A model generated the notes under the pieces. It worked only from the letters and a program-made list of their open reading frames with translations, did not search any database and had not been told where the DNA came from. Positions 1 through 64,000 of a stretch of DNA of 64,000 bases are shown here, piece by piece. The number at the start of each line of letters is the position of its first letter. Within the stretch, counting starts at the first letter, position 1. Where the stretch lies: the NCBI GenBank assembly GCA_049678185.1, contig JBAUDS010000369.1, positions 354 through 64,353 of the forward strand, given 5' to 3'. The translations under genes and the position numbers were made by a program. The DNA is from Thermoanaerobaculia bacterium. GTDB taxonomy: Bacteria; Acidobacteriota; Thermoanaerobaculia; Multivoradales; JAHEKO01.

Positions 1-442
1 CGCCAAGAGCAATCTCGACTCCCCCAAGAGCGTAGAAACCACCCTCGTCCTTTATCTCACCGGCTTGAGGAGGGTCCAGATCGAACAGCAGATAGCTGAA
101 ACCACCGCCGACGTAGGGCACCAAGTTTCCACTCGAGTTGAAGTTGTAGGCGACACCGAGCTCCAGAACCGTGACATCGAAGTCCTGTGACCGCACACCA
201 TCAACGTCACCGTCATCAAAGGGTAACAAGAAATCGGTGCTGAACTCGACGTAGCGCGTCCCTCGAAACTGCATGTCCCAATGGGCTCCGAGGCCGAACT
301 CCACGATGCCTCCTCCGCCGTAGGTGTTGCCGGCATCGGTCGAATCCGCCCAGGTGCCGAAGAATCCCGCACCGCCCCCTTTTGCCCATGAAGGGGCAGC
401 CAGAATAACCACCGCCGCCAGCGCTATAAGAACTCTCCTCAT
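1..442 (-). CDS. Outer-membrane beta-barrel protein, partial (3' end lies beyond the window start).
   Basis: Reverse-strand reading from the ATG at 442 gives MRRVLIALAAVVILAAPSWA (signal peptide), then a Gly/aromatic-rich sequence with alternating hydrophobic residues (FGTWADSTDAGNTYGGGGIVEFGLGAHWDMQFRGTRYVEF...), typical of OmpW/OmpA-like 8-10-strand barrels. A GGAGG Shine-Dalgarno lies 8 nt upstream. The provided ORF track shows only an overlapping wrong-frame ORF, because the true frame runs off the window edge. Confidence 0.55.
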   Translation of the reverse strand, partial: MRRVLIALAAVVILAAPSWAKGGGAGFFGTWADSTDAGNTYGGGGIVEFGLGAHWDMQFRGTRYVEFSTDFLLPFDDGDVDGVRSQDFDVTVLELGVAYNFNSSGNLVPYVGGGFSYLLFDLDPPQAGEIKDEGGFYALGGVEIALG

Positions 443-587
443 GTCGAAGCCTCCGTTTTGTTCAAATCCCGACCGCAACCGAGATCCGAGATCCGTCCTT
501 GGCGTTATCGGCCCGATTGTGGAGCAAAAACGGTCATAAACGCAAGGTAGTGTGTCACGCCGCACGCCCAAGGTGTAGATCTCCCAC

Positions 588-1199
588 CTAATATCCGGCG
601 GCGGCGCTCTGTTGCGCCCGACGCGCAACTGCGGAAACCAGGTTCTCGATGGTGTCTGCACTGGCTTCCAGCAGCTGCTCCACTCTGGCACCCGAGACTC
701 TGTCGACGCTACTCGTTTTGTTGTCCGAAACCACTTTGAGAACCTGGACGAGCCCCGGATCGCCGCCATGGAGAGCGGCCTCGTAGAATCCCGAGGCCTC
801 CATGTCGTAGACCACTGCCTCCGGGTAGAGACGCTCCACCCGCTCCACGGTGAGAACCGCATCCGTCCTACAGGGGGGCGAGAACGGTATGGCCGGAGAC
901 CAGCGCTGGCCGCTGGTCGCATCCCGCACCTCACTGGCCAGGATTGGTGAGCCCAGCGGGTAGGATCGATGGCCGCCGATGCCGACATTTATCCATCCGC
1001 CGATCGAAGACCCGGAGAGCCGCTGGCGAAGGTGAGCCACGGCCGCTGCCGCCGCCATCTTGCCGACACCCGACACGATCAACGTCGTCCCGTCCCCCTC
1101 CCAGATGCGAAAAGGATCGCCCTGATCCAGAGATCGAAGCCCGAGACGAGCCACAAGTGGCCGTGCCTCGGCTGGGAGCGCCGTCACCAGACAGATCAT
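588..1199 (-). CDS. PNP_UDP_1 family nucleosidase (MTA/SAH-nucleosidase-like; futalosine hydrolase / HpnG-like).
   Basis: An internal Met (MICLVTALPAEARPLVARLGL...GDGTTLIVSGVGKMAAAAAVAHL...VVYDMEASGFYEAA) matches the purine nucleoside phosphorylase/nucleosidase fold. The start at 1199 overlaps the upstream GT2 stop by 4 nt (ATGA). The 140-aa N-terminal extension in the ORF track is Arg/Gly-rich junk. Confidence 0.6.
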   Translation of the reverse strand: MICLVTALPAEARPLVARLGLRSLDQGDPFRIWEGDGTTLIVSGVGKMAAAAAVAHLRQRLSGSSIGGWINVGIGGHRSYPLGSPILASEVRDATSGQRWSPAIPFSPPCRTDAVLTVERVERLYPEAVVYDMEASGFYEAALHGGDPGLVQVLKVVSDNKTSSVDRVSGARVEQLLEASADTIENLVSAVARRAQQSAAAGY

Positions 1200-2053
1200 C
1201 CCGTCGCCAAGCCTCGGGGCACTCGGTCCCGGCACCAGCGCTCCCGTTTCAGTCGGTATTCGTCCGCCTCCTCGACCCTGCCCCTCTTGCGTGCACCGGC
1301 GGCGTAGATGTCGATCTTGTCGACGAGCATGTCGATCGCGGCCTGCCGGTCCTCTGTACCCAACGCCGCCGACCCAAGGACCCTCTCCAGGGCCTGGATC
1401 CGGTAGCGGTCGAGACCCCAGACCCGACGCGACAGCTGATCGTCGTGCCCCCCGTGCTTGACCACCAACCGCTCGGGGAGGAAAAGAACCGGCCAGCGCG
1501 AGCAGATTCGGAGCCAGAGGTCGTAGTCCTCGCAGGCCGGCAGCGTCTCGTCGAAGAGCCCCACCTCGTCGAACACTGATCGGTGGATCAGGACCGACGA
1601 CGGTGAGATCGCGCACAGCGGCAAACAGTCTTTAAAGATCCACCCACCCTGTTTGGCGTGCTTCCGGCGGGGGTTGACCCGTCGGCCACTACGGACCCAG
1701 ATCTCGTCGGTGTGGCAGATACGGTAGTCGGGTTCCTGATCGAGGCACGCCATTTGACGCTCGAGCTTTTCGGGAAGCCATTCGTCGTCCGAATCGAGCA
1801 GTGCGATCCACTCCCCAGTCGCCACTTCGATGCCGCGATTCCGCGCCGCGCTGACGCCGCGATTCTCTTGTGCCAGATAATCGACCGCGCCAAATTGAGT
1901 CCGCACCAGCGGGCCGGTGTCGTCGGTCGAGCCATCATCCACGACGATGATCTGCTCCGCCGGACGGGTCTGGGCAAGAACCGACCGTACCGACCGCAGA
2001 ACCAGATCGGCACGGTTGTAGGTGGGGATGACGACGCTGACGGTTGCTCTCAT
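1196..2053 (-). CDS. Family 2 glycosyltransferase.
   Basis: MRATVSVVIPTYNRADLVLRSVRSVLAQT...IIVVDDGSTDDT...LDSDDEW carries classic GT-A fold motifs (DxD, VVIPTYN). Its start overlaps the S9 peptidase stop by 4 nt. Confidence 0.8.
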   Translation of the reverse strand: MRATVSVVIPTYNRADLVLRSVRSVLAQTRPAEQIIVVDDGSTDDTGPLVRTQFGAVDYLAQENRGVSAARNRGIEVATGEWIALLDSDDEWLPEKLERQMACLDQEPDYRICHTDEIWVRSGRRVNPRRKHAKQGGWIFKDCLPLCAISPSSVLIHRSVFDEVGLFDETLPACEDYDLWLRICSRWPVLFLPERLVVKHGGHDDQLSRRVWGLDRYRIQALERVLGSAALGTEDRQAAIDMLVDKIDIYAAGARKRGRVEEADEYRLKRERWCRDRVPRGLATG

Positions 2054-4107
2054 TCTTCCATCAAACAACCCGGCGCCAGCCAGCGGTCCAGCCAGTCGTG
2101 CACTACCCCGTGCCACTGGAGGCTGTTGGATGGTCGCAGCACCCAGTGGTTCTCATCCGGAAAATAGAGAAACTCGCTGGCGACCCCTTTTCGCTGGAGG
2201 GCCGTAAAGGTCGCCATGGCCTGGGTGTCCGGGATCCGGTAGTCGTTGGCCCCGTGGACGACCAGCATCGGTGTCCGCCACTTGTCCACGTGTTGGGCCG
2301 GGTTGTGAAGCTCGAAACCCTCGCTGGCCGTCCAGTAGGTACCGCCATGCTCCCACTCGGGGAACCAGAGCTCTTCGGTGGCGTAGTACATCATCCGCTG
2401 GTCGAAGATGCCGTCGTGATTGACCAGGCAGTTGAAGCGGTCGGGCCAGTTGCCGGCTATCCAGTTGATCATGTAGCCGCCATAGGAGGCCCCCAAAGCG
2501 CAGACCCGCTCACCATCCATCCACGCATAACGATCGAGCGCCGTGGCGAGACCCTTCTGCAGATCCTCCAGAGGCTTGCCCCCCCAGTCACCACTGATCG
2601 AGTCGGTAAAGGCCTGTCCATAGCCGGTGGAGCCATGGAAATCGACCATCACCGCGGCATAGCCGGCTCCGGCGTAAGTCTGTGGGTTCCAGCGATAATG
2701 GAAGTCGTTGCCAAAAGAGCCCTGGGGTCCGCCGTGGATGAGAAACGCCACCGGGTACTTGTTCCCGGCATCGAACTCGGCCGGTTTGACCACATAGGCA
2801 TGCACCGTCTCGTTGTTCGCGCCGCGGAAGGTGAACTGATCGGGTTCGCCCATCACCACCGAGGCCAGCGCTTCACCGTTGATGTCGGTGATCTGCTGCA
2901 GCTCCGAGCCATCCCGCTTTATCGAATAGAGCTCGACCGGGGAGCGGAGATCGTCGCGGCCGAAGACGATGCGGTTGCCCGCGAGCGCCGGCGAGCGAAC
3001 GTGTCCTGCGCCGACTATCTTTGTCGGTTCACCCGACGCCACCGAGATGGAGAACAGGGAGACCTGGCCGACATCGGCCGCCGTCGTGTAGATCGTGCCT
3101 CCATCCTCGGAAAACAACACGCCCCGCGCCGAGCGGTCCCAGTCAGCGGTCAGCTCCCGCGTGCCGCCATCGGGCCAGTCCCGGAGAACGATGCGAAAAC
3201 GATCGGCTTCAAAGCCCGGCCTCGCCATGGCCAGGTAGGCCAACGTCTTGCCATCGGGTGAGAACACCGGTTGCGTATCCCAGGCCTCGTTGGCCTCGGT
3301 GAGACAGCGTGGGGACTGCGAGCCATCAGCCGGTACAAAGTAGAGATCGAAGTCGGTCGACCAGGCTTCGCTTGCCCCCACGTTCCGCGCCGTGAACACC
3401 AGCCCACTCCCATCGGGGGTAAAGGTAAGCTCTTCGGCGCCGCCAAACGGCTTCGACGGAATATCGGCCTCCATTCCCGCCGTCACGTCGACCGGATCGC
3501 CACCGGTTAGAGGCATGACGAACAGATGCGACCGACGCCCGTCGGCCCAGGTGTCCCAGTGGCGGAAGAGCAACTGCTTGTAGATGACACCCGAGGGCTT
3601 TTGCTCGTCTCGCTCCTCCAATCGCTTTACGGTGCAGTCGACGTCTTCACAGTCGACAAACACCTCCATGGAGATCGCCATCGTCTTGCCGTCGGGCGAG
3701 ATCGTCAGGCTGCCGATGTCCAAGGGCAGATCGGTAGCCTGTACCGCCGCTCCACCATCCCGGGGGATGCGCCAAACCTGCGATGAGCCCGACCGGCTGG
3801 AGAGGAAATAGACCGCCCGGCCATCGGCTGACCAGCGGGGGCTCGAGTCGCCGGCTTCGTCCGTCGTGACTCGGCGGAGACCGCTGCCGTCGACCCCCAC
3901 GATCCAGATATCGGTGCGGCCCTTGTCCGCCTCGAAGTCGGTCGTGCGGCGAACAAAGGCGATCTCTTCTCCTCCCGGAGCGACCTGGGGATCCGAGATC
4001 CGCTCCATGGCCACCAGGTCGTGGGCCGAGAAAGGACGGGGCTGGCTGCCCATGACCGGCAGGGCCGCAAGCAGCAGAACTATCGAGGCAAACAAGGAGA
4101 ATCGCAT
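2050..4107 (-). CDS. S9 family serine peptidase (prolyl oligopeptidase / acylaminoacyl-peptidase-like) with an N-terminal beta-propeller and a signal peptide.
   Basis: Signal peptide MRFSLFASIVLLLAALPVMG. TolB-like propeller repeats (SPDGK..., SPDG...). The C-terminal alpha/beta hydrolase domain has GASYGGY (the GxSxG nucleophile), HGANDYRIP (Asp) and DENHWV (His). GGAGGG Shine-Dalgarno upstream of the ATG at 4107. Confidence 0.85.
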   Translation of the reverse strand: MRFSLFASIVLLLAALPVMGSQPRPFSAHDLVAMERISDPQVAPGGEEIAFVRRTTDFEADKGRTDIWIVGVDGSGLRRVTTDEAGDSSPRWSADGRAVYFLSSRSGSSQVWRIPRDGGAAVQATDLPLDIGSLTISPDGKTMAISMEVFVDCEDVDCTVKRLEERDEQKPSGVIYKQLLFRHWDTWADGRRSHLFVMPLTGGDPVDVTAGMEADIPSKPFGGAEELTFTPDGSGLVFTARNVGASEAWSTDFDLYFVPADGSQSPRCLTEANEAWDTQPVFSPDGKTLAYLAMARPGFEADRFRIVLRDWPDGGTRELTADWDRSARGVLFSEDGGTIYTTAADVGQVSLFSISVASGEPTKIVGAGHVRSPALAGNRIVFGRDDLRSPVELYSIKRDGSELQQITDINGEALASVVMGEPDQFTFRGANNETVHAYVVKPAEFDAGNKYPVAFLIHGGPQGSFGNDFHYRWNPQTYAGAGYAAVMVDFHGSTGYGQAFTDSISGDWGGKPLEDLQKGLATALDRYAWMDGERVCALGASYGGYMINWIAGNWPDRFNCLVNHDGIFDQRMMYYATEELWFPEWEHGGTYWTASEGFELHNPAQHVDKWRTPMLVVHGANDYRIPDTQAMATFTALQRKGVASEFLYFPDENHWVLRPSNSLQWHGVVHDWLDRWLAPGCLMEE

Positions 4108-4187
4108 ATTTTCCCTCCGCAAAGAGTCAAGAATAGCAGTGCCGGTAGGCGGATTCGAGGGCCGGCGACGATACAATCCATCTCGCT

Positions 4188-4908
4188 CATGAGCCCCAGC
4201 TCATCCACCATGTCTGCTCGGCTCAAACGGTCACGTCGCCGTCTGCTCGAGTGGCTTGCCATCCATTTCTTTGGCGGCTTCGTTTTGCGGCTGCTGGTAG
4301 CGACCTGGCGGCTCGAGGACGCCGTGCCGGAGCACGTGGTGCAGGATCTGGCCAAGGGAAAGCGCTTCATCTATGCCTTCTGGCACAACCGGCAGATCGG
4401 TCTTATCAAGATCCACCACCGGTATCCGTATCCGCTCAAGGTGATGGTCAGCCGCCATGGTGACGGTGAAATCATCGCCCGCATCGTGGCCAAGCACGGC
4501 ATCGGCTCGGTTCGTGGGAGCTCGACCCGCGGCGGCCCGACAGCGCTCAAAGAGCTGATCGCGGCCACCGCCGAAGGCCACGTCGGCATCACCCCCGATG
4601 GGCCCGTGGGTCCCCGCTACCACCTCAAACAGGGAGCGGTGCTGCTTGCCTCTCGCAGCGGCCTCCCTGTCCTCTGCGTCTCCTGGAGCGCCGACCGCGT
4701 CTGGCGATTTCGCAGCTGGGATCGGTTCTTACTCCCCAAGCCCTTCGCCCGCCTCAAGGTGACCACCGACGGACCCATCGAGGTTCCAGCAAATCTCGAT
4801 GCTGACGGAATCGATGCGGCACGCGAGGACCTCGAGCGCCATATGAACGAGCTGACGGCGCGCCTCGATGCGGAGATGGGGCAGGAGGTCGATCTCAGCA
4901 GCCCGTGA
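4188..4908 (+). CDS. DUF374 family protein (lysophospholipid acyltransferase-like).
   Basis: FIYAFWHNRQIGLIKIHHRYPYPLKVMVSRHGDGEIIARIVAKHGIGSVRGSSTRGG...GITPDGPVGPRY is the conserved DUF374/LPLAT-like core. The start is uncertain (ATG at 4188 or 4209). The ORF-track N-extension overlaps the peptidase on the other strand. Confidence 0.6.
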
Positions 4909-4931
4909 TAGAAGTCCCACGGGCTGCTCCG

Positions 4932-6662
4932 CTACATTGAGATCGATCCCTTGCGGAAATCGGTGCGCCCGATGAGGGCGTTGATCAGCACCGGCCGGCC
5001 GGCGCTGACCTCTTCCTGGGCCTGATGGATGACCTTCTTCGTCTCCTCGGGTCGCTCGAGTCGAAAACCCCGGCCGCCAAAACCCTCGGCCACCACATCG
5101 TAGTCGGTACGTCTGAGGACCGTCCCCACATCGTCTTTCAGGATTTCCACTTGCTCGCGGGCGATCTGCGCCCAGCAGGCGTCGTTGCCCACCACTGCCA
5201 GCACGGGAATCTGATGGCGGACAAAGGTGTCGAACTCGGCAAGACTGTAGGCTACCGAACCGTCCCCGTAGAGGATCCAGACCGGGGCCTCGGGTCGACA
5301 GAGCTTGGCTCCCAACGCAAATCCAGCGCCGACTCCCAGGGTGCCAAAGACACCCGGGTCCAGCCAACTCAGCGGCGCCCGCGGTGAGACGATGTAGGAG
5401 GCGGTGGCGACAAAATCGCCCCCGTCGGCCACCAGAATGCTTCCCTCTTCGAGGTCACGTTCGAGCTGGCGGCAGAGATCGAGCGGGTTGAGGTACTGGG
5501 TCGTCTTGTCGGCCAAGCGTGTGATTTCTTCCGTGCGCTCCCGATCCCGCAGATGTAGAGCCTCGAGCCATTGCTCCCAGACGGGTTGTCCGACATCGCG
5601 CTCCGCCAAAGAGCGTAGAAAACGACCCGGATCGCAGACGACTCCGAGCTGCGGACGACGGTTCTTGGCCACCTCTTCGGCACTTCGGTTGACCGAGATC
5701 ACCCGCGCCATGCGGTTGATCTGTCGTCCGTAGTCGAGGCGGAAATCGCAGGGCACACCGGCCAGAAGCACGGTGTCGGCTTCCCGCAGGGCCTTGCGGC
5801 GCTGGTGGCGGAGCTGCAATCGATGCCCCCGACCGAGCAGACCACGCGCCATACCGGACAGATAGACCGGGATGCCGAGACGCTCGACCGCCGCCGCCAG
5901 ATCGCTGATAGCTCCCGTGTCGAGCGTCGCCTGGCTCCCCACCATAAGAACCGGGCGACTGGACCGACTCAGAAGCCGCACCGCCCGCCTAACGGCCGAG
6001 CCCGGCGCGGGCGAGGTCTCCACTCTCACGGGGTCACCGGCCGTATACCTCTCGGCGTCGCCAAAGAGTCTGTCCAGGTGGCGACGAAGATACCAATCCA
6101 GGGCACGCTCCCCGAGCGAGCCTCCTTTCCGATCGGTCTGCTGGCCATAGAGACCCCTTACCAGCTTCTCCTCGTAAAGAAGATCGACTGGGCACTCGAC
6201 AAATACCGGACCTGGAACGCCGCGCTGCGCGATCGAGAAGGCACGGAGCAGCACCGGTATCAGATCCCGCACTCGCGAGACACTCACGGCCCATTTGACA
6301 TGGGGCTCGAACAGCGCCATCTGATCGATGTCCTGAAGAGCACCCCTCCCCTTCAGGATGGTGCCGGTAGCACCACCCAGGAGGACCACCGGAGACTGTG
6401 CGAGCTGGGCGTTCTTGACCGCTGTGATGGTGTTGGTGACACCAGGGCCCGCCGTCACCGCCGCGACCCCGGGGGTGCCGCTGAGCCGGGCCACGGCGTC
6501 GGCGGCAAAGACGGCGTTGGCCTCGTGGCGAACATCCACCACTCGGATGCCAACCCGTTTGGCGGCGACCAGAATGGGTGAGATGTGCCCCCCACACAGA
6601 GTGAACAGAAACCGGACACCCTGCTTGTCGAGGACTTCGGCGATGAGCTCGCCGCCATTCAT
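4932..6662 (-). CDS. Thiamine-pyrophosphate-dependent enzyme (acetolactate synthase large-subunit-like / decarboxylase family).
   Basis: N-terminal TPP-Pyr domain ([25 protein letters not shown]...TAGPGVTN), a central domain, and a C-terminal TPP-PP domain ([15 protein letters not shown]...[16 protein letters not shown]...GNDACW) with a GDG-type motif. The substrate cannot be assigned. Confidence 0.8.
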
Positions 6663-6690
6663 ACCCGCGATCCGTCCAACACGTACAGTG

Positions 6691-8322
6691 CTATACCTCG
6701 TCCATATGGGGATAAGAAAAGTCAGTCGGCGGCACGAAGTTCTCTTTCATCGACCGCAGTGAGGTCCAGCGCATCAGGTTGAGCATGGAACCCGCCTTGT
6801 CGTTGGTCCCCGAGGCCCGGGAGCCGCCAAAGGGCTGCTGCCCCACCACCGCTCCGGTCGGTTTGTCGTTGATGTAGAAGTTTCCCGCGGAGTGGCGAAG
6901 AGCTGCAGCGAGTTTGACGATGACGGAACGATCCTGGGCGAACACGGCCCCGGTCAAAGCATAAGGGCTGGTCGTGTCGCAAAGCTCCAGGGTCTCATCC
7001 ACGCGATCATCGTCGTACACATAGATGGTGAGGATGGGTGCAAAGATCTCCTCCCGCATGAGCTTGGATCGTGGATCCTCCGAAAGAACGACCGTGGGCT
7101 CCAAAAAGTAGCCTTCGGATTTGTCTCCGCTGCCACCGCAGACGATCTCGAAACCGGTCGAGCCCGTCGCGTGCTCGATGTAGCTCATGGCGTTGTCGAA
7201 CGACTTCTCGTCGATTACGGCACACATGAAATTGCGAAAGTCGAGAGGCGATCCCATGCGGATGCGCCCCACATCCTGTTCCAACCCACTTCGCACCTCG
7301 GGCCAGAGCGATTTTGGGATGTAAGCGCGGGAGGCAGCCGAACACTTCTGCCCCTGGTACTCGAAGGCTCCCCGCACCAGGGCGGTAACCAGCGACTTCA
7401 CGTCGGCCGAGGGATGCGCAAAGACGAAATCCTTGCCACCGGTCTCACCCACGATTCGAGGATAGGTGTTGTAGGAAGCCAGATTCTCGCCGATCTGTCT
7501 CCACATCGCCTGAAAGGTGGAAGTCGAGCCGGTGAAGTGGATTCCCGCCAGCTCGGGTCTGACGAGGACGGGATCGCCGACCTGCGCCCCCTTCCCCGGC
7601 AAGAAGTTGATCACCCCCGGAGGCAGACCGGCGGCTTCCAACAGCTTCATGATGTAGTAGCCGGACAGCAGGGAAGTCGAGGCGGGCTTCCACAGTACCG
7701 TGTTCCCCATCAAGGCCGGCGCCGTGGGCAGGTTGCCGGCGATGGAGGTGAAGTTGAAGGGGGTGACCGCAAAGACAACCCCCTCCAGGGCCCGGTACTC
7801 GACGTAGTCCCAGATCCCGGGTGCGGATCCCGGCTGCTCGCTGTACAGCTGTCGCATGTAGTAGGGGTTGAAGCGCCAGAAATCGACCAGCTCGCAGGCC
7901 GAGTCGATCTCCGCTTGGAAGACCGTCTTCGACTGGTCGAGCATGGTGGCGGCGTTGAGAGTATCCCGCCAGGGACCGGCCAACAGATCGGCGGCCTTGA
8001 GGAATACCGCGGCTCTCGCCTCCCAGTCCATCTCGGACCACTCCGTCCAGGCAGCGGCAGCGGCCTCGACCGCCCGATTCACTTCCTCGGGACCCGCCTG
8101 GTGCACCTCGGCCAGGACATGACCGTGGTCGTGGGGACAGACAGCGGTGGTCGTTTTGCCGGTGCGGATCTCCTCTCCACCGACGATGACCGGCACCTCC
8201 ACCTGCTCGTCCATCATCTCCTGCAGCCGCTTCTTCAGCGAAGTCTTCTCGGAGGTCCCCGGGGAGTAGGGCTGAATGGGTTCGTTGGTCGGCTCCGGAA
8301 CGCTCACGATGCCAATTGCCAT
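6691..8322 (-). CDS. pruA: L-glutamate gamma-semialdehyde (delta-1-pyrroline-5-carboxylate) dehydrogenase, ALDH4 type.
   Basis: Aldehyde dehydrogenase superfamily with the ALDH4/P5CDH-specific N-terminus ([17 protein letters not shown]...), VGETGGKDF, catalytic Cys in [10 protein letters not shown], and EIFAPIL. GGAGA Shine-Dalgarno before the ATG at 8322. Confidence 0.85.
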
Positions 8323-8429
8323 CGAAGAATCTCCTTTTTTTGTAGATTGCCGGATACGCTCGGTCCAGCATTCACCGGCCGGTTGATGCTATCCGGCGCG
8401 GCCCGGCGAAGCAACGGTGAAGAGTCGGT

Positions 8430-8798
8430 TCAGAGGCGGAAGGCTGTCCAGGCGAACAGCAGAAATCCGGCGATCAGAAGCACACCGCCGAGGGGAGTCA
8501 CGGCCCCCAGCCAGCGGGGCGCCCCGAGGGCCAGGGCCGCCACGGTCCCAGAGAAGACAACCGCACCGACGAGAAGACTCCAAGCGGCCCCTTCGAACCC
8601 CGGACGTGGCCAGGTGCGACCCACAATCCCCAAGAGAGTCATCCCGAAACCACCATACATGGCATACCGAGCCGCCGTCTCCCAAAGCGCCAACGCCCGC
8701 TCGTCCAGCCTCTCGGCAAGACCATGCGCGCCAAACGCACCCGCCCCCACAGCCAGCGCACACATCAGTGGACCAATAAACAGAGCTGCGCTTTGCAT
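8430..8798 (-). CDS. DUF423 (YgdD/TMEM256 family) small membrane protein.
   Basis: 122 aa with 3-4 TM helices and the conserved GAFGAHGL ... YAMYGGFG motifs. Confidence 0.75.
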   Translation of the reverse strand: MQSAALFIGPLMCALAVGAGAFGAHGLAERLDERALALWETAARYAMYGGFGMTLLGIVGRTWPRPGFEGAAWSLLVGAVVFSGTVAALALGAPRWLGAVTPLGGVLLIAGFLLFAWTAFRL

Positions 8799-8870
8799 GA
8801 AACCCTCCAGACTTTGGGACCTCGAGCCCCCGAAGCGGCCAGCCTCCGTGCCGGCCGGATCCCCAAGCCC

Positions 8871-9149
8871 TTACTCCCCCACCTCCACCAGCGGATAGAT
8901 CTTCTTCACTTTTCCCTGCGCAATCACCAACCGGTCGTACTTCTTCCACACTCCAAACTCCGCCGCCCGCTGCAGATACTCTTCGTTCGAGCGACCCTCC
9001 TCACCCTCTTCATGGCCATCGGCATCGAGGAGGATCAATCCGCGCTCGGTCCGCTCGTCGAAGCGCCCGACGAACACCTCCGGACCATCGGTCTCCACGA
9101 CCACCGTAATGCCGTGGAGCTCGCCTTTGTCGTCGTGAAATGTGCCCAT
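8871..9149 (-). CDS. Hypothetical small acidic protein (92 aa).
   Basis: Genome-typical codon usage. Sits immediately downstream of, and contiguous with, the bacilliredoxin-like gene (1 nt gap). No recognisable domain. Confidence 0.4.
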   Translation of the reverse strand: MGTFHDDKGELHGITVVVETDGPEVFVGRFDERTERGLILLDADGHEEGEEGRSNEEYLQRAAEFGVWKKYDRLVIAQGKVKKIYPLVEVGE

Positions 9150-9584
9150 TCAGGAGGTCGCGACCGCGGCAAAATACCGATCAAAAGCGGCGGTCAGATC
9201 GCCCGCCACATCTTCTGCGCTACGGCTCTCGATCCGGTGCCGCGGCACGAAATACACCAGCTCGCCATCTTTGAATAGCGCAATGGAAGGGCTCGACGGC
9301 GGGATGTCGGCGAAGAGATTCCGCGCCCGGGCGGTAGCCTCCACCTCCTGACCGGCAAAGACCGTCAACAGACGATCGGGTTTGACACTGTGCTGGAGTG
9401 CCATCCGGATCCCGGGCCGTGCCTGGCCTGCAGCACAGCCACAGACCGAATTGATGACCAGAATGGCCGTTCCGTTCTTGTCCGCCATGACACGGTCGAC
9501 GTCCTCAGCGGTGAGCAACTCGTCGAAGCCCAGACTGGTGAGCTCCTCCTTCATCGGTTTGACCATGATTGGACTGTATGGCAC
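9150..9584 (-). CDS. BrxA/BrxB (YphP/YqiW, DUF1094) bacilliredoxin-family thiol-disulfide oxidoreductase.
   Basis: 144 aa with LVINSVCGCAAG, the CGC redox motif and surrounding sequence characteristic of the bacilliredoxin family. Confidence 0.7.
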   Translation of the reverse strand: MPYSPIMVKPMKEELTSLGFDELLTAEDVDRVMADKNGTAILVINSVCGCAAGQARPGIRMALQHSVKPDRLLTVFAGQEVEATARARNLFADIPPSSPSIALFKDGELVYFVPRHRIESRSAEDVAGDLTAAFDRYFAAVATS

Positions 9585-9723
9585 GTATATCTCTCCTTGA
9601 TTCTCAGATTCTCGATCTGACCACCTGCGTCACAAGTGCAAGGCGGTGGAAGTTGGCAGACATTGTACGACATTCCTGGGCTGGTAGACTGCGACAGGTT
9701 TTCCGGGCCGGAGCTTCGAAGCC

Positions 9724-10503
9724 ATGCCGCTCAGCGGACAGAGACTTCTCACCATCACGACTGCTCTCATCGCTTGCGTTGCGCTTGGCTGCGGCACGGT
9801 CCCGGTGAGCGCCGACTCCACCCCTCTGCCCCTCCAGATCCCCAGGGACCGACCCCTGCGTGCCGGATTCTTGATCGTCGACGGGGTCTACAACACCGAG
9901 CTGACGGCTCCCTACGACGTCTTTCAGCACACCAGTGCACATTTGGGCGCGGGGTCCGGCATCGAAGTTTTTACCGTCTCACCGGATGGAGGCGAGGTGA
10001 CCACCGCCGAGGGACTTCGGATCGTCCCGCACTACAGCTTCGAGACCGCTCCCCCGATCGATATTCTCGTTGTGCCTAGCGGCGAGCACAGCCGGGACGC
10101 CGACAGACAGAACCGGGACCTCATCCAATGGGTGAGCAAGACCGGCGCGCAGGCACACTTTGTCGTCTCCCTGTGTTGGGGAGCCTTTATCTTGGCCGAG
10201 GCCGGACTACTGGACGGCCACTCGTGCACCACCTTCCCCGGTGACTACCGACCCTTCGCCGAGGCCTTTCCCGACCTGGATCTCCGCATCAACGTCACTT
10301 TTGTCCACGACGGCCGCGTGCTGACCTCCGAGGGAGGCGCCCACAGCTACGACGTGGCCATGTACCTGGTGGATCTGCTGTTTGGAGAAGAAGTCGCGAA
10401 GGGGATCGGTCAGGGGTTGCTGATCCCGTGGCCTCCCACCGGCGGTGTACGGCCCGCCTACGTCACCGATCCTGGCATGTCTCTCAAAAGATCGACCGAG
10501 TGA
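9724..10503 (+). CDS. DJ-1/PfpI family protein (class I glutamine amidotransferase-like fold), probably a lipoprotein.
   Basis: Signal peptide with lipobox-like LIACVALGCG. DJ-1/PfpI core (ILVVPSGE...HFVVSLCWGAFILAEAGLLDGHSCTTFP) with the nucleophile-elbow Cys (SLCWGA). Confidence 0.8.
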   Translation: MPLSGQRLLTITTALIACVALGCGTVPVSADSTPLPLQIPRDRPLRAGFLIVDGVYNTELTAPYDVFQHTSAHLGAGSGIEVFTVSPDGGEVTTAEGLRIVPHYSFETAPPIDILVVPSGEHSRDADRQNRDLIQWVSKTGAQAHFVVSLCWGAFILAEAGLLDGHSCTTFPGDYRPFAEAFPDLDLRINVTFVHDGRVLTSEGGAHSYDVAMYLVDLLFGEEVAKGIGQGLLIPWPPTGGVRPAYVTDPGMSLKRSTE

Positions 10504-10598
10504 TGACCGGATTCATCGCCGTCATGTTCATCCTCCCGGTCGCCATCGTCGTCGCGGCGATCGTCCTCGGTCGACGCGCCGGCTCATGGAAGAACTAG
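10503..10598 (+). CDS. Micro-ORF encoding a 31-aa single-TM peptide (MTGFIAVMFILPVAIVVAAIVLGRRAGSWKN). Possible small accessory subunit of the downstream symporter.
   Basis: Its ATG overlaps the DJ-1 stop by 1 nt (TGATG). Its TAG stop lies 10 nt inside the symporter start, in a different frame (ATG 10586). The peptide is a hydrophobic helix followed by a basic tail. Support is positional only. Confidence 0.35.
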   Translation: MTGFIAVMFILPVAIVVAAIVLGRRAGSWKN

Positions 10599-12103
10599 CC
10601 ACAACCGAGGTCGTGCTCGACAGCACGGCCTTGGTGAGTTTTGTCGCCTACCTGGTGGTAGTCGTGGCCATCGGCGTCTATGCCACCCGCTTCGCCTCTT
10701 CGGGACTCGGCGAGTTCTTCGTCGGCGGCCGCCAGATGAACCGCTTCGTCGTCGCCCTCTCGGCGGTGGTGTCCGGACGCAGTGCCTGGCTTCTTCTTGG
10801 TGTCACCGGCATGGCCTACCAGATCGGAGCCTCGGCCGTTTGGGCGGTGACCGGTTACATCGTCGCCGAGCTCCTGATGTTTCTCTACTATGCCGGTCGG
10901 CTGAGAAGGTTTAGCGAGGCCTACGATTGCATCACCATTCCCGACTTTTTCGCCGCTCGGTTCAACGACACATTCGGCGTGCTGCGCATACCGTTGGTGG
11001 CCATCATCCTGGTATTCATGGTGAGCTACGTCGCGGCTCAGTTCGTCGCCGGTGGTAAGGCTTTCACTGCGAGCTTTGGCCTCAGCAACACCAGCGGTCT
11101 TCTGCTGACGGCAGCCATCGTTCTCATCTACACGGTGCTGGGTGGCTTTCTCGCGGTCAGCCTCACCGACGTGCTCCAGGCCCTGTTCATGATCGTGGCT
11201 TTGGTGCTCCTGCCGCTGGTGGCTATCGTAAGTCGGGGTGGGCTGAGGGCCGTAATCGACCAGCTCGCGGCGCTCGACCCGACCATGATCGATCCGTTCA
11301 CCCTGTCGGCGGGTGCTCTTGTCGGCTTTCTCGGTATCGGCCTCGGCTCGCCGGGCAATCCCCACATTCTGGTGCGTTATATGTCGATTCGCGACCCCGA
11401 GCAGCTGCGCTTCTCGGCGGTGGTGGGAACGGTCTGGAACGTGGTGATGGCGTGGGGCGCTCTCTTTATCGGACTCGTGGGCCGGGTCTACTTTCCGATC
11501 CCCGATCTCCTCCCCGCGGGCGATGCCGAGAACCTCTACGTAGCCCTCGCCAGGCAGCAGCTCCACCCGATCCTCCTCGGACTGGTGATTGCGTCCATCT
11601 TTGCCGCCATCATGTCGACCGCCGACTCCCAGCTTCTGGTTGCCGCTTCGAGCATCGTCCGCGACCTCTATCAGAAGGTCTTTCGCCGCGGCCGGGAGTT
11701 GTCCTCTCGGCGGCTGGTGATCTACAGCCGGGTGGTGGTCGTTCTGCTGGTGCTCTTGGCGCTGCTCTTTGGATACCTGGCCCACGACCTGGTCTTCTGG
11801 CTGGTGCTCTTTGCCTGGGCGGGTCTCGGCGCCGCCATCGGTCCCACTTCCATTCTCGCGCTCTACTGGCGCCGGACCACCCGCGCGGGCGTCTTGGCAG
11901 GTCTTCTCGCCGCCACTGCCGTCACCTTCATCTGGCGAGCGGACGATAGTCTCAACGACTCGCTCTATGTGCTCATTCCGGGCTTCTTGGCAGCCTTTGT
12001 GGCGACCGTCGTGGTGAGCCTCGTCACAGAACCGCCGGACGACGCCGATGAGATGCTCGACAGGATGACCGACTCGGGCGAGGGAAAGCGACGCCCGGGG
12101 TGA
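10586..12103 (+). CDS. putP: Sodium:solute symporter family transporter, PutP-like Na+/proline symporter.
   Basis: 505 aa with about 13 TM segments. The SSS-family signature region (GRQMNRFVVALSAVVSGRSAWLLLGVTGMAYQIG) resembles PutP. Confidence 0.75.
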   Translation: MEELATTEVVLDSTALVSFVAYLVVVVAIGVYATRFASSGLGEFFVGGRQMNRFVVALSAVVSGRSAWLLLGVTGMAYQIGASAVWAVTGYIVAELLMFLYYAGRLRRFSEAYDCITIPDFFAARFNDTFGVLRIPLVAIILVFMVSYVAAQFVAGGKAFTASFGLSNTSGLLLTAAIVLIYTVLGGFLAVSLTDVLQALFMIVALVLLPLVAIVSRGGLRAVIDQLAALDPTMIDPFTLSAGALVGFLGIGLGSPGNPHILVRYMSIRDPEQLRFSAVVGTVWNVVMAWGALFIGLVGRVYFPIPDLLPAGDAENLYVALARQQLHPILLGLVIASIFAAIMSTADSQLLVAASSIVRDLYQKVFRRGRELSSRRLVIYSRVVVVLLVLLALLFGYLAHDLVFWLVLFAWAGLGAAIGPTSILALYWRRTTRAGVLAGLLAATAVTFIWRADDSLNDSLYVLIPGFLAAFVATVVVSLVTEPPDDADEMLDRMTDSGEGKRRPG

Positions 12104-12117
12104 TGGGAGACGGGCTA

Positions 12118-13872
12118 CTACCGTTTGGCGAAATAGACTTGCAGGCGTGAGCCCTGCGGCGTCATATCTCGGACATAGACATCGGCGCCGGTAAGGTCGG
12201 CGACAACGTGGAGAACGCTGCCTTGCGGCTCCTTGTGCAAACCCGTGCGAATACGGTCGATGTGCGAGGTTCCCACATCCAAGGCCGATTCGTCCGGAGC
12301 CCGAGTCACGCCATAGACTTTGATGATGACCCGGGCGTCGTCGCCCTCGATACGCGACAGCTCGACCTGCCCTCCAACAACCACGTCATCGGTCCACAGC
12401 ATGAGAAGAGTTTCACCACCCAACTCCTCCCAGGAGATGCGCTCGACACGCGACAGCTTGCTGACAACCGGTACCACTTCTCGCCTCTCCGTCGGTGCCG
12501 GCGCAACCGGCGGCGTCTCCGTCGCGGCCGTCGACGGAGAAGTCGAGTCGACCTGGGCTTCTTCGGCAGCTGACTCTTCAATCGGTGGCAGCGGCTCGAG
12601 CGGGGCAGAGACCTCCACCTCGGACTCGCCCTCGATAAAGGAGGCGACACTGGACGTCAACACCTCGACATACGGCTGGAGCAGACCCATGTAGTAGGCA
12701 TAGCCTGCGGCTCCCGCGAGGATCGCCACTACCAACAACAGGAACAACCCGCGTCCGGATCTCCGCTTCGTGCTGTGGGTTCCCAGCGACGGCTCCGACT
12801 CCGCCATTCCCATGTCGGTCTCGCCGACCGCTCCGGTCTCATCCGGCCACTTCAGGGCACCGGAAGCGACCACCAGCTCATCGGGCACGGGTACGTCGGC
12901 GAGCTCCTCGGTGAACCGGATTTCGGGGACACGGGGAACCGTTGGCGGCGGCTCGAAGCTGGTCGTCGGTGGCGGACTGATCGCAACCGGTTCCTCCCAC
13001 CGAACATCCTCGCTGTCCGTGGGAGCCACATCCATGCCGCCGATCTCCGGCAGCTCCACCCGTGGCGGCTCGGGCAGGGGCGGTTGTGACTCGACAGGCG
13101 GCAGATCCAGGATGGAGATTTCCGGCTCGGCGAACAAAGACTCGGCTGGAGGACCGGCGTCGAGGTCATCGGGCGGCGTGACCAGAGTCGGGGGGCTTAC
13201 CTCATCCACATTCTCAAAGCTCTGTTCCGGCAGTGACGTCGACGGCGGTGGGATCGCAACATCGTAAGGTGGTGTGACCAGGGTCGGGGGACTGGCCTCA
13301 TCCATATCCAACAAGCTCTGATCCGACGGCGGCACGGGTTCCGGTTCGGGTGGCCGTACTTCCTGACGCACGCTCGCTTCGATCTCTGCCAACTCGGGAA
13401 TCTCTTGCTCGAGACCCCCGGTGGCATCCGCTTCGATCTCCACCGGGGCCGCCTCGGTGACTGCGGGAGCCGGTTTTTCGAGAACAAACAGGGTCTCGCC
13501 CTGGCGGCGGTGGCTGTCGACGACCTTGGCCAGCAACCGCTGGCCGGGTTCATCGAGGTCCTGGAAGCGAATCGACATCCCCTCCGGCGACTGACCCGCC
13601 GCGAATTCGCGCACGGCCACTACCTCCGCCTCACCCTGCATGAGCTGAAAGCCGTCGGCAATCCTCAATACGAAGCTGAGTCTCGAGCCCGCGGCCTTGG
13701 GGGTCTGGACCTCGACAAACATGCCCTCCTCGGAGAGGGTCGAGACGCTCAGATTGATGAATTCCCTGAAGCTCGGGTACTCCACGACCAGCTGTCGGTC
13801 GCTGAGAGTCACTACTGGCGCGGCGTTCGAATCACCTGTGGCCATCGGGTTCTCGTTTACCTCTGTCGACAT
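12118..13872 (-). CDS. PilZ-domain membrane protein with a proline-rich tandem-repeat linker, one TM helix and a C-terminal AMIN-like domain.
   Basis: N-terminal PilZ-like fold (VVTLSDRQLVVEYP...NLSVSTLSEEGMFVEV...GMSIRFQDLDEPGQRLLAKVV). A Pro/Glu-rich region with near-identical repeats (EASPPTLVTPPYD / EVSPPTLVTPPDD). A TM segment (LFLLLVVAILAGAAGYAYYMGLL). A C-terminal beta-rich domain resembling AMIN (LLMLWTDDVVVGGQVELSRIEGDDARVIIKVYGV...VLHVVADLTGADVYV). Confidence 0.65.
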   Translation of the reverse strand: MSTEVNENPMATGDSNAAPVVTLSDRQLVVEYPSFREFINLSVSTLSEEGMFVEVQTPKAAGSRLSFVLRIADGFQLMQGEAEVVAVREFAAGQSPEGMSIRFQDLDEPGQRLLAKVVDSHRRQGETLFVLEKPAPAVTEAAPVEIEADATGGLEQEIPELAEIEASVRQEVRPPEPEPVPPSDQSLLDMDEASPPTLVTPPYDVAIPPPSTSLPEQSFENVDEVSPPTLVTPPDDLDAGPPAESLFAEPEISILDLPPVESQPPLPEPPRVELPEIGGMDVAPTDSEDVRWEEPVAISPPPTTSFEPPPTVPRVPEIRFTEELADVPVPDELVVASGALKWPDETGAVGETDMGMAESEPSLGTHSTKRRSGRGLFLLLVVAILAGAAGYAYYMGLLQPYVEVLTSSVASFIEGESEVEVSAPLEPLPPIEESAAEEAQVDSTSPSTAATETPPVAPAPTERREVVPVVSKLSRVERISWEELGGETLLMLWTDDVVVGGQVELSRIEGDDARVIIKVYGVTRAPDESALDVGTSHIDRIRTGLHKEPQGSVLHVVADLTGADVYVRDMTPQGSRLQVYFAKR

Positions 13873-13906
13873 ATCTCCAGCGAATTCTAGCAGCCTGACT
13901 CCTCAA

Positions 13907-14677
13907 TTACCCTCCCCTCACCAGCTCGACGAGGTCCTCGAGGGTTCGCAGCTTGCGATCGGTTGCCACAAAGAGTTGAGCCGCGAATAGAGCCGACGCG
14001 GCGTGAGCCGCCAGAAGGTCCAACAGATCGCGGTCCTCGGAAGTCAAGGACGACTTGTGTTCGAGCAGCTTCAGGATAACCAACGCTCCCATGGTCTTTC
14101 CTTTGATCGCGAGGGGGACCACCGCCAAGGCAAAGGAGCCCTCTTCGGTGATAGTTCGCAGGACACCATCGACGAGGGCCTCGTCGACCATCGGATCACC
14201 GCCCGTGTACTCCGGGCCGGCAAACAGCCCGTCGGCCACGCCTTCGGTTCGCCGCGAGACGGCCACCTCGTAGCCGTCGCTCTCACCACGCCGCAGCAGC
14301 AGGGCGAAGCTGTCGGCGCCAAGGAGCTCGATCGCGATCTCGCCGACCGTCCTCTTGACATCTTCGAGGTCGAGTGTCTCGTGCAGCTCACAGGTGGCAA
14401 CATAGAGACTCATCAACCGTCCGCGCTGGTGCTCGACCTCCACCATTCGATCGGTGGTCTCTTGCAGGTCGCTCTCCGCTTCGGCGAGGCGGCTTCTCAG
14501 CCGTTCGTTCTCGCCACTCACCCCACCCACCTCCTGCCCCACATCGGAGGTCTCCTCTGGCGACCTTGCTTGCACCTCGCGTATCAGTACTACCGCCTTG
14601 TCGATCACCGACTGGAGCTCCGCTACGAGCTCTTCCACCGAAAGGTCGCTGGCAACCCGATGCCGCTCTTCTGCCAA
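13907..14677 (-). CDS. GAF-domain protein with an N-terminal coiled coil.
   Basis: N-terminal heptad-like segment (ERLRSRLAEAESDLQETTDRMVEVEHQRGRL), then a GAF-like domain (LEDVKRTVGEIAIELLGADSFALLLRR...MGALVILKLLEHKSSLTSEDRDLLDLLAAHAASALFAA). TTG start at 14677 with an AGAGGA Shine-Dalgarno. Confidence 0.65.
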   Translation of the reverse strand: MAEERHRVASDLSVEELVAELQSVIDKAVVLIREVQARSPEETSDVGQEVGGVSGENERLRSRLAEAESDLQETTDRMVEVEHQRGRLMSLYVATCELHETLDLEDVKRTVGEIAIELLGADSFALLLRRGESDGYEVAVSRRTEGVADGLFAGPEYTGGDPMVDEALVDGVLRTITEEGSFALAVVPLAIKGKTMGALVILKLLEHKSSLTSEDRDLLDLLAAHAASALFAAQLFVATDRKLRTLEDLVELVRGG

Positions 14678-14690
14678 TTGCCCGATCCTC

Positions 14691-15068
14691 TTATTCAGAC
14701 GCCACGGGTTGAATCCGTTCGATGAGCTTCAGAATCTCTTCGTTGCGAAAGGGCTTCTTGATGTACGCAGCCGCACCGGCCTCGAGCCCTCGCACCGTGT
14801 CCTGATCTTTGCCTTCGGTGCTGACGATAATCACCGGCACTTCGTTGAAGGCCTCACTCCCCTTGACCTCATCGAGAAACTCGAAGCCATTCATACTTGG
14901 CATATTTATGTCCAGCAGGATGAGATCGATGTCCGGGTGCTCGTGAAGGCGCTCGAGACCCTCCCTGCCGTCCATCGCGTGCACCAGGGCATAGGATCGG
15001 AGCATCACCTCGAACATCTTGTGAATCAACTTCGAGTCGTCGACAACAAGCACTTTCTTTGGCTGCAC
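14691..15068 (-). CDS. CheY-like single-domain response regulator (receiver domain only).
   Basis: KKVLVVDDS...DLILLDINMPSMNGFEFL...VPVIIVSTEG...AAYIKKPF carries all the receiver hallmarks. The chosen GTG start at 15068 gives 125 aa and has an AGGAG Shine-Dalgarno 10 nt upstream. The ORF track extends it to an upstream ATG at 15176, which is also possible. Confidence 0.75.
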   Translation of the reverse strand: MQPKKVLVVDDSKLIHKMFEVMLRSYALVHAMDGREGLERLHEHPDIDLILLDINMPSMNGFEFLDEVKGSEAFNEVPVIIVSTEGKDQDTVRGLEAGAAAYIKKPFRNEEILKLIERIQPVASE

Positions 15069-15234
15069 TGGCCTCGAGCTCCTATCTGAAACGAATCGCT
15101 GATCCCCTGGGGCGCGGGAATGAGTTGTGGGCACCATTCCCACCCGAGCGTAGCCGATCCTGCGACCTGCGTACAATCTCCTCTTTCACAGCACCCTACG
15201 GCACGACCCGGCCTCCAACCAGTGGTCTAGTTCA

Positions 15235-15266
15235 TTGACAAAAAACGTCGTCAAGCATAGTTAATG
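15235..15266 (+). promoter_or_regulatory. Candidate sigma-70-type promoter for the che operon (TTGACA, then 17-19 nt, then a TAGTTAAT-like -10).
   Basis: An AT-richer island sits in the 250-bp divergent intergenic region. TTGACA at 15235-15240 and a TA-rich hexamer about 17-19 nt downstream lie roughly 55-85 nt upstream of the cheA start. Pattern match only. Confidence 0.2.
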
Positions 15267-15319
15267 ACAGGACTTTTTCTACATCTCCAAAAGGCTATCG
15301 ACCAGATCAAAAACCCGCA

Positions 15320-16900
15320 GTGAACGACCTCACCAAAGAGCTTCTCGAAGACTTCCGCCTCGAGTCTAGAGAACGAATAGATCGGGTCGAGGATGGACTC
15401 CTGACTCTGGCCGGCGCTGCCCATCCGGAGCGACAGCCGCTGGTGTTGAAGGTGCGTTTGGAGCTCCACACACTCAAGGGCAACTCGGGAATGATGGGGT
15501 TCGACGACCTGCAGGCTCTGGCTCACGAGCTCGAGGACGAGATCGATCGGATCGACCTCGATCAGCCGGATCTCGGGCCCTTTCTCACCGGGCTCGATCG
15601 CATGAGAACCCGCGTCGAGGAGCTGGCGGCACCAGGCCCTCATTCGGACGCGACCGATTCCACTGAAACCACGATCACTGCAACGGAGAGCGGACAATCG
15701 GTTCGCGACAGTGTACGCGTCCCTGCCGACAAGCTCGATTCACTGGTGGATGCGGTCGCCGAGTCGCTCATCGCCCGCAACCGACTGACCGCCAGCGTCG
15801 AGCTCGGGCTCGAGCTCGACGTCACCGACGACGACTACATCACGTCTTCTGTCCACACCTGGGGCCAGGTCCAGGAAGCTCTACACTCGCTGAGCAAAGA
15901 GCTCGAAGCCATACAGGAACAGACACTCCGGCTACGGATGGTTCCTTTGAGCACGCTCTTCGGCAAACTCAAGCGCCTCGTTCACGACGAGGCCCTCAAG
16001 TCCGGCAAGGAGGCGCGCCTTACCACCCAGGGGGGTGAGACGACTGTCGACAAGGCGCTGGCGGATTTTGCCGGGGATGCCCTGGGCCATCTGGTTCGCA
16101 ATGCAGTCCACCATGGCATCGAGACGCCGAAGAGTCGGCAGCGTTCCGGCAAGTCTCCTTGCGGCACCATCCACCTCGCCGCCGCGGTGGTCTCGGGGAT
16201 GGTAGAGATCGACCTGCTCGACGACGGCGCCGGCATCGATCACTCGGCCCTGCTCGCAGCCGCGCGCCGCCACGGTCTGGACGCAGGTGACGACGAGGAT
16301 CTCCGCTCACTCGTCTTCCAAACCGGAATCTCCACCCGGACCCAGACCGACCTGAGCGCTGGTCGGGGAGTTGGACTGGCTGCTGTCCGCAATGCCGCTC
16401 ATCTCCTGGGGGGATCGATCGATCTGGCAAGCGAGAAGGACCTCGGTACCCACTTCCGCCTCCGCCTCCCGACCCAAGCTTCGATTACCCAAGCACTCCT
16501 GGTGAGGGTCGACAGCGAAAGATACGCCCTGCCGGTGATGTCCGTCGTCGACACCCTGGCGCTTGCCGGAAGCTCGGACGGGCTTGCACCCAGTGCCGGG
16601 CAAATGGACTGGAGAGGGAGAGGTCTCGATCTACTCGATCTGGGACAGGGCTTTGGCACCTCGGAGAGCAGACGCCGGCACGGCCACGTCGTGGTAGTGG
16701 CGGCGGAAGGGAGCGAGCGCGGGCTGATCGTGGATGAAATCGAGGGCATCCACCAGATCGTCGTCAAGCAGCTCGATCGGCTCGTCGCCGGGGTACAGGG
16801 CATCTCCGGCTCGACGATTCTCGGCGACGGTCGCGTCGTCATGATCCTCGACGCCGCCGATCTCGCAACACTGCCTCTACCGGAAGCGCAGCCATCATGA
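15320..16900 (+). CDS. cheA: Chemotaxis histidine kinase CheA (P1-P3-P4-P5; no recognisable P2 domain).
   Basis: HPt domain with the phospho-His context (LHTLKGNSGMMGF). Dimerisation segment. HATPase_c (HLVRNAVHHGIE...DDGAGID...GRGVGLAAV). C-terminal CheW-like domain. GTG start. Confidence 0.9.
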   Translation: MNDLTKELLEDFRLESRERIDRVEDGLLTLAGAAHPERQPLVLKVRLELHTLKGNSGMMGFDDLQALAHELEDEIDRIDLDQPDLGPFLTGLDRMRTRVEELAAPGPHSDATDSTETTITATESGQSVRDSVRVPADKLDSLVDAVAESLIARNRLTASVELGLELDVTDDDYITSSVHTWGQVQEALHSLSKELEAIQEQTLRLRMVPLSTLFGKLKRLVHDEALKSGKEARLTTQGGETTVDKALADFAGDALGHLVRNAVHHGIETPKSRQRSGKSPCGTIHLAAAVVSGMVEIDLLDDGAGIDHSALLAAARRHGLDAGDDEDLRSLVFQTGISTRTQTDLSAGRGVGLAAVRNAAHLLGGSIDLASEKDLGTHFRLRLPTQASITQALLVRVDSERYALPVMSVVDTLALAGSSDGLAPSAGQMDWRGRGLDLLDLGQGFGTSESRRRHGHVVVVAAEGSERGLIVDEIEGIHQIVVKQLDRLVAGVQGISGSTILGDGRVVMILDAADLATLPLPEAQPS

Positions 16901-17496
16901 GCAAACAATCCGGAGAGACCGAAAACGGGACGCAGGAGCTGCCGCAGTCCGGTCTCAAGGACGAGGTCCTGAACCGCGACGAGGATGATCGCCCTGGGCT
17001 CCTCTATCGTTTCGCCGACAGTCTGCGTAGCGGCGACGAGGAACAAGAAAAACCGGAAGAACCCGAGATCTGGCTGGTCTTTCGCCTCGGGGAGAGCTCC
17101 TTCGGTCTGCCGGTCGCCGATATACGGGAGGTCATGCGTGTCGGCGCCATCACCCGTGTGCCTCAGGCACCTTTTGCGGTTACGGGTGTCACCGACCTCC
17201 GTGGTCGCGTCATACCGATCGTCGATCTCGGAGCACGTTTCGACCTCGACCCCGTCGAGGTCGACGAGCAGAGTCGCATTGTCGTGCTCGATGCCGAAGG
17301 CCGACTGATCGGCCTTCTCGTGGACGCCGTCGATCGGGTAGGCCGCATCCTCCCCAGTCAGAAGGAAGACCCGGACCCGGGCGCCGACGGCCAGCCCGCC
17401 GCTGTTGTAGCTCTCTATTCGTGGGAAGACGAGCAGTTGAGGCTCCTCGACGTCGAGGAGCTGCTCTCGATCGACGAGACCCATGAAGGGCCCTAG
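16897..17496 (+). CDS. cheW: Chemotaxis coupling protein CheW.
   Basis: CheW domain (WLVFRLGESSFGLPVADIREVMRV...VIPIVDLGARF...RIVVLD...IGLLVDAV). Its ATG overlaps the cheA TGA by 4 nt. Confidence 0.85.
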   Translation: MSKQSGETENGTQELPQSGLKDEVLNRDEDDRPGLLYRFADSLRSGDEEQEKPEEPEIWLVFRLGESSFGLPVADIREVMRVGAITRVPQAPFAVTGVTDLRGRVIPIVDLGARFDLDPVEVDEQSRIVVLDAEGRLIGLLVDAVDRVGRILPSQKEDPDPGADGQPAAVVALYSWEDEQLRLLDVEELLSIDETHEGP

Positions 17497-17511
17497 TAGG
17501 GGATTGGACCG

Positions 17512-19467
17512 ATGCTCAAGAATCTGAAGTTCCGCCACAAGATGATTCTCCTACCGGTACTGGCCGGTATCGGATTCCTGCTCGTTCTCGCTCTTCTCGC
17601 CCGTAGCGCGCAGAAGAACGAGCTGTTCATGAAACGGATCGAGGCCGGGCACTTCGCCGCCTTGGAGCTCGCCCAGACCCTGACCGTCGACCTGGCCGTT
17701 CTCGAGCGGAGCTTCGAAGATGCTCTCGATTCGAACGACCCGAGCACCCTCGCACAAGCCGAAGAGCTGCGCGGCGTCTTTCTGCGCAATCTGCAGATCG
17801 GCGACGAGCTCGCGGTCCTCGACCCGGTAGGCCTGGAGAAACTGGAGACTGATTTCGAGAACTACTACGAGATCGCCCGCATCACCACGCTGCAAGCGAT
17901 GGATGCCGCCGTGGGTGCAGCTTCGCCTCCGGACTCGAGCCGCGGTGCTCAAGCCCATGAGAGCGTTCGGCACCAGATCGAGGCCCTGTCCGCCGAGCAG
18001 GCTCGCGAGATGCACCAGGCCTTTGCCTCGGTGCAGGAGAACATCAGGGCAACCAAGGTCGACATGACGGTTGTCATCGCCGTTTGGCTGGTGCTGCTCA
18101 TGTCCTTGGCGCTGGTGGTGATGTTTTCGGTGACGCGGCCGATGGAGCAGGCGGTGCGTGTGGCCGACCGTCTGGCGGAGGGCGACGTGGAAGTGGACAT
18201 CACGGTCGATTCCCGCGACGAAGCCGGTCTTCTCTTGCGCTCGATGAAGGACACGGTCAGCTACCTCCAGGAGATGGCCACGGTTGCCGACAGCATTGCC
18301 GAGGGAGATCTTGCGGTCGAGGTCGAGCCACATTCCGATCGCGATCGGCTGGGCAACTCCTTTCTCAAGATGTCCCACAACCTGCGCAAAATGATCGGCG
18401 ACCTCAAGGCGGCCTCCGACCAGGTCCTGACTTCCGGCAACGAGATCTCGACATCCGCCGTCGAGATTTCCCAGGGTGCCGAAAGTCAGTCCTCGGCCAC
18501 CGAAGAGACGTCTTCGACGATGGTGGAGATCGCCACCCAGATCGAAAGCGTCGCCAAATCGACACAGGCCCTGGCCACCAACGTCGAAGAGACCTCGTCC
18601 TCCATCCTGGAGATGGGTGCATCGATCGACGAGACCGCCAAGAACTCCGACAGCTTGATGACGGCGGTCGACGAGACCTCCGCCACCATCGAGGAGATGA
18701 TCGCTTCCATCCACTCCATCGCCGACAAGGTGAAGGTCGTAGACAAGGTCTCGCGCGAGGCCGCCGAGTTGGCGGAGAGCGGCGGCACCGAGCTCTCGGA
18801 GATCATCGAGGGCATCGGCACATCGAGCGCCGACATTGGCAAGATCGTCCAGATCATCGAGGAGATCGCCGACCAGACCAATCTGCTGGCTCTCAACGCC
18901 GCCATCGAGGCGGCGCGGGCCGGTGACGCCGGGCGTGGTTTCGCCGTCGTCGCCGAAGAGGTCAGGCGCCTGGCCGAGCGGTCGGTGGAGTCGAGCCGCG
19001 AAATCTCCGAGATGGTCGAGTCGGTCCAGAACGACACCCTTCAGGCTGTCGAGGTCACGCGCAAGATCCTCCGCCAGATCATCGACTCGGTGAGCGAGGC
19101 CACTGCCCTCGTCGGCGACGTCTCCCTGGCCACCCAGGAGCAGAGCGACGGAGCGGCACAGATCCTCGAAACTTCGAGCCATATGCAGGACACGACTCGA
19201 CAGCTGGCCTCCGCCGCCGCCGAGCAGGCTCGCAGCACCGGGGACATCCTGCGGGCGGTGGAGTCGATGAATCAGATGACCCAGCAGGTCGCCGAAGCCG
19301 GTTACGAGCAAAAACGAGGCGGCGACATCGTGGTGAAAGCGGTCGAGCACATCGCCGAGATCGCCAATCAGAATCTCGCCGCCAGCTCTCAGCTGTCGCA
19401 GGCGACCGTAAGTCTGACCAAAGAGGCCAAACGGCTGCAGCTGATGTCCAATATCTTCAAGCTCTGA
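17512..19467 (+). CDS. Methyl-accepting chemotaxis protein with two TM segments and HAMP domains.
   Basis: Two TM segments, HAMP linker(s) ([22 protein letters not shown]...; [20 protein letters not shown]), and the highly conserved MCP signalling domain ([36 protein letters not shown]). Confidence 0.9.
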
Positions 19468-19482
19468 GGAAGGGATGGCTCG

Positions 19483-21390
19483 ATGACAAAGAAAAACCCC
19501 TCCTCCGGTACCGCTCTCAGCTGGGAGGAGTGCATGGAGTTGCTCGAGAAGCTCCCCTCGCTGTCCCTCGAGGAACGGGCAGAGGCGATAGAAGCCCTGG
19601 TGCGCAACCCGAGCCCCGGAGTGCGGGGGCAGGCCCTCCAGGTCGGTGCCGCGATCTTGCCCGAGGAAACGCTGATCGAGTACATGCGGAGCGACTCCGA
19701 TGCCGTGCATCGCAACGCGGCTACCGAGATTCTCAAGATCCGAGGAAGTCGCAGTTTTCACCTGGCGGTCGAGTTGCTGGAAGACGAGGACCCCGACGTC
19801 GTGCTCCAGGCGGTTCTAATTCTCGATCACCTCAAAGACCCACGGGCTTTCGAGGCCCTGCGCGGGGCGCTTCACCACAGCGATCCCAATGTCGCCCAGT
19901 CCGCCATCGTCGCCGTCGGTCGTCTCGGTGATGCCAGGGCCATTCCCGACCTCCTACCTTTCCTGGAGAGCGATACCTGGCTTCGTGTCGCCGCGATTCA
20001 GGCCCTGGGTGACATCCGCTCGCCGGCCGCTGTCGAGCCGCTGAGCCCGCTGCTGACCGATCTGATGAGCGGGCCGATGGTCATCGAGGCTCTCGCCAGG
20101 ATTGGTGGCGAGGAGGCCTATCGGGCGCTCAGCGACCACTGGCTGCGCTTTCAAGACGAGTTGGACACCGAGACTGCTATCGGCTTTCTGGCCCACGTTG
20201 TCGAGGGTCTGCCCGAGCCTCCGCCACCCCGTCCCGAGCTCCGGTTGAGTCTGGCCGAGCGCCTGCGCGACCCCTACCGCGCGGTGCGACTCTCGGCCGC
20301 TCGCTGTCTGCTGGCACTGGGACCGGGGGCCGAGGACGCCGAGGCTCTCCACCTGCTCGCCGACTCTCTGCGCGAGGGGCCCACCATCCTGCCCAGCTGT
20401 CTCGCCCAGCGAACCGACCTCGCCGACACGCTCCTCGAAAGATCGGGCGCCTGGCGATTCTGGGGCTTCCTCTCCGCCGCCAAGCACCCGGGCTCCGCCT
20501 CCCCCGAGTCCCTGGCGCGCGCTCTGACCCGCGACGAGCCGGTGGAGTCTCTCGAAGCCATCATCGAGGCTCTGCGGGACGTCAAAAGCCCGGTCGTGGC
20601 AAATGCGCTATTGGATTTCTACCTGGGCCTTCCCGTCGAAGAGCGGGCCGGGCTCGAGCCGATCCTGGAGGAGCAGAGCGACCATCTCTCGGGCGTTTTG
20701 AAGCAGAGGAAAGATCTGCCGGAGACCGAGAGGCTGGTTGTACAAGCCCTGCTGGGGGAGCCGGCCGAGGGCATCGTGGCCCGCATCGTCGAGCTCGAAC
20801 CCGCGGAGCGGGTCGAGGTGATCTCGCGCCTCGGAGGTCATCCGGAGATCGTGCGTCAGCTACCGTGGCCGACATGGCTCGAGGAAGATCCCGAGCGCTA
20901 CGCCGAGCTGGCGGCACAGTCGGCGATCGCCTCCGGCTCGCGGGAGTTGTTACCGACGCTTCGATCTCTGCTCGAGCGTTTTCCCTTGCCCGATCTCGTT
21001 AGGGCCGCCGGTGAGCTTGGCGATCGCAAAGCGGTGCCGACTCTCATCAAACTTCTCGATGCCAAGAAGCCGCTCGTCTTCGTGCTCATTATCGAGAACC
21101 TGGGCAAGATCGGGGGGCCGGATGCCCGACACCATCTGCAGACCCTGGCCTCCGAAGAGGATGAGAAGATCGCCCGCCTCGCCTACAAGGCGCTGGCCTC
21201 GTGCGCCACCGAAGAAGACGATGAGTTTTTTCGCCAGGCCATCGATCACCAGGATTGGCTCGTCCGCCTCGCCTGCGTCGAAGTTCTCGGACGCTTCACC
21301 CGTCAGGAGAACATGGCAGCGCTGGCCCAATTGGCAGCCGACCCGGTTGCCGCGGTAGCCGAGCGCGCGGCCGCGGCACTGGAGGGATGA
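19483..21390 (+). CDS. HEAT-repeat (PBS-lyase-like) protein encoded inside the che operon.
   Basis: Repeated DPxVRxxAxxALGxIGDxRAV-type units (e.g. DPDVVLQAVLILDHLKDPRAFEAL; DPNVAQSAIVAVGRLGDARAIPDLL; DTWLRVAAIQALGDIRSPAAVEPL; RAAGELGDRKAVPTLIKLL). Confidence 0.7.
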   Translation: MTKKNPSSGTALSWEECMELLEKLPSLSLEERAEAIEALVRNPSPGVRGQALQVGAAILPEETLIEYMRSDSDAVHRNAATEILKIRGSRSFHLAVELLEDEDPDVVLQAVLILDHLKDPRAFEALRGALHHSDPNVAQSAIVAVGRLGDARAIPDLLPFLESDTWLRVAAIQALGDIRSPAAVEPLSPLLTDLMSGPMVIEALARIGGEEAYRALSDHWLRFQDELDTETAIGFLAHVVEGLPEPPPPRPELRLSLAERLRDPYRAVRLSAARCLLALGPGAEDAEALHLLADSLREGPTILPSCLAQRTDLADTLLERSGAWRFWGFLSAAKHPGSASPESLARALTRDEPVESLEAIIEALRDVKSPVVANALLDFYLGLPVEERAGLEPILEEQSDHLSGVLKQRKDLPETERLVVQALLGEPAEGIVARIVELEPAERVEVISRLGGHPEIVRQLPWPTWLEEDPERYAELAAQSAIASGSRELLPTLRSLLERFPLPDLVRAAGELGDRKAVPTLIKLLDAKKPLVFVLIIENLGKIGGPDARHHLQTLASEEDEKIARLAYKALASCATEEDDEFFRQAIDHQDWLVRLACVEVLGRFTRQENMAALAQLAADPVAAVAERAAAALEG

Positions 21391-21397
21391 GGCACCG

Positions 21398-22240
21398 GTG
21401 ACGACACCTCCCGTGACGATGACCTATGAGGAGTTCCAGCTCCTCAACGAGTTCATCTCCGACCTCATCGGGGTCAGCTTCCCCGCGGAGAGGGGCCGTT
21501 TGCTCGAATCCCGTCTGCGGCCCCGTGTCCAAGCGCTGCATCTGCCCCGGTTCATGGACTACTACTTTGTGCTCCAGTACGACATCGATAGCGAGGCCGA
21601 GCACCTCATGCACGCCGTCACCAACAATGAGACCTACTTTTTTCGCGAGACCCGCCAGTTCGAGGCTCTGTTCGATGAAGTGATCGGAGACCTCAAGGCA
21701 GAGGCCGTGACGCCAGGAACCATCCGGCTCCTCTGCGCCGGCTGCTCCTCGGGAGAAGAGCCCTACACCATCCGCATGTTCGGCGAGGAGAACCCCAACC
21801 CCGACGGCGAGTCGATGCTGCAAATCGACGCCATCGACATCGACCTGGAGCGCCTCGAGGCCGGCAGGACGGCGGAGTACGGGCCCAATTCCCTGCGCAG
21901 CACCAGCGAGACCCAGATCCAGAGCTACTTCAGCCGCAGCGGCAGCAATCGATTCAAACTCCTGCCGCATCTGCGGGTAGGAGTTCGCTTCTCCTACGGC
22001 AACATTCTGGATCTCGACTCCTATCCCAGCCTGGTCTCCTACGACGCGGTCTTCTGCAGGAATGTCTTGATCTACTTTTCGGAGGCGGCCCTCCACCGCG
22101 CCCTCGACAGCTTCGCCCGCGCCCTGCGCCCGGGAGGCCTACTTTTCCTGGGCCACTCCGAGTCGATCATCGGCGTCACACCGCAATTCGAGCCAGTCAG
22201 ACTCAGGAAGTGCATCGTCTACCGAAAGACCGGCGAGTGA
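21398..22240 (+). CDS. cheR: Chemotaxis protein methyltransferase CheR.
   Basis: N-terminal CheR helical domain plus SAM-dependent MTase (ETYFFRE...IRLLCAGCSSGEEPYTI...VFCRNVLIYFS). GTG start. Confidence 0.9.
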   Translation: MTTPPVTMTYEEFQLLNEFISDLIGVSFPAERGRLLESRLRPRVQALHLPRFMDYYFVLQYDIDSEAEHLMHAVTNNETYFFRETRQFEALFDEVIGDLKAEAVTPGTIRLLCAGCSSGEEPYTIRMFGEENPNPDGESMLQIDAIDIDLERLEAGRTAEYGPNSLRSTSETQIQSYFSRSGSNRFKLLPHLRVGVRFSYGNILDLDSYPSLVSYDAVFCRNVLIYFSEAALHRALDSFARALRPGGLLFLGHSESIIGVTPQFEPVRLRKCIVYRKTGE

Positions 22241-23313
22241 AGAAGATCCGCGTCGCCGTTGTGGACGACTCCTCCTTCATGCGCAAGGCGGTGGTGCGCA
22301 TGCTGGCGCCGGAGCCGCGCATCGTGGTCGTGGGTACCGCGGCCTCGGGTGAGGAGCTGCTGACACAGCTCGATACCTGGCAGCCCGATGTCGTCACCCT
22401 CGATCTCTTCATGCCCGGGATGGGTGGTCTGCGGACCCTCGATCGCATCATGGAGCGCAAACCGCTGCCGGTGATTCTCCTGTCGAGCCATTCGAGAGAG
22501 CGGGCGCCGCTGACCATCGAAGCACTGCACCGCGGCGCGGTCGACTTCATCGACAAGCAGCGCTACTCACTGGTGGATTTTCAAGCCCTGGGCAGGGTCC
22601 TGATCGACAAGATACTCCTGGTCACCGGGGCGCATGTCCATCCCCCGGACAGAGGCGCACACACAGGCGCACCAGAGGAGCACACGGGACCCGAAAGGCG
22701 GGCGCATCCCCGCGTGAGAAGCCCGCAGGCCACCCGAGCCCCTGCCTACGACCTCCTGCTGATGGGAGCCTCCACCGGCGGACCGGTGGCGATCCGCGAG
22801 ATCCTGGAGGACCTGGGTACCGATCTGCGGGTACCGGCAGTGGTGGTTCAGCACATGCCCAAAGGTTTTACCAGGGCTTTTGCCGAGCGGCTCAACAGCC
22901 AGCTACCGGTGCCGGTGCTCGAGGTCCTGGGCAGAGAGCCCCTGCTGCCTTCGACGATCTACATAGCACCTGCCGAGCGCCACCTGGTGATCCGCGGACG
23001 CCCTGGAGAGTTGACCGTCGTCGCCACCAGCGATCCCGACGACGTCACCCACCGACCCTCGGTCGATGTCCTCTTCTCCTCCGCAGCCAGCATCCCCGAG
23101 CTGCGGGTTGTCGGCCTGCTGCTCACCGGGATGGGGAGCGACGGCGCCAAGGGGATGAAGGAACTGGCCGGCGCCGGCGCCTTCACCCTGGCCCAAGACG
23201 CCGATACCTCGATTGTCTACGGCATGCCACGGGCCGCCGCCGAGCTCGGGGCCGCCCACGAGATCCTGCCGCTCGGCCAGATCGCCGCCCGGCTAAGAGA
23301 TTTAATTGGGTGA
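22236..23313 (+). CDS. cheB: Protein-glutamate methylesterase CheB (receiver domain plus CheB methylesterase).
   Basis: Receiver (KKIRVAVVDDSSFMR...VVTLDLFMPGMGG) plus methylesterase (LLLMGASTGGPVAIREIL...VVVQHMPKGFTRAFAERLN...GMGSDGAKGMKEL). A GTG at 22236 overlaps the cheR TGA (GTGA). An in-frame ATG at 22210 is an alternative start. Confidence 0.85.
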
Positions 23314-23402
23314 CAGGCTACTCAATTCAACGATTTGGACTGTAGGTCCGAGCTCGGGCAGTTGCAGCCAGTCCAAATCGTTGAATTGAGTAGCCTGTCA
23401 CC
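23309..23402. repeat. Perfect 34-bp inverted repeat separated by a 26-nt spacer (94 bp in total).
   Basis: Arm 1 is 23309-23342 (GGTGACAGGCTACTCAATTCAACGATTTGGACTG). Arm 2 is 23369-23402 and is its exact reverse complement. The spacer contains the small palindrome CCGAGCTCGG. The arms are AT-richer than their surroundings. Arm 1 overlaps the cheB stop codon. Confidence 0.85.
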
Positions 23403-23412
23403 GATCGGGCTG

Positions 23413-23976
23413 TCACCCTTCGGGCATCTCCGGCTCGAGGTCTATTCCCAAGCCGTCGGCCAGCCGGTTGTAATAGGCAAACATTCCCGTGACCTGGACG
23501 ATGTCGTGGATGGCGTGGTCGTCGAAACCCTGGTCGCGGATTGGCTGGAGATCCTGCTCCACCACCTGGCCGGGTGTCAGGGTGAGCTTGGCCACAAACT
23601 CGAGCATCGCCCGGTCGGCCGGGGCGAGGTCGGCTTGGGTGTAGTCGGTCTTGATCGCCGCCACCAGCGCCTCGGCCCCCGCCTGTCCCTGGACCTCTGC
23701 CCGGAGGTCCTCGCCATGGGCCTCGGCTCAGTAGTGACAGTCGTTGACCGCCGAGACCGTGGTGGCGATCATCTCCCGCTGTGCCCGGGTCAGCCCGCTC
23801 TCCAGTGAGTGCATGATCTCGATATAGGTCTGGGTCGACGAGCGCAGCACCTTGGGTCGCAGGCTCTGGATGCTGATGATGTTGTAGACCTTCCCCGCCC
23901 GCTTGACCGCGGCGTTGTAAAGCTGCTTCAACAGCCCCTCGGCCTCCCCCGGGGGAATCACCCTGATCCAAGCCAT
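23413..23976 (-). CDS. AhpD-like / carboxymuconolactone decarboxylase family protein (187 aa) with an in-frame TGA at the second Cys of the CxxCxxxH motif. Candidate selenoprotein (alternatively a pseudogene).
   Basis: Two ORFs in the same frame (23728-23976 and 23413-23664) are split by a single TGA at 23728-23730. The translation reads ...VSAVNDCHY[TGA]AEAHGEDLRAEVQGQ...AAIKTDYTQADLAPADRAMLEFVAKLT. The motif CHY-U-AEAH matches the AhpD CxxCxxxH active site. The frame stays open and conserved-looking for 83 codons after the TGA. A 7-bp perfect hairpin lies 17 nt downstream of the UGA. Confidence 0.5.
23691..23710 (-). promoter_or_regulatory. Candidate bacterial SECIS-like hairpin (GGACCUC-CGGGCA-GAGGUCC) 17 nt 3' of the in-frame UGA.
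   Basis: Seen directly: a 7-bp perfect stem with a 6-nt G-rich loop in the mRNA sense. Its spacing from the UGA is within the range reported for bacterial SECIS elements. No covariance model was run. Confidence 0.35.
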
Positions 23977-24051
23977 GGTGCTCGCATCGGACTACAGACC
24001 TGCGAGGATGTCAAGCACCGACCACGAGCCTTGCCCCGGAGGACCACATCG

Positions 24052-24276
24052 TCAGGTGGGAAGTACCGGCTTGTTGCGGCGGCCCTGCGCCGCGAAGTAG
24101 ACTCCGCTGCCAACAAGAGTTTGAAGGATCCCGATCGGAATCGTTGCGAGCAGGAAGGCTCGCTTGTAGCTCTCGAGCGTGACACCTTTCGCCATAGAAA
24201 GTGACACGGGCTCCCGATTCGGAAAGTCGACATACACTTCGTCCTCCACCGTAGTGCTAAACCGCACCCGCAACAT
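24052..24276 (-). CDS. Hypothetical small protein (74 aa) with a C-terminal TM segment.
   Basis: ORF divergent from the MBL hydrolase gene. Hydrophobic C-terminus (AFLLATIPIGILQTLVGSGVYFAAQG). Plausible codon usage. No domain recognised. Confidence 0.3.
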   Translation of the reverse strand: MLRVRFSTTVEDEVYVDFPNREPVSLSMAKGVTLESYKRAFLLATIPIGILQTLVGSGVYFAAQGRRNKPVLPT

Positions 24277-24288
24277 TGGAGAATTTCC

Positions 24289-25584
24289 ATGAGATCCACC
24301 AACAGGTTCCTGTCAGGAGTAGCTCTGTTCGTCGCCGTAACGATGCTCTATCTATGGGGGTACTCCGACGGACGCGAGGGCAGATCGCCCGGTCTCATGG
24401 GAGTGCTGCGCGCGGCTCCCACCGAGGCGACAAACGACTGGTCGCCCACCAAGCCCTATCCGTCACATGAGGTCTACTACCCCGGCACCGAGGAGCTGGG
24501 ACCGGACGAGATGCGCGTCATTACGTGCGGCTCCGGTATGCCGATGCCGCGCCTCAAACAGGCTGCCGCCTGCATCCTGGTGGAGCTGGGCAACGGGGAC
24601 AAGTTCATCTTCGATATGGGAACCGGCTCCATGGAGAGACTCTACGCACTCGGCATTCCGCTGGACTTCATAGACAAGGTCTTCCTCACGCACCTTCATG
24701 CGGATCATATGGGCGACCTGCCGGCGTTCTTTATCTATGGCCCACAGAACAACCGCTCGGTGCCTCTGCGGGTTTGGGGGCCCGGAGGAGGAGGCACGCG
24801 TCCGGAGTGGGGAACCAAAGCGGCAATGGACCACATGCTGGAGATGTGGGCATGGATGACCGGCACTCTGGTCGGCACCATCGACACACGCTCCTTCGGC
24901 CTCGAAGTCACGGAATACGACTGGTCGGCAGTCAATGGGGTCATCTACGAGGAGAACGGCGTGGTCATCAGAAGTATCCCTGCCGTCCACTTCGAGCAGT
25001 CGGCCAGCTTCATCATGGAATGGAACGGCCTCGAGCTGGCGTTCTCCGGGGACACACTCCCCAACAACTGGTGGATCGAGCACACCCAGGGCGTCGACCT
25101 CTCGATCCACGAATCCATCTTCATGCCCGACATGGCGATGAAGAAGTGGAAGTTCTCGGGTGAGGAAGCCTTGAACGCCATGACGAAGATCCATGCCAAC
25201 CCCGCCTTCTTCGCCAAGGCGATGGCCATGACGCGGCCGAGGCACGCCGTCGCCTACCACTTCCAAAACGACTTCGACACGCTCCCCGCCACCATCAGGA
25301 CCGTCGAGCAGATCTACGACGGCCCGGTGGATTATGCGCAAGACCTGATGGTGTGGAACGTCACCAAGGAAGGTGTGCGTACACGGATGGCCGTCCCCAA
25401 CCCGGAGTACTACCCGACACCTCCGCTTCAAGAGAAGCAAATCACAGTGGGCGGCGATAGTTACCAGACCCCCGAGTGGGTGCTCGATGGATTCCCGGAT
25501 GAGATGGATGCGGTCGCGAAGCAGATCTACGCGGACTTCAACAAAGAGCACGGAACAAAATTCGAGTTCAAGTTGAAGCCCTGA
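24289..25584 (+). CDS. MBL-fold metallo-hydrolase (RNase Z / arylsulfatase-like beta-lactamase superfamily).
   Basis: HxHxDH motif (THLHADHMGDL), plus downstream His/Asp ligands (AVHFEQ, SGDT). N-terminal hydrophobic segment (signal/TM). GC content and codon usage are visibly lower and more AT-ending than in neighbouring genes. Confidence 0.8.
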   Translation: MRSTNRFLSGVALFVAVTMLYLWGYSDGREGRSPGLMGVLRAAPTEATNDWSPTKPYPSHEVYYPGTEELGPDEMRVITCGSGMPMPRLKQAAACILVELGNGDKFIFDMGTGSMERLYALGIPLDFIDKVFLTHLHADHMGDLPAFFIYGPQNNRSVPLRVWGPGGGGTRPEWGTKAAMDHMLEMWAWMTGTLVGTIDTRSFGLEVTEYDWSAVNGVIYEENGVVIRSIPAVHFEQSASFIMEWNGLELAFSGDTLPNNWWIEHTQGVDLSIHESIFMPDMAMKKWKFSGEEALNAMTKIHANPAFFAKAMAMTRPRHAVAYHFQNDFDTLPATIRTVEQIYDGPVDYAQDLMVWNVTKEGVRTRMAVPNPEYYPTPPLQEKQITVGGDSYQTPEWVLDGFPDEMDAVAKQIYADFNKEHGTKFEFKLKP

Positions 25585-25699
25585 GCGGCATTTATTGCCG
25601 CGAAGAGGTCCACGGCCGGCCCCAAGCCCCTGGGCCGTGTAACGATACACTTACGCCAACACAGCCGCCGGAAAACCTGCGGCCCCGAGAGGCACCCCC

Positions 25700-27499
25700 T
25701 TGGACACCATCCGCAACTTCTGCATCATCGCTCACATCGACCACGGGAAGTCCACCCTGGCCGATCGTCTGATCCAGCGGTGTGGCGGGGTCGCGGAGCG
25801 TGAGTTCCGCGATCAGATCCTCGACTCGATGGACATCGAGCGCGAGCGGGGCATCACCATCAAGAGCAATACAGTGACCCTGGTCTACAAGGCCCAGGAC
25901 GGTAAGGACTACCAGCTCAACCTGATCGACACCCCGGGCCATGTCGATTTCTCGCACGAGGTGCGGCGGTCGCTGATGTCGTGCGAAGGGGCGTTGCTGC
26001 TGATCGACGCCGCCCAGGGGGTGGAGGCGCAGACTCTCGCCAATCTCTATCTGGCGTTGGAGTACGACCTCGAGGTGTTGCCGGTGATCAACAAGATCGA
26101 TCTACCGTCGGCCGATGTCGAAAAGGTGCGCGAGGAGATCGACGAGGACCTGGGGCTCGACCCTTACGAAGCGGTCTTGTGCTCGGCCAAGCAGGGCACC
26201 GGCATCGACGACGTGCTGGAGGCCATCGTCCACAAGCTACCGCCACCCGAGGGCGACCCCGAAGCGCCGCTCCAGGCCCTGATCTTCGACGCTCAGTACG
26301 ACGCCTACCGCGGGGTGGTCATGCTCTGCCGGGTCAAGGAGGGGACCTTGCGGCCCGGCCAGATCATCCGGCTCATGCATTCGGAAAAGGAGTACGAGGT
26401 CGAGGAGGTGGGCCTGCTCCAGCTCAAGCAGGTCAAGGCCCATCATCTCGCCGCCGGTGCCGTGGGTTATGTCATCGCCGGCATCAAGACGGTGCGGGAC
26501 ATCGCCATCGGCGACACCATCACCGCTGCCGAGCTCCCCGCTGCCGAGCCCCTGCCCGGCTACAAGGAGGCCAAGCCGGTGGTCTTCTCCTCCATCTATC
26601 CGATGTCCACCGATGACTACGAGGACCTGGCCAAGGCGCTCGACAAGCTGGCGCTGAACGACGCCGCGCTGACCTATGAGAAGGACTCCTCCACGGCGCT
26701 GGGTTTCGGCTTCCGCTGTGGTTTTCTGGGGCTGCTGCACCTTGATGTGGTGCAGGAGAGACTGAAGCGGGAGTACGGGCTATCGCTGTTGCTCTCGGCG
26801 CCATCGGTCAGATACGAGCTGATGCTCGAGGACGGCACCGAGACGTCTGTCGACAACCCGACCCTCTTCCCCGATCCAAACCACATCGACGGCGCCGCCG
26901 AGCCCTTTATCAAGGCCGCCATCATGATGCCGGAGCGGTACATCGGCGTGGTGATGGAGCTCTGCCGCGAGCGCCGCGGTGTCAACACCACCTATAACTA
27001 TCTCGCCGTCGGCAGGGTGGAGCTGACCAGCGAGCTGCCCCTGGCCGAGGTGCTGTTCGACTTTTACGACAAGCTCAAGACGGTGACCCAGGGCTACGGC
27101 TCGTTCGACTACGATCTGCTCGACTACCGCCCCACCGACCTGGTCAAGGTGGACATTCTGGTCAATAGCGAACCGGTGGACGCGCTGGCCCAGCTGGTGC
27201 ACCGGGACAAGGCGAGACCGCGGGCGTTGCGCTACTGCGAGAAGCTGGCCGAGACCATCCCCCGTCAGCAGTTCAAGATCGCCATCCAGGGGGCGATCGG
27301 CGGCAAGATCATCGCCCGCTCCACGATCAACGCCTACCGCAAGGACGTCACCGCCAAGTGCTATGGCGGGGACATCACCCGCAAACGGAAGCTCCTGGAG
27401 AAGCAACGAGAGGGTAAGAAGCGGATGAAGGTGGTGGGAGCGGTCGAGATCCCGCAGTCGGCCTTTATGGCGGTGCTCAAGGCGGACACCGACAATTGA
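25700..27499 (+). CDS. lepA: Translation elongation factor 4 (LepA).
   Basis: IRNFCIIAHIDHGKSTLADRL (G1), DTPGHVDF (G3), NKID (G4), and the LepA-specific C-terminal domain (...AKCYGGDITRKRKLLEKQREGKKRMK). TTG start at 25700. Confidence 0.95.
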   Translation: MDTIRNFCIIAHIDHGKSTLADRLIQRCGGVAEREFRDQILDSMDIERERGITIKSNTVTLVYKAQDGKDYQLNLIDTPGHVDFSHEVRRSLMSCEGALLLIDAAQGVEAQTLANLYLALEYDLEVLPVINKIDLPSADVEKVREEIDEDLGLDPYEAVLCSAKQGTGIDDVLEAIVHKLPPPEGDPEAPLQALIFDAQYDAYRGVVMLCRVKEGTLRPGQIIRLMHSEKEYEVEEVGLLQLKQVKAHHLAAGAVGYVIAGIKTVRDIAIGDTITAAELPAAEPLPGYKEAKPVVFSSIYPMSTDDYEDLAKALDKLALNDAALTYEKDSSTALGFGFRCGFLGLLHLDVVQERLKREYGLSLLLSAPSVRYELMLEDGTETSVDNPTLFPDPNHIDGAAEPFIKAAIMMPERYIGVVMELCRERRGVNTTYNYLAVGRVELTSELPLAEVLFDFYDKLKTVTQGYGSFDYDLLDYRPTDLVKVDILVNSEPVDALAQLVHRDKARPRALRYCEKLAETIPRQQFKIAIQGAIGGKIIARSTINAYRKDVTAKCYGGDITRKRKLLEKQREGKKRMKVVGAVEIPQSAFMAVLKADTDN

Positions 27500-28674
27500 C
27501 CGCCCACACCGGCCCCGGTCTCTATCTGCACCTGCCCTTCTGCTCCGCCATCTGCCCCTACTGCGATTTCTATGTGCTCACCGGTGACCCGGCGCGGCGG
27601 CGGCGCTTTGTCGACTCGCTGATCGCCGAGATCGCCCTCTGCGCCGGCGGCCGCTGGCCGGTGGTCGGAGACGAGTCGCCGGTCGAGCCGTTCGACACTC
27701 TCTATCTCGGTGGCGGCACCCCGTCGATCCTCGCTGGCGAGGAGCTCACCAGGACGCTCGAGGCTCTCCGCCTGGCGCTGCCGATCGCAGACGACGTCTG
27801 GATCTCTCTCGAGGCCAACCCCGAGGATGTGACACCCGCCAACCTCGCCGCCTGGCGCCAGATGGATGTGCGCTTCTTGAGTCTCGGTGTGCAGTCGTTT
27901 CAACAGGATAACCTCGACTTCCTCGGTCGCCGGCACACCTCCGAGCAGTCCCGCCGTAGTCTCGATCTGGCACTCGGTGCCGGCTTCCAAACCGTCTCGG
28001 TCGACCTCATCTACGGGCTCCCCCACCAGACCCGCGAGGGTTGGCGGCGGGAGCTGGAACAGGCCGTCGACTTCGGCCCCCAGCACCTCTCCTGCTACCA
28101 GCTCACCATCCACGAGCGCACCCCGTTTGGCTTCCGGCTAGAGCGCGGCGAGCTGGAGGAGCTGCCCGAGAGCGACCAGGCCGAGCTCTTTCTCTTCACC
28201 CACCGCTATCTCGCCGAGCACGGTCTCGACGGCTACGAGGTCTCCAACTTCGCCGCCGGCCCCGAGCACCGCTCCCGCCACAACCGGAAATACTGGGACC
28301 ACACCCCCTATCTCGGTCTCGGCCCCTCGGCCCACTCATTTGTCGGCAACCGTCGGTGGTGGAACGTGCGCAAGATCAAACCCTGGGAGGCGCGGCTCGA
28401 AGCCGGTAGCTCACCGGTCGAGACATCCGAAGAGCTGTCACCAACCGATCTCGCCCTCGAGCGGCTGATGCTGGCGCTGCGTACCAGCGACGGTCTCGAC
28501 CTCGACGCCTTCCAAGAGGCCTACGGCGTCGATGCGCTGGCAACGAATAGCGATGTCGTCGATCGTCACGTCCGCGCCGACCTCCTCACCTTCGAAAACG
28601 GCCACCTCACCCCTACTTTCGCCGGGCTGGCTGTGGCCGACACCTTGGCTCGCTCATTCGAGATCCCCGGCTGA
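27496..28674 (+). CDS. hemW: Radical-SAM heme chaperone HemW (HemN-like, oxygen-independent coproporphyrinogen oxidase family).
   Basis: CxxxCxxC radical-SAM motif (CSAICPYCDF) in the LYLHLPFC context. Conserved lepA-hemW synteny. TTG start overlapping the lepA stop. Confidence 0.85.
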   Translation: MTAHTGPGLYLHLPFCSAICPYCDFYVLTGDPARRRRFVDSLIAEIALCAGGRWPVVGDESPVEPFDTLYLGGGTPSILAGEELTRTLEALRLALPIADDVWISLEANPEDVTPANLAAWRQMDVRFLSLGVQSFQQDNLDFLGRRHTSEQSRRSLDLALGAGFQTVSVDLIYGLPHQTREGWRRELEQAVDFGPQHLSCYQLTIHERTPFGFRLERGELEELPESDQAELFLFTHRYLAEHGLDGYEVSNFAAGPEHRSRHNRKYWDHTPYLGLGPSAHSFVGNRRWWNVRKIKPWEARLEAGSSPVETSEELSPTDLALERLMLALRTSDGLDLDAFQEAYGVDALATNSDVVDRHVRADLLTFENGHLTPTFAGLAVADTLARSFEIPG

Positions 28675-28710
28675 AGCGCCGGCGGCGATATCATCGCCTA
28701 TCAGGAGGAG

Positions 28711-31764
<3,054 letters not shown>

Positions 31765-31767
31765 CCC

Positions 31768-31953
31768 CTAGTCTGTTTCTGGTCTTGCTTGATACTCGAT
31801 GAAGGCCTGCCGAACCCGGTCCCGCCGGTAGGCCTCGACGCGCTCGGACAGAGCCCGGAGCACCTCGCCGATCGGCTTCTGGTAGCGCCGGTACTGGCAA
31901 AACACGTAGGCCACGATCAAGACAACCAAGAGAATCTGGGAGGTGCTGTCCAT
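31768..31953 (-). CDS. Hypothetical small single-TM protein (61 aa).
   Basis: MDSTSQILLVVLIVAYVFCQYRRYQKPIGEV... has an N-terminal TM helix, genome-like codon usage, and abuts the BNR gene end. No domain assigned. Confidence 0.3.
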   Translation of the reverse strand: MDSTSQILLVVLIVAYVFCQYRRYQKPIGEVLRALSERVEAYRRDRVRQAFIEYQARPETD

Positions 31954-32520
31954 CGCTTATATCTCCAGTGCCGGTCTCTCCTTTCCCAAACTCCCAACCC
32001 GACTATGTGACCCGAGGCACCCGACTCGCAATGACAGGCTTCACTCCTCCGAGGAGAATCCGTTCCAACTCGGCCGATTGCCGAACAAAGGAGCACCAGC
32101 GGCTGTCTCGGAGCTCACCCGGTCAAAATTCCAGGTATCTGCTGGGGACTCGCGATGCGCGGGCCATCGGGATCAGGAGACCCTGGTCATGCCGGGACAG
32201 CTTGTGCGAAAAGCCAGGGAATACCTGGCGAAAACGGGCATCGTTCTCCGAGAGCTAGCGCATGGCCTGGACATCCATGACCTGGTCGCCGTCGAAGACG
32301 ACGGCACCGAACCAAGGTAACGCCGCCGGTGCACGGTGCCAATGAGAGGGATCACAGCCCCAACCTGCCCGGACCCCACACATTCGTTCACCACCATTTG
32401 CGCTCTGCTAGCATTCGACAAGCGCGCTTTAGACGGCGAAGCGATGTTTGAACGGGAGACCTGCCCCAGGCGGCGCGCTCTCTCGGGCAGGGTTCCCGTT
32501 CCAGGAGGCCACGGGAGCAA

Positions 32521-34998
32521 GTGGACACGGCTCGATCGATCCGACGAATTGTCCTGGCCAGTCTGGGGATCGGTCTGCTCGCCACCTCCACCATTTCTGC
32601 ACAAGAAGCCCCCGGGCCCGAGACTGTCACCAGGACCGTGACGCTCGCGGTCGAGGTGCCGCGGGCACTCCACTCGACGGATCTCCAAGCGGGCGATCTC
32701 GAGGTCTTCTACGACGGCGTTTCACAACCGGCCGTCGGGCTCCGCCAACCGTCCGCGGACCGGGCGGGTGACTCCCCAGGCGACTGGCAGGTGGTCGTCT
32801 ATTTCGACGCACCTCTCAGCACCCCGGAAGGTCTCAAGATCGCGGCGCGCACCCTGGCACGCCAGGCCGAGTCTCTGATCACGCTGGGCCCGGTCGAGGT
32901 CGTCCTCGCCGACCCCCTCCCCCGTCTTTTTCTGGCCGCGAGCCGGAGCTCGACCGAAGTCGAGGAGGCCTTGAAGGATGTCCCGCTCGACTCGTTTGCC
33001 GCCGGTGAGCTGGCCTGGCTGCGTCAGCGCTTTCTCGCCGCCGTCGACAGTGCCGACTCGGAGACGGTGGCCAACCATGCCCTCGGCCAGGAGGTCGCGC
33101 TGCTCGAGCAGCAGCGTAGCGGTCTGCTCCGTTGGCTCGCCGACCGGCCGAGTCGAGGTCCGCGGGTCGTCTTTCTGGTGCAGAACGGTTTTGATCTCAA
33201 TCCTCGGGAGTTCTATCTGGAGCGGGTCGGTCGCACCTTCTACGAGGACCCGCGCAGCGAGATCGCCCACACCGACCTCGCCCGCACCCTGGCTGCCGAG
33301 GGTTGGATCGCCGTCGTGCTGGCCATGGGTAACACGCCCGAGGAGCTGACCGAGCCCCTGGCCCCGCTCGACGAGCTGAGAGAGGCCACCGCCGGAGTGA
33401 TCGTCCACCGGCCAAAGAAGCTGGCGCCGACCTTGGAAGACCTGGCCCAACGTCACCTGCTGACGGTCGCGTTGAGCGGTGAGGCCGACGGCGAGCCGCG
33501 CAGCCTCGAGGTGCGGCATCGGCAAACGGGCAGGAGGCTGAGCACTTCGGCTTGGACCGCGGTTTCGACGCCAAGGGCCCTCGCCGAGCTGACGGCCGCG
33601 CCGGATGCGGACGCGACCGGGGTGGCTGCGTCTACCTCGTCGGTGGTCAAGCCGGTCATCCGGCTCCTGCGGCCGGAAGCGACGGCCCTGGCCGGGCTCA
33701 CTCGCTTTCGCACCGTCACCGGTCGGCGCCAGATCGAGCGGGTCGCCTTCTACCTCGATGGTAAGGAGGTCGTGATCGACGAGCGAGGTCCGTTCTCGGC
33801 CGTCATCGATCTCGGCCCCTCGCCGCGCCCTTGCACCCTGGAAGCGGTCGCCTTCTCGCCCAGCGGCAGACGGCTCGGGGTGGACGCTATCGACCTCAAC
33901 ACCACGGTCGACCCCCTCGAGGTGGCGATCACCGACATCGTGGCCAGACCCGAGGCGGGGATCCTCGAGATCGAAGCCGATGTGAAGACACCGGCCGGTG
34001 CCGAGTTGGATAGGGTCGAATTCTTCTTCGACGAGAATCTCGAGCTCACCCTGAACTCATCGCCCTACCGCGCCCAGCTCCCGCTGCCCGAGACCGACGA
34101 CAACGACTACGTCAAGGTCGTGGCCCATCTGACCGACGGCTCTTGGGCGGAGACCGCCAAGCTCGTCGCCTCGTCCGCGGCGACCGCAGACGTGCTGGAT
34201 GTCAACCTGGTCGAGCTGTTGGCGGTGGTCACCCCACGCAACCGGGATTCGCTCCCACTCCTGGAGCAAAGCGATTTTTCGATTCGACGCAAGGACAAGC
34301 TGCTGCCGGTTCAGCGATTTGCCCGCTGGGACGATCTGCCCCTGGCTCTGGGCCTGGTGATCGACACCTCCGACAGCATGGAGCCGCTGCTGGCAAAAGC
34401 TCACGCCGCGGCGGAGCGCTTTTTCGAACAGGTCCTACGCCCAGGGGATCGGGCGTTCGTCGTCGACTTCGACACCATGCCCCGGATGACCGGTCGCGCC
34501 ACGGACGACAAAGACGAGTTGCTCCACAGCCTCGAGGGGCTCGACGCCAAGGGCAACACCGCTCTCTACGACGCCATCGTCTACTCGCTACTGCAATTCG
34601 ACAGCTCGCCCGGACGCAAGGCGGTGGTGGTGCTCACCGATGGCAAGGACTACGTCAGCCGTTATCAGCCGAGCGACTGCATCCGCCAGGCTCGGCTGCA
34701 GGGGGTGCCGGTCTACCTCATCGCCCTGGGCGCTCCACCCGATCTGCGGCAAGAACCCTCGCAGATGAGAAATGTAAAGATCGCCACCGAGACCGGCGGC
34801 AAGGTCTTCTACCTCACCGATCTCGACGATCTGGACCGGGTCTATGAGAGGATCGACGAAGAGCTGCGAAGCCAGTTCTTCCTCGCCTTCTCAACCGATC
34901 ATGCCCTGACCCAAAAGGAGCTCCGTGACGTCAAGGTCGAGGTGAGGCAAAAGGGACTCGCGGTGCGGACTCTCCTCGCCAGGAGCCACACTCCATAA
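32521..34998 (+). CDS. Secreted von Willebrand factor A (VWA) domain protein (Acidobacterial VWFA-related family-like), 825 aa.
   Basis: Signal peptide. C-terminal VWA domain with MIDAS motif (LALGLVIDTSDSM ... GNTALYDAI ... VVVLTDGKD). Its C-terminal tail is homologous to the second VWA protein at 48636-50063. GTG start with a GGGAG Shine-Dalgarno. Confidence 0.8.
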   Translation: MDTARSIRRIVLASLGIGLLATSTISAQEAPGPETVTRTVTLAVEVPRALHSTDLQAGDLEVFYDGVSQPAVGLRQPSADRAGDSPGDWQVVVYFDAPLSTPEGLKIAARTLARQAESLITLGPVEVVLADPLPRLFLAASRSSTEVEEALKDVPLDSFAAGELAWLRQRFLAAVDSADSETVANHALGQEVALLEQQRSGLLRWLADRPSRGPRVVFLVQNGFDLNPREFYLERVGRTFYEDPRSEIAHTDLARTLAAEGWIAVVLAMGNTPEELTEPLAPLDELREATAGVIVHRPKKLAPTLEDLAQRHLLTVALSGEADGEPRSLEVRHRQTGRRLSTSAWTAVSTPRALAELTAAPDADATGVAASTSSVVKPVIRLLRPEATALAGLTRFRTVTGRRQIERVAFYLDGKEVVIDERGPFSAVIDLGPSPRPCTLEAVAFSPSGRRLGVDAIDLNTTVDPLEVAITDIVARPEAGILEIEADVKTPAGAELDRVEFFFDENLELTLNSSPYRAQLPLPETDDNDYVKVVAHLTDGSWAETAKLVASSAATADVLDVNLVELLAVVTPRNRDSLPLLEQSDFSIRRKDKLLPVQRFARWDDLPLALGLVIDTSDSMEPLLAKAHAAAERFFEQVLRPGDRAFVVDFDTMPRMTGRATDDKDELLHSLEGLDAKGNTALYDAIVYSLLQFDSSPGRKAVVVLTDGKDYVSRYQPSDCIRQARLQGVPVYLIALGAPPDLRQEPSQMRNVKIATETGGKVFYLTDLDDLDRVYERIDEELRSQFFLAFSTDHALTQKELRDVKVEVRQKGLAVRTLLARSHTP

Positions 34999-35008
34999 CC
35001 CACGCAAA

Positions 35009-35896
35009 ATGAAACCGGCTCCCTTCGACTACACGGCGCCAGACTCGCTCGCGGGTGCCCTCGCTCTCCTCGGCGAGCACGGGTACGACGCCAAGCTGCT
35101 GGCCGGTGGTCAGAGTCTGGTGCCGTTGCTCAACTTTCGATTGGCCAAACCGTCGCTGCTGATCGATCTCAACCGGCTCTCCGATCTCGACTATGTCCGG
35201 CCTAGCGACGACGGCGGCTTACGGATTGGTGCGCTGACCCGGCAACGACGTCTCGAGCGGGATCCATTGGTGGCCGAGTGCGCCCCCCTGCTCCATGAGA
35301 CGGTCCCCTTCATCGCCCACCCCCAGATCCGCAACCGCGGCACCGTCGGCGGCAGCCTCGTCCACGCCGACCCCGCCGCCGAGCTGCCGGTGGCCGCGGT
35401 GGCGCTGGAGGCCCGCTTCCGGCTCCAGAGCGCCCGCGGCGAGCGCTGGGTCGCCGCTGAGGACTTCTTTGTCAGCCTCTTCACCACCGACCTGGCTCCC
35501 GAGGAGATGCTGGTGGAGGTGGAGATCCCGCCCTCACCGCCGCGGACCGGTTGGTGCTTTATGGAGATCTCCCGCCGTCTGGGCGACTATGCCCAGGCCG
35601 GGGTGGCAGCTGGAATCACGCTCGACGAGAACGGCGCCTGCGGCCGGGCCAGACTCGTCTACTTGAGCGCCGGAGACGTGCCGGTGGTGGCGTCCGAGGC
35701 AGCGCGGGTACTCGAGACCGACGGCCTCGGCGAGGAGTCGATCCGCGCGGCGGCCGAAGTGGTGGCCGCCAAGGAAGTCGAGCCCACCGATGACATCCAT
35801 GCCACGGCCGCCTTCAAGCGGCACCTTTTCCATGTGCTGACGCGGCGCGCCGTCGCCACCGCGGCCGAGCGTGCCGCCAACGGGGGGCAAGCATGA
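35009..35896 (+). CDS. Molybdenum hydroxylase (xanthine dehydrogenase / CO-dehydrogenase family) FAD-binding subunit (CoxM/CutM-like).
   Basis: FAD-binding-5 domain (LLAGGQSLVPLLNFRLAKPSLLIDL...IRNRGTVGGSLVHADPAAELP) and CO-dehydrogenase flavoprotein C-terminal domain. Confidence 0.85.
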   Translation: MKPAPFDYTAPDSLAGALALLGEHGYDAKLLAGGQSLVPLLNFRLAKPSLLIDLNRLSDLDYVRPSDDGGLRIGALTRQRRLERDPLVAECAPLLHETVPFIAHPQIRNRGTVGGSLVHADPAAELPVAAVALEARFRLQSARGERWVAAEDFFVSLFTTDLAPEEMLVEVEIPPSPPRTGWCFMEISRRLGDYAQAGVAAGITLDENGACGRARLVYLSAGDVPVVASEAARVLETDGLGEESIRAAAEVVAAKEVEPTDDIHATAAFKRHLFHVLTRRAVATAAERAANGGQA

Positions 35897-36375
35897 CCAG
35901 CGTGGAGGTCACGGTCAACGGCAAGCGGTACAGCCGCACCGTCGAGCCACGGCTGCTGTTGAGCGACTTTCTCCGTCACGAGCTGGGTCTGACCGGCACC
36001 CATGTCGGCTGTGAGCATGGCGTCTGCGGTGCCTGTACGGTGCTGCTCGACGGCGAGCCGGTCCGCTCCTGTCTGTTGCTGGCGGTCCAGGTCGATAGTC
36101 ACGAGCTGAAGACGGTCGAGGGTCTCGCCGAGAGCATGGACCAGCTACACCCGCTGCAGGAGGCCTTCCGCGAAGCCCACGGGCTGCAGTGTGGCTTCTG
36201 CACCGCCGGCATCCTCATGACGCTGGAGCCGTTCTTGGAGGACAACCGGGAACCGTCGGAGGAGGAGATCCGTCACGCGCTGTCGGGCAACCTCTGCCGC
36301 TGCACCGGCTACCAGCACATCGTCGACGCGGTGAAGCTGGCGGCCGAGAAGATGGGATCGCCATCGGAGAGATGA
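35893..36375 (+). CDS. Molybdenum hydroxylase (2Fe-2S)-binding small subunit (CoxS-like).
   Basis: Plant-type ferredoxin Cys cluster (GCEHGVCGACTV) plus second cluster (CGFCTAG...CRCTGY). Its ATG overlaps the FAD-subunit stop (ATGA). Confidence 0.9.
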   Translation: MTSVEVTVNGKRYSRTVEPRLLLSDFLRHELGLTGTHVGCEHGVCGACTVLLDGEPVRSCLLLAVQVDSHELKTVEGLAESMDQLHPLQEAFREAHGLQCGFCTAGILMTLEPFLEDNREPSEEEIRHALSGNLCRCTGYQHIVDAVKLAAEKMGSPSER

Positions 36376-37685
36376 TCGACGACCGCGACACCCGACCGAT
36401 CGCGCGCGCGGCGCTGACCGCCGAAGCGCGCGACCTGCTCGGCACCCTCGACCTGCTGGAGAACCACTTCGCGCGCGAGGAGCCGCCGATCCAGGCCTTT
36501 GTTCCTGAAGAGGATCGTTTCGCGCGGCTCCGCCGGGACGCCGAAGAGCTCTTTACCCGGTTCCCGAGCTCCGAGGAGAGGCCACCCCTGTTTGGGGTTG
36601 CCATCGGCATCAAGGACATCTTTCATGTCGAGGGGCTGCCCACCCGCGCCGGATCCGACCTACCCGTGGAAGAGCTCGCGGGTGACGAGGCCGACTGCGT
36701 CACCGCGCTCAAGGGGGCAGGCGCCCTGGTGCTGGGCAAGACGGTGACCACCGAGTTCGCCTACTTCGCCCCCGGCCCGACCCGCAATCCGCGCCATCTC
36801 GAGCACACACCGGGTGGCTCGAGCTCCGGGTCGGCGGCGGCGGTGGCCGCCGGGCTCTGCCCGCTGGCCCTGGGCACTCAGACCATCGGCTCCATCTCGC
36901 GCCCGGCCTCCTACTGCGGCATCGTTGGTTTCAAACCGAGCTACGACCGGATCTCGCGCCAAGGGGTCATACCGTTGTCCCCCTCGCTCGATCACATAGG
37001 GATCCTGGCGGCCGATGTCGAGCTCGCCACCCGCGTGGCCGGGCTGCTCTGCAGCGATTGGCAAGAGAGTCGTCGGTCGTCGGTCGCCGGCCGTCGGCCG
37101 GTGTTGGGGATTCCCGAGGGGCCCTACCTCGAGCACGCCTCGGCCAAGGGTCTCGAGCATTTCAGACGCACCTGCAAGCTCCTGGAGGATGCCGGCTACA
37201 TGGTCCGGTCGGTGATGACCCTGGCCGATTTCCCGGTGGTCCAGGAACGGCATCTCACCATCATGGCCGCCGAGGCGGCGCAGGTGCACGCAGAGTGGTA
37301 CAAGCGATTCTGGGAGCTCTATGACACCCGAACCCGCGATCTCATCGAGCGAGGGACGGGGATCTTGGCCGCAAAATTGGAGGAGGCGCTGGCCGGCCGC
37401 CAGCGACTGCAGTCCGAGCTGGCCGACATCGCCGCCGCCAACGAGATCGATCTCTGGATCTCGCCAGCAGCCACCGGACCGGCACCGGCGGGTCTGGAGT
37501 CGACCGGGGACCCGATCATGAGTCTGCCCTGGAGCCAGGCCGGGTTGCCGACCGTCTGTCTGCCGACCGGGGACACCCTTTCGGGAATGCCGATGGGCCT
37601 CCAGGTGGCGGCCGGTTGGTATCAGGACGAGGAGCTGCTGGCATGGGCCGCTGAGATGGAGGAGGTGCTCGAGCCCGATGACTAG
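36372..37685 (+). CDS. Amidase-signature (AS) family amidase.
   Basis: GGSSSGSAAAVAAG Gly/Ser-rich AS motif. Catalytic Lys context (GIKDIF) and Ser-cisSer-Lys triad region. Its ATG overlaps the 2Fe-2S subunit stop (ATGA). Confidence 0.85.
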   Translation: MIDDRDTRPIARAALTAEARDLLGTLDLLENHFAREEPPIQAFVPEEDRFARLRRDAEELFTRFPSSEERPPLFGVAIGIKDIFHVEGLPTRAGSDLPVEELAGDEADCVTALKGAGALVLGKTVTTEFAYFAPGPTRNPRHLEHTPGGSSSGSAAAVAAGLCPLALGTQTIGSISRPASYCGIVGFKPSYDRISRQGVIPLSPSLDHIGILAADVELATRVAGLLCSDWQESRRSSVAGRRPVLGIPEGPYLEHASAKGLEHFRRTCKLLEDAGYMVRSVMTLADFPVVQERHLTIMAAEAAQVHAEWYKRFWELYDTRTRDLIERGTGILAAKLEEALAGRQRLQSELADIAAANEIDLWISPAATGPAPAGLESTGDPIMSLPWSQAGLPTVCLPTGDTLSGMPMGLQVAAGWYQDEELLAWAAEMEEVLEPDD

Positions 37686-39366
37686 AGTTGTCCGTTGCGA
37701 GATCCGGTCGGGCGCCTATGCCGATTCGATCGTCCTCATGCAGCTGCAGAGCGCGCTGACCCGGCTGCCCGGTGTGATCGACGCCGGGGTGATCATGGGG
37801 ACACCGGTCAACCTCGATCTTCTGGCGTCCAACGACCTGCTGCCGGAGTCCGCCGCCGCGGCCGGTGCCGACGACATGGTGGTGGTCGTCAAGGCCGAGA
37901 GTGACGAGGCGGCAACCGATGCCCTCGCCCAGATCGACACCCTGCTGGCACGCCGGAGCACCGCCGGCGATCAGGAGCACCGACCCCGCAGTCTGGCCGC
38001 GGCGATCAAGGCCCGGCCCGATTCCAACTGGGTGCTGATCTCGGTGCCGGGCCGTTGGGCCGCCGGTGTGGCACGCGAAGCCGTCGACCTGGGTCGCCAT
38101 GTCTTTCTCTACAGCGACAACGTCCCGCTCGAGGATGAGATCCAGCTCAAGCAGGAGGCCGCGGCCAAGGGTCTCCTCTTCCTCGGCCCCGACTGTGGCA
38201 CCACCATCGTCAACGGCGTCGGTCTGGGTTTTGCCAACCGGGTGCGCCGCGGTGCCATCGGTCTGGTAGGAGCTTCCGGCACCGGTCTCCAGGCTGTCAC
38301 CAGCCGCATCCACGAGCTGGGCGGCGGCATCTCTCATGCCCTCGGCACCGGCGGCCGGGATCTGACCGCCGAGGTGGGCGGGATCACGGCTCACGAGACC
38401 CTGGATCTCCTCGCCCGGGATCCGGACACCCGCGTCATTGTTCTGGTCTCCAAGCCCCCCGCGCCGAGGGTGGCCGCCGGTCTGCTGTCCGCGGCGCGGG
38501 CCACCGGCAAGCCGGTTGTGGTTCACTTCTTCGACTTTGTTCCGCCGGCGCGCAGCCTGGACAATCTCCATTTCACCACCAGTCTGAGTCGCGCCGCCGA
38601 GTTGGCCGTCGAGCTACTCGAGAGTGGCACCGAGCCAGCCTCCAAGGCCGAGATCGCCGACAGAGAACACCACCCCGGTCGTCTCCGCGGACTCTTCGCC
38701 GGGGGCTCCCTGGCGGTGGAGGCGCAAGAAGGACTGCGGCCGTTCCTCACCCCCCTGCACTCCAACGTGCCGGTGTCGGGGGTGGAACGCCTCACCGACC
38801 CGACCCGGAGCCAGGGACACACCATCCTCGATCTGGGGTCCGACGAGCTCACCGTCGGTCGGCTCCACCCGATGATGGACCAGCAGCTGCGGATCGACCG
38901 CTTGCACCAGGAAGCCGCCGACCCCGATGTGGGGCTGCTGCTGCTCGACGTGGTCCTCGGCTACGGCGCCCACCCCGACCCGGCGGCGGAGCTGGTGCCG
39001 GCGATCGAAGAGATCCGTCGCCGGCGAGAGGTCGAAATCGTGGCGGTGGTCATCGGCACCGATGAGGACGCGCAGGAGATCTCCTCGCAGATCGAGAGGC
39101 TGACCGCGGCCGGTGCCCGGGTCTTCCGCACCATCACCGAGGCCACTACCTACATCAGCCGGGTCCTGGCGGCCAGGAGACCCACCGGCGGCACACCGGT
39201 GGCGCTCGAGGTTCTGTCCTCCCCGATGGTGGCAATCAACGTCGGTCTCGAGACCTTCTACGACAGTCTCACCGGACAAGGGGTGCAGGCGATACAGCTC
39301 GAGTGGCGCCCGCCGGCAGGCGGCGATGCCCAGCTGATCTCGATCCTGGAAAGGATGAAAAAGTGA
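37678..39366 (+). CDS. fdrA: FdrA family protein (succinyl-CoA-synthetase-alpha-like CoA-binding / ligase-CoA domains).
   Basis: 562 aa. CoA-binding Rossmann segment (VLISVPGRWAAGVAREAVDLGRHVFLYSDNV), then GPDCGTTIVNGVGLGFAN and a second ligase-CoA-like half, as in E. coli FdrA. Overlaps the amidase stop by 8 nt. Confidence 0.75.
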   Translation: MTRVVRCEIRSGAYADSIVLMQLQSALTRLPGVIDAGVIMGTPVNLDLLASNDLLPESAAAAGADDMVVVVKAESDEAATDALAQIDTLLARRSTAGDQEHRPRSLAAAIKARPDSNWVLISVPGRWAAGVAREAVDLGRHVFLYSDNVPLEDEIQLKQEAAAKGLLFLGPDCGTTIVNGVGLGFANRVRRGAIGLVGASGTGLQAVTSRIHELGGGISHALGTGGRDLTAEVGGITAHETLDLLARDPDTRVIVLVSKPPAPRVAAGLLSAARATGKPVVVHFFDFVPPARSLDNLHFTTSLSRAAELAVELLESGTEPASKAEIADREHHPGRLRGLFAGGSLAVEAQEGLRPFLTPLHSNVPVSGVERLTDPTRSQGHTILDLGSDELTVGRLHPMMDQQLRIDRLHQEAADPDVGLLLLDVVLGYGAHPDPAAELVPAIEEIRRRREVEIVAVVIGTDEDAQEISSQIERLTAAGARVFRTITEATTYISRVLAARRPTGGTPVALEVLSSPMVAINVGLETFYDSLTGQGVQAIQLEWRPPAGGDAQLISILERMKK

Positions 39367-40604
39367 GCATCGATCAGGCCAATCAGAAAGCCGTCGAGCG
39401 GATGACGTCGGCCCGGCCGATGCTGACCGGGGTCGATACCGCCAGGGAGGTCATCCCCGGCCTCGGCGAGCGGATGCTTCTCCACGCCGGACCGCCGATC
39501 ACCTGGGACCGGATGTCCGGGCCACTCAAAGGGGCGGTCATCGGCGCCATCCTCTACGAGGGCTGGGCCGAGGACGAGACCAGGGCCGCCTCCATGGCCG
39601 AGGAGGGCGAGGTGGCCTTCGAGCCCTGCCACCACCATCAAGCGGTGGGCCCGATGGCTGGGGTCATCTCCCCGTCGATGGCGGTCTACGTGCTGGAGAA
39701 CATCACCCACGGCAACCGGGCCTTCTCCAACCTCAACGAGGGTTACGGCAAGGTGCTTCGCTATGGTGCCTACAGCTCCGAGGTCCTCGACAAGCTCCGC
39801 TGGATGAACGAGCAGATGGCGCCCGTTCTCGCCGCAGCTCTGGCGGAAACTGAAGGACTCGACATCCGCGCGCTCCTGGCCGAGGCGCTCCACATGGGAG
39901 ACGAGGGGCACAATCGCAACAAGGCCGGCTCGCTCCTCTTCCTGAAGCTCCTGGCACCACTGGTCGCCAGGGTGGCCAAGAATAAGGCCACCGAGGAGCG
40001 CGTCCTCCAGTTCATCGGCGACAACGCACTCTCGGTTCTCAACCCGGTGATGGCCGCATGCAAGGCCATGGCCGACGCCGCGCATGGGATCGAGGCCTCG
40101 ACCCTGGTCACCACCATGGCCCGTAACGGCACCGACTTCGGCATCCGGGTGAGCGGTCTTGGCGACGACTGGTTCACCGCCCCCGCCCCCACCCCCGACG
40201 GGCTCTACTTCAGCGGTTTCTCGGCCGCTGACGCCAACCCGGACATAGGCGACTCGACCATCACCGAGACCGCCGGCATTGGCGCCTTTGCCATGGCGGC
40301 CGCGCCGGCCATCGTCACCTTTGTCAGCGGCACCCCCAGGGATGCCATCACCGCCACCCTGGAGATGTACGAGATCACCATCGCCGAGCACCCGCAATTC
40401 ACCATCCCGACGTTGGACTTTCGCGGCACACCCACGGGGATCGACATCCGCACCGTGGTCGAGCTGGGTATCACACCCCGGGTCAACACCGGTATCGCTC
40501 ACCGCGAGGCCGGGGTGGGTCAGGTGGGGGCCGGTCTGGTGCGACCGCCAAAAGAGGTCTTCGAGCAGGCGCTGGTCGCCTATGCGGAGCGCTATCAGCT
40601 GTAG
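39363..40604 (+). CDS. DUF1116 (YlbE-like) protein.
   Basis: About 413 aa. Architecture and the conserved HHHQAVGPMAG motif match the YlbE/DUF1116 family that partners FdrA. A GTG start overlaps the fdrA stop (GTGA). Confidence 0.75.
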   Translation: MSIDQANQKAVERMTSARPMLTGVDTAREVIPGLGERMLLHAGPPITWDRMSGPLKGAVIGAILYEGWAEDETRAASMAEEGEVAFEPCHHHQAVGPMAGVISPSMAVYVLENITHGNRAFSNLNEGYGKVLRYGAYSSEVLDKLRWMNEQMAPVLAAALAETEGLDIRALLAEALHMGDEGHNRNKAGSLLFLKLLAPLVARVAKNKATEERVLQFIGDNALSVLNPVMAACKAMADAAHGIEASTLVTTMARNGTDFGIRVSGLGDDWFTAPAPTPDGLYFSGFSAADANPDIGDSTITETAGIGAFAMAAAPAIVTFVSGTPRDAITATLEMYEITIAEHPQFTIPTLDFRGTPTGIDIRTVVELGITPRVNTGIAHREAGVGQVGAGLVRPPKEVFEQALVAYAERYQL

Positions 40605-40612
40605 GAGCCGAT

Positions 40613-42967
40613 GTGACCACCCGATTCTTTGGCCAGCGCATCACCCGTAACGAGGATCCCCGCCTGCTGACCGGTCAGGCGCTCTTTGTCGACGACGTGG
40701 CACTGCCCGACATGGGACACATCGCCTATGTCCGCAGCCCCTACGCCCACGCCCGGATCGGGGCGATCGACACCACGAAGGCACGGGAGATGCCGGGGGT
40801 AATCGCCATCTTCACCGCTGAGGAACTGGGGGACTACTGGCAGCCGGGACCGTTGCTGGTGTCGCCACCCCCGATCGAGCGCTGTGTCTTCCACCAGCGC
40901 ACCCAGTTCCCGCTGGCCAAGGACAAGGTGCGGCATCTCGGTGAGGCGGTGGCCGCGGTGGTGGCCACCAGCCGCTACGCCGCCGAGGACGCGGCCGAGG
41001 AGGTGGTGGTCGACTTCGAGCCGCTGCCCGGGGTGGTCGACCTCGAGCAGGCCCTGGCCGCCGACGCCCCGGTCCTCCACGACGATCTCGAGCACAATCT
41101 CGCAGCCCATGTCATCCAGGAGAAAGGGAGCTACGACCAGGCCAAAGCCGGGGCCGAGCTGGTGCTGCGCCGGCGTCTCCTCTACGAACACGGGACCGCC
41201 GCCGCCATGGAGAACCGGGGAATCGTCGCCGACTGGGATAGGCGCGCCCACCGGCTGACGGTGTGGGACACGACCCAGGCCCCGATCCCCATCCGCAACG
41301 GGCTGGCCGCCATGCTTGGGCTCTCCGAGAGCCAGGTGCGGGTCGTCGCCCCCTTTATCGGTGGCGGCTTTGGGCCAAAGATCATGATGTTCTACCCCGA
41401 GGAGATGCTGGTCCCCTGGATCTCGCTCCAGCTTGGGCGACCGGTCAAGTGGATCGAGGACCGCGAGGAGAACTTCACCGCCACCACCCAGGAGCGAGGT
41501 CAGATCCACGACTCCGAGATGGCGCTCTCGGGCGACGGCAAGATCCTCGGCATCCACGATGTCTATCTCCACGACACCGGGGCCTACGACCCCTACGGGC
41601 TGACCGTCCCCATCAACAGCCAGTGCACGCTGCTCGGGCCCTACGATGTGCCCAACTACTACAGCGAGTTCAAGGCGGTCTTCACCTCCCTGCCGATCGT
41701 CACTCCCTATCGCGGGGCGGGCCGTCAGCATGGCGTCTTCGTGGTCGAGCGCCTGCTCGACCTGGCCGCCCGCGAGTTGGGGATCGACCGCGCCGAGATC
41801 CGTCGGCGAAACTTCCTACCCCCCGACGCTTTCCCCCACAACCACGAGATCATCTACCAGGACTTCGCCCCGCTGGTCTACGACAGCGGCAACTACGAGC
41901 CGGTGCTAGACAAGGCACTCGAGATGGTCGGCTACGACAAGTTCGTCAAAGAGACCCAACCCCGGCTACGGGCCGAGGGCAAACACGTCGGTATCGGTGT
42001 GGTGGCCTATGTCGAGGGGACCGGGATCGGGCCCTACGAGGGGGCGCGGGTCCAGGTCCAGGCCAGCGGCAAGGTGAGCGTGGCAACCGGTATCGGCACC
42101 CAGGGCCAGGGGCACTTCACCTCGTTTGCCCAGATCGTCGCCGACCAGGTGGGGGTGGATGTCCGCGATGTCGAAGTGGTCACCGGCGACACCGACCAGT
42201 TCCACTGGGGGGCCGGCACCTTTGCCAGCCGTGGGGCGGTGGTGGCCGGCAACGCCATCCACGCGGCGGCCAAGGACGTGCGGCAGAGGATTCTCGAAGT
42301 GGCGAGCGACCAGCTCGAAGTAGCTGAGGAGGACTTGGAGATCGGCGAGGGGCAGGTGCGGGTCAAGGGTGTGCCGTCGAGTGCGATTCGACTGGGAGAG
42401 CTAGCGCTCAAGGCCAACCCGATGCGGGGCGCGGTCAAACCGGGGACCGAGCCCGGGCTCGAGGCCACCAACTACTTCGGACCCGAGCGGGGCGCCACCG
42501 CCAGCGGGGTCCACGCCATGATCCTGGAGATCGATCCCGAGACCATGCAGATAAAGATCGAGAAGTACGTGGTCGTCCACGACTGCGGCAAGGTCATCAA
42601 CCCACTCATCCTCGACGGCCAGGTCCACGGCGGGGTGGCCCAGGGTCTGGGCAACGCCTTCTACGAGCAGCTCCACTTCGACGACGAGGGCCAGCTCTTG
42701 AACGCCTCCTTTATGGACTATTTGCTGCCCACGGCGCTCGATGTGCCGCGGATCGAGACCGGCCACTGCGAGACCGACTCGCCCTTGAACGAGCTCGGGA
42801 TCAAGGGGGCCGGCGAGGCGGGGGCCATCCCCACCGCCCCGCTCTTTGTACAGGCGGTGGAAGACGCCCTCGCCATCGAGGGCTTCGAGATCCTGGAGAT
42901 CCCCTTGAGCCCCAGCCGGCTCTGGGAGCTCGTCCGTGCGCAGGCCGGGGGCAAGCAGAGCGGCTAG
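40613..42967 (+). CDS. Molybdenum hydroxylase molybdopterin-binding large subunit (form-II CoxL / xanthine dehydrogenase family), 784 aa.
   Basis: Aldehyde-oxidase/xanthine-dehydrogenase a/b hammerhead and MoCo-binding domains. The active-site loop reads PYRGAGR (AYRGAGR-type, not the AYRCSFR of true form-I CO dehydrogenase). GTG start with an AGGAG Shine-Dalgarno. Confidence 0.9.
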   Translation: MTTRFFGQRITRNEDPRLLTGQALFVDDVALPDMGHIAYVRSPYAHARIGAIDTTKAREMPGVIAIFTAEELGDYWQPGPLLVSPPPIERCVFHQRTQFPLAKDKVRHLGEAVAAVVATSRYAAEDAAEEVVVDFEPLPGVVDLEQALAADAPVLHDDLEHNLAAHVIQEKGSYDQAKAGAELVLRRRLLYEHGTAAAMENRGIVADWDRRAHRLTVWDTTQAPIPIRNGLAAMLGLSESQVRVVAPFIGGGFGPKIMMFYPEEMLVPWISLQLGRPVKWIEDREENFTATTQERGQIHDSEMALSGDGKILGIHDVYLHDTGAYDPYGLTVPINSQCTLLGPYDVPNYYSEFKAVFTSLPIVTPYRGAGRQHGVFVVERLLDLAARELGIDRAEIRRRNFLPPDAFPHNHEIIYQDFAPLVYDSGNYEPVLDKALEMVGYDKFVKETQPRLRAEGKHVGIGVVAYVEGTGIGPYEGARVQVQASGKVSVATGIGTQGQGHFTSFAQIVADQVGVDVRDVEVVTGDTDQFHWGAGTFASRGAVVAGNAIHAAAKDVRQRILEVASDQLEVAEEDLEIGEGQVRVKGVPSSAIRLGELALKANPMRGAVKPGTEPGLEATNYFGPERGATASGVHAMILEIDPETMQIKIEKYVVVHDCGKVINPLILDGQVHGGVAQGLGNAFYEQLHFDDEGQLLNASFMDYLLPTALDVPRIETGHCETDSPLNELGIKGAGEAGAIPTAPLFVQAVEDALAIEGFEILEIPLSPSRLWELVRAQAGGKQSG

Positions 42968-43332
42968 TCGCCGCCTTCGCTGCTCTTCATCTCCACCAAG
43001 ATCAGATCGATCGGTCCGTCCCCCACGTTCGCGGGCAGGTGGTCCCCGGCCGGGGTCCAGATCGCCTCTTTGCCCTTGTTCTCCACCTCCTGGGTCGAGC
43101 CATCGGCCATCGTGAACTGGACCATCTGGTCGGTCAAGAAGACGGCCACACTGTCTGGGTGGTAGTGCATCACCGACTTCTCACCCACGCCATAGGTGAT
43201 CCGCAATACCCGCACTTCGTCATTCTCGAACACCACCTTGTAGTGATCGGGGTCGACCTTGGTCGGGTCTTCCCCCGCCGACAAGGGCGCTACCGCCAGC
43301 AGAAGACACAGCATCATCAGACATCTACGCAT
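42964..43332 (-). CDS. Secreted cupin-domain protein (122 aa).
   Basis: Signal peptide (MRRCLMMLCLLLAVAPLSA) plus small cupin barrel (HYKVVFENDEVRVLRITYGVGEKSVMHYHPDSVAVFLTD). GGAGG Shine-Dalgarno 7 nt before the ATG at 43332. The upstream extension in the ORF track was rejected. Confidence 0.65.
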   Translation of the reverse strand: MRRCLMMLCLLLAVAPLSAGEDPTKVDPDHYKVVFENDEVRVLRITYGVGEKSVMHYHPDSVAVFLTDQMVQFTMADGSTQEVENKGKEAIWTPAGDHLPANVGDGPIDLILVEMKSSEGGD

Positions 43333-43447
43333 AGCAAACCTCCATTGCGACTCGAGCCGCGCTGCCGCGAGCTCATTCTCTGTTCGTGCGAAACTGCCGC
43401 GCATCCTACCACCAAGAAAGGGCGCTTGGGATAGGATTCGGGCCATC

Positions 43448-44803
43448 TTGTCCGCCACCGAGATCGTGACCGAGGCGCCCGCCACCCGGCCGGCCGAGGC
43501 GGCTCCCCGTGTCGTCTACGACATCGACGACCGGCCACCGCTCAGGGAGGCCATCCCCCTCGGTTTCCAACACCTGGTGGCGATGCTGCTGGGGAACATC
43601 ACCCCGCCGCTCCTCATAACCGGGGCGCTGGGGCTGGCCACCGGCGACATAGCCTTCATGCTGCAAGTGGTCTTGGTGATGGCGGGACTCGCCACCCTGG
43701 TCCAGGCCTACCCCATCGGCCCGGTGGGTGGCCGCATCCCGGTCATCATGGGGACCTCGATCGCCTTTGTCGGCGGCGCCATTGCCATCGGTCGCCAGCA
43801 CGGTCTGGCGGTGGTCTTTGGTGCCTGTCTCGCCGCCTCCGTAGTGGAGATCGTCCTGGGCTTCTCCATCGTCCGGCTGAGACGGCTCTTCCCCCCGCTG
43901 GTCAACGGCATCGTGGTCATGCTCATCGGTCTGACGCTGATCCCGGTGGGGATGGACTATGCCGCTGGTGGGGTCAACGCGGAGGACTACGGCTCGCTCA
44001 CCAACCTGGGGATCGCCGCGGTGGTCTTTCTCATCACCCTGCTGCTCAACCAGTTCGGCCGGGGCTTTGTCAGCTACGCCAGCATGCTGATCGGGGTGAC
44101 CGTCGGCTATGCCGCGGCCTTCAGCCTGGGAAAGGTAGACCTTACCCACGTCGCCGACGCCGCCTGGTTCGCTCTCCCCCGCCCACTCGCCTACGGTCTC
44201 GAGTTCCAGTGGACGGCAATCCTGGTGATGGGTTTTATCTATGTGATCTCCACCATGGAGACCATCGGCGACATCACCGGCACCATTGCCGCCGTCGGCC
44301 GCGAACCCACCGACAGCGAGCTACGAGGAGGCCTCATCGCCGACGGGGTCATGAGCGGCTTCGCGGCGCTCTTCAGCGCCTTCCCCAACACTTCGTACTC
44401 TCAGAATGTCGGACTGGTCAATTTCACCGGTGTCGTCAGCCGGCATGTCACCGCCATCGGCGGCATCATCCTCGTGGCCCTGGGAGTGGTCCCCAAGGTC
44501 GGTGCCCTCTTCGCCACCATCCCCCCCGCGGTCATCGGCGGTGGGGGCTTGATCATGTTCGCCATGATCTTTGCCTCCGGTCTCTCCATCATCCACCGCT
44601 CGGTCCCCCTCACCCGCCGCAACCTCGTCATCCTCGCCGTCGCCACCGGCCTGGGGCTGGGAGTCGAGCTCCGCCCAGACGCTTTGCAGTACCTTCCCGA
44701 GGGACTGCGCACCTTCTTCGGCTCGGGGTTGATTGCGGGCGGGCTGACGGCACTGGTGCTGAATGTCATCTTCCCCGACAAGGAACGAATGGAGACCGGT
44801 TAG
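43448..44803 (+). CDS. NCS2 family nucleobase:cation symporter (xanthine/uracil permease family).
   Basis: The N-terminal DDRPPL...GFQHLVAMLLGN, about 12-14 TM segments, and NCS2 signature regions are all typical. There is no in-frame ATG before the conserved N-terminus. The start was therefore assigned to TTG 43448, or GTG 43466 as an alternative. The start is uncertain. Confidence 0.75.
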   Translation: MSATEIVTEAPATRPAEAAPRVVYDIDDRPPLREAIPLGFQHLVAMLLGNITPPLLITGALGLATGDIAFMLQVVLVMAGLATLVQAYPIGPVGGRIPVIMGTSIAFVGGAIAIGRQHGLAVVFGACLAASVVEIVLGFSIVRLRRLFPPLVNGIVVMLIGLTLIPVGMDYAAGGVNAEDYGSLTNLGIAAVVFLITLLLNQFGRGFVSYASMLIGVTVGYAAAFSLGKVDLTHVADAAWFALPRPLAYGLEFQWTAILVMGFIYVISTMETIGDITGTIAAVGREPTDSELRGGLIADGVMSGFAALFSAFPNTSYSQNVGLVNFTGVVSRHVTAIGGIILVALGVVPKVGALFATIPPAVIGGGGLIMFAMIFASGLSIIHRSVPLTRRNLVILAVATGLGLGVELRPDALQYLPEGLRTFFGSGLIAGGLTALVLNVIFPDKERMETG

Positions 44804-44811
44804 AGGTAGAG

Positions 44812-45051
44812 GTGGAGGCCGAAACATCGAACAGCTTTTCGAGTGTTGCCCCAATCCTTGTGATTCTGGGATACGCGGCGGCTTTTCATCTTCTGTACTC
44901 GGCAAGGGAACGGTACGGCTGGACGAGGAGGACAGTAGGCTGGTTGGGGAGGGTCACCAGGCATGGAGAGAGCATCGTCCTAATTTGGGCGCTCATTGCC
45001 GACATGTTGGCAGTGGTGTTCATCATTCTCTGGCTGACGGGGGCCCGTTGA
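44812..45051 (+). CDS. Possible small 2-TM membrane protein (79 aa) in a lower-GC gap.
   Basis: GTG start preceded by GAGGT. Two hydrophobic helices (APILVILGYAAAFHLLY; SIVLIWALIADMLAVVFIILWL). GC3 is lower than the genome norm, so this may be non-coding. Confidence 0.2.
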   Translation: MEAETSNSFSSVAPILVILGYAAAFHLLYSARERYGWTRRTVGWLGRVTRHGESIVLIWALIADMLAVVFIILWLTGAR

Positions 45052-45102
45052 GCCGGTGAACGATCGGATCATGAGACCGATTAGGTGTAGGAGGCACGTG
45101 GC

Positions 45103-45759
45103 ATGAGATCGATAAGCAGGGTGTTGCCGGTGGTGCTGCTGGTGGCCACGGTCGTGGTGCTGGTGGTCTCGGGGATCAATCCTTATGACCGGGTGACCTG
45201 GCTGTTGGAGGTGTTGCCGGTGCTGATCGGGGTCCCGTTGCTGGTGGTGACCTATCAGCGGTTTCCTTTGACTAATCTGCTTTATGGGTTGTTGTTTGTG
45301 CATGCTTTGATTCTGATCGTCGGGGGGCACTACACCTATGCCCGGGTGCCGGTGGGGTTCTGGTTTCAGGAGCTCTTTGATATGTCGCGCAATCACTACG
45401 ACCGGTTGGGGCATCTGGCGCAGGGGTTTGTGCCGGCGATTCTGGCGCGGGAGCTTCTGCTGCGGACCTCTCCACTCCGCGCGGGGAGGTGGCTCTTCTT
45501 CCTGGTGGTTTGCGTATGCCTGGCCTTCTCGGCGTTCTACGAGCTGATCGAGTGGTGGACGGCGCTGATCGGTGGCGGCTCGGCGGATGATTTTCTAGGC
45601 AGCCAGGGGGACGTCTGGGATGCGCAGTGGGACATGTTTCTGGCGCTGATCGGGGCGATAACCTCTCAGTTGCTGCTGTCCGCGTGGCATGACCGGGGGC
45701 TGGCGCGGCTGGGGCTACCTGGGTTTTCGGCCGGCACGGAGGCCGGCCGCTTCGACTGA
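45103..45759 (+). CDS. DUF2238 (YjdF-like) inner-membrane protein.
   Basis: 218 aa with multiple TM helices and a conserved DUF2238-like core (LIVGGHYTYARVPVGFWFQELFDMSRNHYDRLGHLAQGFVPAILAREL). AGGAGG Shine-Dalgarno. Confidence 0.7.
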   Translation: MRSISRVLPVVLLVATVVVLVVSGINPYDRVTWLLEVLPVLIGVPLLVVTYQRFPLTNLLYGLLFVHALILIVGGHYTYARVPVGFWFQELFDMSRNHYDRLGHLAQGFVPAILARELLLRTSPLRAGRWLFFLVVCVCLAFSAFYELIEWWTALIGGGSADDFLGSQGDVWDAQWDMFLALIGAITSQLLLSAWHDRGLARLGLPGFSAGTEAGRFD

Positions 45760-45822
45760 TCAAAATCTCGGCGAAGGATTTTTGCCTCGACATGACTCAT
45801 ACTTACGGGTCAGGGTGAGTGT

Positions 45823-46431
45823 ATGGACGGCGAGGCTAGCGACAAGACACTGGTAAAGCGGTTGCTTGCCGGTGACGAAGAGGCCTTTGAAGAGTTCTTC
45901 CACGGCTATTTTCCTCGCCTCTATCGCTTTGCCCTGGCCCGGGTCGACAACTGTCCCGATGCGGCCGAGGAGATCACCCAGGTAACCCTCACCAAGGTGG
46001 TTTCCAAGCTCGGGACCTACCGTGGGGAGGCCAGATTGTTTACCTGGCTTTGCACCTTCTGCCGGCACGAGATCAGCGCCTATTGGCGGCGGGAGAACCG
46101 TCAGCCGCACCAGGTGGATCTGATCGAGGAGATCCCGGAGATCCGGGCCACCCTGGAGACCCTGCTGGTGTCGAGCGGTGGCGGGCCGGAGGAGAGGTTG
46201 CACCGCAAGGAGATTGCCCGTCTGGTACAGGTCACCCTCGATCATCTGCCGCCCCGGTATGGCGACGCGCTGGAGTGGAAGTACATCCATGGACTGACGG
46301 TCAAGGAGATTGCGGAGCTGCTGCAGGTGGGCCCAAAGGCCGCCGAATCGCTGCTGACGCGGGCTCGCCAGGCATTTCGCGAGGGCTTCTCCGCCCTCGG
46401 CGAGCCACATTTAGCGCTAATTCGGAGCTGA
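45823..46431 (+). CDS. ECF-subfamily RNA polymerase sigma-70 factor.
   Basis: Region 2 (FEEFFHGYFPRLYRFALARV...AEEITQVTLTKV) and region 4 HTH (ALEWKYIHGLTVKEIAELLQVGPKAAESLLTRAR). Confidence 0.85.
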   Translation: MDGEASDKTLVKRLLAGDEEAFEEFFHGYFPRLYRFALARVDNCPDAAEEITQVTLTKVVSKLGTYRGEARLFTWLCTFCRHEISAYWRRENRQPHQVDLIEEIPEIRATLETLLVSSGGGPEERLHRKEIARLVQVTLDHLPPRYGDALEWKYIHGLTVKEIAELLQVGPKAAESLLTRARQAFREGFSALGEPHLALIRS

Positions 46432-46452
46432 TTGGACAGAGGTATTCGAGCC

Positions 46453-47505
46453 ATGAGCAACATCGACAACCAACAGCCGCTGGACCAGGATCGACTGGAC
46501 GCCGAGCAGGAACAGATCGCCCGGCTGCTCCGGTTTGCCGGCCCGCGTCTTGCCGTTCCCGACGAGAGGGCCATCCGTGTCAAGGCTGCCGTGCACGTCG
46601 AATGGAGGGAGTCGATCCGGGCCCGGCAAAGGAGACGGGCCTATCTGTGGGCAGGTACCGGTCTGGCCGCGGCTGCGGTGTTGGCGCTGGCTGTCGGTCT
46701 GACGCTCCGCCCCGCTCCCGACACGCCTCTTCTGGTCCCAACCCAGCTGGTCGCTACCCTGGAGGCCGCCACCGGTTCCGTGCGTCATCTCCAGTCGGCG
46801 GACGATGCCGGGGATCCCGGTGCGCGTTTGGCGCCGGGCGACACGGTGTTCTCCGGCACGGCGGTCAGGACCGAGCCCGGCACCCGAGCGGCCCTACGCC
46901 TCGCCGGCGGCCCGTCGCTGCGTTTGGGCTACGGCACTCTGGTGCGGTTCGTGTCGGAGTCGGATCTCATTCTGGAGGCGGGCCGGATTTACCTCGATTC
47001 GGGCGCACTCGGGGAGGGCGAGTCGTCCATCTCGGTCCGCACCCCTTTTGGGCTGGTCGAGGACATCGGTACCCAGTTCGAGGTCGATATCAGGGAGCAG
47101 GGGATAAAAGTGCGGGTCCGTGAAGGTCTGGTAACCCTGGACCACGAGGATCGGGTCTTCGAGGCGCCGGCCGGTGTCGAGCTGACTATCAACGACGACG
47201 GCGAGCTGACCCGTGGTTCGGTGCCGATCTACGGCCCGCAGTGGGACTGGATCCTGGAGATCGCACCTCCCTTCGAGCTGGAGGGTAGCCGGCTGGAGAC
47301 TTTTCTCGGCTGGGTGGCAAGAGAGACCGGGTGGGAGATGCACTACGCCGACAGCGAGTTGCAGAAGGCGACCGCCGGCACCATTCTGCACGGCTCGATC
47401 ACCGGTCTGAGACCCGATCAGGCCCTCGAAGCGGTGCTGCCGACCTGCGGGCTGGTCTTTCGCGAAGAGGGAGGAACGGTTACCATCGTCGCTGGCCTAC
47501 TCTGA
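46453..47505 (+). CDS. FecR-family anti-sigma factor / transmembrane sensor.
   Basis: Cytoplasmic N-terminus, one TM (AYLWAGTGLAAAAVLALAVGL), and a periplasmic FecR domain (RLAPGDTVFSGTAVRTEPGTRAALRLAGGPSLRL...TPFGLVEDIGTQFEV). It immediately follows the ECF sigma. Confidence 0.75.
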   Translation: MSNIDNQQPLDQDRLDAEQEQIARLLRFAGPRLAVPDERAIRVKAAVHVEWRESIRARQRRRAYLWAGTGLAAAAVLALAVGLTLRPAPDTPLLVPTQLVATLEAATGSVRHLQSADDAGDPGARLAPGDTVFSGTAVRTEPGTRAALRLAGGPSLRLGYGTLVRFVSESDLILEAGRIYLDSGALGEGESSISVRTPFGLVEDIGTQFEVDIREQGIKVRVREGLVTLDHEDRVFEAPAGVELTINDDGELTRGSVPIYGPQWDWILEIAPPFELEGSRLETFLGWVARETGWEMHYADSELQKATAGTILHGSITGLRPDQALEAVLPTCGLVFREEGGTVTIVAGLL

Positions 47506-47525
47506 TCGACAACCCACAGCCCACC

Positions 47526-48635
47526 ATGCGCGCCAAGGCCATCACCGCCACTCTGGCGATCCTGCTGCTCCCGCTTCCGGCCGGCGCCTCGGAACCCAAG
47601 TCCTTCAAAAAGAAGGACTTCCAGAAACAATACAGGCAAGTCCTCGGGCGTTACGCCGACGGCGACTTCGACGGCGCGGTGACCACTCTTGTCGACCTCG
47701 AGTCAGCCACGTTCGCGGAGCACGGGGCCAAGGTGCTCAATCGGATGTGGAAGGCCAAGCTCCAGGTTTTGAAAGACCTCATGTTGGAGGGTGGTTTGGA
47801 AGTTTTGGCGCCTGTGGCCCTGCTTCACGAGGACACCTATGTGGCCTTTCTCGACCTGGGGAGCCCACCGCTGGCGAGACACTCGCGCACCATGGCTGCT
47901 GATCTGGTGCAGTTCTACTCCGAGCAGGTGGAGAGCGACGAGAGTCAGCAAATGGCCAGCGGTCTGATGGCCAGCCTCGCCGGTCGCTTCCAGGAGGCCT
48001 ACCTGGACTCGGCGGCAGCCGAGCTCTTCGTCCTCGCCCTTGAAGTCGACTCTCGAAACGTGGCGGCGCTCCAGGGACTCGCCGGGATCTATGAGAGGCA
48101 AGGCGAGTACGAGAGGACGGTCATGTACCTCGAACAGCTGACAGCGCTCGATGGGCCAAATCGAGAGGGACGGTTGCGACTAGCTGTCAATCTGATACGA
48201 CTCGACCGTCAACGCGAGGCCGGCGAGACGCTGCGCCGGCTGGTCGAGGAGCCACAGAGTGACTGGATCCTCTCGCTCGCCTATCAGGAGCTCGCTCGCA
48301 TCCTGACCGACAACGGGGACTTCGCCTCGGCGCGAGCTCTGCTGGAAGAGGCCGCCACAAGACTACCTCGTGACCCTTCGCTGTCGATTCAACTGGCGTA
48401 TGTCTCGGATCGGGACGAGCCCGCCGATGCCGAGTCCGACCTGCACCTGGCGCTCAGCCGATGCGCAGCCGAGGGAGACGAGTCTCCCCGCTATCTCTAT
48501 AGCCAGGTTCCCAAAAGCGCCCTCGGGGATCTCCGTCGAGCGCTGCGCCGGGAGCGAGACGACCGGCTCTTGCTGCTGGCCGCCGCGCTCGACGTTCGCC
48601 ACCGCTTCGACGCGGCTACGGAGGCAGGATCGTAG
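47526..48635 (+). CDS. Secreted TPR-like repeat protein.
   Basis: Signal peptide (MRAKAITATLAILLLPLPAGA). TPR-like helical repeats (AALQGLAGIYERQGEYERTVMYLEQL...). Confidence 0.6.
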   Translation: MRAKAITATLAILLLPLPAGASEPKSFKKKDFQKQYRQVLGRYADGDFDGAVTTLVDLESATFAEHGAKVLNRMWKAKLQVLKDLMLEGGLEVLAPVALLHEDTYVAFLDLGSPPLARHSRTMAADLVQFYSEQVESDESQQMASGLMASLAGRFQEAYLDSAAAELFVLALEVDSRNVAALQGLAGIYERQGEYERTVMYLEQLTALDGPNREGRLRLAVNLIRLDRQREAGETLRRLVEEPQSDWILSLAYQELARILTDNGDFASARALLEEAATRLPRDPSLSIQLAYVSDRDEPADAESDLHLALSRCAAEGDESPRYLYSQVPKSALGDLRRALRRERDDRLLLLAAALDVRHRFDAATEAGS

Positions 48636-50063
48636 ATGCCGCGCTCACCAACAATCGGACGGTGCCTGGCCCGACTCATGTTGGTGAGTGTGCTGTGGGT
48701 CGGTGTGCCGCAGCTCGCCGCCGATGACGCCGGCAAGATGAGCTATGCCGGGCGCCCGCTGGTGGAGGTTCTCCGCGACTTCCAGAACCGCGGTCTGAGA
48801 ATCCTCTACAGCAGCGACCTCGTCCGACCCGACATGGTGATCACCAAAACACCCACCGCCACTACCCTCCACGGTATTCTCGAGCAGCTCCTGGCACCCT
48901 ATGGCCTCAAGCCCGAGATTGGCCCCCTGGGGAGCGTCCTCGTCGTGCGCAAGGAGGCCAGACCCATCCCGGTGAGGATCACCCACCCGACCGGCAATCA
49001 AGCGGTTTTTGGTGAGATCGAGATCTCGGCAGTCGTGGAAACCGAGGCGGAAGTCGACCGGGTGGAGTTCTATGTCAACGACCGCCTGGTGGCCACGGTC
49101 GCCCGACCACCCTACCGCGCGCTGATCGACATTGGAGAAGACAACATCGATCGCGAGTTCCGAGCCGTCGCCTACGGTGCTTGGGGTGGCAGGGGGATCT
49201 CGATCGTCGACACCACGCAGGTCGAGTTCGAAGAAGAGGTCGAGATCGCGCTCAAGCAGGTCTATGTCACCATCACCCGCTCGGGGCACCCGGTGACCAA
49301 CCTCGAGCCGGAAGACTTCACCGTTATCGACAACGGCTACCAGCGGAATCTGGTGACCTTCGAACGGGGAGACATCCCCCTGACGGCGGTGCTGCTGGTA
49401 GATGCCAGCGAGAGCATGAAGAAAGGGTATGTCGAGGCCGTGACCAACGGCTCCCGAGCCTTTCTGACGCGGATGAACCCTCTCGACCAGGCCATGATGA
49501 TGCTCTTCTGCGACCGAACCCTGGCGGCTACTCCCTTCTCGCAGCGAGCCGAAGATCTACTGCGCCCGCTGCAGGGGACACCCTTTGTCGGTGGTACGGC
49601 GCTCAACGACCACCTGTACGCCTCGCTCAAGGTGCTCGACCAGCAGCAGGGTCGAAGGGTCGTGATTCTGCTCTCCGACGGCCGGGATGTGCTCAGCACT
49701 CTGCGCATGGAGGACGTCCTGTGGAAGGTGCACCGCAGCGACGCCGTGGTCTACTGGATCCGGCTGCTCAAGCGGGGTCGGGGATCGTTCTCTTCCGCCT
49801 GGCGCGATTTCGAGGAGAACTCCCGCGAGCAGGAGGATCTCGAGCGGGCGGTGAAGGCGAGCGGTGGGAGAATCGTAGCCCTCTCGAGCATCGACGAGAT
49901 CGAGGGTGCCTTTGACAACATCATGACCGAGCTGCGCGAACAGTACGTGCTCGGCTACTACCCCGACGGCCGCGCCAACGACGGCCGCTGGCGCCCCGTC
50001 AAGGTCAAGGTCGACGCCTTTGGCGCCAAGGTGAGATACAGCACCGGCTACATCGACAACTGA
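48636..50063 (+). CDS. Secreted VWA-domain protein, paralogue of the protein at 32521-34998 (Acidobacterial VWFA-related family-like).
   Basis: Signal peptide. VWA with MIDAS (LTAVLLVDASESM ... GGTALNDHLY ... VVILLSDGRD). The C-terminal tail (...LREQYVLGYYP...KVKVD...) resembles the first VWA protein. Confidence 0.8.
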   Translation: MPRSPTIGRCLARLMLVSVLWVGVPQLAADDAGKMSYAGRPLVEVLRDFQNRGLRILYSSDLVRPDMVITKTPTATTLHGILEQLLAPYGLKPEIGPLGSVLVVRKEARPIPVRITHPTGNQAVFGEIEISAVVETEAEVDRVEFYVNDRLVATVARPPYRALIDIGEDNIDREFRAVAYGAWGGRGISIVDTTQVEFEEEVEIALKQVYVTITRSGHPVTNLEPEDFTVIDNGYQRNLVTFERGDIPLTAVLLVDASESMKKGYVEAVTNGSRAFLTRMNPLDQAMMMLFCDRTLAATPFSQRAEDLLRPLQGTPFVGGTALNDHLYASLKVLDQQQGRRVVILLSDGRDVLSTLRMEDVLWKVHRSDAVVYWIRLLKRGRGSFSSAWRDFEENSREQEDLERAVKASGGRIVALSSIDEIEGAFDNIMTELREQYVLGYYPDGRANDGRWRPVKVKVDAFGAKVRYSTGYIDN

Positions 50064-50083
50064 ACCCGGCTACCATTGCCCTC

Positions 50084-51841
50084 ATGGCGGTAGGCAACCG
50101 GGTGTGGAGTCCGGCAGTAGGCGCTCTGCTTGCCCTGCTGGCGGGAGCGGCGGACAGGGCAACGCCCGCCGATCTCTTTGCCGACAGGACGGCCGCGGTC
50201 GGGCTCGACTTCATCCATTTCAACGGCATGACGGGCCGCTTCTACATGCCCGAGAACATGGGTGCCGGGGGTGCGCTCTTCGACTTCGACAACGATGGTG
50301 ACCTCGACCTCTATCTGATCCAGGGGTCTTTGATGGGCCCCGATGTCAGCCTCGAGGATGCCGTCGAGCCGCCTCACCACCCGCTGCCTTTGACCGATCG
50401 GCTCTACCGCAACGATCTCTCGCTCGACGCCGAAGGGCGAGTCGTCGTTCGATTTGCGGACGTCACCGACAGCGCGGCTCTACCACCGGCCGGTCACGGC
50501 ATGGGAGCGGCCACCGGCGATTACGACAACGACGGCTGGATCGATCTCTATCTCACCCGTTTCGGCTCCAACCTCCTGCTGCGCAACCGGGGTGACGGGA
50601 CGTTCGAGGACATCACCGACAGCGCCGGTGTCGACGATCCACGTTGGAGCGTGCCGGCGGTGTTCTTCGATTTCGACCGCGACGGCTGGCTCGATCTCTT
50701 TGTCGGCAACTACCTCGACTTTAGCTGGGCCAAGAAGGTTCCCTGCACCACCCGCGCCGGGGCTGCCGACTACTGCGACCCATGGGCCTACGACACCGTG
50801 GGCGATCGACTCTTTCGCAACCGTGGGGACGGCACCTTCGAGGATGTCACTCGGACGGCCGGTCTCGACACCGTTGCGGGAAGGGGTCTGGGGGCGGTGG
50901 CCTTCGACGCCGACGGTGACGGCTGGCTGGATCTCTACGTGGCCAATGACCGCACACCCAACCAGCTGTGGCGCAACCGTGGGGATGGCACCTTCTTTGA
51001 TGATGTTCTCGCTGGGGCCGCGGTCAACGGCGAGGGGCTGGCCGAAGCCTCGATGGGCGTTGATGCGGGCGATGCCGACGGCGACGGCGATCTCGACTTG
51101 GTGATGGGACACTTTACCGGCGAGACCCATACCCTCTTTGTCAATGTCGGTGACGGTCTATTCGAGGATCGAACGGTGCGATCGGGTCTGGCCGCTCCGA
51201 CCCTGGCCGCCAACGGCTTTGGCACCGGTTGGCTGGACATCGACAACGACGGTCGTCTCGATCTGCTGGTGGTCAACGGCGCCGTTCGAGCTCTCGACCG
51301 GCTGGTACAGCAGGGTGACCGCTATCCCTATCACCAACCCAACCAGCTCTTTCGCGGGCGTGGGGACGGCTCCTTCGAAGAGGTCACCTCGATCGCCGGC
51401 AGCGTCTTTGGCGAGTCCGCGGTGAGCCGGGGCGCACTGTTTGGCGACCTCGACAACGACGGCGACACCGACGTCGTGGTCACCAACAACAGCGGTCCGG
51501 CCCGTGTTCTTCTCAACCAGATGGGACAGCAACAAACCTGGGCGGGTTTGAGATTGGTGACCGGAGTGGCAGGCACACCCCGTGACGCGCTGGGTGGTCT
51601 TGTCGGCATCAAGCGCTCCGGCGACTCGACGCTGTGGCGACGTGTCGGGAGCGACGGCAGCTACGCCGCGGCCCACGACGCACGAGTGCTGTTCGGTCTT
51701 GGCGCTGGCCCGGACCCCCGTCCGACGGCGCGGATCCGGTGGCCGGACGGGCGATGGGAGCACATCGAGCACCTGCCCAGCGGGCACTACTCGACCGTGC
51801 CGCAAGGTAGCAGCCCGACCGCGAGGAGACGGACACCATGA
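50084..51841 (+). CDS. CRTAC1-family protein (FG-GAP/VCBS repeats plus ASPIC/UnbV C-terminal domain).
   Basis: Signal peptide. At least 7 FG-GAP-like repeats (FDFDNDGDLDLY, YDNDGWIDLY, FDFDRDGWLDLF, FDADGDGWLDLY, GDADGDGDLDLV, DIDNDGRLDLL, GDLDNDGDTDVV), each followed by a NRGDGTFEDxT unit. C-terminal UnbV_ASPIC-like segment (RIRWPDGRWE). Confidence 0.8.
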   Translation: MAVGNRVWSPAVGALLALLAGAADRATPADLFADRTAAVGLDFIHFNGMTGRFYMPENMGAGGALFDFDNDGDLDLYLIQGSLMGPDVSLEDAVEPPHHPLPLTDRLYRNDLSLDAEGRVVVRFADVTDSAALPPAGHGMGAATGDYDNDGWIDLYLTRFGSNLLLRNRGDGTFEDITDSAGVDDPRWSVPAVFFDFDRDGWLDLFVGNYLDFSWAKKVPCTTRAGAADYCDPWAYDTVGDRLFRNRGDGTFEDVTRTAGLDTVAGRGLGAVAFDADGDGWLDLYVANDRTPNQLWRNRGDGTFFDDVLAGAAVNGEGLAEASMGVDAGDADGDGDLDLVMGHFTGETHTLFVNVGDGLFEDRTVRSGLAAPTLAANGFGTGWLDIDNDGRLDLLVVNGAVRALDRLVQQGDRYPYHQPNQLFRGRGDGSFEEVTSIAGSVFGESAVSRGALFGDLDNDGDTDVVVTNNSGPARVLLNQMGQQQTWAGLRLVTGVAGTPRDALGGLVGIKRSGDSTLWRRVGSDGSYAAAHDARVLFGLGAGPDPRPTARIRWPDGRWEHIEHLPSGHYSTVPQGSSPTARRRTP

Positions 51842-53070
51842 GATTGTGGTCGACCCTCGGTGCTCTTTTGCTTGCCAGCGCCGTGCCGGCGGCCGCGGAG
51901 AGGGCCGCGCTCGAACCCGTCCCCCTGCCCGCCGCCGGCGCGGCCGAGAGCTTTGTCTACCAGGAGATCCGGGATGCGCATGAGGCGGTGACGGCTCTGG
52001 CACAGAGGGAGACGGCCGAGCCGATGGTGGTGGCCCAGGGATTTGCCGAGCTGGGACAGCTCTACGCCGCCTACGAGTTGTGGGATCCGGCCGGATCGAG
52101 TCTCCGCAACGCCACCACCCTGGCGAGCGGAGCGGCCGGTTGGTGGTATCTGCTCGGCTATGTCGAGCAGAGGCGCGGAGGTCTGCAGGAGGCCGCGTCG
52201 GCTTTCGAGCAGGCCTCGCGGCTCGACCCGGAGAACGCAGCCATCTGGCTCCGTCTGGGCGAGACGGAGCTGCTGATGGGTGCGGATGAGGCTGCCACGA
52301 CCGCTTTCTCCCGCGCCCTCGCCAGTCCCGCGCATGCCGCCGCGGCCCACTTCGGCCTGGGCCGTCTGGCAGTGCGCGCCGGTGATACCGCCACCGCCGT
52401 CGAACAGCTGGTCCAGGCGCTCGACCTCCAACCCACGGCCACTCAGATCCACTACCCTCTGGCCCAGATCTATCGCCGTCAGAACCGGCTGGAGCTGGCG
52501 CAGAGCCACCTCGAGCTTCAGGGCACGGGACAGGTGTTATTCGAAGATCCGTGGGTCGAGGATCTTTCACGCCGGGGTCTCGGCGCCGCGGCCCAGCATC
52601 TGCGGGGAGACCGTGCGGCCATCGACGGCCGTTTCTCCGAGGCCGTCGCGGCCTATCGGGAGGCGGTGGCCGCCGATCCGCAGAGCATCTTCTACCGGCG
52701 CTCGCTGGGGCTGGCCCTTTTCCAGACCGGCGACATCGAGGGCGCTGCGCGCGAGCTCGAGACCGCACTCACCCTCTCCCCCGGGCTATCGCCGGCGCAG
52801 CGCGATTATTGGGGTGCCGAGATCCGGTACAACCTGGCCGGGCTCGCGGTCTACCGGGGTGACCTCGAGCGCGCGATCGAGCTCCACCGGTCGGTGATCG
52901 CTCTCGATCCCGGGCACGCCGGTGCGCACCTCTATCTGGGAGATCTCTTGCTCAAGAGTGGAAACAGGGAGGAGGCGGTGGTCAATCTGCGGCGGGCGGT
53001 GGAGCTCGACCCCGACGATCCCCGAGCCCGGCAGCTGCTCGAGCGCGCCCTGCCCCAGGTCGATCGCTAG
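51838..53070 (+). CDS. TPR-repeat protein with a signal peptide.
   Basis: Multiple TPR units (AWLRLGETELLMG..., HFGLGRLAVRAGDTATAVEQLVQALDLQP, YPLAQIYRRQNRLELA..., AHLYLGDLLLKSGNREEAVVNLRRAVELDP). Its ATG overlaps the CRTAC1 stop (ATGA). Confidence 0.75.
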   Translation: MRLWSTLGALLLASAVPAAAERAALEPVPLPAAGAAESFVYQEIRDAHEAVTALAQRETAEPMVVAQGFAELGQLYAAYELWDPAGSSLRNATTLASGAAGWWYLLGYVEQRRGGLQEAASAFEQASRLDPENAAIWLRLGETELLMGADEAATTAFSRALASPAHAAAAHFGLGRLAVRAGDTATAVEQLVQALDLQPTATQIHYPLAQIYRRQNRLELAQSHLELQGTGQVLFEDPWVEDLSRRGLGAAAQHLRGDRAAIDGRFSEAVAAYREAVAADPQSIFYRRSLGLALFQTGDIEGAARELETALTLSPGLSPAQRDYWGAEIRYNLAGLAVYRGDLERAIELHRSVIALDPGHAGAHLYLGDLLLKSGNREEAVVNLRRAVELDPDDPRARQLLERALPQVDR

Positions 53071-53114
53071 GAGCCCGTAACGCAACTGCGCGGGTTACTC
53101 GGACGGGCTCCTAG
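53067..53114. terminator. Bidirectional terminator-like palindrome between convergent operons (CTAGGAGCCCGT ... ACGGGCTCCTAG).
   Basis: A 12-bp perfect inverted repeat with a 24-nt structured loop. The TAG stop codons of both convergent genes (TPR at 53068-70, anti-sigma at 53111-13) sit inside the CTAG ends of the arms. No T-tract follows. Confidence 0.45.
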
Positions 53115-54322
53115 CGGACGAGATCGGCGAGTGAGCGCAGCGAATCGCTGCTGACCTCACCCCAGAGAATGAGCAGGTAACCCTCGCTATCGCGCCAGCG
53201 ATAGGACTTCAGGCCGGAAGGCTGGACGACCAGAGTAGGCTCGGCCGGCACCGTGGCCCTGTCACCGGGCGATAACAGCTGCTGGAGGAGCACGATCTCG
53301 TGGCCGGCCGCATCGAGGTAGACCATCTTGACGACCGGGAGATGGTCGAGACCGCCCTCTACTCCACTCCCCGGCACCACCTCCACCCGCCGAAGATCGA
53401 GATCGGGGAGCGTCCGCAATGGGCCGCCCAGCCGGCTCGCCGCATCATCCGGATCGGTGGCGATGGAGATTACAAAATCCGCTGCTGGCGGGGTGGGCTC
53501 AGGCGCCGGCGGCGGCTGTGCAGCCCGCATCTTGGCCCTTGCGGGAGCCGCGCTCTCGGGTCGGACCTCCTCGAGCTGCGACCGCAGCTCGGCTCCTTCC
53601 GCACCCGCCTCGAGCTCGGCCAGCAGGCGGCTCTCCTCCTCGGCCGGCACGATTTCTCCCGAGCCCTTCTGGTCGAGCTCGGTATCGGCTCTCGACCCGT
53701 CTGGGACATCCACCTCGGTTTCGGCAGCGACGGCCGCAATACCCTCCGCGCTTGTGGTCGCGGCCGGCTCCGGTTTCGACTGGAACGCCATTTCCGGTGC
53801 TTCGTCCTCCCCGGCCCTGCCGAGCTGCTCCTCGACCGCCAGAGGTTTGTCTTCGGCCGGCTTCTCCAATTCGCTGCCAAGATTCCCCTCGGCAATAGAA
53901 TCTCGATCCTCTTTCTTCTCCGCCAGATCGACGGACGCGACAGGCGACTGGGCTGGAGCCGCCATCTCGAAGGCGGCCCTGGGCGCACTCTTCCAGACGT
54001 TGCCCGACAACCAACCGATGCTAAAGGCCAAGAACACCGACGCTGCCCACGCCAGACCCGGCCGCAGCCAGGATCGGCGCTCCGGGATGGTCAATCTCTC
54101 CGCGGCCCGTTCCTCGAGCTCGCGCCAGGGGGGTGGCTGGACGGGGCCCGGCTCGAGCTTGGCTAGCAGCGCCGAGACACTGCGGCTGAGCGTGGTCACC
54201 TCCACCAGCCGCTCACGACACTCAATACAGGTCTCGAGGTGCCGCTCGACCTCCCGGCGCTCCTGCTCTTCGGTCTCGCCGTCGAGATAGGCTTCCAGGG
54301 CTCCCTCGTCAATGTGCGACAT
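53111..54322 (-). CDS. Anti-sigma factor with an N-terminal zf-HC2 (putative zinc-finger) domain, one TM, and an extracytoplasmic C-terminal domain.
   Basis: The N-terminus (MSHIDEGALEAYLDGETEEQERREVERHLETCIECRERL) is the canonical zf-HC2 anti-sigma motif. TM segment (AWAASVFLAFSIGWLSG). The start at 54322 has an AAGGAAG Shine-Dalgarno 8 nt upstream. It overlaps the sigma gene end by 14 nt. Confidence 0.7.
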   Translation of the reverse strand: MSHIDEGALEAYLDGETEEQERREVERHLETCIECRERLVEVTTLSRSVSALLAKLEPGPVQPPPWRELEERAAERLTIPERRSWLRPGLAWAASVFLAFSIGWLSGNVWKSAPRAAFEMAAPAQSPVASVDLAEKKEDRDSIAEGNLGSELEKPAEDKPLAVEEQLGRAGEDEAPEMAFQSKPEPAATTSAEGIAAVAAETEVDVPDGSRADTELDQKGSGEIVPAEEESRLLAELEAGAEGAELRSQLEEVRPESAAPARAKMRAAQPPPAPEPTPPAADFVISIATDPDDAASRLGGPLRTLPDLDLRRVEVVPGSGVEGGLDHLPVVKMVYLDAAGHEIVLLQQLLSPGDRATVPAEPTLVVQPSGLKSYRWRDSEGYLLILWGEVSSDSLRSLADLVR

Positions 54323-54818
54323 CTTGATCACTTCCTTTGCTCTCGAGCCTCGTATAGGCCTCTGCCAGCCGGCTCCGTGCGCGCGACAGGGTGGTGCCGA
54401 TCGAGCCTCGAGATAGATCCAGTATGCCAGCGATCTCGTCGTAGGACAGCCCCTCCTCCCAGAGGAGCAGGGCCTCGCGATCTCGCTTCTTGAGCTCCGC
54501 CAGCGCGGTCTGCACCTGGCGGACAGTCTCTTGTCTTTCCAGCGCCACCTCGGGCCCCGGCACCGCCGGTTCGGACTTGGCCTCGGCCTTGATCAGGGTC
54601 AGATGATGTCTCCTCACCGAGCCGCGGCGCCCCTCGTCCCTGGCCAGGTTTGCGGCCACGGCAAACAGCCAGGCCCGGGGCTTGTCTGGTTGATGCTCGA
54701 TGGCGCGCACAAAAGCCTCCTGGGCCAGGTCCTCGGCGCGAGCCTGGTCGCCGATCCGCCGGTAGAGAAAGCGGACCAGCGACCGGTAGTGCTCGCGGTA
54801 GAGCTGGTGTAGATCCAA
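54309..54818 (-). CDS. ECF-subfamily sigma-70 factor.
   Basis: Region 2 (LVRFLYRRIGDQARAEDLAQEAFVRAI) and region 4 (LLLWEEGLSYDEIAGILDLSRGSIGTTLSRARSRL). Confidence 0.85.
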   Translation of the reverse strand: MDLHQLYREHYRSLVRFLYRRIGDQARAEDLAQEAFVRAIEHQPDKPRAWLFAVAANLARDEGRRGSVRRHHLTLIKAEAKSEPAVPGPEVALERQETVRQVQTALAELKKRDREALLLWEEGLSYDEIAGILDLSRGSIGTTLSRARSRLAEAYTRLESKGSDQDVAH

Positions 54819-54854
54819 CCGTTGTCTCCTTGCTTCGGGCTTCAGGACGGGGGC

Positions 54855-57089
54855 TCACAGGCTTCCGTCCAGACCCTCCACGACGGCCTCGAGTTCGGAG
54901 GAGCTCAGCTTGGTGACACCGCCGGCAGACAGCTCGAGTGCCACTCCCTCACCGACGATAACCAACCGATCGCTCAACGCGAAGTAGGTCTTGAGCGCCG
55001 GTAGCCGCCGCACCAGCTCGAAGTAGGCCTGGCTGTAGGGCGCCACCTCGATGGTGCGCAGCCCGGCCTCGAAGCCCACGTCGGTCCACACGCCGTCACG
55101 GAGGACAAAGGCCCGCCGACCGATCTGCCGCGCCGCGCCGGGGAGGACGCTGTCCCCCGTCAGGCTATCAGCATCATCCAGCCGGTCCACCTCGCGCATG
55201 AGGCTGCTCTTGGCGGCGCTTTCAAAGGCCACCGCACCGGTCTGGTCACGAGGGGCGGGCGACGCCAACATCGGCCTTCTTCTGGGCAAAGGCTCCCGAA
55301 GACCCACGGCCAACATCGGCTCCTCGACCAGGTAGGAGGTGTACTCGGTGATGATGCCGTAGCGCAGACCGAGCTGGCGGATCTCTTCGACCAGCTCGGG
55401 GTTGGGGCCGTGCAACCGCACCTGAGCCGTCAAGGCGCCCGCCTTTCTCGCCGCCCACAATCGCGGGATGAAGTCGTTCTCGTTCTCGCGTCGGGGGAGC
55501 TCCACCTGGTAGCGGAAGCGTTGCGTCTCCCCGGCTCTCGAGCCCTCCACCACCAGCTCACCGGCACCGTGTCCCCGATAACGCCCAAACAGTACCAGCT
55601 CCTCGCCAAAGAACAGATCGGGCAGGGTGCCCGGATAGTGGTCCTCGAGCTCCACCGGAGCACGCACGATGCGGAGATCGGAGAGGGCCGGGTGGCCGAT
55701 CTTGCGGGTCAGCGAGAAGACCGCTTCTTCGACGTCGTCTCCCGGGCGGACATAGCTGACCGTGCCACGGCCGCCAGCCGCCATCCGGTCGAGCAGATAG
55801 GTGTTGACGTCGTAGCCGACACCAAAGGCAAAGACCCGCTCGCCGTCCCGCAGCCGCTCCACTTCACGAGCGATCCGTTCGGGATCTGTTTCGCCGATCG
55901 TCGGCTTGCCGTCGGTGAGAAAGACGATTAGTGAGAGCCGTCCTCTTTCGACCTCCGGTGCCAGCGCCTCGCGCAGGGCGTCGATGACGTTGGTGCTGCC
56001 CTCGGCCCGCACTCCGTAGAGAAAGTCGCGGGCGTCGTCGATCATCCCCCGGTCCGCACGCACGAACTCTCGGCGAAACGACCGCACTCCGCTGCTGAAG
56101 GTGATGAGCCGGAACCGATCCTCGCGTCGCAGGCCGCCCAGAATCTGGTCCATGGCGTCCCGAGCCTGCTCGAGCTTGCCACCTGACATCGAGCCGGAGA
56201 CGTCGCAGACCAGGGTTACGTCACGTGGAATCTGGACCTCCTCCCCCACCGCCGGCGGCGAGAGCAACAACATGAAGTAGCCGTCCTCACCGCTGCCGGC
56301 ATGCGCAACCAGACTGGCGCCGACCAGCGCCTCGCGCAGTGGCAGAAAGAGCTCGAAATCACGGCTGTCGCCCTCGCTGCGGTGGGCGATCTCGATCTCG
56401 TCCCGGCGCCGCTCGCGCACCTCGATGGCGTGGGTGGGTGAGTACGGGGTGGAAAAACGGGCGGCGTTTGGCACACGGACCGTCAGCGTGAACGGCTGAG
56501 AGGCCTCCGGTCGGCGTGGGGGTGAGAAGACCTCGCGCGTCTCGGTGCCGGGGAGGATGCCGACGATGCGCGGATAGCGCAGTCGCAAGGTGTCGCCATC
56601 GCGGCCCAACACCTGGGTGTAGCGCAAGATCACCCGCCGTGAATCGCCCGGCTCGATGGGAAAGACACGCGCCCGCAGTACGCCGTGGCCGACCAGCTCG
56701 ATCAGTGCCGGGTCCTTCTTGCGCCGAACGATCTCCTCATAGATCTTGCGCGCCTCCTCGGCCGACAAGACCTCACCCTTGAGCTCCTGATCACCCATGA
56801 ACAGAGAGAAGTTGGTAAACACAGCCGACGACGGAATCGGATAGAGATAGTCCCCCTCCGCGAGCCCGTGCGAGCGGTTGCGAAAGACCTCCTCCACCTC
56901 CACCCGGGCGACCCGGCTCTCACCGTCGACGGTGACCCGGACATCGCTCCGCACCCGCTCGACTTGAAATGTCGGGCCCCAACGGTCTCGCGGCTCGATC
57001 CACCCCTGCGCCAGACCGGCGCCGGCGGTGGTAAGCAAGGCAAGCCCGATCAGCATGGCCGCCGGAACAGTCGTGTTTTTCGATGGCAT
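54855..57089 (-). CDS. Secreted VIT (vault inter-alpha-trypsin) plus VWA domain protein.
   Basis: Signal peptide (MPSKNTTVPAAMLIGLALLTTAGAG). N-terminal VIT-like domain (RVARVEVEEVFRNRSHGLAEGDYLYPIP...). VWA with MIDAS (VTLVCDVSGSMSG ... STNVIDAL ... LIVFLTDGKPT). GGGAGGG Shine-Dalgarno before the ATG at 57089. Sits upstream of the sigma/anti-sigma genes in the same orientation. Confidence 0.8.
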   Translation of the reverse strand: MPSKNTTVPAAMLIGLALLTTAGAGLAQGWIEPRDRWGPTFQVERVRSDVRVTVDGESRVARVEVEEVFRNRSHGLAEGDYLYPIPSSAVFTNFSLFMGDQELKGEVLSAEEARKIYEEIVRRKKDPALIELVGHGVLRARVFPIEPGDSRRVILRYTQVLGRDGDTLRLRYPRIVGILPGTETREVFSPPRRPEASQPFTLTVRVPNAARFSTPYSPTHAIEVRERRRDEIEIAHRSEGDSRDFELFLPLREALVGASLVAHAGSGEDGYFMLLLSPPAVGEEVQIPRDVTLVCDVSGSMSGGKLEQARDAMDQILGGLRREDRFRLITFSSGVRSFRREFVRADRGMIDDARDFLYGVRAEGSTNVIDALREALAPEVERGRLSLIVFLTDGKPTIGETDPERIAREVERLRDGERVFAFGVGYDVNTYLLDRMAAGGRGTVSYVRPGDDVEEAVFSLTRKIGHPALSDLRIVRAPVELEDHYPGTLPDLFFGEELVLFGRYRGHGAGELVVEGSRAGETQRFRYQVELPRRENENDFIPRLWAARKAGALTAQVRLHGPNPELVEEIRQLGLRYGIITEYTSYLVEEPMLAVGLREPLPRRRPMLASPAPRDQTGAVAFESAAKSSLMREVDRLDDADSLTGDSVLPGAARQIGRRAFVLRDGVWTDVGFEAGLRTIEVAPYSQAYFELVRRLPALKTYFALSDRLVIVGEGVALELSAGGVTKLSSSELEAVVEGLDGSL

Positions 57090-57304
57090 GTTTGTCCCTC
57101 CCAGGGTCTGTGGGATTCGAAATTCGGCTTCTATTGGAGGAGACGTGCGGGAAATCGGATCTTGCACAGAATCGAGAGCTCGTCGGCTCGACATACGAAG
57201 CGGCCGGCCTCCGTGCCGGCCGGGGCGGACGGAGGATCCGGGGGCCACGCCAGCGATCCAGTCAACGGCTAGAATCGAATAACCGGATGAATAGGAGAAT
57301 TGAG

Positions 57305-57865
57305 ATGCGAGTGCGAAGGTCCCTTGCGGTTTGCAGCGTCGTCACCGCCGTTCTACTGACTCTTGCCGGTGGAGCATGCGCTCAGCAGGCGGCAACTTCC
57401 GAGCCCAAGATGCCCGAGGGTTGGCCCGATCTGGTACGGAACCCGCGGATGCCCCGGGAGGGGGTGCTGAGCGGCGGCCAGCCGACCCCCGAACAGCTGG
57501 CGGCGGCCAAAGAGGCCGGCTTCGAGACGGTGATCAACATCCGGGTGCCGGGGGAGCCGGGCACCGACAGCGAGCGGGAGCTGGTCGAGAGCCTGGGAAT
57601 GACCTACGTTTCGCTGCCAGTGCAAGGAGCGGCCGGAATGACCGAGGAGAACGCCAAGGCGTTGGCGGTGGCGCTGGACGAGGCCGAGCAGCCGGTCCTC
57701 CTCCACTGCGGCAGCGGCAACCGCATCGGCGGCCTCTTCGCGCTGATCGCCTACCACTACGACGACAAGACTATCGAGGAGGCCATGGCCTTTGGCAAGG
57801 AGGCCGGCCTGACAGGCCTCGAGCCGGTCGTGCGCGAGAAGCTGGAGAGCGTGGCAAGGGATTGA
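57305..57865 (+). CDS. DUF442 / beta-lactamase-hydrolase-like protein with a tyrosine-phosphatase-like Cys motif and a signal peptide.
   Basis: Signal peptide (MRVRRSLAVCSVVTAVLLTLAGGACA). Dual-specificity-phosphatase-like fold with an HCGSGNRIG P-loop. AGGAGA Shine-Dalgarno 7 nt before the ATG at 57305. Confidence 0.55.
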   Translation: MRVRRSLAVCSVVTAVLLTLAGGACAQQAATSEPKMPEGWPDLVRNPRMPREGVLSGGQPTPEQLAAAKEAGFETVINIRVPGEPGTDSERELVESLGMTYVSLPVQGAAGMTEENAKALAVALDEAEQPVLLHCGSGNRIGGLFALIAYHYDDKTIEEAMAFGKEAGLTGLEPVVREKLESVARD

Positions 57866-57949
57866 GGGCTACTTCAGGGCGCCTGCTTGCGTGACCCTCG
57901 GGTCTCCGCCACCCTCCCCGGCCGGCGCGCGGAGGCCGGCCGCTACGAC

Positions 57950-59476
57950 CTACGCGTCGAGCTTTGCTGGACGTAGCTCGGCGTCGACCTCTTCGCCGTA
58001 GCGGATGACGATGCCTGGCAACGCCTCGATGTCCGCGAGCGAGGTGCGGAAGTTGACGATGCAGGCGCGGAGCGCAAAGGTGCCGCCGGTCTCGGCGTTG
58101 GAGAGGAAGGCCTCGCCGCTGGCCTTGAGTTTTGCCAAGAGCTCCTCGTTGAGCTGGTTGAGATAGGTCTCGTCCGCCTCGATACCCGCTTCGAGTCCGC
58201 TGGGAACATAGCGGAAGGTGGTGATGCTCAACTCCTGGGTCATGGCCTGGAGCTCGGTCTCCTTTTCCACCCGGTGGTAAAGCTCACGCGCCAGCCGGAT
58301 GTCGTCGCCGATCATCTTGGCGTAGCCCGAGCGACCGACCTGGCGCAGACCAAGCCATACCTTGAGCGCCCGGAATCCACGCGAGTTCTGTAGACCCAGC
58401 TCGTAGAAATTGGTGCGGGGATCCTCCTCTTCGCCGGTGAAACGGTAGTAGGTGGGGGTGTAGCTGAAGGCGTCGGTGAGAGTCTTGGCCTCCCGCACCA
58501 GGACACAACCGGCCTCGAGCGGCGCATAGAGCCATTTGTGCGGATCCACCGCGATCGAGTCGGCCCGGCTCATGGCCGTCAGCTCCGCGGGAGCGTCGGG
58601 AGTGATGACCGCAAAGGCGCCATAGGCACCGTCGGCGTGGAACCAGAGATCGTGCTCCTCGGCCACATCGGCCATCTCGGCCAGCGGATCGACGGCGCCG
58701 GTGCTCACCGTCCCGGCGTTGCCAACGATGAGGAAGGGACGATCTCCCTGTCGCTTGTCCTCTTCGACCCGTTGCCGCAGAGCGCCCACATCGGCCCGCA
58801 GATCGGCGTCTACCGGGATCCAGCGGATGCTGTCGGTGCCGTGGCCAAAGAGATCCGTGGCCTTCTGCAACCAGGTGTGGGTCTCCAAGGAGGCGTAGGC
58901 CAGGAGTCTTCCCTTGCCCTCTTCGATGCCCCGTGCGCGAACACCCTCGCCGGTTTTGGCCCGTCGCGCGGCCAGAAAGCAGTGGAAGTTGGCCATGTTG
59001 CCACCGCTCACCAGCAGTCCGCCGGCGTCACTCGGGTAACCCAGCAGCTCGGCGATCCAACGCACCGACTGCCGCTCGATCTCGGAGGCGACGGGTGACA
59101 GTTGCCAGCCACCAAGATTCGGGTTGATCGCGGCCGCCAGCAGGTCGGCCAAGGCGCCGAGGGGTGCCGCCGAGGAGGTGATGTAGCCGAGGAAACGGGG
59201 GTGACCGTTGAAGAGTGAATGCTCGAAGAGGAGCGGTGTCACCTCGGCGAGCAGATCCTCGGCAGTCGACCCCTCCTCGGGAAGAGGGCCCTCGGGCAAG
59301 AGGGCTCTGACCTGGGTGGGAGACTCGTCCCGATTGACCGGGCGATCGGCCAGCGTCTCCAGAAAGGCGGCAATGTCGTCGACGAGTCGGTGACCAAGAT
59401 GGCGAAACTCCTCCGCGCTCATCTCCATGGGGGCGACCCGCCGACGAAGGTCGCTCTCAGACTTGGGGTTACTCAT
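57950..59476 (-). CDS. PLP-dependent group II decarboxylase (aromatic-L-amino-acid / glutamate / diaminobutyrate decarboxylase family).
   Basis: Pyridoxal-dependent decarboxylase conserved domain (GGNMANFHCFLAARR ... SIAVDPHKWLYAPLEAGCVLVR, with the PLP Lys in DPHKW). GAGGAG Shine-Dalgarno before the ATG at 59476. Confidence 0.85.
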   Translation of the reverse strand: MSNPKSESDLRRRVAPMEMSAEEFRHLGHRLVDDIAAFLETLADRPVNRDESPTQVRALLPEGPLPEEGSTAEDLLAEVTPLLFEHSLFNGHPRFLGYITSSAAPLGALADLLAAAINPNLGGWQLSPVASEIERQSVRWIAELLGYPSDAGGLLVSGGNMANFHCFLAARRAKTGEGVRARGIEEGKGRLLAYASLETHTWLQKATDLFGHGTDSIRWIPVDADLRADVGALRQRVEEDKRQGDRPFLIVGNAGTVSTGAVDPLAEMADVAEEHDLWFHADGAYGAFAVITPDAPAELTAMSRADSIAVDPHKWLYAPLEAGCVLVREAKTLTDAFSYTPTYYRFTGEEEDPRTNFYELGLQNSRGFRALKVWLGLRQVGRSGYAKMIGDDIRLARELYHRVEKETELQAMTQELSITTFRYVPSGLEAGIEADETYLNQLNEELLAKLKASGEAFLSNAETGGTFALRACIVNFRTSLADIEALPGIVIRYGEEVDAELRPAKLDA

Positions 59477-59568
59477 CTCACCAGCTCCTCTGTTGGTGGC
59501 TCCGATCTGCATGAGCTAGAATCAACCATCGCACCCGAAACCGGAAGATCACGATTGGCAGGAGCGCC

Positions 59569-62490
59569 ATGATCGGCGAGACCGTATCGCATTACAAAGT
59601 CATCGAAAAGCTCGGCGGCGGCGGGATGGGTGTGGTCTACAAGGCCGAGGACACTAAACTGGGCCGTCAGGTGGCGCTCAAGTTCCTGCCCGAGGCGATC
59701 GCCGAAGACCCGCAGGCGCTGGAACGTTTTCTGCGCGAGGCGCGAGCAGCCGCGGCTCTCAACCACCCGCACATCTGCACCATCTACGAGATCGACGAGC
59801 ACGACGGGGCGCCCTTTATCGCCATGGAGCTGCTCGAGGGGCAGACCCTCAAGCACGCCATCGCGTCCGGTCCGCTGCGGAGCGACACCGTCCTCGCCGC
59901 TGGGGTCCAGATCGCCGATGCCCTGACGGCGGCGCATGCCAAGGGGATCGTCCACCGCGACATCAAACCGGCCAACATCTTTTTGACGGCCGGCGGTCAC
60001 GCCAAGATCCTCGATTTCGGTCTGGCCAAGCTGGCACCGCAGGCCGGTGGCGCCTCGATGTCCTCCGACTCGACCAAGGGAGCCGATCTTACCAGCCCCG
60101 GATCGGCGGTCGGCACCGTGGCCTATATGTCGCCCGAGCAAGCGCTGGGCGAGGAGATCGACACCCGTACCGATCTCTTCTCGCTGGGAGTCGTCCTCTA
60201 CGAGATGGTCACCGGGCGTCAGGCCTTTACCGGCGCCGGCTCGGTGGCGATCTTCGACGCCATCCTGCACAAGGCTCCGGTGCCGGTGGCCAGGGCCCAT
60301 CCCGAGGTACCGCCGGAGCTGGAGCAGGTCATCGACAAGGCGCTCGAGAAGGACAGGAATCTGCGCTACCAGACAGCCGGAGACCTGGCGGCCGATCTAC
60401 GCCGGTTGGCGCGGGACACCGATACCGGACACTCGGTGGCCGCGAGCGCCATCTCGGTGCCGGCGGCCACACCGCCGCCGGCCGCCGCTGAGCCGGCTGC
60501 CCAGACCATGCCGCAGGCGGCGGTGGTTTCGGAGTCGACCAGTGGCTCGGCGATCAGCGCCTCCAAGATCCAGGCTATCGACCGCGCCGGTGCCCGCCAT
60601 TGGAAGGCGGTGGTCGGTGCGATGTTGGTGCTGGGAGCCCTGGCCGTCGCGGCAACCTGGTACTTTGGCCGAGAACCGGCTCTTACCGAAGAAGACGTGG
60701 TGGTGCTGACCGATTTCGTCAACACCACCGGCGATCCGGTCTTCGACGGCACGCTCAAACAGGCCCTTGCCGTCAAGCTGCGCGAGTCTCCGTTTCTCAA
60801 CGTCATGCCCGAGGAGACGGTGCGCGAGACCCTCGAGTTGATGGCTCGCTCCCCCGACGACCGTGTCACCCGGGCGGTGGGACGCGAGCTCTGCCAGCGG
60901 CGAGGGGTCAAGGCGATGATGACCGGCGAGGTGGCGCCGATCGGCAGCAGCTATGTCGTCACCCTGGGGGCGGTCGACTGCCAGAGCGGCGACTCGCTGG
61001 CCCTGTTGCAGGCCGAGGCCGGGAGCAAGGAGGGGGTGTTGGAGGCGCTGGGCGACGCCGCCACCCGGATTCGCCGTCAGCTGGGAGAGTCGCTGGCCAC
61101 GATCGAGCGTTTCGACGCCCCTATCGAGCAAGCCACGACCGGGTCGTTGGAGGCCTTCAAATCCTTTGTGCTGGGGGTCGAGGAGCGGGCGAGCTCCGGG
61201 GACAAGAACGCGATTCCCTACTTCGAGCGCGCCATCGAGCTCGATCCCAACTTCGCTCTCGCTCACGCCCGGCTGGGTACGGCCTACGGCAATCTGTTCG
61301 AGCCCGAGAAGGCCAGCGAGTATAGGAAGCGCGCTTTCGAGCTCCGCGATCGCGTCAGCGAGCTGGAGCGGCTTTACATCAGCGCCCACTACTATGGCTC
61401 CGCCCTCGGTGATCTGAACAAGCAGATCGAGACCTACGAGCTCTGGAAGCGGACCTATCCCCGCGATTGGACCCCCCACAACAACCTGGCCGTCGGCTAT
61501 ACCCATCAGATCGGCGAATTCGACAAGGCTTTGGTGGAAGCCCAAGAGGCGTTTCGTCTCCAGCCGAATCACATCTTCGCCCGCCAAAACCTGGCTTGGG
61601 CCTACCTGATCGCCGGTCGCACCGATGAGGCCGCAGCCCTCAGCCGCCAGGCTCTTGACAAGGGATCCAAATCCGAGACTCTCAGCATGGTCTTGTGGCT
61701 CATCGCCCGCGCCGAAGGGGACCCGGAGACGATGCGTGAGCAGGTGGACTTGCAGAAGGGCACCATCGGCGAGATCTGGATGGCCAAACTGCAGTCCGAG
61801 GCCGCCATCGAGGAGGGAAAGCTGGGCGAGGGACGACAGCACGGCCGGCGATCCGTGGAAGTGGCACAACGCTTCGAGCTTGCCGAGATGGCGTCGCTGT
61901 TCGCCTCTCAGACTGCCGTCTCCGAAGCCCTTCATGCCAACAACGACGAGGCTCTGGGTCTGGCCGAAGAGGCACTGGCCATGGCTCGCAGCCGGGACTC
62001 CATGGCCTATGCCGCGGTGGCCCTGGCGGCAGCCGGCGCCACTTCGGCGGCCGAGGAGCTGCTTGCCAAGTTGAACGAGCGTTTTCCGCAGGACACCCTG
62101 ATCCAGAACGTCTACCTCCCCGCAGCCCGGGCGGCCCAGGCGATGCGGATGGGAGACCCCGCCGCGGCCATCGAGCAGCTCGCGGCCGCTACCCCGTATG
62201 AACGGGCCTACCTCTGGATCATCTATCTCCGGGGTCTTGCCTATCTCGAGCAGAATCTCACCGAGGAGGCTGCCGCCGAGTTCCTCAAGATCGACGAGGT
62301 GCATGGGGTCTGGGAGACGGTGCCGGTCCGCTCGCTGGCGCTGTTGGGTCTGGCTCGCGCCCAGGCCATGAGCGGCGAAACCGCCGGGGCCCGCCGCGCC
62401 TACGACGATCTATTCGTCACCTGGAAGAACGCCGACACAGGCTTCGAGCCTTACCGGCTGGCCCAGACCGAGTACTCGGCGCTTGAGTAG
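59569..62490 (+). CDS. Serine/threonine protein kinase with a C-terminal TPR / helical-repeat domain (973 aa).
   Basis: Hanks-type kinase subdomains ([11 protein letters not shown]...VALKFL; [11 protein letters not shown]; DFGLAK; [11 protein letters not shown]). A predicted TM segment after the kinase domain ([20 protein letters not shown]). A long TPR-like C-terminal region. Confidence 0.85.
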
Positions 62491-62513
62491 AAAAGAGCTC
62501 CATCACAGGAAGG

Positions 62514-64000
62514 CTAGGCTCTGTTGGCAGTGGCAAAGAGCTTGGCCAGATCCGGCTTGGTCACCTTGCCCATGGCATTCTGCGGCAGCGCATTGAGCTT
62601 TAGGAGACGGCTGGGCACCTTGTAGGCCGCCAGGCGTTCCTTGGCCCAGGTGCGGAGCTCCTCGAGGGATAGCTTCGTCCCCGCGCGCAGAGTGACAGCG
62701 GCTCCGACCCGCTGACCCCACTCCGGGTCGTCCAGACCGACGACGGCGCAGTCGCGGATCGACGGGTGCTCATGCAGGACGGCCTCGATCTCCAGGGCCG
62801 ACACCTTGAAGCCCCCGGTCTTGATGATGTCGACGCTCCGGCGGCCGAGGATGCGGTAGGACCCCTGCTCTACCACGGCGATGTCGCCGGTGCGGAACCA
62901 GTCGCCACGGAAGGCGGACCGGGTGGCCGCTGATTGGCGCCAGTACTCCAGAAAGACTCCGGGGCCACGAACCTCGATCTCGCCGGGTTCCTCGGCCGCG
63001 ACGGCCTCCCCGGCCTCGTTCACTCTCCGCACCTCGACCCCGGGCAGCGGCTGGCCGACATGACCTGGTAACCGCTGGTCGTGGAGCGGATTGGAGAGCG
63101 CCATCCCGATCTCGGTCATGCCGTAGCGCTCGAGCAGGGTGTGCCCGGTGATCTCCTGCCAGCGCTCGAACATCGGGACCGGCAGCGCCGCCGAACCGGA
63201 GACCATGAGACGCAGACTCCCACAGGCCTGCGACAGCGAGCGCTGTCTGTCAGGCGACATCCTCTCCCAGGCAGCAATCAGTTTGGCGTAGATAGTCGGC
63301 ACCGCCATGAACAGACTCAGATCGCTCCCCTCTATCCGACCCCAGACATCGTCCGCATCGAACCCAGGCAGCATCTCGCAGCGGGCTCCCGACCACAGCG
63401 CACAGCCCACCACGTTGATGATGCCGTGCACATGATGGAGTGGCAGGGCGAGCAGGATCTTGTCGTCGGGCCTCCACTCCCAGGCTTCGACCAGCGACTC
63501 GATCTGAGCTTGGATGGTCTGGTGGGTAAAGACCACCCCTTTCGGCCGGCTGGTCGTGCCGCTGGTATAGACGATCATGGCGCGCCGCTTGGGCTCGATC
63601 TCGGGCAGCTCCGCCTCGCCCGGCGGCGGTGCGTCGGCCAGTAGCTCCTCGAGGGTTGTCAGCCTTAGACCCCTCTCTTCGGCGATCGGGCCCAAACGCC
63701 CGACCCAATCGGACAGGGCCACCAGCACCTCGGGCTCCACATCGTCGATCACATACTCGAGCTCCGGCTGTGGATGCGACGTACAAAGGGGTACCGCGAC
63801 ACCGCCGGCCCGCCAGACCCCCCATTGCACCGCCGCATAGGCGTAGCTCGGGGGGAACAGAAAAGCGACCCGTGCCTCCGCCAAATCGCTGCGGGCACCA
63901 AGCAGCGACCCGGCCACACGGCTCGAGTCGGCCAACAGCCGCTGGTAGGAGAAGTGCCCTTCGATCGCCTCGATCACCAGACGGTCGCCATGCCCGGCCG
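62514..64000 (-). CDS. AMP-dependent synthetase/ligase (acyl-CoA synthetase family), 5' end beyond the window.
   Basis: AMP-binding motif I (MIVYTSGTTSRPKGVVFTHQ), motif II (YGMTEIG), ...GDIA...GRRSVDIIKTGGFKVSALEIE, and a C-terminal Lys (MGKVTKPDL). The reading frame stays open to position 64000. Confidence 0.8.
   Translation of the reverse strand, partial: AGHGDRLVIEAIEGHFSYQRLLADSSRVAGSLLGARSDLAEARVAFLFPPSYAYAAVQWGVWRAGGVAVPLCTSHPQPELEYVIDDVEPEVLVALSDWVGRLGPIAEERGLRLTTLEELLADAPPPGEAELPEIEPKRRAMIVYTSGTTSRPKGVVFTHQTIQAQIESLVEAWEWRPDDKILLALPLHHVHGIINVVGCALWSGARCEMLPGFDADDVWGRIEGSDLSLFMAVPTIYAKLIAAWERMSPDRQRSLSQACGSLRLMVSGSAALPVPMFERWQEITGHTLLERYGMTEIGMALSNPLHDQRLPGHVGQPLPGVEVRRVNEAGEAVAAEEPGEIEVRGPGVFLEYWRQSAATRSAFRGDWFRTGDIAVVEQGSYRILGRRSVDIIKTGGFKVSALEIEAVLHEHPSIRDCAVVGLDDPEWGQRVGAAVTLRAGTKLSLEELRTWAKERLAAYKVPSRLLKLNALPQNAMGKVTKPDLAKLFATANRA

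Follow-up and report, generated by a model that had tools for sequence, protein, structure and literature searches.

A conserved single-helix peptide encoded at the start of a PutP-like symporter gene, a likely accessory subunit in one SSS subclade

The AcrZ-AcrB, KdpF-KdpABC and MgtS-MgtA pairs are bacterial examples of a large membrane transporter that is bound, and modulated or stabilised, by a single-TM peptide of 30-50 aa. Among SSS transporters, the small hydrophobic DUF4212 proteins (about 80 aa, two TMs) are encoded immediately upstream of the transporter gene. DUF485 (YjcH; about 100 aa, two TMs) is a small membrane protein that is co-operonic and cofit with an ActP-type SSS permease and has been proposed as a transporter component, and DUF997 (YhdT) is a partner of PanF. 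SSS transporters that have a DUF485 or DUF4212 partner depend on it (bioRxiv 10.1101/072470). The single TM of MAP17 (PDZK1IP1) binds hSGLT2 on the lipid-facing surface of the transporter, and contacts SGLT TM13 in the SGLT numbering of TM0 to TM13 (PMC10803289). The last 17 nt of P. putida cbrX lie within the SSS-domain gene cbrA, and translational coupling of the two has been shown experimentally; translation of the ORF mattered while the identity of the peptide was reported to be dispensable, which makes CbrX one experimentally dissected case of a small ORF upstream of an SSS domain (PMC6591292). No small single-TM partner of PutP-like SSS proteins was found described in the literature searched.

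The window is a stretch of 64,000 nt of contig JBAUDS010000369.1 from a Thermoanaerobaculia bacterium. A sequence-only reading of it had described a DJ-1 gene, a micro-ORF and a symporter gene chained by overlapping stop and start codons, and this geometry is exact. The DJ-1/PfpI-family gene (9724-10503, + strand, 259 aa), which in this lineage stands first in the chain, ends with a TGA at 10501-10503 that has one base in common with the ATG of the micro-ORF (10503-10505), forming a TGATG junction (10501-10505, + strand). The micro-ORF (10503-10598, + strand) encodes the 31-aa single-TM product MTGFIAVMFILPVAIVVAAIVLGRRAGSWKN and ends with a TAG. It overlaps the gene for a PutP-like SSS Na+/solute symporter (10586-12103, + strand, 505 aa, 13 predicted TM helices) over positions 10586-10598 of the + strand. 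The earlier figure of 10 nt for this overlap is right for the sense codons, and the stop codon brings it to 13 nt. The symporter start at 10586 (MEEL...) agrees with the homologue N-terminus MQE... and with gene calls in near relatives, and the window sequence has no Shine-Dalgarno (SD) motif before this ATG. No sigma-70-like promoter was found in 9300-12400, and operon boundaries are thus based on gene orientation alone.

The TGATG junction between the DJ-1 gene and the micro-ORF is also present in near relatives, with an ATGA overlap instead in the Thermoanaerobaculia locus L005. Across the family, the micro-ORF meets the symporter gene by TGATG, ATGA or ATGgATGA, or across gaps of at most 10 nt. 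The frame of the micro-ORF relative to the symporter varies by lineage, with overlaps of 1, 4, 8 and 13 nt, in-frame copies with an intervening stop, and small gaps. In SD-using lineages the micro-ORF has its own GGAGG ahead of it, and the SD of the symporter is spelled by the final codons of the peptide (RKGG, KEEGE).

The DJ-1 protein belongs to the DJ-1/PfpI family (79.6 bits against PF01965, cutoff 26.6), and its nucleophile-elbow cysteine motif SLCWGAF is kept in all relatives examined. It carries a putative N-terminal signal peptide with a lipobox-like VALGC; in a pattern check only, ...LIACVALGC/G fits relaxed lipobox rules. The lipobox cysteine is kept in 6/7 near relatives and in L005, and is Phe in L081, and a signal-peptidase-I-like site (VSA/DS) lies after the lipobox-like motif. 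A DJ-1 gene is found upstream of the micro-ORF only in the near relatives (L081-L092) and in L005. Thus, the DJ-1 link belongs to this lineage only, and DJ-1 is ruled out as a general partner.

A 31-codon ORF is not in itself above chance in this DNA, which is about 65% GC and has 70 ORFs of at least 20 aa overlapping a 5-kb stretch. The micro-ORF is nevertheless regarded as real, as the sequence-only reading had argued, because the peptide, its position and the junction geometry are conserved across phyla. Its GC3 in its own frame is 0.875, it is called as a gene by gene callers in near relatives, and the window copy matches the seed profile with E = 8e-14. In a six-frame search of the window and 80 symporter loci (about 19,300 segments), the peptide profile has 41 matches. 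All 41 share the strand of the symporter and run up to its start, with no match elsewhere better than E of about 0.26, and a refined HMM finds no stray copies. Peptide loci span Gemmatimonadota, Thermoanaerobaculia, Aminicenantes, Balneolales, Clostridia, Phycisphaerales and Caldithrix. Rhodohalobacter sp. 8-1 (locus L022) and Caldithrix abyssi are cultured carriers.

Family members are 28-39 aa long with proper start codons, and consist of one uncharged hydrophobic core of 18-28 residues followed by a basic tail (RRAGSWKN in the window peptide). Two residues are invariant, Pro12 and Ile15, which lie within codons 12-15 of the window copy (P-V-A-I; 10536-10547, + strand). Pro12 is present in 41/41 members and is written with all four Pro codons (CCG 22, CCC 14, CCT 3, CCA 2), and Ile15, also in 41/41, with all three Ile codons (ATC 26, ATT 11, ATA 4). 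A conserved Leu is written with six codons, and the genomes range from 38 to 70% GC. Among near relatives only, variable sites at codon positions 1, 2 and 3 number 7/27, 4/27 and 11/26, which is the expected direction in an underpowered test (Fisher p = 0.06). This pattern of conservation indicates that purifying selection acts on the amino acid sequence of the peptide in several phyla. The mean number of K+R residues is 0.10 on the N side versus 2.95 on the C side, with a positive-inside signal in 40/42 members, and this charge distribution predicts an N-out/C-in topology. The window copy fits the family in its length, profile match, P12 and I15 and basic C-terminal tail, and also in its junction, as its stop overlaps (13 nt) the start of an SSS gene with Trp290.

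No Pfam or NCBIfam model matches the window peptide, 10 diverse members or a set of 37 members, NCBIfam models gave zero matches across 47 scans of family members, and no PDB sequence match to the peptide was found. Public copies are unnamed or labelled "hypothetical protein". Any NCBIfam model by the name of "symporter small accessory protein" would be a different family, as the phrase was not found in the literature searched and no NCBIfam model matches family members. From its sequence record, the micro-ORF is a true gene whose protein product belongs to an undescribed family of peptides.

The symporter scores 262.2 bits against PF00474 (SSF; cutoff 22.8) and 240.9 bits against TIGR00813 (cutoff 184). 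Its best-matching model is TIGR02121 (PutP), where its 410.7 bits fall below the cutoff of 515.5, and it is for this reason called PutP-like. With 283.5 bits against a cutoff of 955 for NF011948, it is not a member of the PutP sodium/proline equivalog. The AF2 model (pTM 0.80) has 13 TM helices, and its top Foldseek matches are SGLT1/2-MAP17, NIS, CHT1 and SiaT, with TM-scores of 0.75-0.83. The protein is thus a member of the SSS family, with a LeuT-fold architecture in its model. An AIMSTADSQ motif with S344 and T345 is invariant in 27 homologues; these two residues presumably correspond to the Na2-site pair on the 9th TM (S340/T341 of E. coli PutP). A P5C dehydrogenase gene is located nearby. 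This neighbouring gene and the best HMM match hint at a substrate that is probably proline or a small amino acid of a similar kind.

The peptide is obligately encoded directly 5' of one PutP-like SSS subclade. The sequence-only reading had made its claim depend on the small ORF recurring ahead of orthologous symporter genes. It does recur in 40 of the 65 ingroup genome loci from several phyla, where peptide, position and stop/start junction occur together; the number is 41 with a divergent copy in locus L060. In the genome loci the peptide is confined to one symporter subclade. Many close symporter relatives lack it (Bacteroidales, Planctomycetota, Balneola and some Gemmatimonadota), and it is therefore not universally required for this fold. 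Metagenomes were scanned with a peptide subfamily alignment, since an alignment of the whole family was too degenerate, and 50 loci with 31 distinct peptides were found through the peptide alone. These are followed by an intact symporter in 43 cases, a truncated remnant in three and a contig end in four. A symporter start lies directly 3' of the peptide in 46/46 metagenome loci with enough downstream sequence.

Peptide presence goes together with one face, centred on a Trp, of the 8th TM helix of the symporter (residues 271-302, LeuT-fold core helix 7; 11396-11491, + strand; AF2 pLDDT 84-91). Trp290, encoded by TGG at 11453-11455 (+ strand), is present in 40/40 peptide-bearing loci versus 2/25 peptide-less ingroup loci and 0/10 outgroup loci; one of the two patterns by which the genome loci were retrieved includes W290, a bias in these figures that was controlled for and not eliminated. 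One of the two peptide-less exceptions is L060, which has the divergent peptide. Among loci found independently of the W motif, the counts are 35/35 versus 1/24 (Fisher 1.7e-15), and Trp290 and Phe294 are both present in 33/33 peptide-ascertained metagenome loci that cover the position. On a neighbour-joining symporter tree of 148 branches, built without the tested helix, 7/8 of the parsimony changes in the peptide and 7/8 of those in Trp290 fall on shared branches (p about 2e-10). The peptide-tracking face is formed by positions 279, 283, 286, 290, 294, 297 and 301, with i+3/i+4 spacing. Mutual information between peptide and symporter columns is dominated by phylogeny (TM3/TM8 share 6% versus a background of 9%), and within the peptide-bearing set there is no signal of residue-level covariation between peptide and symporter.

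The sequence-only reading had likened the peptide to the small proteins found with some SSS/ActP transporters. The likeness holds as an analogy and not as homology, as there is no match to DUF485, DUF4212 or DUF997. DUF4212/TIGR03647 proteins are, like the peptide, small, hydrophobic and encoded just ahead of an SSS transporter gene, but there is no sequence relation for the window peptide, 10 diverse members or 37 members, and the two-TM architecture differs from the 31 aa and one TM here. The DUF4212 partner is moreover of the VC_2705 type (TIGR03648), from which this symporter is excluded by a score of 113 bits against a cutoff of 320.75. DUF485 is likewise unrelated in sequence, and this symporter reaches only 63-84 bits against the ActP models of its partner type. 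Neither DUF485 nor DUF997 gives a Pfam match, and where those families have two TMs and about 80-100 aa, the peptides here have 28-39 aa and one core. AcrZ, KdpF and MgtS serve other transporter superfamilies and are not homologous to the peptide.

MAP17 resembles the peptide as a single-TM accessory of an SSS/SLC5 transporter, and the symporter model finds its best structural matches in SGLT1/2-MAP17 complexes (TM-score about 0.82). The resemblance is one of functional analogy only. MAP17 is eukaryotic and not operon-encoded, and the peptide is not of the MAP17 type by any Pfam or PDB sequence match. The docking helix also differs: with 13 TMs this symporter has no equivalent of SGLT TM13, which MAP17 uses, and the candidate face here is on the 8th TM. 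CbrX-CbrA is similar in having a small hydrophobic ORF that overlaps an SSS-domain start in another frame, by 17 nt compared with 13 nt here. However, CbrX is set apart by its length and helix number (58 aa, with two helices predicted), occurs in Pseudomonadaceae only, and has a sensor kinase gene after it where the micro-ORF here has a transporter gene. The peptide sequence of CbrX was reported to be dispensable, whereas that of the peptide here shows strong conservation and varies together with the transporter.

Other explanations for the micro-ORF were weighed against a subunit role. PutP-type proteins have an N-out first TM, so that the N-out/C-in helix of the peptide could not be directly joined to it. 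This speaks against the micro-ORF being a mis-annotated N-terminal extension of the symporter, produced by frameshift or fission, as do the frame differences between lineages and the lack of any symporter-length peptide fusion among the best 150 of 179 profile matches (E <= 1e-3, 1.84 billion representatives). A chance ORF would fit the abundance of short ORFs at 65% GC, but not amino acid conservation across phyla with synonymous variation, and both of these explanations are effectively refuted. An independent small membrane protein that merely travels in the operon, such as a membrane-active peptide or an insertion or chaperone aid that makes no specific contact with the symporter, would be in keeping with the many small hydrophobic bacterial proteins whose functions are unrelated to the neighbouring genes. 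It is very improbable here, as the peptide is always at the symporter start (41/41 genome matches, 46/46 informative metagenome loci), is limited to one symporter subclade, and is lost together with the W290/F294 face on 7/8 branches.

Two further explanations place the function of the micro-ORF in its translation. The symporter ATG at 10586 without an SD, and the conserved overlap geometry, are compatible with an upstream ORF of the CbrX type, whose translation delivers ribosomes to the symporter start and whose released peptide is functionless; in P. putida a scrambled, frame-restored CbrX still supported CbrA synthesis (PMC6591292). For a pure coupling device an open frame would suffice, but here the sequence itself is conserved across phyla (P-x-x-I with all synonymous codons, the 18-28-residue core, the basic tail) and a symporter helix face is kept only with the peptide, making coupling as the sole function unlikely. 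Coupling and a subunit function are mutually compatible. It is hardly to be expected that the micro-ORF is a regulatory leader, in which translation or stalling would control a downstream RNA structure in response to a substrate such as proline. The invariant Pro codon and a 14-bp hairpin followed by GAGUUUUG at 10604-10635, just 3' of the micro-ORF stop, could be read in this way. However, a lone Pro codon is atypical of attenuator design, and a leader would not call for conservation of a TM helix and its positive-inside charges, or for a transporter helix that co-varies. The hairpin lies within the symporter coding sequence, is not significant against shuffles (z = -1.37), occurs in near relatives only with no counterpart in other phyla, and has no Rfam match in 9300-12400; it was rejected as an attenuator.

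The peptide is thus most likely a single-helix accessory subunit of the symporter, a role that the sequence-only reading had suggested and that the association with the Trp290 helix face supports, although it is still an inference. The peptide would sit in the inner membrane with its short N-terminus outside and its basic tail in the cytoplasm. The stop/start overlap would couple translation of peptide and symporter, so that one mRNA would yield both at comparable rates and at a shared site on the membrane; in the window this coupled chain would begin one gene earlier, with a putatively exported DJ-1-like protein. The peptide helix may pack on a putative lipid-facing surface formed by TM8 (W290/F294) and the neighbouring TM3 (V85/V88/I92), with its Pro12 and Ile15 placed near mid-membrane, and the transporter may depend on it, as a beta-subunit, for stability, assembly or activity. 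The reading as a whole, a genuine gene for a single-pass inner-membrane peptide of about 31 residues that is the obligate 5' partner and a beta-subunit of the symporter, is considered probable. Whether the new micro-protein family is an obligate beta-subunit of the PutP-like SSS subclade that docks on TM8 via the Trp290 face, and so an independently arisen counterpart of MAP17, is evenly poised.

Small membrane proteins are routinely overlooked by annotation. If the peptide is a subunit, the annotation of a whole PutP-like subclade leaves out a required partner, which would also be missing when these symporters are expressed or modelled, and they would not be correctly studied when expressed alone. 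Gemmatimonadota, Acidobacteriota and Balneolales are among the groups in which the W290-type subclade is common. Pro12 and Ile15 of the peptide with Trp290 and Phe294 of the transporter provide a testable pair for the tuning of LeuT-fold transporters by a single TM; Trp290 and Phe294 sit on a bundle helix that is fixed during alternating access. The repeated loss of the peptide together with the Trp face is a natural experiment in this respect. In some lineages the sequence also has a dual role, with the C-terminal codons of the peptide doubling as the ribosome-binding site of the symporter.

The three-gene chain proposed in the sequence-only reading, with its overlapping stop and start codons, is present in the sequence exactly as described. 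A DJ-1/PfpI gene (259 aa, 9724-10503 (+), TGA stop; PF01965, 79.6 bits) is followed by a micro-ORF of 31 codons (10503-10598 (+), product MTGFIAVMFILPVAIVVAAIVLGRRAGSWKN, TAG stop at 10596-10598) and by an SSS transporter gene (505 aa, 10586-12103 (+); PF00474, 262 bits). The micro-ORF ATG at 10503 begins with the last base (A) of the DJ-1 TGA, giving TGATG, and the symporter ATG at 10586 is embedded in the micro-ORF 13 nt before its end, stop included. This symporter start matches the MQE... N-terminus of homologues and independent gene calls in near relatives (loci L081-L092). The best specific model for the symporter is PutP (TIGR02121, 410.7 bits), under the equivalog cutoff of 515.5. GC3 of the micro-ORF (0.875) is similar to that of the neighbouring genes. 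As 31-codon ORFs are unremarkable in DNA of 65% GC (70 ORFs of at least 20 aa overlap the same 5-kb stretch), conservation is the deciding question. ORF length by itself tells nothing in this DNA. Long antisense ORFs over the symporter (10595-11785 (-), 396 aa) and over a P5C dehydrogenase gene (6892-8898 (+), 668 aa) are almost certainly non-genes typical of high-GC DNA.

Alignment of 27 symporter homologues was followed by retrieval of 80 genomic loci, one per species. A core, M..F[YF]L.MF.LP.AII..A..LA, recurs in a small hydrophobic ORF whose end coincides with the symporter start or falls a few bases within it; this ORF was found in most loci at least about 50% identical to the query. A profile from 16 peptides was searched against 19,304 six-frame open stretches from the 80 loci and the whole 64-kb window, yielding 41 matches (E 4e-16 to 0.1), all on the symporter strand and all ending at the symporter start. 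No copies were seen elsewhere in these stretches, where the next-best match has E of about 0.26 or worse, and a refined profile found no additional ones in the loci or the window. The 41 members are 28-39 aa long, start with ATG (two with GTG) and come from Gemmatimonadota, Thermoanaerobaculia, Aminicenantes, Balneolales/Bacteroidota, Clostridia/Eubacteriales, Phycisphaerales and Caldithrix. Lack of conservation upstream of orthologous symporters had been named as the observation that would speak against the peptide; the small ORF is conserved there across several phyla.

Every member has a Pro and, three residues on, an Ile (Pro12 and Ile15 in the window), the two invariant positions of the family. 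All four Pro codons (CCG 22, CCC 14, CCT 3, CCA 2) and all three Ile codons (ATC 26, ATT 11, ATA 4) are used, a conserved Leu uses six codons, and the genomes span 38-70% GC. This synonymous variation at fixed residues means that selection acts on the protein, not the DNA. In the near relatives, with flanking genes at 83-95% DNA identity, variable sites at codon positions 1, 2 and 3 (7/27, 4/27 and 11/26) are distributed as in coding DNA, a signal weak on its own. Cross-phylum conservation, synonymous codon variation and constant linkage to the symporter bear out the claim that the peptide is real and, at the level of sequence comparison, show the micro-ORF to be a coding gene of a conserved family.

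A metagenome scan with a divergent subfamily (FAEIFGLFILPSAIILLS), of which the genome set has just two loci, yielded 50 loci carrying 31 distinct peptides. An intact same-strand symporter directly follows the peptide in 43/50; four reach the contig end after the peptide, and in three (L118, L123, L126) the symporter N-terminus directly follows before the gene is truncated. Linkage therefore holds in 46/46 informative loci. The peptide ORF is intact at the truncated loci (L118, about 560-880; L123 and L126, about 2600-2740). At L123 and L126 the symporter breaks off at the same point, about 30 codons in, and gives way to AT-rich sequence, perhaps through an insertion or a chimeric assembly; the L118 truncation looks like an internal deletion. 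Searched exhaustively against 1.84 billion cluster representatives, the profile gave 179 matches at E <= 1e-3. Of the best 150, nearly all are free-standing proteins (27-45 aa), with no symporter-length fusion among them. A neighbour-joining tree places the peptide in a single symporter subclade, on both its deep branches. Bacteroidales, Planctomycetota, Balneola/Gracilimonas and some Gemmatimonadota/Longimicrobiales lack it, as do outgroup symporters at 36-40% identity. These distributions show an obligate link of the peptide to one SSS subclade.

Throughout the family, the micro-ORF stop overlaps or abuts the symporter start: TGATG is typical of Gemmatimonadota, ATGA is found in Aminicenantes and Clostridia, ATGgATGA in Balneolales and a 13-nt overlap in the window lineage, and the remaining loci are in frame with only the stop between, or have a gap of at most 10 nt. 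A mis-read N-terminal extension of the symporter is ruled out, since the frame relation differs among lineages. Lineages that use SD sequences have a separate GGAGG for the micro-ORF, and the last codons of the micro-ORF double as the symporter SD (RKGG = aggaagggagg; KEEGE), so that the C-terminal residues are partly dictated by an RNA signal. The C-terminal codons form the symporter GGAGG site at genomic loci L045, L048, L052, L054, L064, L066, L041 and L046. The window symporter ATG has no SD before it, and the window micro-ORF is itself coupled, by overlap, to the DJ-1 stop. The putative translational coupling of micro-ORF and symporter is well supported by this geometry. A 14-bp hairpin (ACCGAGGTCGTGCT-CGAC-AGCACGGCCTTGGT, then GAGTTTTG; 10604-10635 (+), within symporter codons 7-17) begins 6 nt past the micro-ORF stop. 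Near relatives retain the core of this hairpin and other phyla lack it; against shuffles it does not reach significance (z = -1.37). A local influence on reinitiation is possible.

The peptide has an uncharged core of 18-28 residues (median 24; mean GRAVY 2.3), with mean Lys+Arg of 0.10 on the N side versus 2.95 on the C side; 40/42 members show this pattern. By the positive-inside rule, this asymmetry predicts a single-pass helix, N-out/C-in. Ingroup symporters with and without the peptide (65 genome loci) were compared column by column, with 10 outgroup loci. The strongest discriminator is Trp290 (TGG, 11453-11455), present in 40/40 with the peptide, 2/25 ingroup without and 0/10 outgroup. 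F294 ranks next (85% versus 12%), then 279, 283, 286, 297 and 301, an i+3/i+4 series forming a single helix face; positions 85, 88 and 92 of the third TM discriminate too. As W290 falls inside one of two locus-retrieval patterns (WNV[VL]MAWG), the test was repeated on loci with the other pattern only, giving 35/35 versus 1/24 (Fisher 1.7e-15). Two loci are exceptions. In L060 there is a divergent peptide (METFWVMLLLAPLGLVALAAFVSLRTGRTSEPSDG) that keeps the Pro in place and has a ATGGGTGA overlap. In L020, Trp290 is present, the peptide is truly absent and the symporter start is preceded by an SD of its own; the peptide is found in the sister locus L025, suggesting recent loss. On a tree built without residues 274-303, Trp290 and the peptide each need 8 parsimony changes, 7 of them on the same branches of 148 (hypergeometric p = 2e-10). 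W290 and F294 occur in 33/33 peptide-ascertained metagenome loci with the position covered. Residue-level covariation between peptide and symporter was uninformative within the peptide-bearing set. In an AlphaFold2 symporter model (pTM 0.80, 13 TM helices), W290 lies in the 8th TM, an unbroken helix (271-302) modelled with confidence (pLDDT 84-91). By PutP-type topology the 8th TM corresponds to core helix 7 of the LeuT fold, part of the four-helix bundle, and the third TM, with positions 85/88/92, to the adjacent core helix 2. Across these alignments, peptide presence is seen to co-vary with one transporter helix face.

The DJ-1 gene has a narrower distribution, with homologues upstream only in the near relatives (85-92% aa identity) and in Thermoanaerobaculia locus L005 (67%), where it overlaps the micro-ORF through ATGA. 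Association of this gene with the symporter is lineage-specific. The homologues conserve a catalytic-type Cys motif, SLCWGAF. The proposed lipoprotein status is not uniform among relatives: most retain the lipobox Cys, which in L081 is replaced by Phe, and a signal-peptidase-I-like site comes after it. At the DJ-1 N-terminus of this near relative (L081-L084; e.g. L081 5222-5300), the replacement (VALGFG) is seen with the VGA|DS signal-peptidase-I-type site retained. Export of the protein is likely and lipidation plausible. A divergent trio, a BrxA/BrxB-family bacilliredoxin (9150-9584 (-); TIGR04191, 201 bits), a 92-aa protein of no family (8871-9149 (-)) and a DUF423 membrane protein (8430-8798 (-)), is syntenic with the operon in near relatives, and no sigma-70-like promoter match was found between trio and DJ-1 gene (9585-9723). 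Downstream, a convergent gene for a 584-aa protein (12118-13872 (-)), with a PilZ-like/TIGR02266 domain at the N-terminus and a long low-complexity middle part rich in Pro and Glu, has its stop only 14 nt from the symporter stop, with no terminator-like site between them.

Scans of the window peptide, of 10 diverse members and of the 37 members in the family alignment gave no Pfam or NCBIfam match, and no PDB chain matches the peptide. All public copies are unnamed or "hypothetical protein", and no description of the family was found in the literature searched. The closest solved structures to the symporter model are SGLT1/2-MAP17 complexes (TM-score about 0.82). MAP17 is a single-TM partner on TM13 of human SGLT2 (PMC10803289). 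Some other SSS transporters have the small membrane proteins DUF485/YjcH or DUF4212 encoded upstream and, as fitness data indicate, require them (bioRxiv 10.1101/072470). In the CbrX case, the small ORF overlaps cbrA, an SSS-domain kinase gene whose translation is coupled to it, and peptide identity is reported as dispensable (PMC6591292). From each of these the present family is set apart by its sequence, its size (one TM, about 31 aa), its partner clade and its candidate docking helix. The functional kind, a small accessory subunit of an SSS transporter, is known, and the family would be a new, non-homologous instance of it.

We infer that the peptide, translationally coupled to the symporter, would insert N-out/C-in and pack against TM8/TM3 as an accessory subunit. 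The main rival is an ORF that serves coupling only, which accounts for the junction geometry but leaves unexplained both the protein-level conservation and the Trp290 association. As for substrate, the L-glutamate gamma-semialdehyde (P5C) dehydrogenase (6691-8322 (-); TIGR01236, 807 bits, cutoff 614), the second enzyme of proline catabolism, lies on the opposite strand 1.4 kb from the PutP-like operon, with synteny kept in L081, L084 and L088. Together with the best-matching PutP model, this gives a weak hint of proline. Under the accessory-subunit reading, the peptide-symporter pair is directly testable and is relevant to the expression or modelling of these transporters.

Follow-up and report, generated by a model that had tools for sequence, protein, structure and literature searches.

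Organization of the Locus

The window analyzed here is a 64-kb piece of the genome of an uncultured marine-type Acidobacteriota (Thermoanaerobaculia), and it carries a complete chemotaxis-like gene cluster that includes a large HEAT-repeat scaffold protein. The cluster extends from position 12118 to position 23313, in agreement with the ORF ends, and a Pfam search recovered every domain named in a preliminary description of this DNA. On the plus strand lie the genes for CheA (15320-16900), CheW (16897-17496), a methyl-accepting chemotaxis protein (MCP; 17512-19467), a HEAT-repeat protein (19483-21390), CheR (21398-22240), and CheB (22210/22237-23313), which is the full set proposed earlier. 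The minus strand encodes a single-domain receiver (ORF 14691-15176, called at 14691..15068), a GAF protein (13907-14677), and a PilZ protein (12118-13872, called at 12118..13845); this trio is likewise present as described, the PilZ protein with one transmembrane (TM) segment by hydropathy. Between the two operons lies an AT-rich divergent intergenic region (15069..15319), read from the sequence, which may serve as a promoter region in both directions, a role that stays presumptive because a consensus sigma-70 scan returned no site within it. The cluster neighbors include an AhpD-like gene, a metallo-beta-lactamase-fold gene, and LepA. The arrangement recurs in several independent assemblies, and a relative with 88% identity (L093) has it too, which rules out an assembly artifact.

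Components of the Plus-Strand Operon

CheA (526 aa) has the layout P1-P3-P4-P5, with Pfam matches to Hpt (7-100), H-kinase_dim (130-200), HATPase_c (254-386), and CheW (391-516), and its translation shows an HTLKG H-box as well as the G1 and G2 boxes. It has no receiver domain, and since only ~30 residues separate P1 from the dimerization domain, there is no P2, as had been claimed. All CheAs of the family are similarly short (526-570 aa), so the whole family lacks P2. A P2-less Hpt-dimerization-HATPase-CheW layout does not, however, mark a kinase as ACF or Tfp; in those classes CheA most often has a receiver or extra Hpt domains. A CheA-receiver hybrid architecture, which is typical of the ACF class and not universal in it, has been linked with ACF/F3 (bioRxiv 10.1101/2022.05.07.491037); the CheA described here ends in its CheW domain, with no REC domain following. 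Tfp (Pil-Chp type) systems are recognized by a CheA that has several Hpt domains plus a receiver, by paired PilG/PilH receivers, and by pil linkage; in this cluster CheA has a single Hpt and lacks REC, just one receiver is encoded, and the 64 kb contain no pil genes.

CheW (Pfam CheW, 2.5e-34) bears an acidic N-terminal extension of ~55 aa, and its start overlaps the cheA stop. The MCP (MCPsignal, 2.5e-43) is a transmembrane receptor with two TM segments by hydropathy, two HAMP domains, and a long signaling hairpin with its tip at residue 472. Its helical periplasmic domain of ~145 aa has no Pfam match, alignment with Tsr gives an approximate estimate of ~6-7 extra heptads per arm, and a C-terminal NWETF-type pentapeptide is absent from the translation. 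CheR consists of N-terminal and SAM domains (CheR, 1.4e-45; CheR_N, 2.4e-9) and has no TPR, and CheB is a methylesterase with an N-terminal receiver domain (CheB_methylest, 1.1e-58; Response_reg, 6.8e-21), scoring 352 bits against the NCBIfam model PRK00742 (cut-off 293). In a synteny sample of 78 genome loci, the CheA-CheW-MCP-HEAT-CheR-CheB core was found in ~50-60.

The Divergent Receiver and Its GAF and PATAN Partners

The 125-aa receiver (Response_reg, 6.5e-26) is the most conserved component of the cluster, with a median identity of 64% across ~50 related loci, compared with 41-55% for the other components. The acid pocket, phospho-Asp, Thr, Tyr, and Lys-Pro are all conserved among 49 sequences, in which the α4-β5-α5 face is at least 90% conserved. 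The receiver is linked to che genes in ~45-48 of the 52 loci with cheA, which supports the earlier proposal of a functional link between the two divergent operons; at four loci (L034, L037, L047, and L063), no receiver gene lies within 10 kb. In six outgroup loci (L049, L064, L065, L068, L071, and L089), the receiver gene is directly upstream of cheA and co-directional with it, and in seven loci the receiver-GAF(-PATAN) block has been relocated 3′ of cheB, the receiver moving along with the GAF and PATAN genes. Linkage, joint relocation, and outgroup orientation all argue that the divergent receiver is the probable cognate response regulator of CheA. The preliminary description had stressed that the operon contains no CheY; there is indeed no second single-domain receiver on the plus strand, but the absence is an effect of gene orientation only. 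In a PDB comparison, the receiver was equally similar to flagellar CheYs and OmpR-type receivers, so its sequence does not exclude FliM as a target.

The GAF protein (256 aa; GAF_2, 4e-8) consists of a helical N-terminus, the putative coiled coil of the preliminary description, followed by a GAF domain, with no output domain, and a search for relatives with a solved structure found none. Its gene adjoins the receiver gene in 30 loci (median identity 53%), and it accompanies the receiver as a conserved partner. In ~29-35 related loci the GAF gene is followed by one for a DUF4388/PATAN protein (E 1e-28 to 1e-32), and in ~30 the receiver shares an operon with both the GAF and the PATAN proteins. 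The PATAN protein of these relatives has a REC-like middle domain and a GAF-like domain at the C-terminus, and the conserved Lys is lost. In Synechocystis, PATAN binds PilB1/PilC and is a domain that binds the type IV pilus motor (bioRxiv 10.1101/2021.06.11.447907), so the presence of a PATAN-(pseudo)receiver-GAF protein in most relatives' operons points to control of type IV pili or cell polarity. A tblastn search of the whole 64-kb window found no PATAN homolog, and judged by comparison with related loci, the lineage of the window has lost the gene. The window itself lacks the PATAN link, which is the strongest pointer to type IV pili.

The cyanobacterial Tax/Pix systems, in which PatA-type PATAN-REC and CheY-like regulators control type IV pili, resemble the relatives of this cluster in having a CheY-like receiver together with a PATAN-REC-like protein. 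They differ in that no PATAN gene is present in the window and no pil genes are adjacent here, in that the relatives' PATAN protein is without the conserved Lys and bears the C-terminal GAF-like domain, and in that Tax systems are not known to include a HEAT protein.

A PilZ-TM-AMIN Protein Added to the Operon in One Clade

The last gene of the minus-strand operon encodes a 575-aa protein predicted to be bitopic, with a cytoplasmic PilZ-like domain, a long Pro/Glu-rich linker, one TM helix, and a periplasmic AMIN-like domain. The match to Pfam PilZ is 27.1 bits (cut-off 22.5), and TIGR02266 scores 54 bits, which is under the cut-off of that model. The TM helix (12679..12762, minus strand; aa 362-389) reaches a maximum of 2.1 in a 19-residue Kyte-Doolittle window. 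The C-terminal domain (12121..12429, minus strand), predicted to be periplasmic, adopts the β-sandwich fold of AMIN and differs from the AMIN domains of PilQ and AmiC in giving no Pfam match to AMIN (PF11741) at E<=1. In PilQ and AmiC, this fold directs the protein to peptidoglycan at the poles or septa. No characterized protein is known to link a PilZ domain to an AMIN domain on the other side of the membrane.

The N-terminal PilZ domain (13525..13746, minus strand) is like c-di-GMP receptors by its Pfam match but unlike them in its binding motifs, with DSNAA in place of RxxxR and TLSEEG in place of D/NxSxxG. Stand-alone relatives of the protein keep RDSRR and NISPGG in the alignment, and only the che-linked copies have lost both motifs. 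Such che-linked copies are confined to the window lineage, L013, L015, L066, L093, and L094. Elsewhere the family is stand-alone, with canonical c-di-GMP motifs (L096-L103), and includes copies of ~460 aa at five metagenome loci that have no che, receiver, GAF, or PATAN gene within 10 kb. The gene is also absent from ~25 other loci that keep the receiver-GAF-PATAN set. By this distribution, the PilZ-AMIN gene is a late operon addition specific to the window's clade and not a conserved output of the pathway, and the earlier suggestion of a PilZ output is overstated, the copy in the window having also lost its c-di-GMP motifs.

The same distribution lends weight to an alternative that is a real possibility, though we would put it somewhat short of even, namely that the protein belongs to an independent family of envelope-associated c-di-GMP receptors and is a passenger at this locus and not the output of the pathway. 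Against this stands the position of the gene on the same strand as the GAF gene, only 34-61 bp past its stop codon, which indicates that the two are probably co-transcribed. The confinement of motif loss to che-linked copies also argues against a passenger and is compatible with a switch of the PilZ input from c-di-GMP to a partner protein. In addition, two lineages that are ~88% identical have kept the linkage after loss of the intervening PATAN gene.

The HEAT Protein and the Resemblance to Che7

The HEAT protein (635 aa; HEAT_2, 9e-44) is an all-HEAT solenoid of ~40 helices (AF2 pLDDT 91); in the AF2 model it has no catalytic domain and the structure of a pure interaction scaffold, and comparison with the PDB gave generic solenoid matches only. 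The family comprises ~70 full-length 50%-identity clusters among 1.84e9 proteins, and its gene sits between mcp and cheR in ~60 loci; it is the hallmark component of this cluster type. CheW::HEAT fusions of 822 aa occur in L007, L008, and L016 and as P0190; the fusion genes come from two independent assemblies and from the representative library, and the clusters that encode them also keep a free HEAT paralog and have no MCP gene. These fusions suggest that the solenoid is probably located at or near the receptor array. The preliminary description had taken a HEAT protein within a che operon as a feature of Frz/Che-like systems; it is documented for Che7 and for haloarchaea and not for Frz.

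Che7 (Darnell et al. 2014, cited via PMC3945109, PMC11514114, and PMC9040617) is a developmental, non-motility system of Myxococcus xanthus, encoded by MXAN_6965-6959 in the order CheY7, CheA7, CheW7, Mcp7, (6961), CheR7, CheB7, with no P2 or REC detected in CheA7 (PMC3945109). In that system the HEAT protein Cpc7 is bound by CheY7, which regulates development (PMC11514114, PMC9040617). With the receiver upstream of cheA and co-directional, as in the outgroup loci, the order of the present cluster becomes CheY-CheA-CheW-MCP-HEAT-CheR-CheB, equal to that of Che7. The likeness extends to a PBS-lyase-type HEAT-repeat protein between mcp and cheR and to a CheA with no detectable P2 and no receiver domain, the single-domain receiver being the sole output-type regulator. 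The HEAT protein and Cpc7 share the HEAT_PBS/phycocyanobilin-lyase-like annotation type, a comparison made at the level of description. There are also clear distinctions. The receiver here is divergent and followed by the GAF gene (then by PilZ-AMIN in the window and by PATAN in its relatives), the present MCP spans the membrane and carries two HAMP domains whereas Mcp7 is soluble and has none, CheA is 526 aa with a ~30-aa linker compared with 683 aa for CheA7, and the HEAT protein has ~40 helices compared with the 27 reported for Cpc7. Furthermore, Che7 has an adjacent desaturase gene (des7), with no desaturase neighbor here, and the host is an acidobacterium and not a member of Myxococcota.

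A second documented case is OE2401F of Halobacterium salinarum, a HEAT_PBS protein encoded in the che/fla region and required for CheY-dependent motor switching (PMC2666748). The likeness lies in the repeat type, HEAT_PBS, and in a gene grouped with che genes; the halobacterial protein is needed to connect Che signaling with its output. OE2401F is archaeal and acts with CheF (DUF439) on the archaellum, and its reported interactions are with CheD and CheF rather than with CheY.

The role of the HEAT protein could also be read differently, as an array or scaffold component (e.g., a receiver docking platform replacing P2) or an intracellular sensory input, and not as a target of the receiver. The CheW fusions in clusters that have no MCP gene, the uniformly short, P2-less CheAs, the embedding of the gene between mcp and cheR, and the catalysis-free scaffold structure are all consistent with such a role. 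However, the published reading for M. xanthus has Cpc7 as the target of CheY7 (PMC11514114), and a gene fusion indicates proximity and not the direction of signal flow. We regard this role as possible but rather unlikely.

Proposed Function and Alternatives

We consider it fairly probable that the cluster forms one functional unit, a Che7-like, HEAT-containing chemosensory pathway characteristic of Thermoanaerobaculia (Acidobacteriota). It would be a relative, shared across the lineage, of the Che7 type of Myxococcus, which is itself poorly understood, and flagellar steering is probably not its use. In this pathway, the transmembrane MCP would sense some extracytoplasmic cue and, together with CheW, control the P2-less CheA, with CheR and CheB providing methylation-based adaptation. 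CheA would phosphorylate both CheB and the divergently encoded receiver, which would serve as the CheY of the pathway. Once phosphorylated, the receiver is proposed to bypass the flagellar switch and to act through protein contacts of its conserved α4-β5-α5 face. One putative partner, suggested by the CheY7-Cpc7 pair of M. xanthus, is the HEAT solenoid, which the CheW fusions probably place at or near the receptor array; the other is the co-transcribed GAF protein. The PilZ-TM-AMIN protein, kept in the window lineage with a degenerate c-di-GMP site, may anchor or localize the output at the cell envelope.

A more far-reaching interpretation, which we regard as improbable, would place the cluster in an undescribed chemosensory class of Acidobacteriota and neighboring phyla, in which the ~630-aa HEAT protein is a structural member of the receptor-kinase array, in some cases fused to CheW, that docks the receiver to the P2-less CheA. 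If so, the phosphorylated receiver would act on the GAF/PATAN-pseudoreceiver module and, through it, on type IV pilus or polarity machinery, and the window lineage would signal instead to the PilZ-TM-AMIN envelope anchor, its PilZ domain having switched from c-di-GMP to protein binding.

As for the output of the Che7-like pathway, the non-flagellar function suggested by the preliminary description remains plausible and, as far as gene content and order can indicate, likely. The 64-kb window contains no flagellar, pilus, or CheZ/CheC/CheX/CheD/CheV genes, and no flagellar or CheZ/CheC/CheX/CheD/CheV genes were found in the annotated relatives L001, L006, L007, and L092. The gene order of Che7, the closest characterized one and that of a non-motility system, and the co-transcription of receiver and PATAN genes in relatives point the same way. 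Ordinary F-class flagellar chemotaxis, with the divergent CheY diffusing to FliM of a flagellum encoded elsewhere and the HEAT, GAF, and PilZ proteins accessory or unrelated, is improbable in the face of this evidence, although the CheA/W/R/B/MCP set is complete, its receptor spans the membrane, the CheY-like receiver is canonical with its Thr, Tyr, and Lys-Pro, CheA has neither the C-terminal receiver nor the extra Hpt of typical ACF/Tfp kinases, the haloarchaeal HEAT_PBS protein does serve motor switching, and the genome, of which 64 kb were inspected, may carry flagellar genes in another region. The only member of Thermoanaerobaculia known from culture is described as non-motile, which we also count against flagellar chemotaxis.

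Synteny of the divergent receiver

Although the preliminary description presented the pathway as lacking an in-operon CheY, this is merely a matter of orientation, because synteny across related loci suggests that the divergent receiver (RR) is probably the cognate CheY. For this comparison, 21 HEAT homologues were aligned (A1), 78 genome loci were fetched, and the nine window proteins were mapped onto these loci, with ORF clustering added. Homologues bear the names Acidobacteriota or Thermoanaerobaculia, several MAG assemblies (e.g. GCA_049678325.1) encode an identical HEAT protein, and the loci from the genome scan derive almost only from Thermoanaerobaculia ("Ca. Multivoradales") MAGs. The CheA-CheW-MCP-HEAT-CheR-CheB core is seen in about 50-60 loci, and most Thermoanaerobaculia share the layout of the window, in which the receiver and GAF genes are found upstream of cheA in divergent orientation. 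In seven related loci (L025, L032, L043, L059, L072, L080, and L082) the RR-GAF(-PATAN) genes have moved as a block to a position just downstream of cheB, where eight further loci carry RR alone; six outgroup loci (L049, L064, L065, L068, L071, and L089), labelled Nitrospirota, Myxococcota, Gemmatimonadota, and others, have a co-directional RR immediately upstream of cheA. Four loci have no RR within 10 kb. Furthermore, the receiver is the most conserved protein of the set, with a median identity to the window of 64%, followed by CheB (55%), CheR and GAF (53% each), HEAT (51%), MCP (49%), CheA (44%), and CheW (41%). Its acid pocket, phospho-Asp, and the segments STEGK and AGAAAYIxKPF, given as the alpha4-beta5-alpha5 face, are at least 90% conserved.

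Proteins of the cluster

All nine ORFs are present with the ends and domains originally assigned to them. The absence of a P2 domain from CheA was likewise confirmed: P1 (residues 7-100) is followed by a linker of ~30 aa, P3 (130-200), and then P4 and P5. CheA also lacks a receiver domain and carries the H-box (HTLKG) and the G1/G2 boxes. CheR and CheB (the latter with a GASTGG serine motif) appear to be active. Two TM segments and two HAMPs are present in the MCP; its periplasmic domain is helical, spans ~145 aa, and matches no Pfam model, and the tip of its signalling hairpin lies at residue 472. Since alignment with Tsr (36H) indicates about six to seven extra heptads per arm, the MCP is assigned to a long class of about 48H, both values being approximate. 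The receiver, called as 125 aa, has all the canonical CheY residues. A PDB sequence search returned no relatives of the GAF protein.

Likeness to the Che7 system

To our knowledge, the Che7 system of M. xanthus is practically the sole bacterial example in which HEAT-repeat proteins encoded in che operons have been investigated, and what these proteins do is still poorly defined. The tables of Moine et al. (PMC3945109) list MXAN_6965 as CheY7, MXAN_6964 as CheA7 (Hpt, dimerisation, HATPase, and CheW domains, with no P2 or REC detected in those tables), MXAN_6963 as CheW7, MXAN_6962 as Mcp7, MXAN_6960 as CheR7, and MXAN_6959 as CheB7. A single locus tag remains in them between mcp7 and cheR7, from which we infer that MXAN_6961 is Cpc7; on this assignment, the gene order is identical to that of the window cluster. 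Secondary sources (PMC11514114, PMC9040617) describe binding of CheY7 to the HEAT-repeat protein Cpc7 and a coupling of aggregation and sporulation by Che7; additionally, cheW7 mutations affect EPS regulation (PMC4319316).

There are, however, clear distinctions between the two systems. Mcp7 is soluble, whereas the window MCP is a transmembrane protein with HAMPs; the window CheA is shorter than CheA7; the window HEAT solenoid is larger (about 40 helices, versus 27 reported for Cpc7); and the window cluster has no desaturase neighbour. A Cpc7 homologue search from a Myxococcota-MAG HEAT seed recovered the same MAG family only and no M. xanthus sequence, and a profile search of 1.84e9 representatives with cluster look-ups likewise returned this family and no Cpc7 or Che7 sequence. 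The cluster is a Che7-like architecture in another phylum, the likeness being drawn from gene order. Throughout an entire uncultured class of Acidobacteriota, this gene order proves to be the usual form of the chemosensory cluster. New relative to Che7 are the inverted CheY, the GAF/PATAN partners, the array-fused HEAT variants, and the PilZ-AMIN appendage.

Position of the HEAT protein

The HEAT protein is a pure alpha-solenoid whose predicted model has ~40 helices (pLDDT 91), and a fold search of this model against the PDB retrieved only generic solenoids (alphaRep designs, SF3B1, and importins). Among the 1.84e9 representatives, clustering at 50% identity places the full-length members of the family in about 70 groups. 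In three related loci (L007, 4458-6926, +; L008; and L016) and in the representative-library protein P0190, CheW is fused to HEAT in a single 822-aa polypeptide. This Rosetta-stone fusion argues for a predicted role of the HEAT protein at the CheW/CheA array. Besides the fusion, these clusters encode CheW on its own as well as an unfused HEAT paralogue, and mcp is missing within 10 kb. At the array, the solenoid may be a docking scaffold that makes up for the absent P2 domain or, by analogy with the published binding of Cpc7, it could be the target of the receiver.

Variable downstream partners

In about 29-35 related loci, GAF is followed by a gene for a ~540-aa protein, for example at L015 2752-4401 (-), L013 2762-4423 (-), L006 2993-4645 (-), L092 1985-3580 (-), and ~25 more. 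Its N-terminus is a DUF4388/PATAN domain (E 1e-28 to 1e-32), its middle region is REC-like (the Asp is mostly retained, the conserved Lys is gone), and its C-terminus is weakly GAF-like. PATAN is the output domain of Synechocystis PatA-type regulators and binds PilB1/PilC (bioRxiv 10.1101/2021.06.11.447907). For the family as a whole, this is the strongest hint that type IV pili or polarity are what is controlled. No PATAN homologue occurs anywhere in the 64-kb window, where 34-61 bp separate the GAF stop from the PilZ start, and L093, a relative with 88% identity, is organised in the same way and likewise lacks PATAN.

Two further genes recur in the related loci. In a sub-clade (L092 7401-7886, +, and 22 other loci), cheW and mcp are separated by a small gene (~165 aa); its product gives a weak PBP_like_2 match (21.9 bits, below cut-off), and the gene is absent from the window. 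A conserved ~280-aa protein, with no Pfam match and no homologue in the window, is encoded after the PATAN gene in 12 loci, including L092 (1123-1965, -).

In the window, the PilZ-AMIN protein combines a PilZ domain just over the Pfam cut-off with a long Pro/Glu-rich linker and one TM helix. Such a gene follows PATAN only in the nearest clade of the window (L013, L015, L066, and L094), and a homologue search with the TM and AMIN region gave 3 matches only. A metagenome scan with the AMIN-like domain revealed five stand-alone members of ~460 aa from soil and rhizosphere metagenomes (L096 8939-10339, +; L097 127-1506, +; L099 8903-10339, +; L100; and L103), with no che, RR, GAF, or PATAN genes within 10 kb. 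Their PilZ domains score higher (44-47 bits) and keep the canonical RDSRR and NISPGG (RxxxR and NxSxxG), where the window has DSNAA and TLSEEG, so that the c-di-GMP signature is gone from the che-linked copies. The idea that PilZ is a divergent stand-in for the missing PATAN domain was rejected (hhalign probability 0.2%), and at the sequence level the two domains are unrelated. Given the clade-limited linkage, the stand-alone members, the motif loss, and this unrelatedness, the PilZ-AMIN protein is a late, clade-specific recruit. It may have taken on a new role as a protein adaptor or as an anchor in the envelope, or may be a mere passenger; as an adaptor, it may exemplify the re-use of a second-messenger receptor domain. 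Separately, three related loci have an MreB/actin-like gene ~1.1 kb downstream.

Proposed pathway

In the pathway that we propose, and regard as somewhat more probable than not, MCP, CheW, and the P2-less CheA would form the sensing and kinase unit, with adaptation provided by CheR and CheB. CheA would phosphorylate the divergent CheY-like receiver, which would contact HEAT, GAF, in relatives PATAN, and perhaps PilZ-AMIN. The output would be non-flagellar and plausibly related to the pilus, polarity, or envelope; type IV pili in particular are a tentative, rather doubtful assignment. A flagellar output is improbable: the gene survey covered 64 kb of the genome, which leaves it some room, but neither flagellar nor pilus or gliding genes were found within this window. 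For the single window the practical consequence is modest, namely a well-formed alternative chemosensory system and no new principle. A set of about 60 loci for comparison, together with naturally occurring CheW::HEAT fusions and downstream partners that vary (GAF, PATAN, and PilZ-AMIN), makes two questions approachable: at which point of the pathway HEAT is placed, and which process is under the control of a CheY-like protein in bacteria that lack flagella.

Genomic setting and a probable selenoprotein

The G+C content of the window is 62-68%. The genes that flank the che cluster have metabolic or housekeeping roles and encode an SSF transporter, DJ-1, aldehyde dehydrogenase, LepA, and HemN; a BNR/sortilin protein and VWA proteins; a xanthine-dehydrogenase cluster; and FecR/TPR/FG-GAP proteins with a Ser/Thr kinase. 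No tRNA was found in the window, an Rfam scan of it matched no families, and a sigma-70 promoter scan gave no site in the divergent intergenic region. AT skew is strongly negative at 10001-12000 (-0.27) and 44001-46000 (-0.21); both stretches overlap plus-strand polytopic transporter genes (SSF family, 10445-12103; xanthine/uracil permease, 43259-44803), and the skew probably reflects membrane-protein codon composition, not a structural cause. Large secreted or surface-type proteins, comprising a BNR/sortilin-like protein of ~1015 aa, three VWA-domain proteins, and FecR-like, TPR, and FG-GAP/ASPIC proteins, are encoded at 28711-31764 (+), 32521-34998 (+), and 46432-57248, interspersed with an anti-sigma (zf-HC2) gene; together they may form a surface-protein or sigma/anti-sigma regulon. 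A look-up of the ORF at 54855-57248 gave no record.

Beside the che cluster, at 23413-23976 (-), two adjacent "hypothetical" ORFs (82 and 83 aa), which the MAG annotation treats as separate genes, are one frame split by a single in-frame TGA (23728-23730), which lies inside an AhpD/CMD redox motif (...NDCHY[UGA]AEAH...). Reading the TGA as Sec/Cys gives a 187-aa product that aligns over its full length with TIGR01926 ("peroxidase-related enzyme"; 147 bits against a cut-off of 81.8), and a hairpin follows the UGA (MFE -33.3 kcal/mol, z -2.1). On these sequence features, the product is a probable selenoprotein mis-split by annotation.

Follow-up and report, generated by a model that had tools for sequence, protein, structure and literature searches.

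Alg44, the alginate co-polymerase of P. aeruginosa, binds c-di-GMP through the intact motifs of its PilZ domain, has a periplasmic domain that resembles membrane-fusion proteins, is encoded in a polysaccharide operon, and lacks a long disordered linker. The polar landmarks FimV and HubP bind peptidoglycan with a periplasmic domain, cross the membrane with one transmembrane (TM) helix, and recruit proteins of chemosensing and motility through a cytoplasmic region that is very acidic and contains repeats. Alg44 is listed as a PilZ-domain receptor in a review (PMC10519070). FliO with an AMIN domain, found in Campylobacterota and others, is bitopic, and its periplasmic AMIN domain has been proposed to act as an envelope anchor (PMC12403147). 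AMIN is also the classic septal-targeting domain of the amidase AmiC (PMC2572700; structure 4bin).

The gene described here lies in a 64-kb stretch of Thermoanaerobaculia DNA (the window, 64,000 nucleotides in full), and its product resembles each of these proteins in part. It is laid out like Alg44, with a PilZ-type domain at its cytoplasmic N-terminus and a single TM helix that leads to a periplasmic domain; in place of Alg44's membrane-fusion-protein domain and polysaccharide synthase operon we found an AMIN fold and Che, GAF and transporter genes as neighbors. With FimV and HubP it shares design logic only: those proteins carry LysM rather than AMIN, run in the opposite orientation and have the FimV C-terminal motif where this one has PilZ. 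Pfam and NCBIfam gave no match to LysM or to the FimV C-terminal motif in the window protein, and no homology to FimV or HubP was detected. FliO is likewise bitopic in the inner membrane and joins a periplasmic AMIN domain to a small beta domain in the cytoplasm (PMC12403147), but its AMIN domain is N-terminal, giving the opposite orientation, its cytoplasmic domain is unrelated, and it belongs to the flagellar export apparatus. The C-terminal domain described here shares only 9-14% identity with the AMIN domains of AmiC (E. coli) and of the PilQ secretins (M. xanthus and N. meningitidis), and it closes an inner-membrane protein that carries neither an amidase nor a secretin module. Each of the two end domains is familiar from other proteins; their union on one membrane-spanning protein is undescribed in the literature that we searched.

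Results

A degenerate PilZ domain inside and an AMIN-type domain outside

The open reading frame (12118..13872, minus strand) spans 584 amino acids plus a stop codon. Profiles, topology and predicted structure together bear out the layout that the earlier note had read from the DNA, namely a PilZ-like domain, a linker, a TM helix and an AMIN-like domain. The gene product is indeed a protein that spans the membrane, and its PilZ domain, which is degenerate, lies inside and its AMIN-type domain outside. The gene has nine orthologues (60-98% identity) that are colinear with it from end to end. Most of them use an alternative start, M10 (13843-13845), so that the true start of the frame may lie at 13845.

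The cytoplasmic PilZ-like beta-barrel comprises amino acids 20-125 (13498..13815, minus strand). Residues 43-116 score 27.1 bits against Pfam PilZ (PF07238), whose curated cut-off is 22.5, whereas TIGR02266 matches residues 27-119 (E=1.3e-14) at 54.1 bits, below its cut-off of 68.7. AlphaFold2 (AF2) models residues 20-125 with a pLDDT of 80-90 as the six-stranded barrel of the PilZ fold, and the top Foldseek matches in the PDB are all PilZ structures (7lkm, 4fou, 3dsg and 3cnr; probability 1.00). Among solved structures, the Xanthomonas and Pseudomonas proteins XAC1133, XC1028 and PA2960 come nearest (target-normalized TM-score 0.55-0.63), of which the Xanthomonas pair, the closest, bears the PDB title phrase 'trivial c-di-GMP binding activity'. 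These proteins are non-binding adaptors of FimX and PilB and, like the domain described here, lack a functional c-di-GMP site; they differ from it in being free-standing, at about 110 amino acids, and share only 13-17% identity with it. No PilB or FimX gene lies near the window gene, and a link to pili is conjecture.

Upon inspection of the two c-di-GMP motifs, we found both to be degenerate. The RxxxR motif N-terminal to the barrel, which had looked degenerate to the earlier note, is missing altogether from the window protein and from every orthologue. The second motif, (D/N)xSxxG, reads TLSEEG, with serine and glycine kept and threonine at the D/N position, a replacement found in all orthologues. 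Together with the Xanthomonas fold neighbors, these losses favor the suggestion that the domain may serve as an adaptor blind to c-di-GMP. Could it still be a c-di-GMP receptor that binds through other than the canonical residues and signals to its periplasmic part across the membrane, much as Alg44 is laid out? The above-threshold Pfam match and the retained serine and glycine speak for this, as do the family members in which both motifs are intact (25 of 84; RxxxR itself occurs in 28), from which the ancestral family probably bound c-di-GMP. However, the Pfam alignment covers only profile positions 27-98 and omits the N-terminal arginine motif, and in deeper Che-linked relatives a separate small PilZ protein with both motifs intact is encoded immediately 3′ of the homologue, suggesting that sensing, if any, falls to another protein. 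With the motif losses and the non-binding fold neighbors also against it, we judge a surviving receptor function to be distinctly improbable.

The single TM helix (amino acids 373-398; 12679..12756, minus strand) has a hydropathy peak of 2.1, is modeled by AF2 as a helix at 373-394, and is invariant across orthologues. Because the flank KRRSGR, with four basic residues, lies on its N-side, we predict an N-in, C-out topology that places the C-terminus outside the cytoplasm. The same asymmetry holds family-wide, with a median of three lysines plus arginines before the helix and one after it (100 members). The periplasmic segment that follows (amino acids 399-465; 12478..12678, minus strand) begins with a conserved helix at 399-414 and continues as a Pro/Glu/Ser-rich spacer, as seen in the AF2 model, the composition and the orthologue alignment.

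The C-terminal beta domain (amino acids 466-584; 12121..12477, minus strand) adopts the beta-sandwich of the AMIN fold. This likeness came from fold comparison only: Pfam AMIN (PF11741) has no match in the window protein's C-domain at E<=1, and profile searches of PDB sequences with the C-domain returned nothing meaningful. Six of 42 homologous C-domains do match Pfam AMIN (best E=1.8e-5). By analogy with AmiC and PilQ, the domain probably binds peptidoglycan, in the septal or new-pole wall.

A disordered linker with conserved islands and old repeats

The cytoplasmic linker (amino acids 126-372; 12757..13497, minus strand) has the length and the Pro/Glu-rich character that the earlier note had given it, roughly 250 residues with 20% proline and 22% aspartate plus glutamate. 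It is acidic, with a net charge of -44, and AF2 models it as disordered (pLDDT below 50). Islands of invariant sequence nonetheless stand out in the orthologue alignment. Island i, EIPELAEIEASVR (amino acids 157-169; 13366..13404, minus strand), is near-invariant and contains a short helix predicted by AF2 at 162-167; a motif search of the family found it solely in orthologues of the window gene. Island v, PEIRFTEEL.D.PVPDELVVASGALKWPDETGAVGE (amino acids 316-351; 12820..12927, minus strand), lies shortly before the membrane helix, is invariant in columns 328-343, and is confined to the same orthologue group and one fragment (P0010). The linker motifs occur only in orthologues of the window gene, and all informative loci of these are linked to Che genes. 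We set aside a likeness between the motif EIPELAEIE and the peptide by which the FliM N-terminus binds CheY, since the two are out of register and the comparison is speculative.

Between the islands lie two repeat units of 32 amino acids each, delimited by DNA self-match, orthologue alignment and unit comparison: unit 1, DQSLLDMDEASPPTLVTPPYDVAIPPPSTSLP (amino acids 184-215; 13228..13323, minus strand), and unit 2, EQSFENVDEVSPPTLVTPPDDLDAGPPAESLF (amino acids 216-247; 13132..13227, minus strand). They had been taken for near-identical DNA repeats born of recent duplication or slippage, a description that their comparison contradicts. The units agree at 60 of 96 nucleotides and 18 of 32 amino acids, and ten of their codon differences are synonymous. 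The core SPPTLVTPP is identical in protein, while the 27 nucleotides that encode it carry five differences. The best ungapped DNA match reaches 79% over 58 nucleotides, and Tandem Repeats Finder reported no array in the gene. To judge from this divergence at synonymous sites, the units are old motifs under selection rather than products of recent slippage. The number of copies does vary among orthologues, as the earlier note had thought worth checking, with P0003 having one copy, most having two and P0007 part of a third. With its invariant islands and its repeat cores preserved in protein, the linker bears the marks of purifying selection.

These observations also dispose of the idea that the gene arose as an artefact of fusion or assembly, or that it is decaying around a repeat prone to slippage. 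Such an origin might be read from the low-complexity linker and the variable copy number. It is refuted by the full-length gene that orthologues in independent assemblies (JGI, ENA, NCBI and Logan) have in common, by the co-occurrence of both end domains in 101 of 158 family proteins examined (the remainder being mostly short fragments), by the invariant linker islands and by the synonymous differences between the repeats; we regard its chance as negligible.

A conserved chemosensory neighborhood

The gene is the last of an operon with intergenic gaps of 13 and 34 nt. The first gene encodes a single-domain CheY-like receiver (14691..15068, minus strand; Pfam Response_reg, E=6.5e-26); its mechanical reading frame extends to 15176, but its orthologues, like the gene as delimited here, encode 125 amino acids. 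The second, co-directional and 34 nt upstream of the PilZ-AMIN gene, encodes a coiled-coil and GAF protein of 256 amino acids (13907..14677, minus strand; Pfam GAF_2/GAF). Divergent from this operon runs a chemosensory cluster (15320..23313, plus strand; Pfam and NCBIfam) that encodes CheA, CheW, an MCP with a HAMP domain, a HEAT-repeat protein similar to NblB/CpcE (NCBIfam), CheR and CheB. In gene content the cluster is presumably comparable to the Che7-type system of M. xanthus. By genomic context it can be likened to the Tax-type systems of cyanobacteria, with the same CheA, CheW, MCP, NblB/CpcE-like HEAT, CheR and CheB genes and, in relatives, a PATAN gene. We know of no PilZ-AMIN protein described for either type. 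In cyanobacteria, PATAN regulators and Che-like systems govern pilus-motor polarity, with PATAN regulators directing the motor of Synechocystis (10.1101/2021.06.11.447907, PMC11181946).

This arrangement is conserved. The GAF gene keeps its place with the PilZ-AMIN gene at seven loci (L001-L004, L050, L101, L106). The order CheY-GAF-PilZ-AMIN adjoins CheA, CheW and MCP genes in L002, L003 and L050, is kept in L001, where the Che genes are out of view, and is partly kept in L004. The same Che cluster stands beside the operon in L002, L003, L101, L103 and L106. We had considered that the Che linkage might be limited to the narrow orthologue group of the window gene, but loci found through GAF homologues, with a PilZ-AMIN homologue of about 30% identity, overturned this. 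In L101 and L106, where the homologue is 27-34% identical, the order CheY-GAF-PATAN-[PilZ-linker-TM-AMIN]-PilZ adjoins a full Che/HEAT cluster; the window has neither the PATAN gene nor the solo PilZ gene of these relatives. The solo PilZ gene of L106 lies at 13018-13338, and L001 also has a PATAN orthologue, at 1586-3247. At three further loci (L102, L103, L105) the CheY-GAF-PATAN module occurs without any PilZ-AMIN gene, so the scaffold that we propose below would be an accessory to that module.

The conserved operon context thus supports the chemosensory link that had been proposed from the DNA alone. Pilus, secretin or other envelope-machine genes, the proposed recipients of that input, were absent among the window ORFs scanned.

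A signal that runs from the outside in would also fit this architecture and synteny. The AMIN domain would sense the condition of the wall, such as glycan denuded at division, and the PilZ domain and linker, informed through the TM helix, would feed the Che/GAF pathway rather than take signals from it. The conserved helix just outside the membrane and the invariant TM segment would suit such a sensor. A single-pass protein with disordered linkers of 247 and 67 amino acids would be a poor conformational relay, however, and the Che cluster already owns an MCP with a HAMP domain, which leaves this direction of signaling improbable.

A large family with several kinds of neighborhood

PilZ-linker-TM-AMIN proteins are a large, conserved and unnamed family in Thermoanaerobaculia. 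At least 560 clusters at 50% identity carry the C-domain, and genome matches fall nearly all in Thermoanaerobaculia or other Acidobacteriota. The architecture, which the earlier note had called unusual, is so when set against the literature and not within this class. In public annotation these proteins are called 'PilZ domain-containing' or 'hypothetical', and nothing more. We gathered the family loci with a hand-made degenerate DNA pattern on two conserved C-domain motifs, which passes over subfamilies with other spacing between the two; a word-indexed search with a C-domain profile returned mostly fragments.

Most family members lie in other contexts than the window gene, beside amidase/MamK or ADH genes. 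At about 34 of 93 loci a paralogue lies directly beside an Amidase_3 gene or a MamK/MreB-like actin gene on the same strand, and at 29 beside both. In L039 the TM-anchored amidase gave no AMIN match, the actin matched MamK (family profile, E=7e-111), and the paralogue itself (3587-5014) has both c-di-GMP motifs intact. Where paralogues flank a MamK-type actin and an amidase in which no AMIN domain was detected, a connection of c-di-GMP with cell separation suggests itself, one that can be tested. These contexts, together with the targeting of AmiC to the septum by its AMIN domain, raise the alternative that the window protein is itself a wall-remodeling or cell-separation factor, whose AMIN domain targets or regulates a septal peptidoglycan amidase and whose Che neighborhood is secondary. 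At no locus, however, does an amidase or actin gene adjoin the window copy or its orthologues, which have their own conserved CheY-GAF context instead, and the 64-kb window contains no Amidase_3 or MamK-like match. The window protein also differs in its c-di-GMP motifs, of which most amidase-linked paralogues retain both, or at least the second. We therefore hold a primary role in wall remodeling to be unlikely for this member of the family.

Discussion

We propose that the window protein is a peptidoglycan-anchored, c-di-GMP-blind, bitopic inner-membrane scaffold that localizes chemosensory output, and give this reading a probability of roughly 0.45. It is drawn from sequence, through domain precedent and synteny, and is favored by the persistence of the Che/GAF synteny in relatives that are only about 30% identical. 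In this model, the AMIN domain would bind the wall and fix the protein at a defined site of the envelope. The linker motifs and the PilZ-like domain would then serve for docking, not for sensing a nucleotide, and would recruit or release the soluble outputs of the adjoining pathway: CheY~P, the GAF protein and, where relatives have it, the PATAN protein. An 'alternative cellular function' Che system would thereby gain a spatial address, for example in cell polarity, and the machine served at the pole could be one such as type IV pili.

A broader conjecture, which we consider doubtful, would join the amidase and Che neighborhoods. PilZ-linker-TM-AMIN proteins may form an unrecognized class of peptidoglycan-anchored TM signaling scaffolds in Thermoanaerobaculia. 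Members with intact motifs would make septal wall hydrolysis dependent on c-di-GMP, by providing AMIN in trans to an AMIN-less amidase together with a MamK-like actin, and degenerate members would have been re-used as a fixed polar or septal dock for the Che-like pathway with its CheY-GAF-PATAN module. If this were true, the class would couple chemosensory output directly to position on the cell wall.

Should the scaffold model hold for the window protein, a chemosensory system in a largely uncultured class would gain its place on the cell wall through this protein, and a second-messenger receptor domain would have been converted into a pure adaptor.

A bitopic protein joining PilZ-like and AMIN-like domains

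The target is encoded by a single long open reading frame (12118-13872, minus strand; 584 amino acids), and its nine orthologues, 60-98% identical, are colinear with it end to end. Most of them begin at the counterpart of M10; the best-named, from a Thermoanaerobaculia MAG, is called 'PilZ domain-containing protein'. Hydropathy places one transmembrane (TM) helix at residues ~373-398, and because KRRSGR lies just before it, the N-terminus is predicted to be cytoplasmic. A fusion artefact is excluded: the PilZ-like N-domain and the AMIN-like C-terminal domain (C-domain) are both present in 101 of 158 family proteins examined, 97 of which have a TM helix between them, and the remaining proteins are mostly short fragments. 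Two C-domain motifs, searched as a degenerate DNA pattern, matched 96 stretches in GTDB species genomes, nearly all from Thermoanaerobaculia or other Acidobacteriota MAGs, and almost all were verified as true C-domains. Two loci from such MAGs carry tandem same-strand members (L010, 5535-6785 and 6844-7998; L036, 2-1285 and 1134-3209).

Residues 43-116 match Pfam PilZ at 27.1 bits (cut-off 22.5), beginning only at profile position 27, and residues 27-119 match the PilZ-related NCBIfam model TIGR02266 (E=1.3e-14, under its cut-off). Canonical PilZ c-di-GMP receptors require RxxxR and (D/N)xSxxG. As the earlier note had suspected for RxxxR, the site is degenerate: RxxxR is absent and T-L-S-E-E-G occupies the position of the second motif in the target and all its orthologues. 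Among solved structures, the N-domain is closest to Xanthomonas PilZ proteins, which link FimX with PilB; the PDB title of one includes the words 'trivial c-di-GMP binding activity'. Both motifs are retained by 25 of the 84 members of the wider family and neither by 46, so the ancestor was probably a true c-di-GMP receptor, and the target lineage is probably a degenerate PilZ adaptor. Intact relatives speak for, and the target's missing RxxxR against, a residual c-di-GMP sensor, which we regard as very improbable.

The target's own C-domain has no Pfam match. A profile built from close orthologues found 560 proteins at E<=1e-3 among 1.84 billion representative proteins, the match lying nearly always at the C-terminus. 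Pfam AMIN is matched by 6 of 42 diverse C-domains (best E=1.8e-5), and AlphaFold2, given the alignment of these C-domains, returned an all-beta model with a pLDDT of 94.8. The label 'AMIN-like' is thus correct at the level of the predicted fold, with sequence membership borderline.

The PilZ-to-TM region (20% Pro, 22% Asp+Glu, net charge -44) is predicted by AlphaFold2 to be disordered. It contains two minus-strand repeat units of 32 amino acids (96 nt), unit 1 at 13228-13323 and unit 2 at 13132-13227, previously taken for near-identical DNA repeats arising from recent duplication or slippage. Neither claim survived comparison. The units have only 18/32 residues and 60/96 nucleotides in common, their DNA matches without gaps at 79% over 58 nt at best, and Tandem Repeats Finder reported no array in the target. 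They differ synonymously at 10 codons, and even the identical SPPTLVTPP core differs at 5 of its 27 nt. From this divergence we infer that the duplication is old, not recent slippage, and that selection preserves the peptide core. Orthologue P0003 has one copy, most have two, and P0007 has a partial third. Several islands are invariant in the alignment (EIPELAEIEASVR, the DQSF..VDE.SP.TLVTPPDD units, DVRWEEPVAISP and PVPDELVVASGALKWPDETGAVGE), so the linker is more than a spacer. These islands turned up only in the target's orthologue group, apart from two that fragment P0010 shares; family linkers span 44-509 cytoplasmic residues, yet all are Pro-rich and acidic.

A conserved operon beside Che genes

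The target is the third of three co-directional minus-strand genes, following a CheY-like receiver (14691-15068) and a coiled-coil GAF protein (13907-14677); the intergenic gaps are 13 and 34 nt, and a CheA-CheW-MCP-HEAT-CheR-CheB cluster (15320-23313) diverges from the set. Loci of close orthologues in other genomes retain this layout: CheY-GAF-target adjoins Che genes in L002, L003 and L050, L004 has the GAF-target order, and L001 has the trio, though with an extra PATAN/GAF gene ahead of the target and no Che genes in view. L101 and L106, found through GAF homologues ~55% identical, carry the full Che/HEAT cluster and a CheY-GAF-PATAN operon continuing into genes for an ~800-residue protein and a free-standing PilZ, with downstream genes as in the window (DJ-1 in both, SSF also in L106). 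The ~800-residue protein belongs to the PilZ-linker-TM-AMIN family, is 27-34% identical to the target and is motif-degenerate too; because so distant a member keeps the same operon, the Che linkage is ancient.

The PATAN proteins (PatA_N at the N-terminus, ~550 residues) follow the CheY and GAF genes (L001:1586-3247; L101:7849-9510; L106:8888-10534). The free-standing PilZ (105-106 residues; L101:11904-12221; L106:13018-13338) lies directly downstream of the degenerate PilZ-AMIN gene and has both c-di-GMP motifs intact (RRSVKRQARR...NVSPTG). Neither has a match in the window, so both have been lost from this version of the operon; where the PilZ is missing, the target stop is just 14 nt away from a convergent symporter gene. 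Since CheY-GAF-PATAN also occurs without a PilZ-AMIN gene (L102, L103/L104, L105), in L102 and L105 without any Che cluster, the PilZ-AMIN protein is an accessory partner of that module.

The 635-residue HEAT-repeat protein (19483-21390, plus strand), between the MCP and CheR genes, best matches NblB/CpcE-type lyase repeats in NCBIfam; by gene content, this resembles the M. xanthus Che7 cluster and its HEAT protein Cpc7. Mechanical starts are probably too far upstream for the symporter (10445-12103, plus; 552 residues vs 509-510 in orthologues) and CheY (14691-15176, minus; 161 vs 125).

Elsewhere in the window, 35009-44803 (plus) resembles a gene cluster for the catabolism of purines or oxamate, with FAD and molybdopterin subunits of the xanthine-dehydrogenase type, an amidase, a CoA-ligase-like protein, AllG (oxamate carbamoyltransferase subunit) and a xanthine/uracil permease. 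A second cluster (47331-57248) encodes TPR, VWA, Big_7, FG-GAP/ASPIC and VIT-VWA proteins and a zf-HC2 protein (53111-54331), a possible anti-sigma factor. AT skew is strongly negative at 10001-12000 (-0.27) and 44001-46000 (-0.21), where the two plus-strand membrane transporter genes lie (SSF symporter, xanthine/uracil permease); it probably reflects T-rich hydrophobic codons, not replication.

Paralogues beside amidase and actin-like genes

A neighbour-joining tree with context mapping resolved four family groups. Members with both RxxxR and NISPGG have an Amidase_3 gene and an actin-like gene directly downstream; an NVSATG group lies directly downstream of such a pair; a third, degenerate group is convergent with an alcohol dehydrogenase gene; and the fourth comprises the Che-linked orthologues of the window gene. 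Amidase and/or actin linkage occurs in about 34 of 93 family loci. In L039 (5120-7191; also, for example, L005, L012, L046 and L097) the pair lies beside a distant paralogue. The L039 amidase is a TM-anchored Amidase_3 protein (AmiC/CwlD-like) with no AMIN match, and its actin matches NCBIfam MamK (E=7e-111; 370 bits, just under the cut-off of 400). Such loci resemble a 'split AmiC' whose AMIN domain comes in trans. These paralogues would speak for the target as an amidase-targeting or cell-separation factor; the window holds neither of their Amidase_3 and actin partner genes, and we consider this role unlikely.

A candidate envelope address for Che outputs

Both end domains are already known, and Alg44 and FliO offer precedents for the PilZ-TM-periplasmic layout and for an AMIN-anchored bitopic protein, respectively. 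The literature searched describes neither the PilZ-AMIN combination nor the family's size and two recurring contexts; the sole paper with both terms is unrelated. The analysis establishes the target's architecture, predicted topology, AMIN fold, degenerate PilZ, selected linker motifs and conserved CheY/GAF(/PATAN) operon beside the Che cluster.

AmiC and PilQ are models for AMIN anchoring to peptidoglycan (PMC2572700, PMC10653833), and in FliO the AMIN domain is a proposed envelope anchor (PMC12403147). By analogy, the AMIN domain would anchor the target to peptidoglycan, probably of the septal or new-pole wall. Such contact would also suit an outside-in wall sensor, a role that seems distinctly improbable. 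In cyanobacteria the pilus motor is under the control of Che-like systems and PATAN regulators (10.1101/2021.06.11.447907, PMC11181946). Because of this precedent, and because the PilZ structures closest to the N-domain belong to PilB adaptors, a role in pilus polarity is suggested, only indirectly; the window ORFs scanned include no pilus or secretin gene. As a wall-anchored scaffold, the target would offer its PilZ barrel and linker motifs as docking sites, and may thereby give soluble Che output proteins a fixed address.

Follow-up and report, generated by a model that had tools for sequence, protein, structure and literature searches.

A long perfect hairpin between convergent cheB and ahpD-like genes is very likely a REPIN-like doublet of RAYT end repeats

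In the 64-kb window (the whole stretch of DNA analysed here, 64,000 nucleotides), cheB (22237–23313, + strand) converges on an ahpD/CMD-like gene (23413–23976, − strand), and a long inverted repeat lies at their junction. The cheB product has 358 residues with the Pfam domains Response_reg and CheB_methylest, and its start overlaps the stop codon of cheR; the start is most likely GTG 22237 rather than GTG 22210, a look-up of CheB with the start at GTG 22210 gave no match, and the exact CheB protein is recorded in at least 18 contigs. This gene lies upstream of the element and outside it, with its 3′ end fused to the repeat. As for the opposing gene, an orthologue of it matches PF02627 (CMD) weakly in its N-terminal half, an in-frame TGA at 23728–23730 is probably a selenocysteine codon, and its stop codon, TGA at 23413–23415, falls within a putative truncated arm of the repeat discussed below.

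The inverted repeat consists of arm 1 at 23309–23342 (+ strand; GGTGACAGGCTACTCAATTCAACGATTTGGACTG) and arm 2 at 23369–23402 (− strand), each 34 nt long and 100% complementary to the other, separated by a 26-nt loop at 23343–23368. The loop holds the palindrome CCGAGCTCGG (23348–23357), which forms a small secondary stem in the predicted fold, and the cheB stop codon, TGA at 23311–23313, sits inside arm 1 within the motif GGTGACAG. In these respects the geometry given in a preliminary description of this DNA was exact, including the convergence of the flanking genes. Its remark that the arms are AT-richer than their surroundings also holds, as the G+C content is 47% in the arms (16/34) and 48% in the 100-nt window 23300–23399, versus 60–72% in the adjoining windows. 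No other inverted repeat in the 64-kb window comes close to the hairpin, the runner-up being 36 nt at 75%, and a match to the arm turned up in 0 of 100 dinucleotide-shuffled versions of the window; an inverted repeat of 34 bp is far beyond chance. The folding check proposed earlier yields a stable predicted RNA hairpin on either strand (−76.5 kcal/mol, z −8.8, for the + strand; −73.8 kcal/mol, z −11.0, for the − strand), and the predicted single-stranded DNA fold is likewise stable (−43.5 kcal/mol, z −10.8). Eight independently assembled MAG contigs agree base for base over the region, and another 2 terminate within the hairpin. Searched against Rfam in E-value mode, it matched no bacterial RNA family, and the two microRNA-precursor models that it did match scored below their gathering scores (49 vs 90 and 48 vs 94 bits); these are generic hairpin matches.

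What recurs elsewhere is only the outer 20–27 nt of each arm, (GAAAWKC)GGTGACAGGCTACTCAWTTC, for which Acidobacteriota MAGs and metagenomes yield about 100 loci. This distinction between a shared outer repeat and an inner 14 bp plus loop private to the window copy had not been foreseen in the preliminary description. The full unit is about 27 nt long and reads G-A-A-A-W-K-C-GGTGACAGGCTACTCA-W-T-T-C. An exact search with the 20-mer of the arm found 8 loci in Acidobacteriota MAGs, of which six lie in one fragmentary MAG, and one site lies on a 1.24-Mb contig; a 19-mer matched 91 metagenome stretches and gave 0 matches to viral contigs. Across the fetched loci the core matches 217 times, mostly as pairs of + and − copies, and 46 unique short doublets of 51–152 nt were collected; the repeat occurs nearly always in inverted pairs with unrelated interiors. 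Even the six doublets of a single MAG, JAOTZA01, range from 51 to 111 nt and have unrelated interiors, and among the first nine family members the distance from one arm core to the other is anywhere between 19 and 69 nt. Solo arms, + / − pairs, and tandem or truncated arms all occur among the roughly 100 loci. In a sequence logo of 161 unique arms conservation is limited to positions −6 to +20, and in about one-third of the doublets the stem runs 4–14 bp beyond this conserved core. The unit on its own can form a stem of 5–6 bp at most (GAAATG/CATTTC), within which positions −3 and 17 covary (A:T 91, T:A 22, T:T 2). GTAG occurs as an internal tetranucleotide of the unit, and sister subfamilies have GGTG or GTCG in its place.

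The window copy fits this family at both ends. Arm 1 is composed of a 20-nt family-conserved core followed by the 14 private nt AACGATTTGGACTG, and the left repeat unit as a whole (REP/TIR unit, 23303–23328, + strand) comprises the outer flank TAATTG and the conserved core GGTGACAGGCTACTCAATTC, overlapping the stop of cheB and the codons just before it. A profile derived from 149 unique arms of the family matches it at 23304–23328 (E 2.4e-7), and the family arm profile also matches the right unit, 23404–23383 on the − strand (E 1.5e-7), where the family-conserved part of arm 2 is 23383–23404. A blastn-short search matched TAATTGGGTGACAGGCTACTCAATTC at 96% in L011, L043, L051 and L071. The outer flank of the left arm fits the family unit, whereas that of the right arm does not. 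The arm match and the profile search both indicate a single doublet of this repeat in the 64-kb window, and the private 14 bp and the loop had no other occurrence in the window or in about 125 fetched loci. Flanking target-site duplications, which the preliminary description had suggested looking for, are absent: there is no flanking direct repeat at the window copy or at eight MAG copies, and the outer flanks of copies are inverted instead (GAAATGC...GCATTTC). A classical DDE-type MITE was rejected on this ground, and the absence is expected if the element belongs with the Y1/HUH elements rather than with such MITEs.

The nature of the repeat is illuminated by loci at which inverted arms bracket a gene. 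In L024, L081 and L096 they enclose an ORF of 219–221 aa that matches Pfam Y1_Tnp (1.7e-10), NCBIfam NF047646, the REP-associated tyrosine transposase (80.9 bits against a cut-off of 80), and TnpA-REP in PDB 4ER8 (3e-8, with only about 125 residues aligned at low identity). The arms at these genes are at least 20 nt long, one lying about 35–55 nt upstream of the transposase start codon and the other overlapping the stop codon. The transposase carries the motifs PNHVHLIV, HLWQERF and RYVLLNPVRAGL, with about 80 residues past the Y motif, and a Pfam search for a C-terminal HTH, run up to E 10, returned Y1_Tnp only. Homologues of this RAYT on the long contigs L123 and L124 are flanked by co-varying variants of the arms. 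Many contigs that carry a RAYT span just about 1 kb. Within the 64-kb window, a tblastn search detected no RAYT gene.

Several features of these elements speak of mobility. Their sizes are graded, from 782, 735 and 729 bp through internally deleted forms of 559, 481, 399, 346 and 263 bp at different loci. The 263-bp derivative, which has no transposase, is 96% identical between L085 and L098 while the flanks are unrelated, and L087, L020 and L069 share about 91–97% identity over shared columns with differing flanks. This deletion series and the trans-mobilised 263-bp derivative documented here are absent from PMC3733652, PMC6006769 and PMC5581495.

The junction itself offers a comparison of filled and empty sites. 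In seven related lineages, whose CheB is 85–92% identical, the hairpin is missing and the stops of cheB and the ahpD-like gene lie 0–5 nt apart (L110, L112, L113, L116, L117, L118 and L120). Since the orthologous junction is empty in all seven, the hairpin is, on comparison of these sequences, a lineage-specific insertion that entered the cheB/ahpD-like junction in one lineage. Judged by the same comparison, the insertion remodelled both gene ends. CheB orthologues share the same terminal residues (..RDL[V/I/L]G) and stop mostly at TAG or TAA, and cheB in the window now stops at the TGA inside GGTGACAG of arm 1. The ahpD-like protein changed from an ancestral C-terminus ..MPGRGM* to ..MPEG*, and its gene now probably ends at the TGA of another GGTGACAG motif. 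With seven empty sites against one filled, this is a clean before/after case: the element can enter a junction of abutting convergent genes and swap at least one native stop for its own. Across the family loci the arm TGA ends 14 long open frames; we claim stop donation by the arm for cheB only, because frames in high-G+C DNA are often spurious and orthologues confirm the cheB frame.

The second GGTGACAG motif is probably part of a truncated third arm (23410–23423, − strand; GAAG+GGTGACAG), which would lie 7 nt outside arm 2 and carry the ahpD-like TGA stop. Its own match to the arm profile lacks significance (E 35), and we propose it because the 8-mer GGTGACAG is locally rare, with just 5 other occurrences in the window, and because the family as a whole is enriched in extra GTGACAG motifs at most 45 nt outside an arm (14 of 164 arms vs 1.4 expected). 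The same layout, an arm cut straight after GGTGACAG, then 6–7 nt, then a full arm, is also seen in L006, L048 and L070. As four truncated arms end exactly there, their sequences suggest a cleavage or joining point right after GGTGACAG.

Taken together, the hairpin is very likely a non-autonomous REPIN-like doublet of the end repeats of a group-1 RAYT (TIRYT) that was inserted in this lineage. The MITE/REP-like mobile repeat raised as a possibility in the preliminary description is thus borne out by an arm that is multi-copy in Acidobacteriota, that flanks RAYT genes, and whose orthologous site is empty in seven lineages. The best fit for the 34-bp palindrome needs no new biology, and makes it a further example of the known TIR-repeat dimer type. 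The enzyme that moved the doublet would have been a RAYT encoded at another place in the genome, acting in trans on a single-stranded DNA hairpin, by analogy with the mechanism put forward for REPINs and IS200/IS605 elements, and the insertion would have made no target-site duplication. The arms are presumably the recognition sequence of the transposase; only to that extent does the recombinase part of the earlier suggestion of a recombinase or regulator binding site hold, and a dedicated regulator site found no support. The 14 private bp that stretch the stem to 34 bp may have arisen by inverted duplication or by hairpin-templated correction between the arms. At the RNA level, the predicted stem-loop would end both convergent transcripts, may block 3′ exonucleases or read-through, and, with the cheB stop codon lying inside the stem, may slow termination there; all of this would be incidental and would not explain why the hairpin exists.

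How the second arm arose is where another account has some purchase. A single unit may have landed at the junction or pre-existed there, with fold-back (snap-back) synthesis or template switching then copying it, together with 14 adjacent bases, in inverted orientation to make the second arm on the spot. That the arms stay perfect for 14 bp past the family-conserved part, in a stretch unique to the window copy, is what such copying would leave, and the stems that run 4–14 bp past the core in about one-third of doublets, as well as the solo, tandem or truncated arms that are common in the family, are in keeping with it. However, selection or gene conversion keeping a transposed hairpin paired would give the same pattern, and the finding that only the left outer flank fits the family unit is not obviously predicted by a simple one-unit copy. 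We therefore regard local copying as rather unlikely and retain the transposed doublet.

It is more improbable still that a full-length RAYT element arrived at this junction and later had its interior deleted, in the way that MITEs derive from insertion sequences, without any transposition of the hairpin. The graded, internally deleted RAYT elements at related loci (559 to 263 bp) would be natural steps on that path, and short-doublet interiors that differ even within one MAG are what independent deletions would give. But the interior of the window copy, aligned locally to the 5′ and 3′ ends of eight RAYT elements, did not score above shuffled controls (p 0.2–0.8), asymmetric gene remnants would not yield 14 extra perfectly paired bases, and the 263-bp derivative at two unrelated loci indicates that transposase-less copies do move.

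The preliminary description also entertained an exceptionally strong bidirectional terminator, and one could extend this to a host-selected terminator or mRNA-stabilising hairpin serving cheB and the ahpD-like gene, with the likeness to a repeat being secondary. The predicted RNA hairpin is indeed very stable on both strands and lies precisely where the two convergent genes would, without it, be separated by no spacer, and the effects ascribed to REPs include termination, stabilisation of mRNA and influences on translation (Bertels et al. 2017, PMC5581495; Di Nocera et al. 2013, PMC3733652). Yet a U-tract is missing after the stem on both strands, where the next bases are GAUCGGG on the + strand and CAAUUAAAUCUC on the − strand, seven related lineages do without the hairpin, and the conserved portion is a transposase-linked repeat, not a structure. 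An intrinsic (Rho-independent) terminator was accordingly rejected, as arms of 47% G+C lack a U-tract and a terminator scan of 22800–24400 returned no site. Terminator function is at most a side effect, and a hairpin that owes its existence to it is very improbable.

A long perfect palindrome can on occasion turn out to be an artefact or a recombinase site. Although two contigs break inside the hairpin, we give almost no weight to an assembly artefact (hairpin chimera) or to a regulator or site-specific recombinase site unrelated to transposition (attC, dif, invertase), given the identical sequence in the 8 independent assemblies, an arm-core spacing (19 to 69 nt) incompatible with a fixed operator, the lack of an integrase or recombinase gene adjoining the hairpin, hairpin ends without a match to attC core sites, and arms that flank a Y1 transposase at other loci. 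Specifically, an integron attC site was rejected on the basis of ends (GGTGACAGG / CCTGTCACC) that are not R″/R′ cores (RYYYAAC / GTTRRRY), and of loci that hold one or few elements, with no arrays of ORF plus site and no integrase among the neighbours.

Among known systems, the closest are the TIRYTs and their TIRtrons, one group of which is specific to Acidobacteria and whose TIR repeats carry the motif GGGGWSAS and are found singly, as dimers or in clusters (Di Nocera et al. 2013, PMC3733652). TIRYTs (PMC3733652), TnpA-REP subclass 2.1, defined by the motifs NHVH, W[EQ] and Y[IV]xLNP (Quentin et al. 2018, PMC6006769), and group-1 RAYTs, noted for low-abundance flanking 16-mers (Bertels et al. 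2017, PMC5581495), are equivalent classes. As in TIRYTs, a Y1/HUH transposase gene here lies between long terminal inverted repeats, not between GTAG-tagged hairpin REPs, copy number is modest, with single, dimeric and clustered repeats, and the transposase of about 220 aa has the subclass 2.1 motifs NHVH, WQ and YVLLNP, the group placement made from these motifs being provisional. The GGTGACAG at the start of the arm matches the TIRYT motif GGGG[AT][CG]A[CG] at 7 of 8 positions, with T for G at the third position, and this T is nearly invariant in the 161 unique arms. In contrast, the TIRYT definition includes a length of about 238 aa and a C-terminal HTH-like extension, whereas the family transposase has 219–221 aa and no C-terminal HTH domain by Pfam; the 27-nt unit and a Thermoanaerobaculia host were not found in PMC3733652, PMC6006769 or PMC5581495.

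The doublet also resembles REPINs (Bertels & Rainey 2011, PMC3116915) in being two inverted units with a spacer that form a single long hairpin in an extragenic position, in having a unit that is the same as the sequence flanking a RAYT gene (here in L024, L081, L096, L123 and L124), and in lacking a target-site duplication. Moreover, its asymmetric truncated ends recall the footprints of REPIN excision, in which ~6 bp from the end of one REP stay behind (PMC3116915). It differs in that classical REPINs have tens to hundreds of near-identical copies per genome and a conserved spacer length, and replicate as entire doublets, while here the copy number looks low, interiors and lengths differ between doublets of one MAG, and the whole doublet is not the shared unit. 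In addition, the unit by itself makes a stem of just 5–6 bp and is no hairpin with GTAG at its foot, and the RAYT looks IS-like, with multiple decaying copies, in contrast to the single-copy domesticated RAYT of REPIN systems. Inverted pairs with variable linkers near the 3′ ends of genes are shared with E. coli REP/BIME elements (Ton-Hoang et al. 2012, PMC3333891), and the family transposase is homologous to TnpA-REP at E 3e-8 (Messing et al. 2012, PMC3479197, PDB 4ER8), but E. coli REPs are imperfect palindromes of about 35 nt with a 5′ GTAG and hundreds of copies, and the family unit has its GTAG internally. Finally, like DDE-type MITEs, the doublet is a short non-coding element with terminal inverted repeats, is an internal-deletion relative of an autonomous element, and would be mobilised in trans; unlike them, it has no target-site duplication, and its parent enzyme is a Y1/HUH single-strand transposase.

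Whether the understudied group-1 RAYTs are selfish insertion sequences or domesticated genes is an open question in the REPIN/RAYT literature, and relevant data come from the deletion series and from the 263-bp copy that recurs at two unrelated loci. Tentatively, and with more doubt than conviction, the group-1 RAYT (TIRYT) elements of Acidobacteriota might still be active and IS-like, spawning MITE-like hairpin doublets through internal deletion and inverted duplication of a single arm, with strands both cleaved and joined right after GGTGACAG. If so, the family would be a living intermediate between IS200/IS605 transposons and domesticated single-copy REPIN-RAYT systems, and its stop-rich arms would allow it to settle in zero-length gaps between convergent genes, giving both genes new stops. 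On a practical level, annotation pipelines have left the repeat family unmarked in Acidobacteriota MAGs, and the hairpin element breaks contigs, as in the two that stop within it.

The inverted repeat between cheB (22237-23313, + strand) and the convergent ahpD-like gene is a real feature and was correctly characterised in the preliminary description. Arm 1 (23309-23342, +) and arm 2 (23369-23402, -), each of 34 nt, are exact reverse complements separated by 26 nt, and, as had been stated, they are AT-richer than their surroundings (47% G+C vs 60-72% in adjacent windows), the spacer holds the palindrome CCGAGCTCGG (23348-23357), and the cheB stop codon (TGA, 23311-23313, +) lies inside arm 1. 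This is the sole long high-identity inverted repeat of the window, the runner-up being 36 nt at 75%, and window shuffles yielded no arm match. The predicted RNA folds are -76.5 kcal/mol on the + strand (z -8.8) and -73.8 kcal/mol on the - strand (z -11.0), and the predicted ssDNA fold is -43.5 (z -10.8). The earlier worry of an assembly artefact can be set aside because eight of ten fetched contigs share all 211 bases around the hairpin with the window, the remaining two ending inside the hairpin. These two, from independent assemblies of this locus, are L105, which breaks off 25 nt past the cheB stop, and L108, which does so 18 nt past it. Elsewhere in the window, a cluster of imperfect inverted repeats at 52837-53138 (two at 75%, of 36 and 24 nt, and an 18-nt one at 89%) is G+C-rich and unrelated to the hairpin's repeat family.

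A comparison of filled and empty sites at the cheB/ahpD-like junction proved useful. CheB orthologues sharing 85-92% identity were followed to their contigs in seven related lineages (L110, L112, L113, L116, L117, L118 and L120), and in all seven the cheB stop lies 0-5 nt from the convergent ahpD-like stop, with no hairpin between them. The window junction is ~90-100 bases longer, which by sequence comparison identifies the hairpin as an insertion specific to the window's lineage. The CheB C-terminus (..RDLIG) is preserved, its stop now being the TGA in the arm's GGTGACAG rather than the TAG or TAA of most relatives, and the ahpD-like protein ends in ..MPEG vs ..MPGRGM in relatives. A second GGTGACAG (23410-23417, -), 7 nt outside arm 2, carries the ahpD-like TGA and is probably a truncated third arm. 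The same layout, an arm cut after GGTGACAG, 6-7 nt and a full arm, recurs in three other loci (L006, L048 and L070), and additional GTGACAG outside arms is tenfold enriched (14 observed vs 1.4 expected). The flanking target-site duplication that the preliminary description had proposed to look for is absent at the hairpin. The empty junction of L112 (3956-3975) natively reads GGGTGACAGTCAC, containing the GGTGACAG 8-mer that starts the window arm; this single case hints that insertion prefers GGTGACAG-like targets.

The arm is single-copy within the window, where a profile of family arms matches only the hairpin's two arms, but it is common outside the window. The outer 20-mer GGTGACAGGCTACTCAATTC occurs at eight loci in Acidobacteriota MAGs, six of them within one MAG, and 91 stretches of metagenome sequence contain the 19-mer GGTGACAGGCTACTCAWTT; the viral contigs searched have none. 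Across the fetched loci the 16-nt core gave 217 matches, most of which pair up as a + copy followed 35-90 nt on by a - copy. A logo of 161 unique arms is conserved from -6 to +20 (G-A-A-A-W-K-C-GGTGACAGGCTACTCA-W-T-T-C) and neither inward nor outward of this stretch; the dispersed repeat is thus the outer part of the arm only. The 46 unique short doublets span 51-152 nt (median 75), with unrelated interiors even among copies of one MAG. With its 34 bp, the window copy has the longest perfect stem of the family, and since the next stems reach 29, 27 and 26 bp, it tops the family range rather than falling outside it. Its inner 14 bp and loop have no match elsewhere in the window or the fetched loci. 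These 14 private, perfectly paired bases are not chance, because each further matched pair has odds of ~1 in 4, and they point to duplication in inverted orientation or to one arm having been corrected against its partner. Near 29 of the 46 doublets, a frame of at least 120 codons ends -60 to +25 nt from an arm (22% for random positions), in keeping with the established bias of REPs towards the 3' ends of genes (PMC3733652). Same-orientation tandem arm clusters, with units of 14 to ~37 nt and arms cut at varying points, were seen at L001 228-338, L049 3735-4540, L070 3955-4568, L079 6761-6877 and L057 2243-2393, and look like BIME/REPIN clusters.

The repeat arms are those of a tyrosine transposase. 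Three loci (L024, 782 bp; L081, 735 bp; L096, 729 bp) have them bracketing a single ORF of 219-221 aa, which terminates at the TGA within the 3' arm. Its product has matches in Pfam (Y1_Tnp, 1.7e-10), in NCBIfam (NF047646, 'REP-associated tyrosine transposase', RAYT; 80.9 bits against a cut-off of 80) and to the TnpA-REP structure of E. coli (4ER8, 3e-8), and carries the motifs NHVH, WQ and YVLLNP. On long contigs, homologues of 80% and 72% identity are flanked by the co-varying arm variants GGTGACAGGCACCTCA and GGTGACAGGCGACTCA. At E <= 1e-20 there are ~8000 homologues, many on ~1-kb contigs; together with the two breaks inside the hairpin, this makes it appear that the repeat family fragments metagenome assemblies. 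The 64-kb window itself holds no RAYT gene. Internally deleted elements of 559, 481, 399, 346 and 263 bp retain both arms; two loci with unrelated flanks share the 263-bp derivative (96% identity), and the elements in L087, L020 and L069 share ~91-97% identity over shared columns in different flanks. Since deleted copies sit in unrelated flanks, anything between two arms can be moved, with or without a working transposase gene. There are hints that group-1 RAYT elements of Acidobacteriota are still mobile. The 481-bp deleted element at L032 1379-1859 is 99.4% identical to L087 160-640 and was also compared with L020 1268-1826; its left flank is as in L087 and its right flank as in L020, reflecting either inter-copy recombination or chimeric assembly across a repeat.

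With arms that are dispersed and bracket a tyrosine transposase, and with empty sites in relatives, the first suggestion of the preliminary description, a MITE/REP-like mobile repeat, was right, and the hairpin is a further member of an already known kind of element. The best fit is with the 'TIR repeats' of TIRYT/TIRtrons, RAYT-like genes with long flanking TIRs sharing GGGGWSAS. Among them is a sharply delimited Acidobacteria group, and their TIR repeats are found as singles, dimers and clusters (PMC3733652); the window arm start GGTGACAG matches that motif at seven of eight positions. TIRYTs have been equated with TnpA-REP subclass 2.1 (NHVH, W[EQ], Y[IV]xLNP; PMC6006769) and with RAYT group 1, whose flanking 16-mers are of low abundance and whose duplication rate is the highest among RAYT groups (PMC5581495). 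The window element works like a REPIN, an inverted REP doublet, but its family's unit, with a stem of its own of only 5-6 bp and GTAG in its interior, does not look like a GTAG-footed hairpin, and, unlike REPINs, its family's copies within a single genome differ in their spacers. On the model of IS200/IS605 and REPIN-RAYT systems (PMC3333891, PMC3116915), we infer that a RAYT encoded elsewhere would recognise the arms in single-stranded DNA, then cut and rejoin, moving the hairpin without target duplication. The arms truncated exactly after GGTGACAG parallel REPIN excision footprints, which keep ~6 bp of one REP (PMC3116915), and suggest a cleavage or joining point right after GGTGACAG.

At the RNA level the stem-loop would close both convergent transcripts. 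No U-tract follows the stem, and the hairpin is therefore not an intrinsic terminator; any termination, exonuclease blocking or slowing of ribosomes at the buried cheB stop would be a by-product. Liang and colleagues (2015) reportedly observed that translation drops when a REP lies near a stop codon. Effects of REPs on termination and translation are cited in PMC5581495. A classical MITE was rejected for want of a target-site duplication, and an attC site was rejected as the identity of the hairpin. Rfam matches over 23305-23405 in E-value mode to MIR814 and mir-607, plant/animal microRNA precursor models (E ~1e-7, below gathering scores), are false and show that any long perfect hairpin attracts such matches.

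As for the neighbouring genes, the most likely start of cheB is GTG 22237, which overlaps the cheR stop (GTGA, 22237-22240), rather than the upstream GTG 22210. At least 18 Thermoanaerobaculia MAG contigs hold an exact match to the shorter product, the only one of the two on record in public assemblies. The ahpD-like gene (23413-23976, -) is a single frame interrupted by a TGA at 23728-23730, which sits in N-D-C-H-Y-TGA-x-E-A-H (a CxxU redox motif) and is followed ~20 nt downstream by a GGACCUC-N6-GAGGUCC hairpin (about 23693-23712). The TGA, the frame beyond it and this hairpin are kept in all seven orthologous loci, and the gene is probably a selenoprotein, split by gene callers into ORFs of 82 aa and 83-86 aa. 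Further on, 24289-25584 (+) encodes a 431-aa metallo-beta-lactamase-fold protein, where L110 has two tandem paralogues; it matches Pfam Anti-Pycsar_Apyc1 weakly (25.3 bits vs a cut-off of 50) and is probably an MBL-fold hydrolase only.
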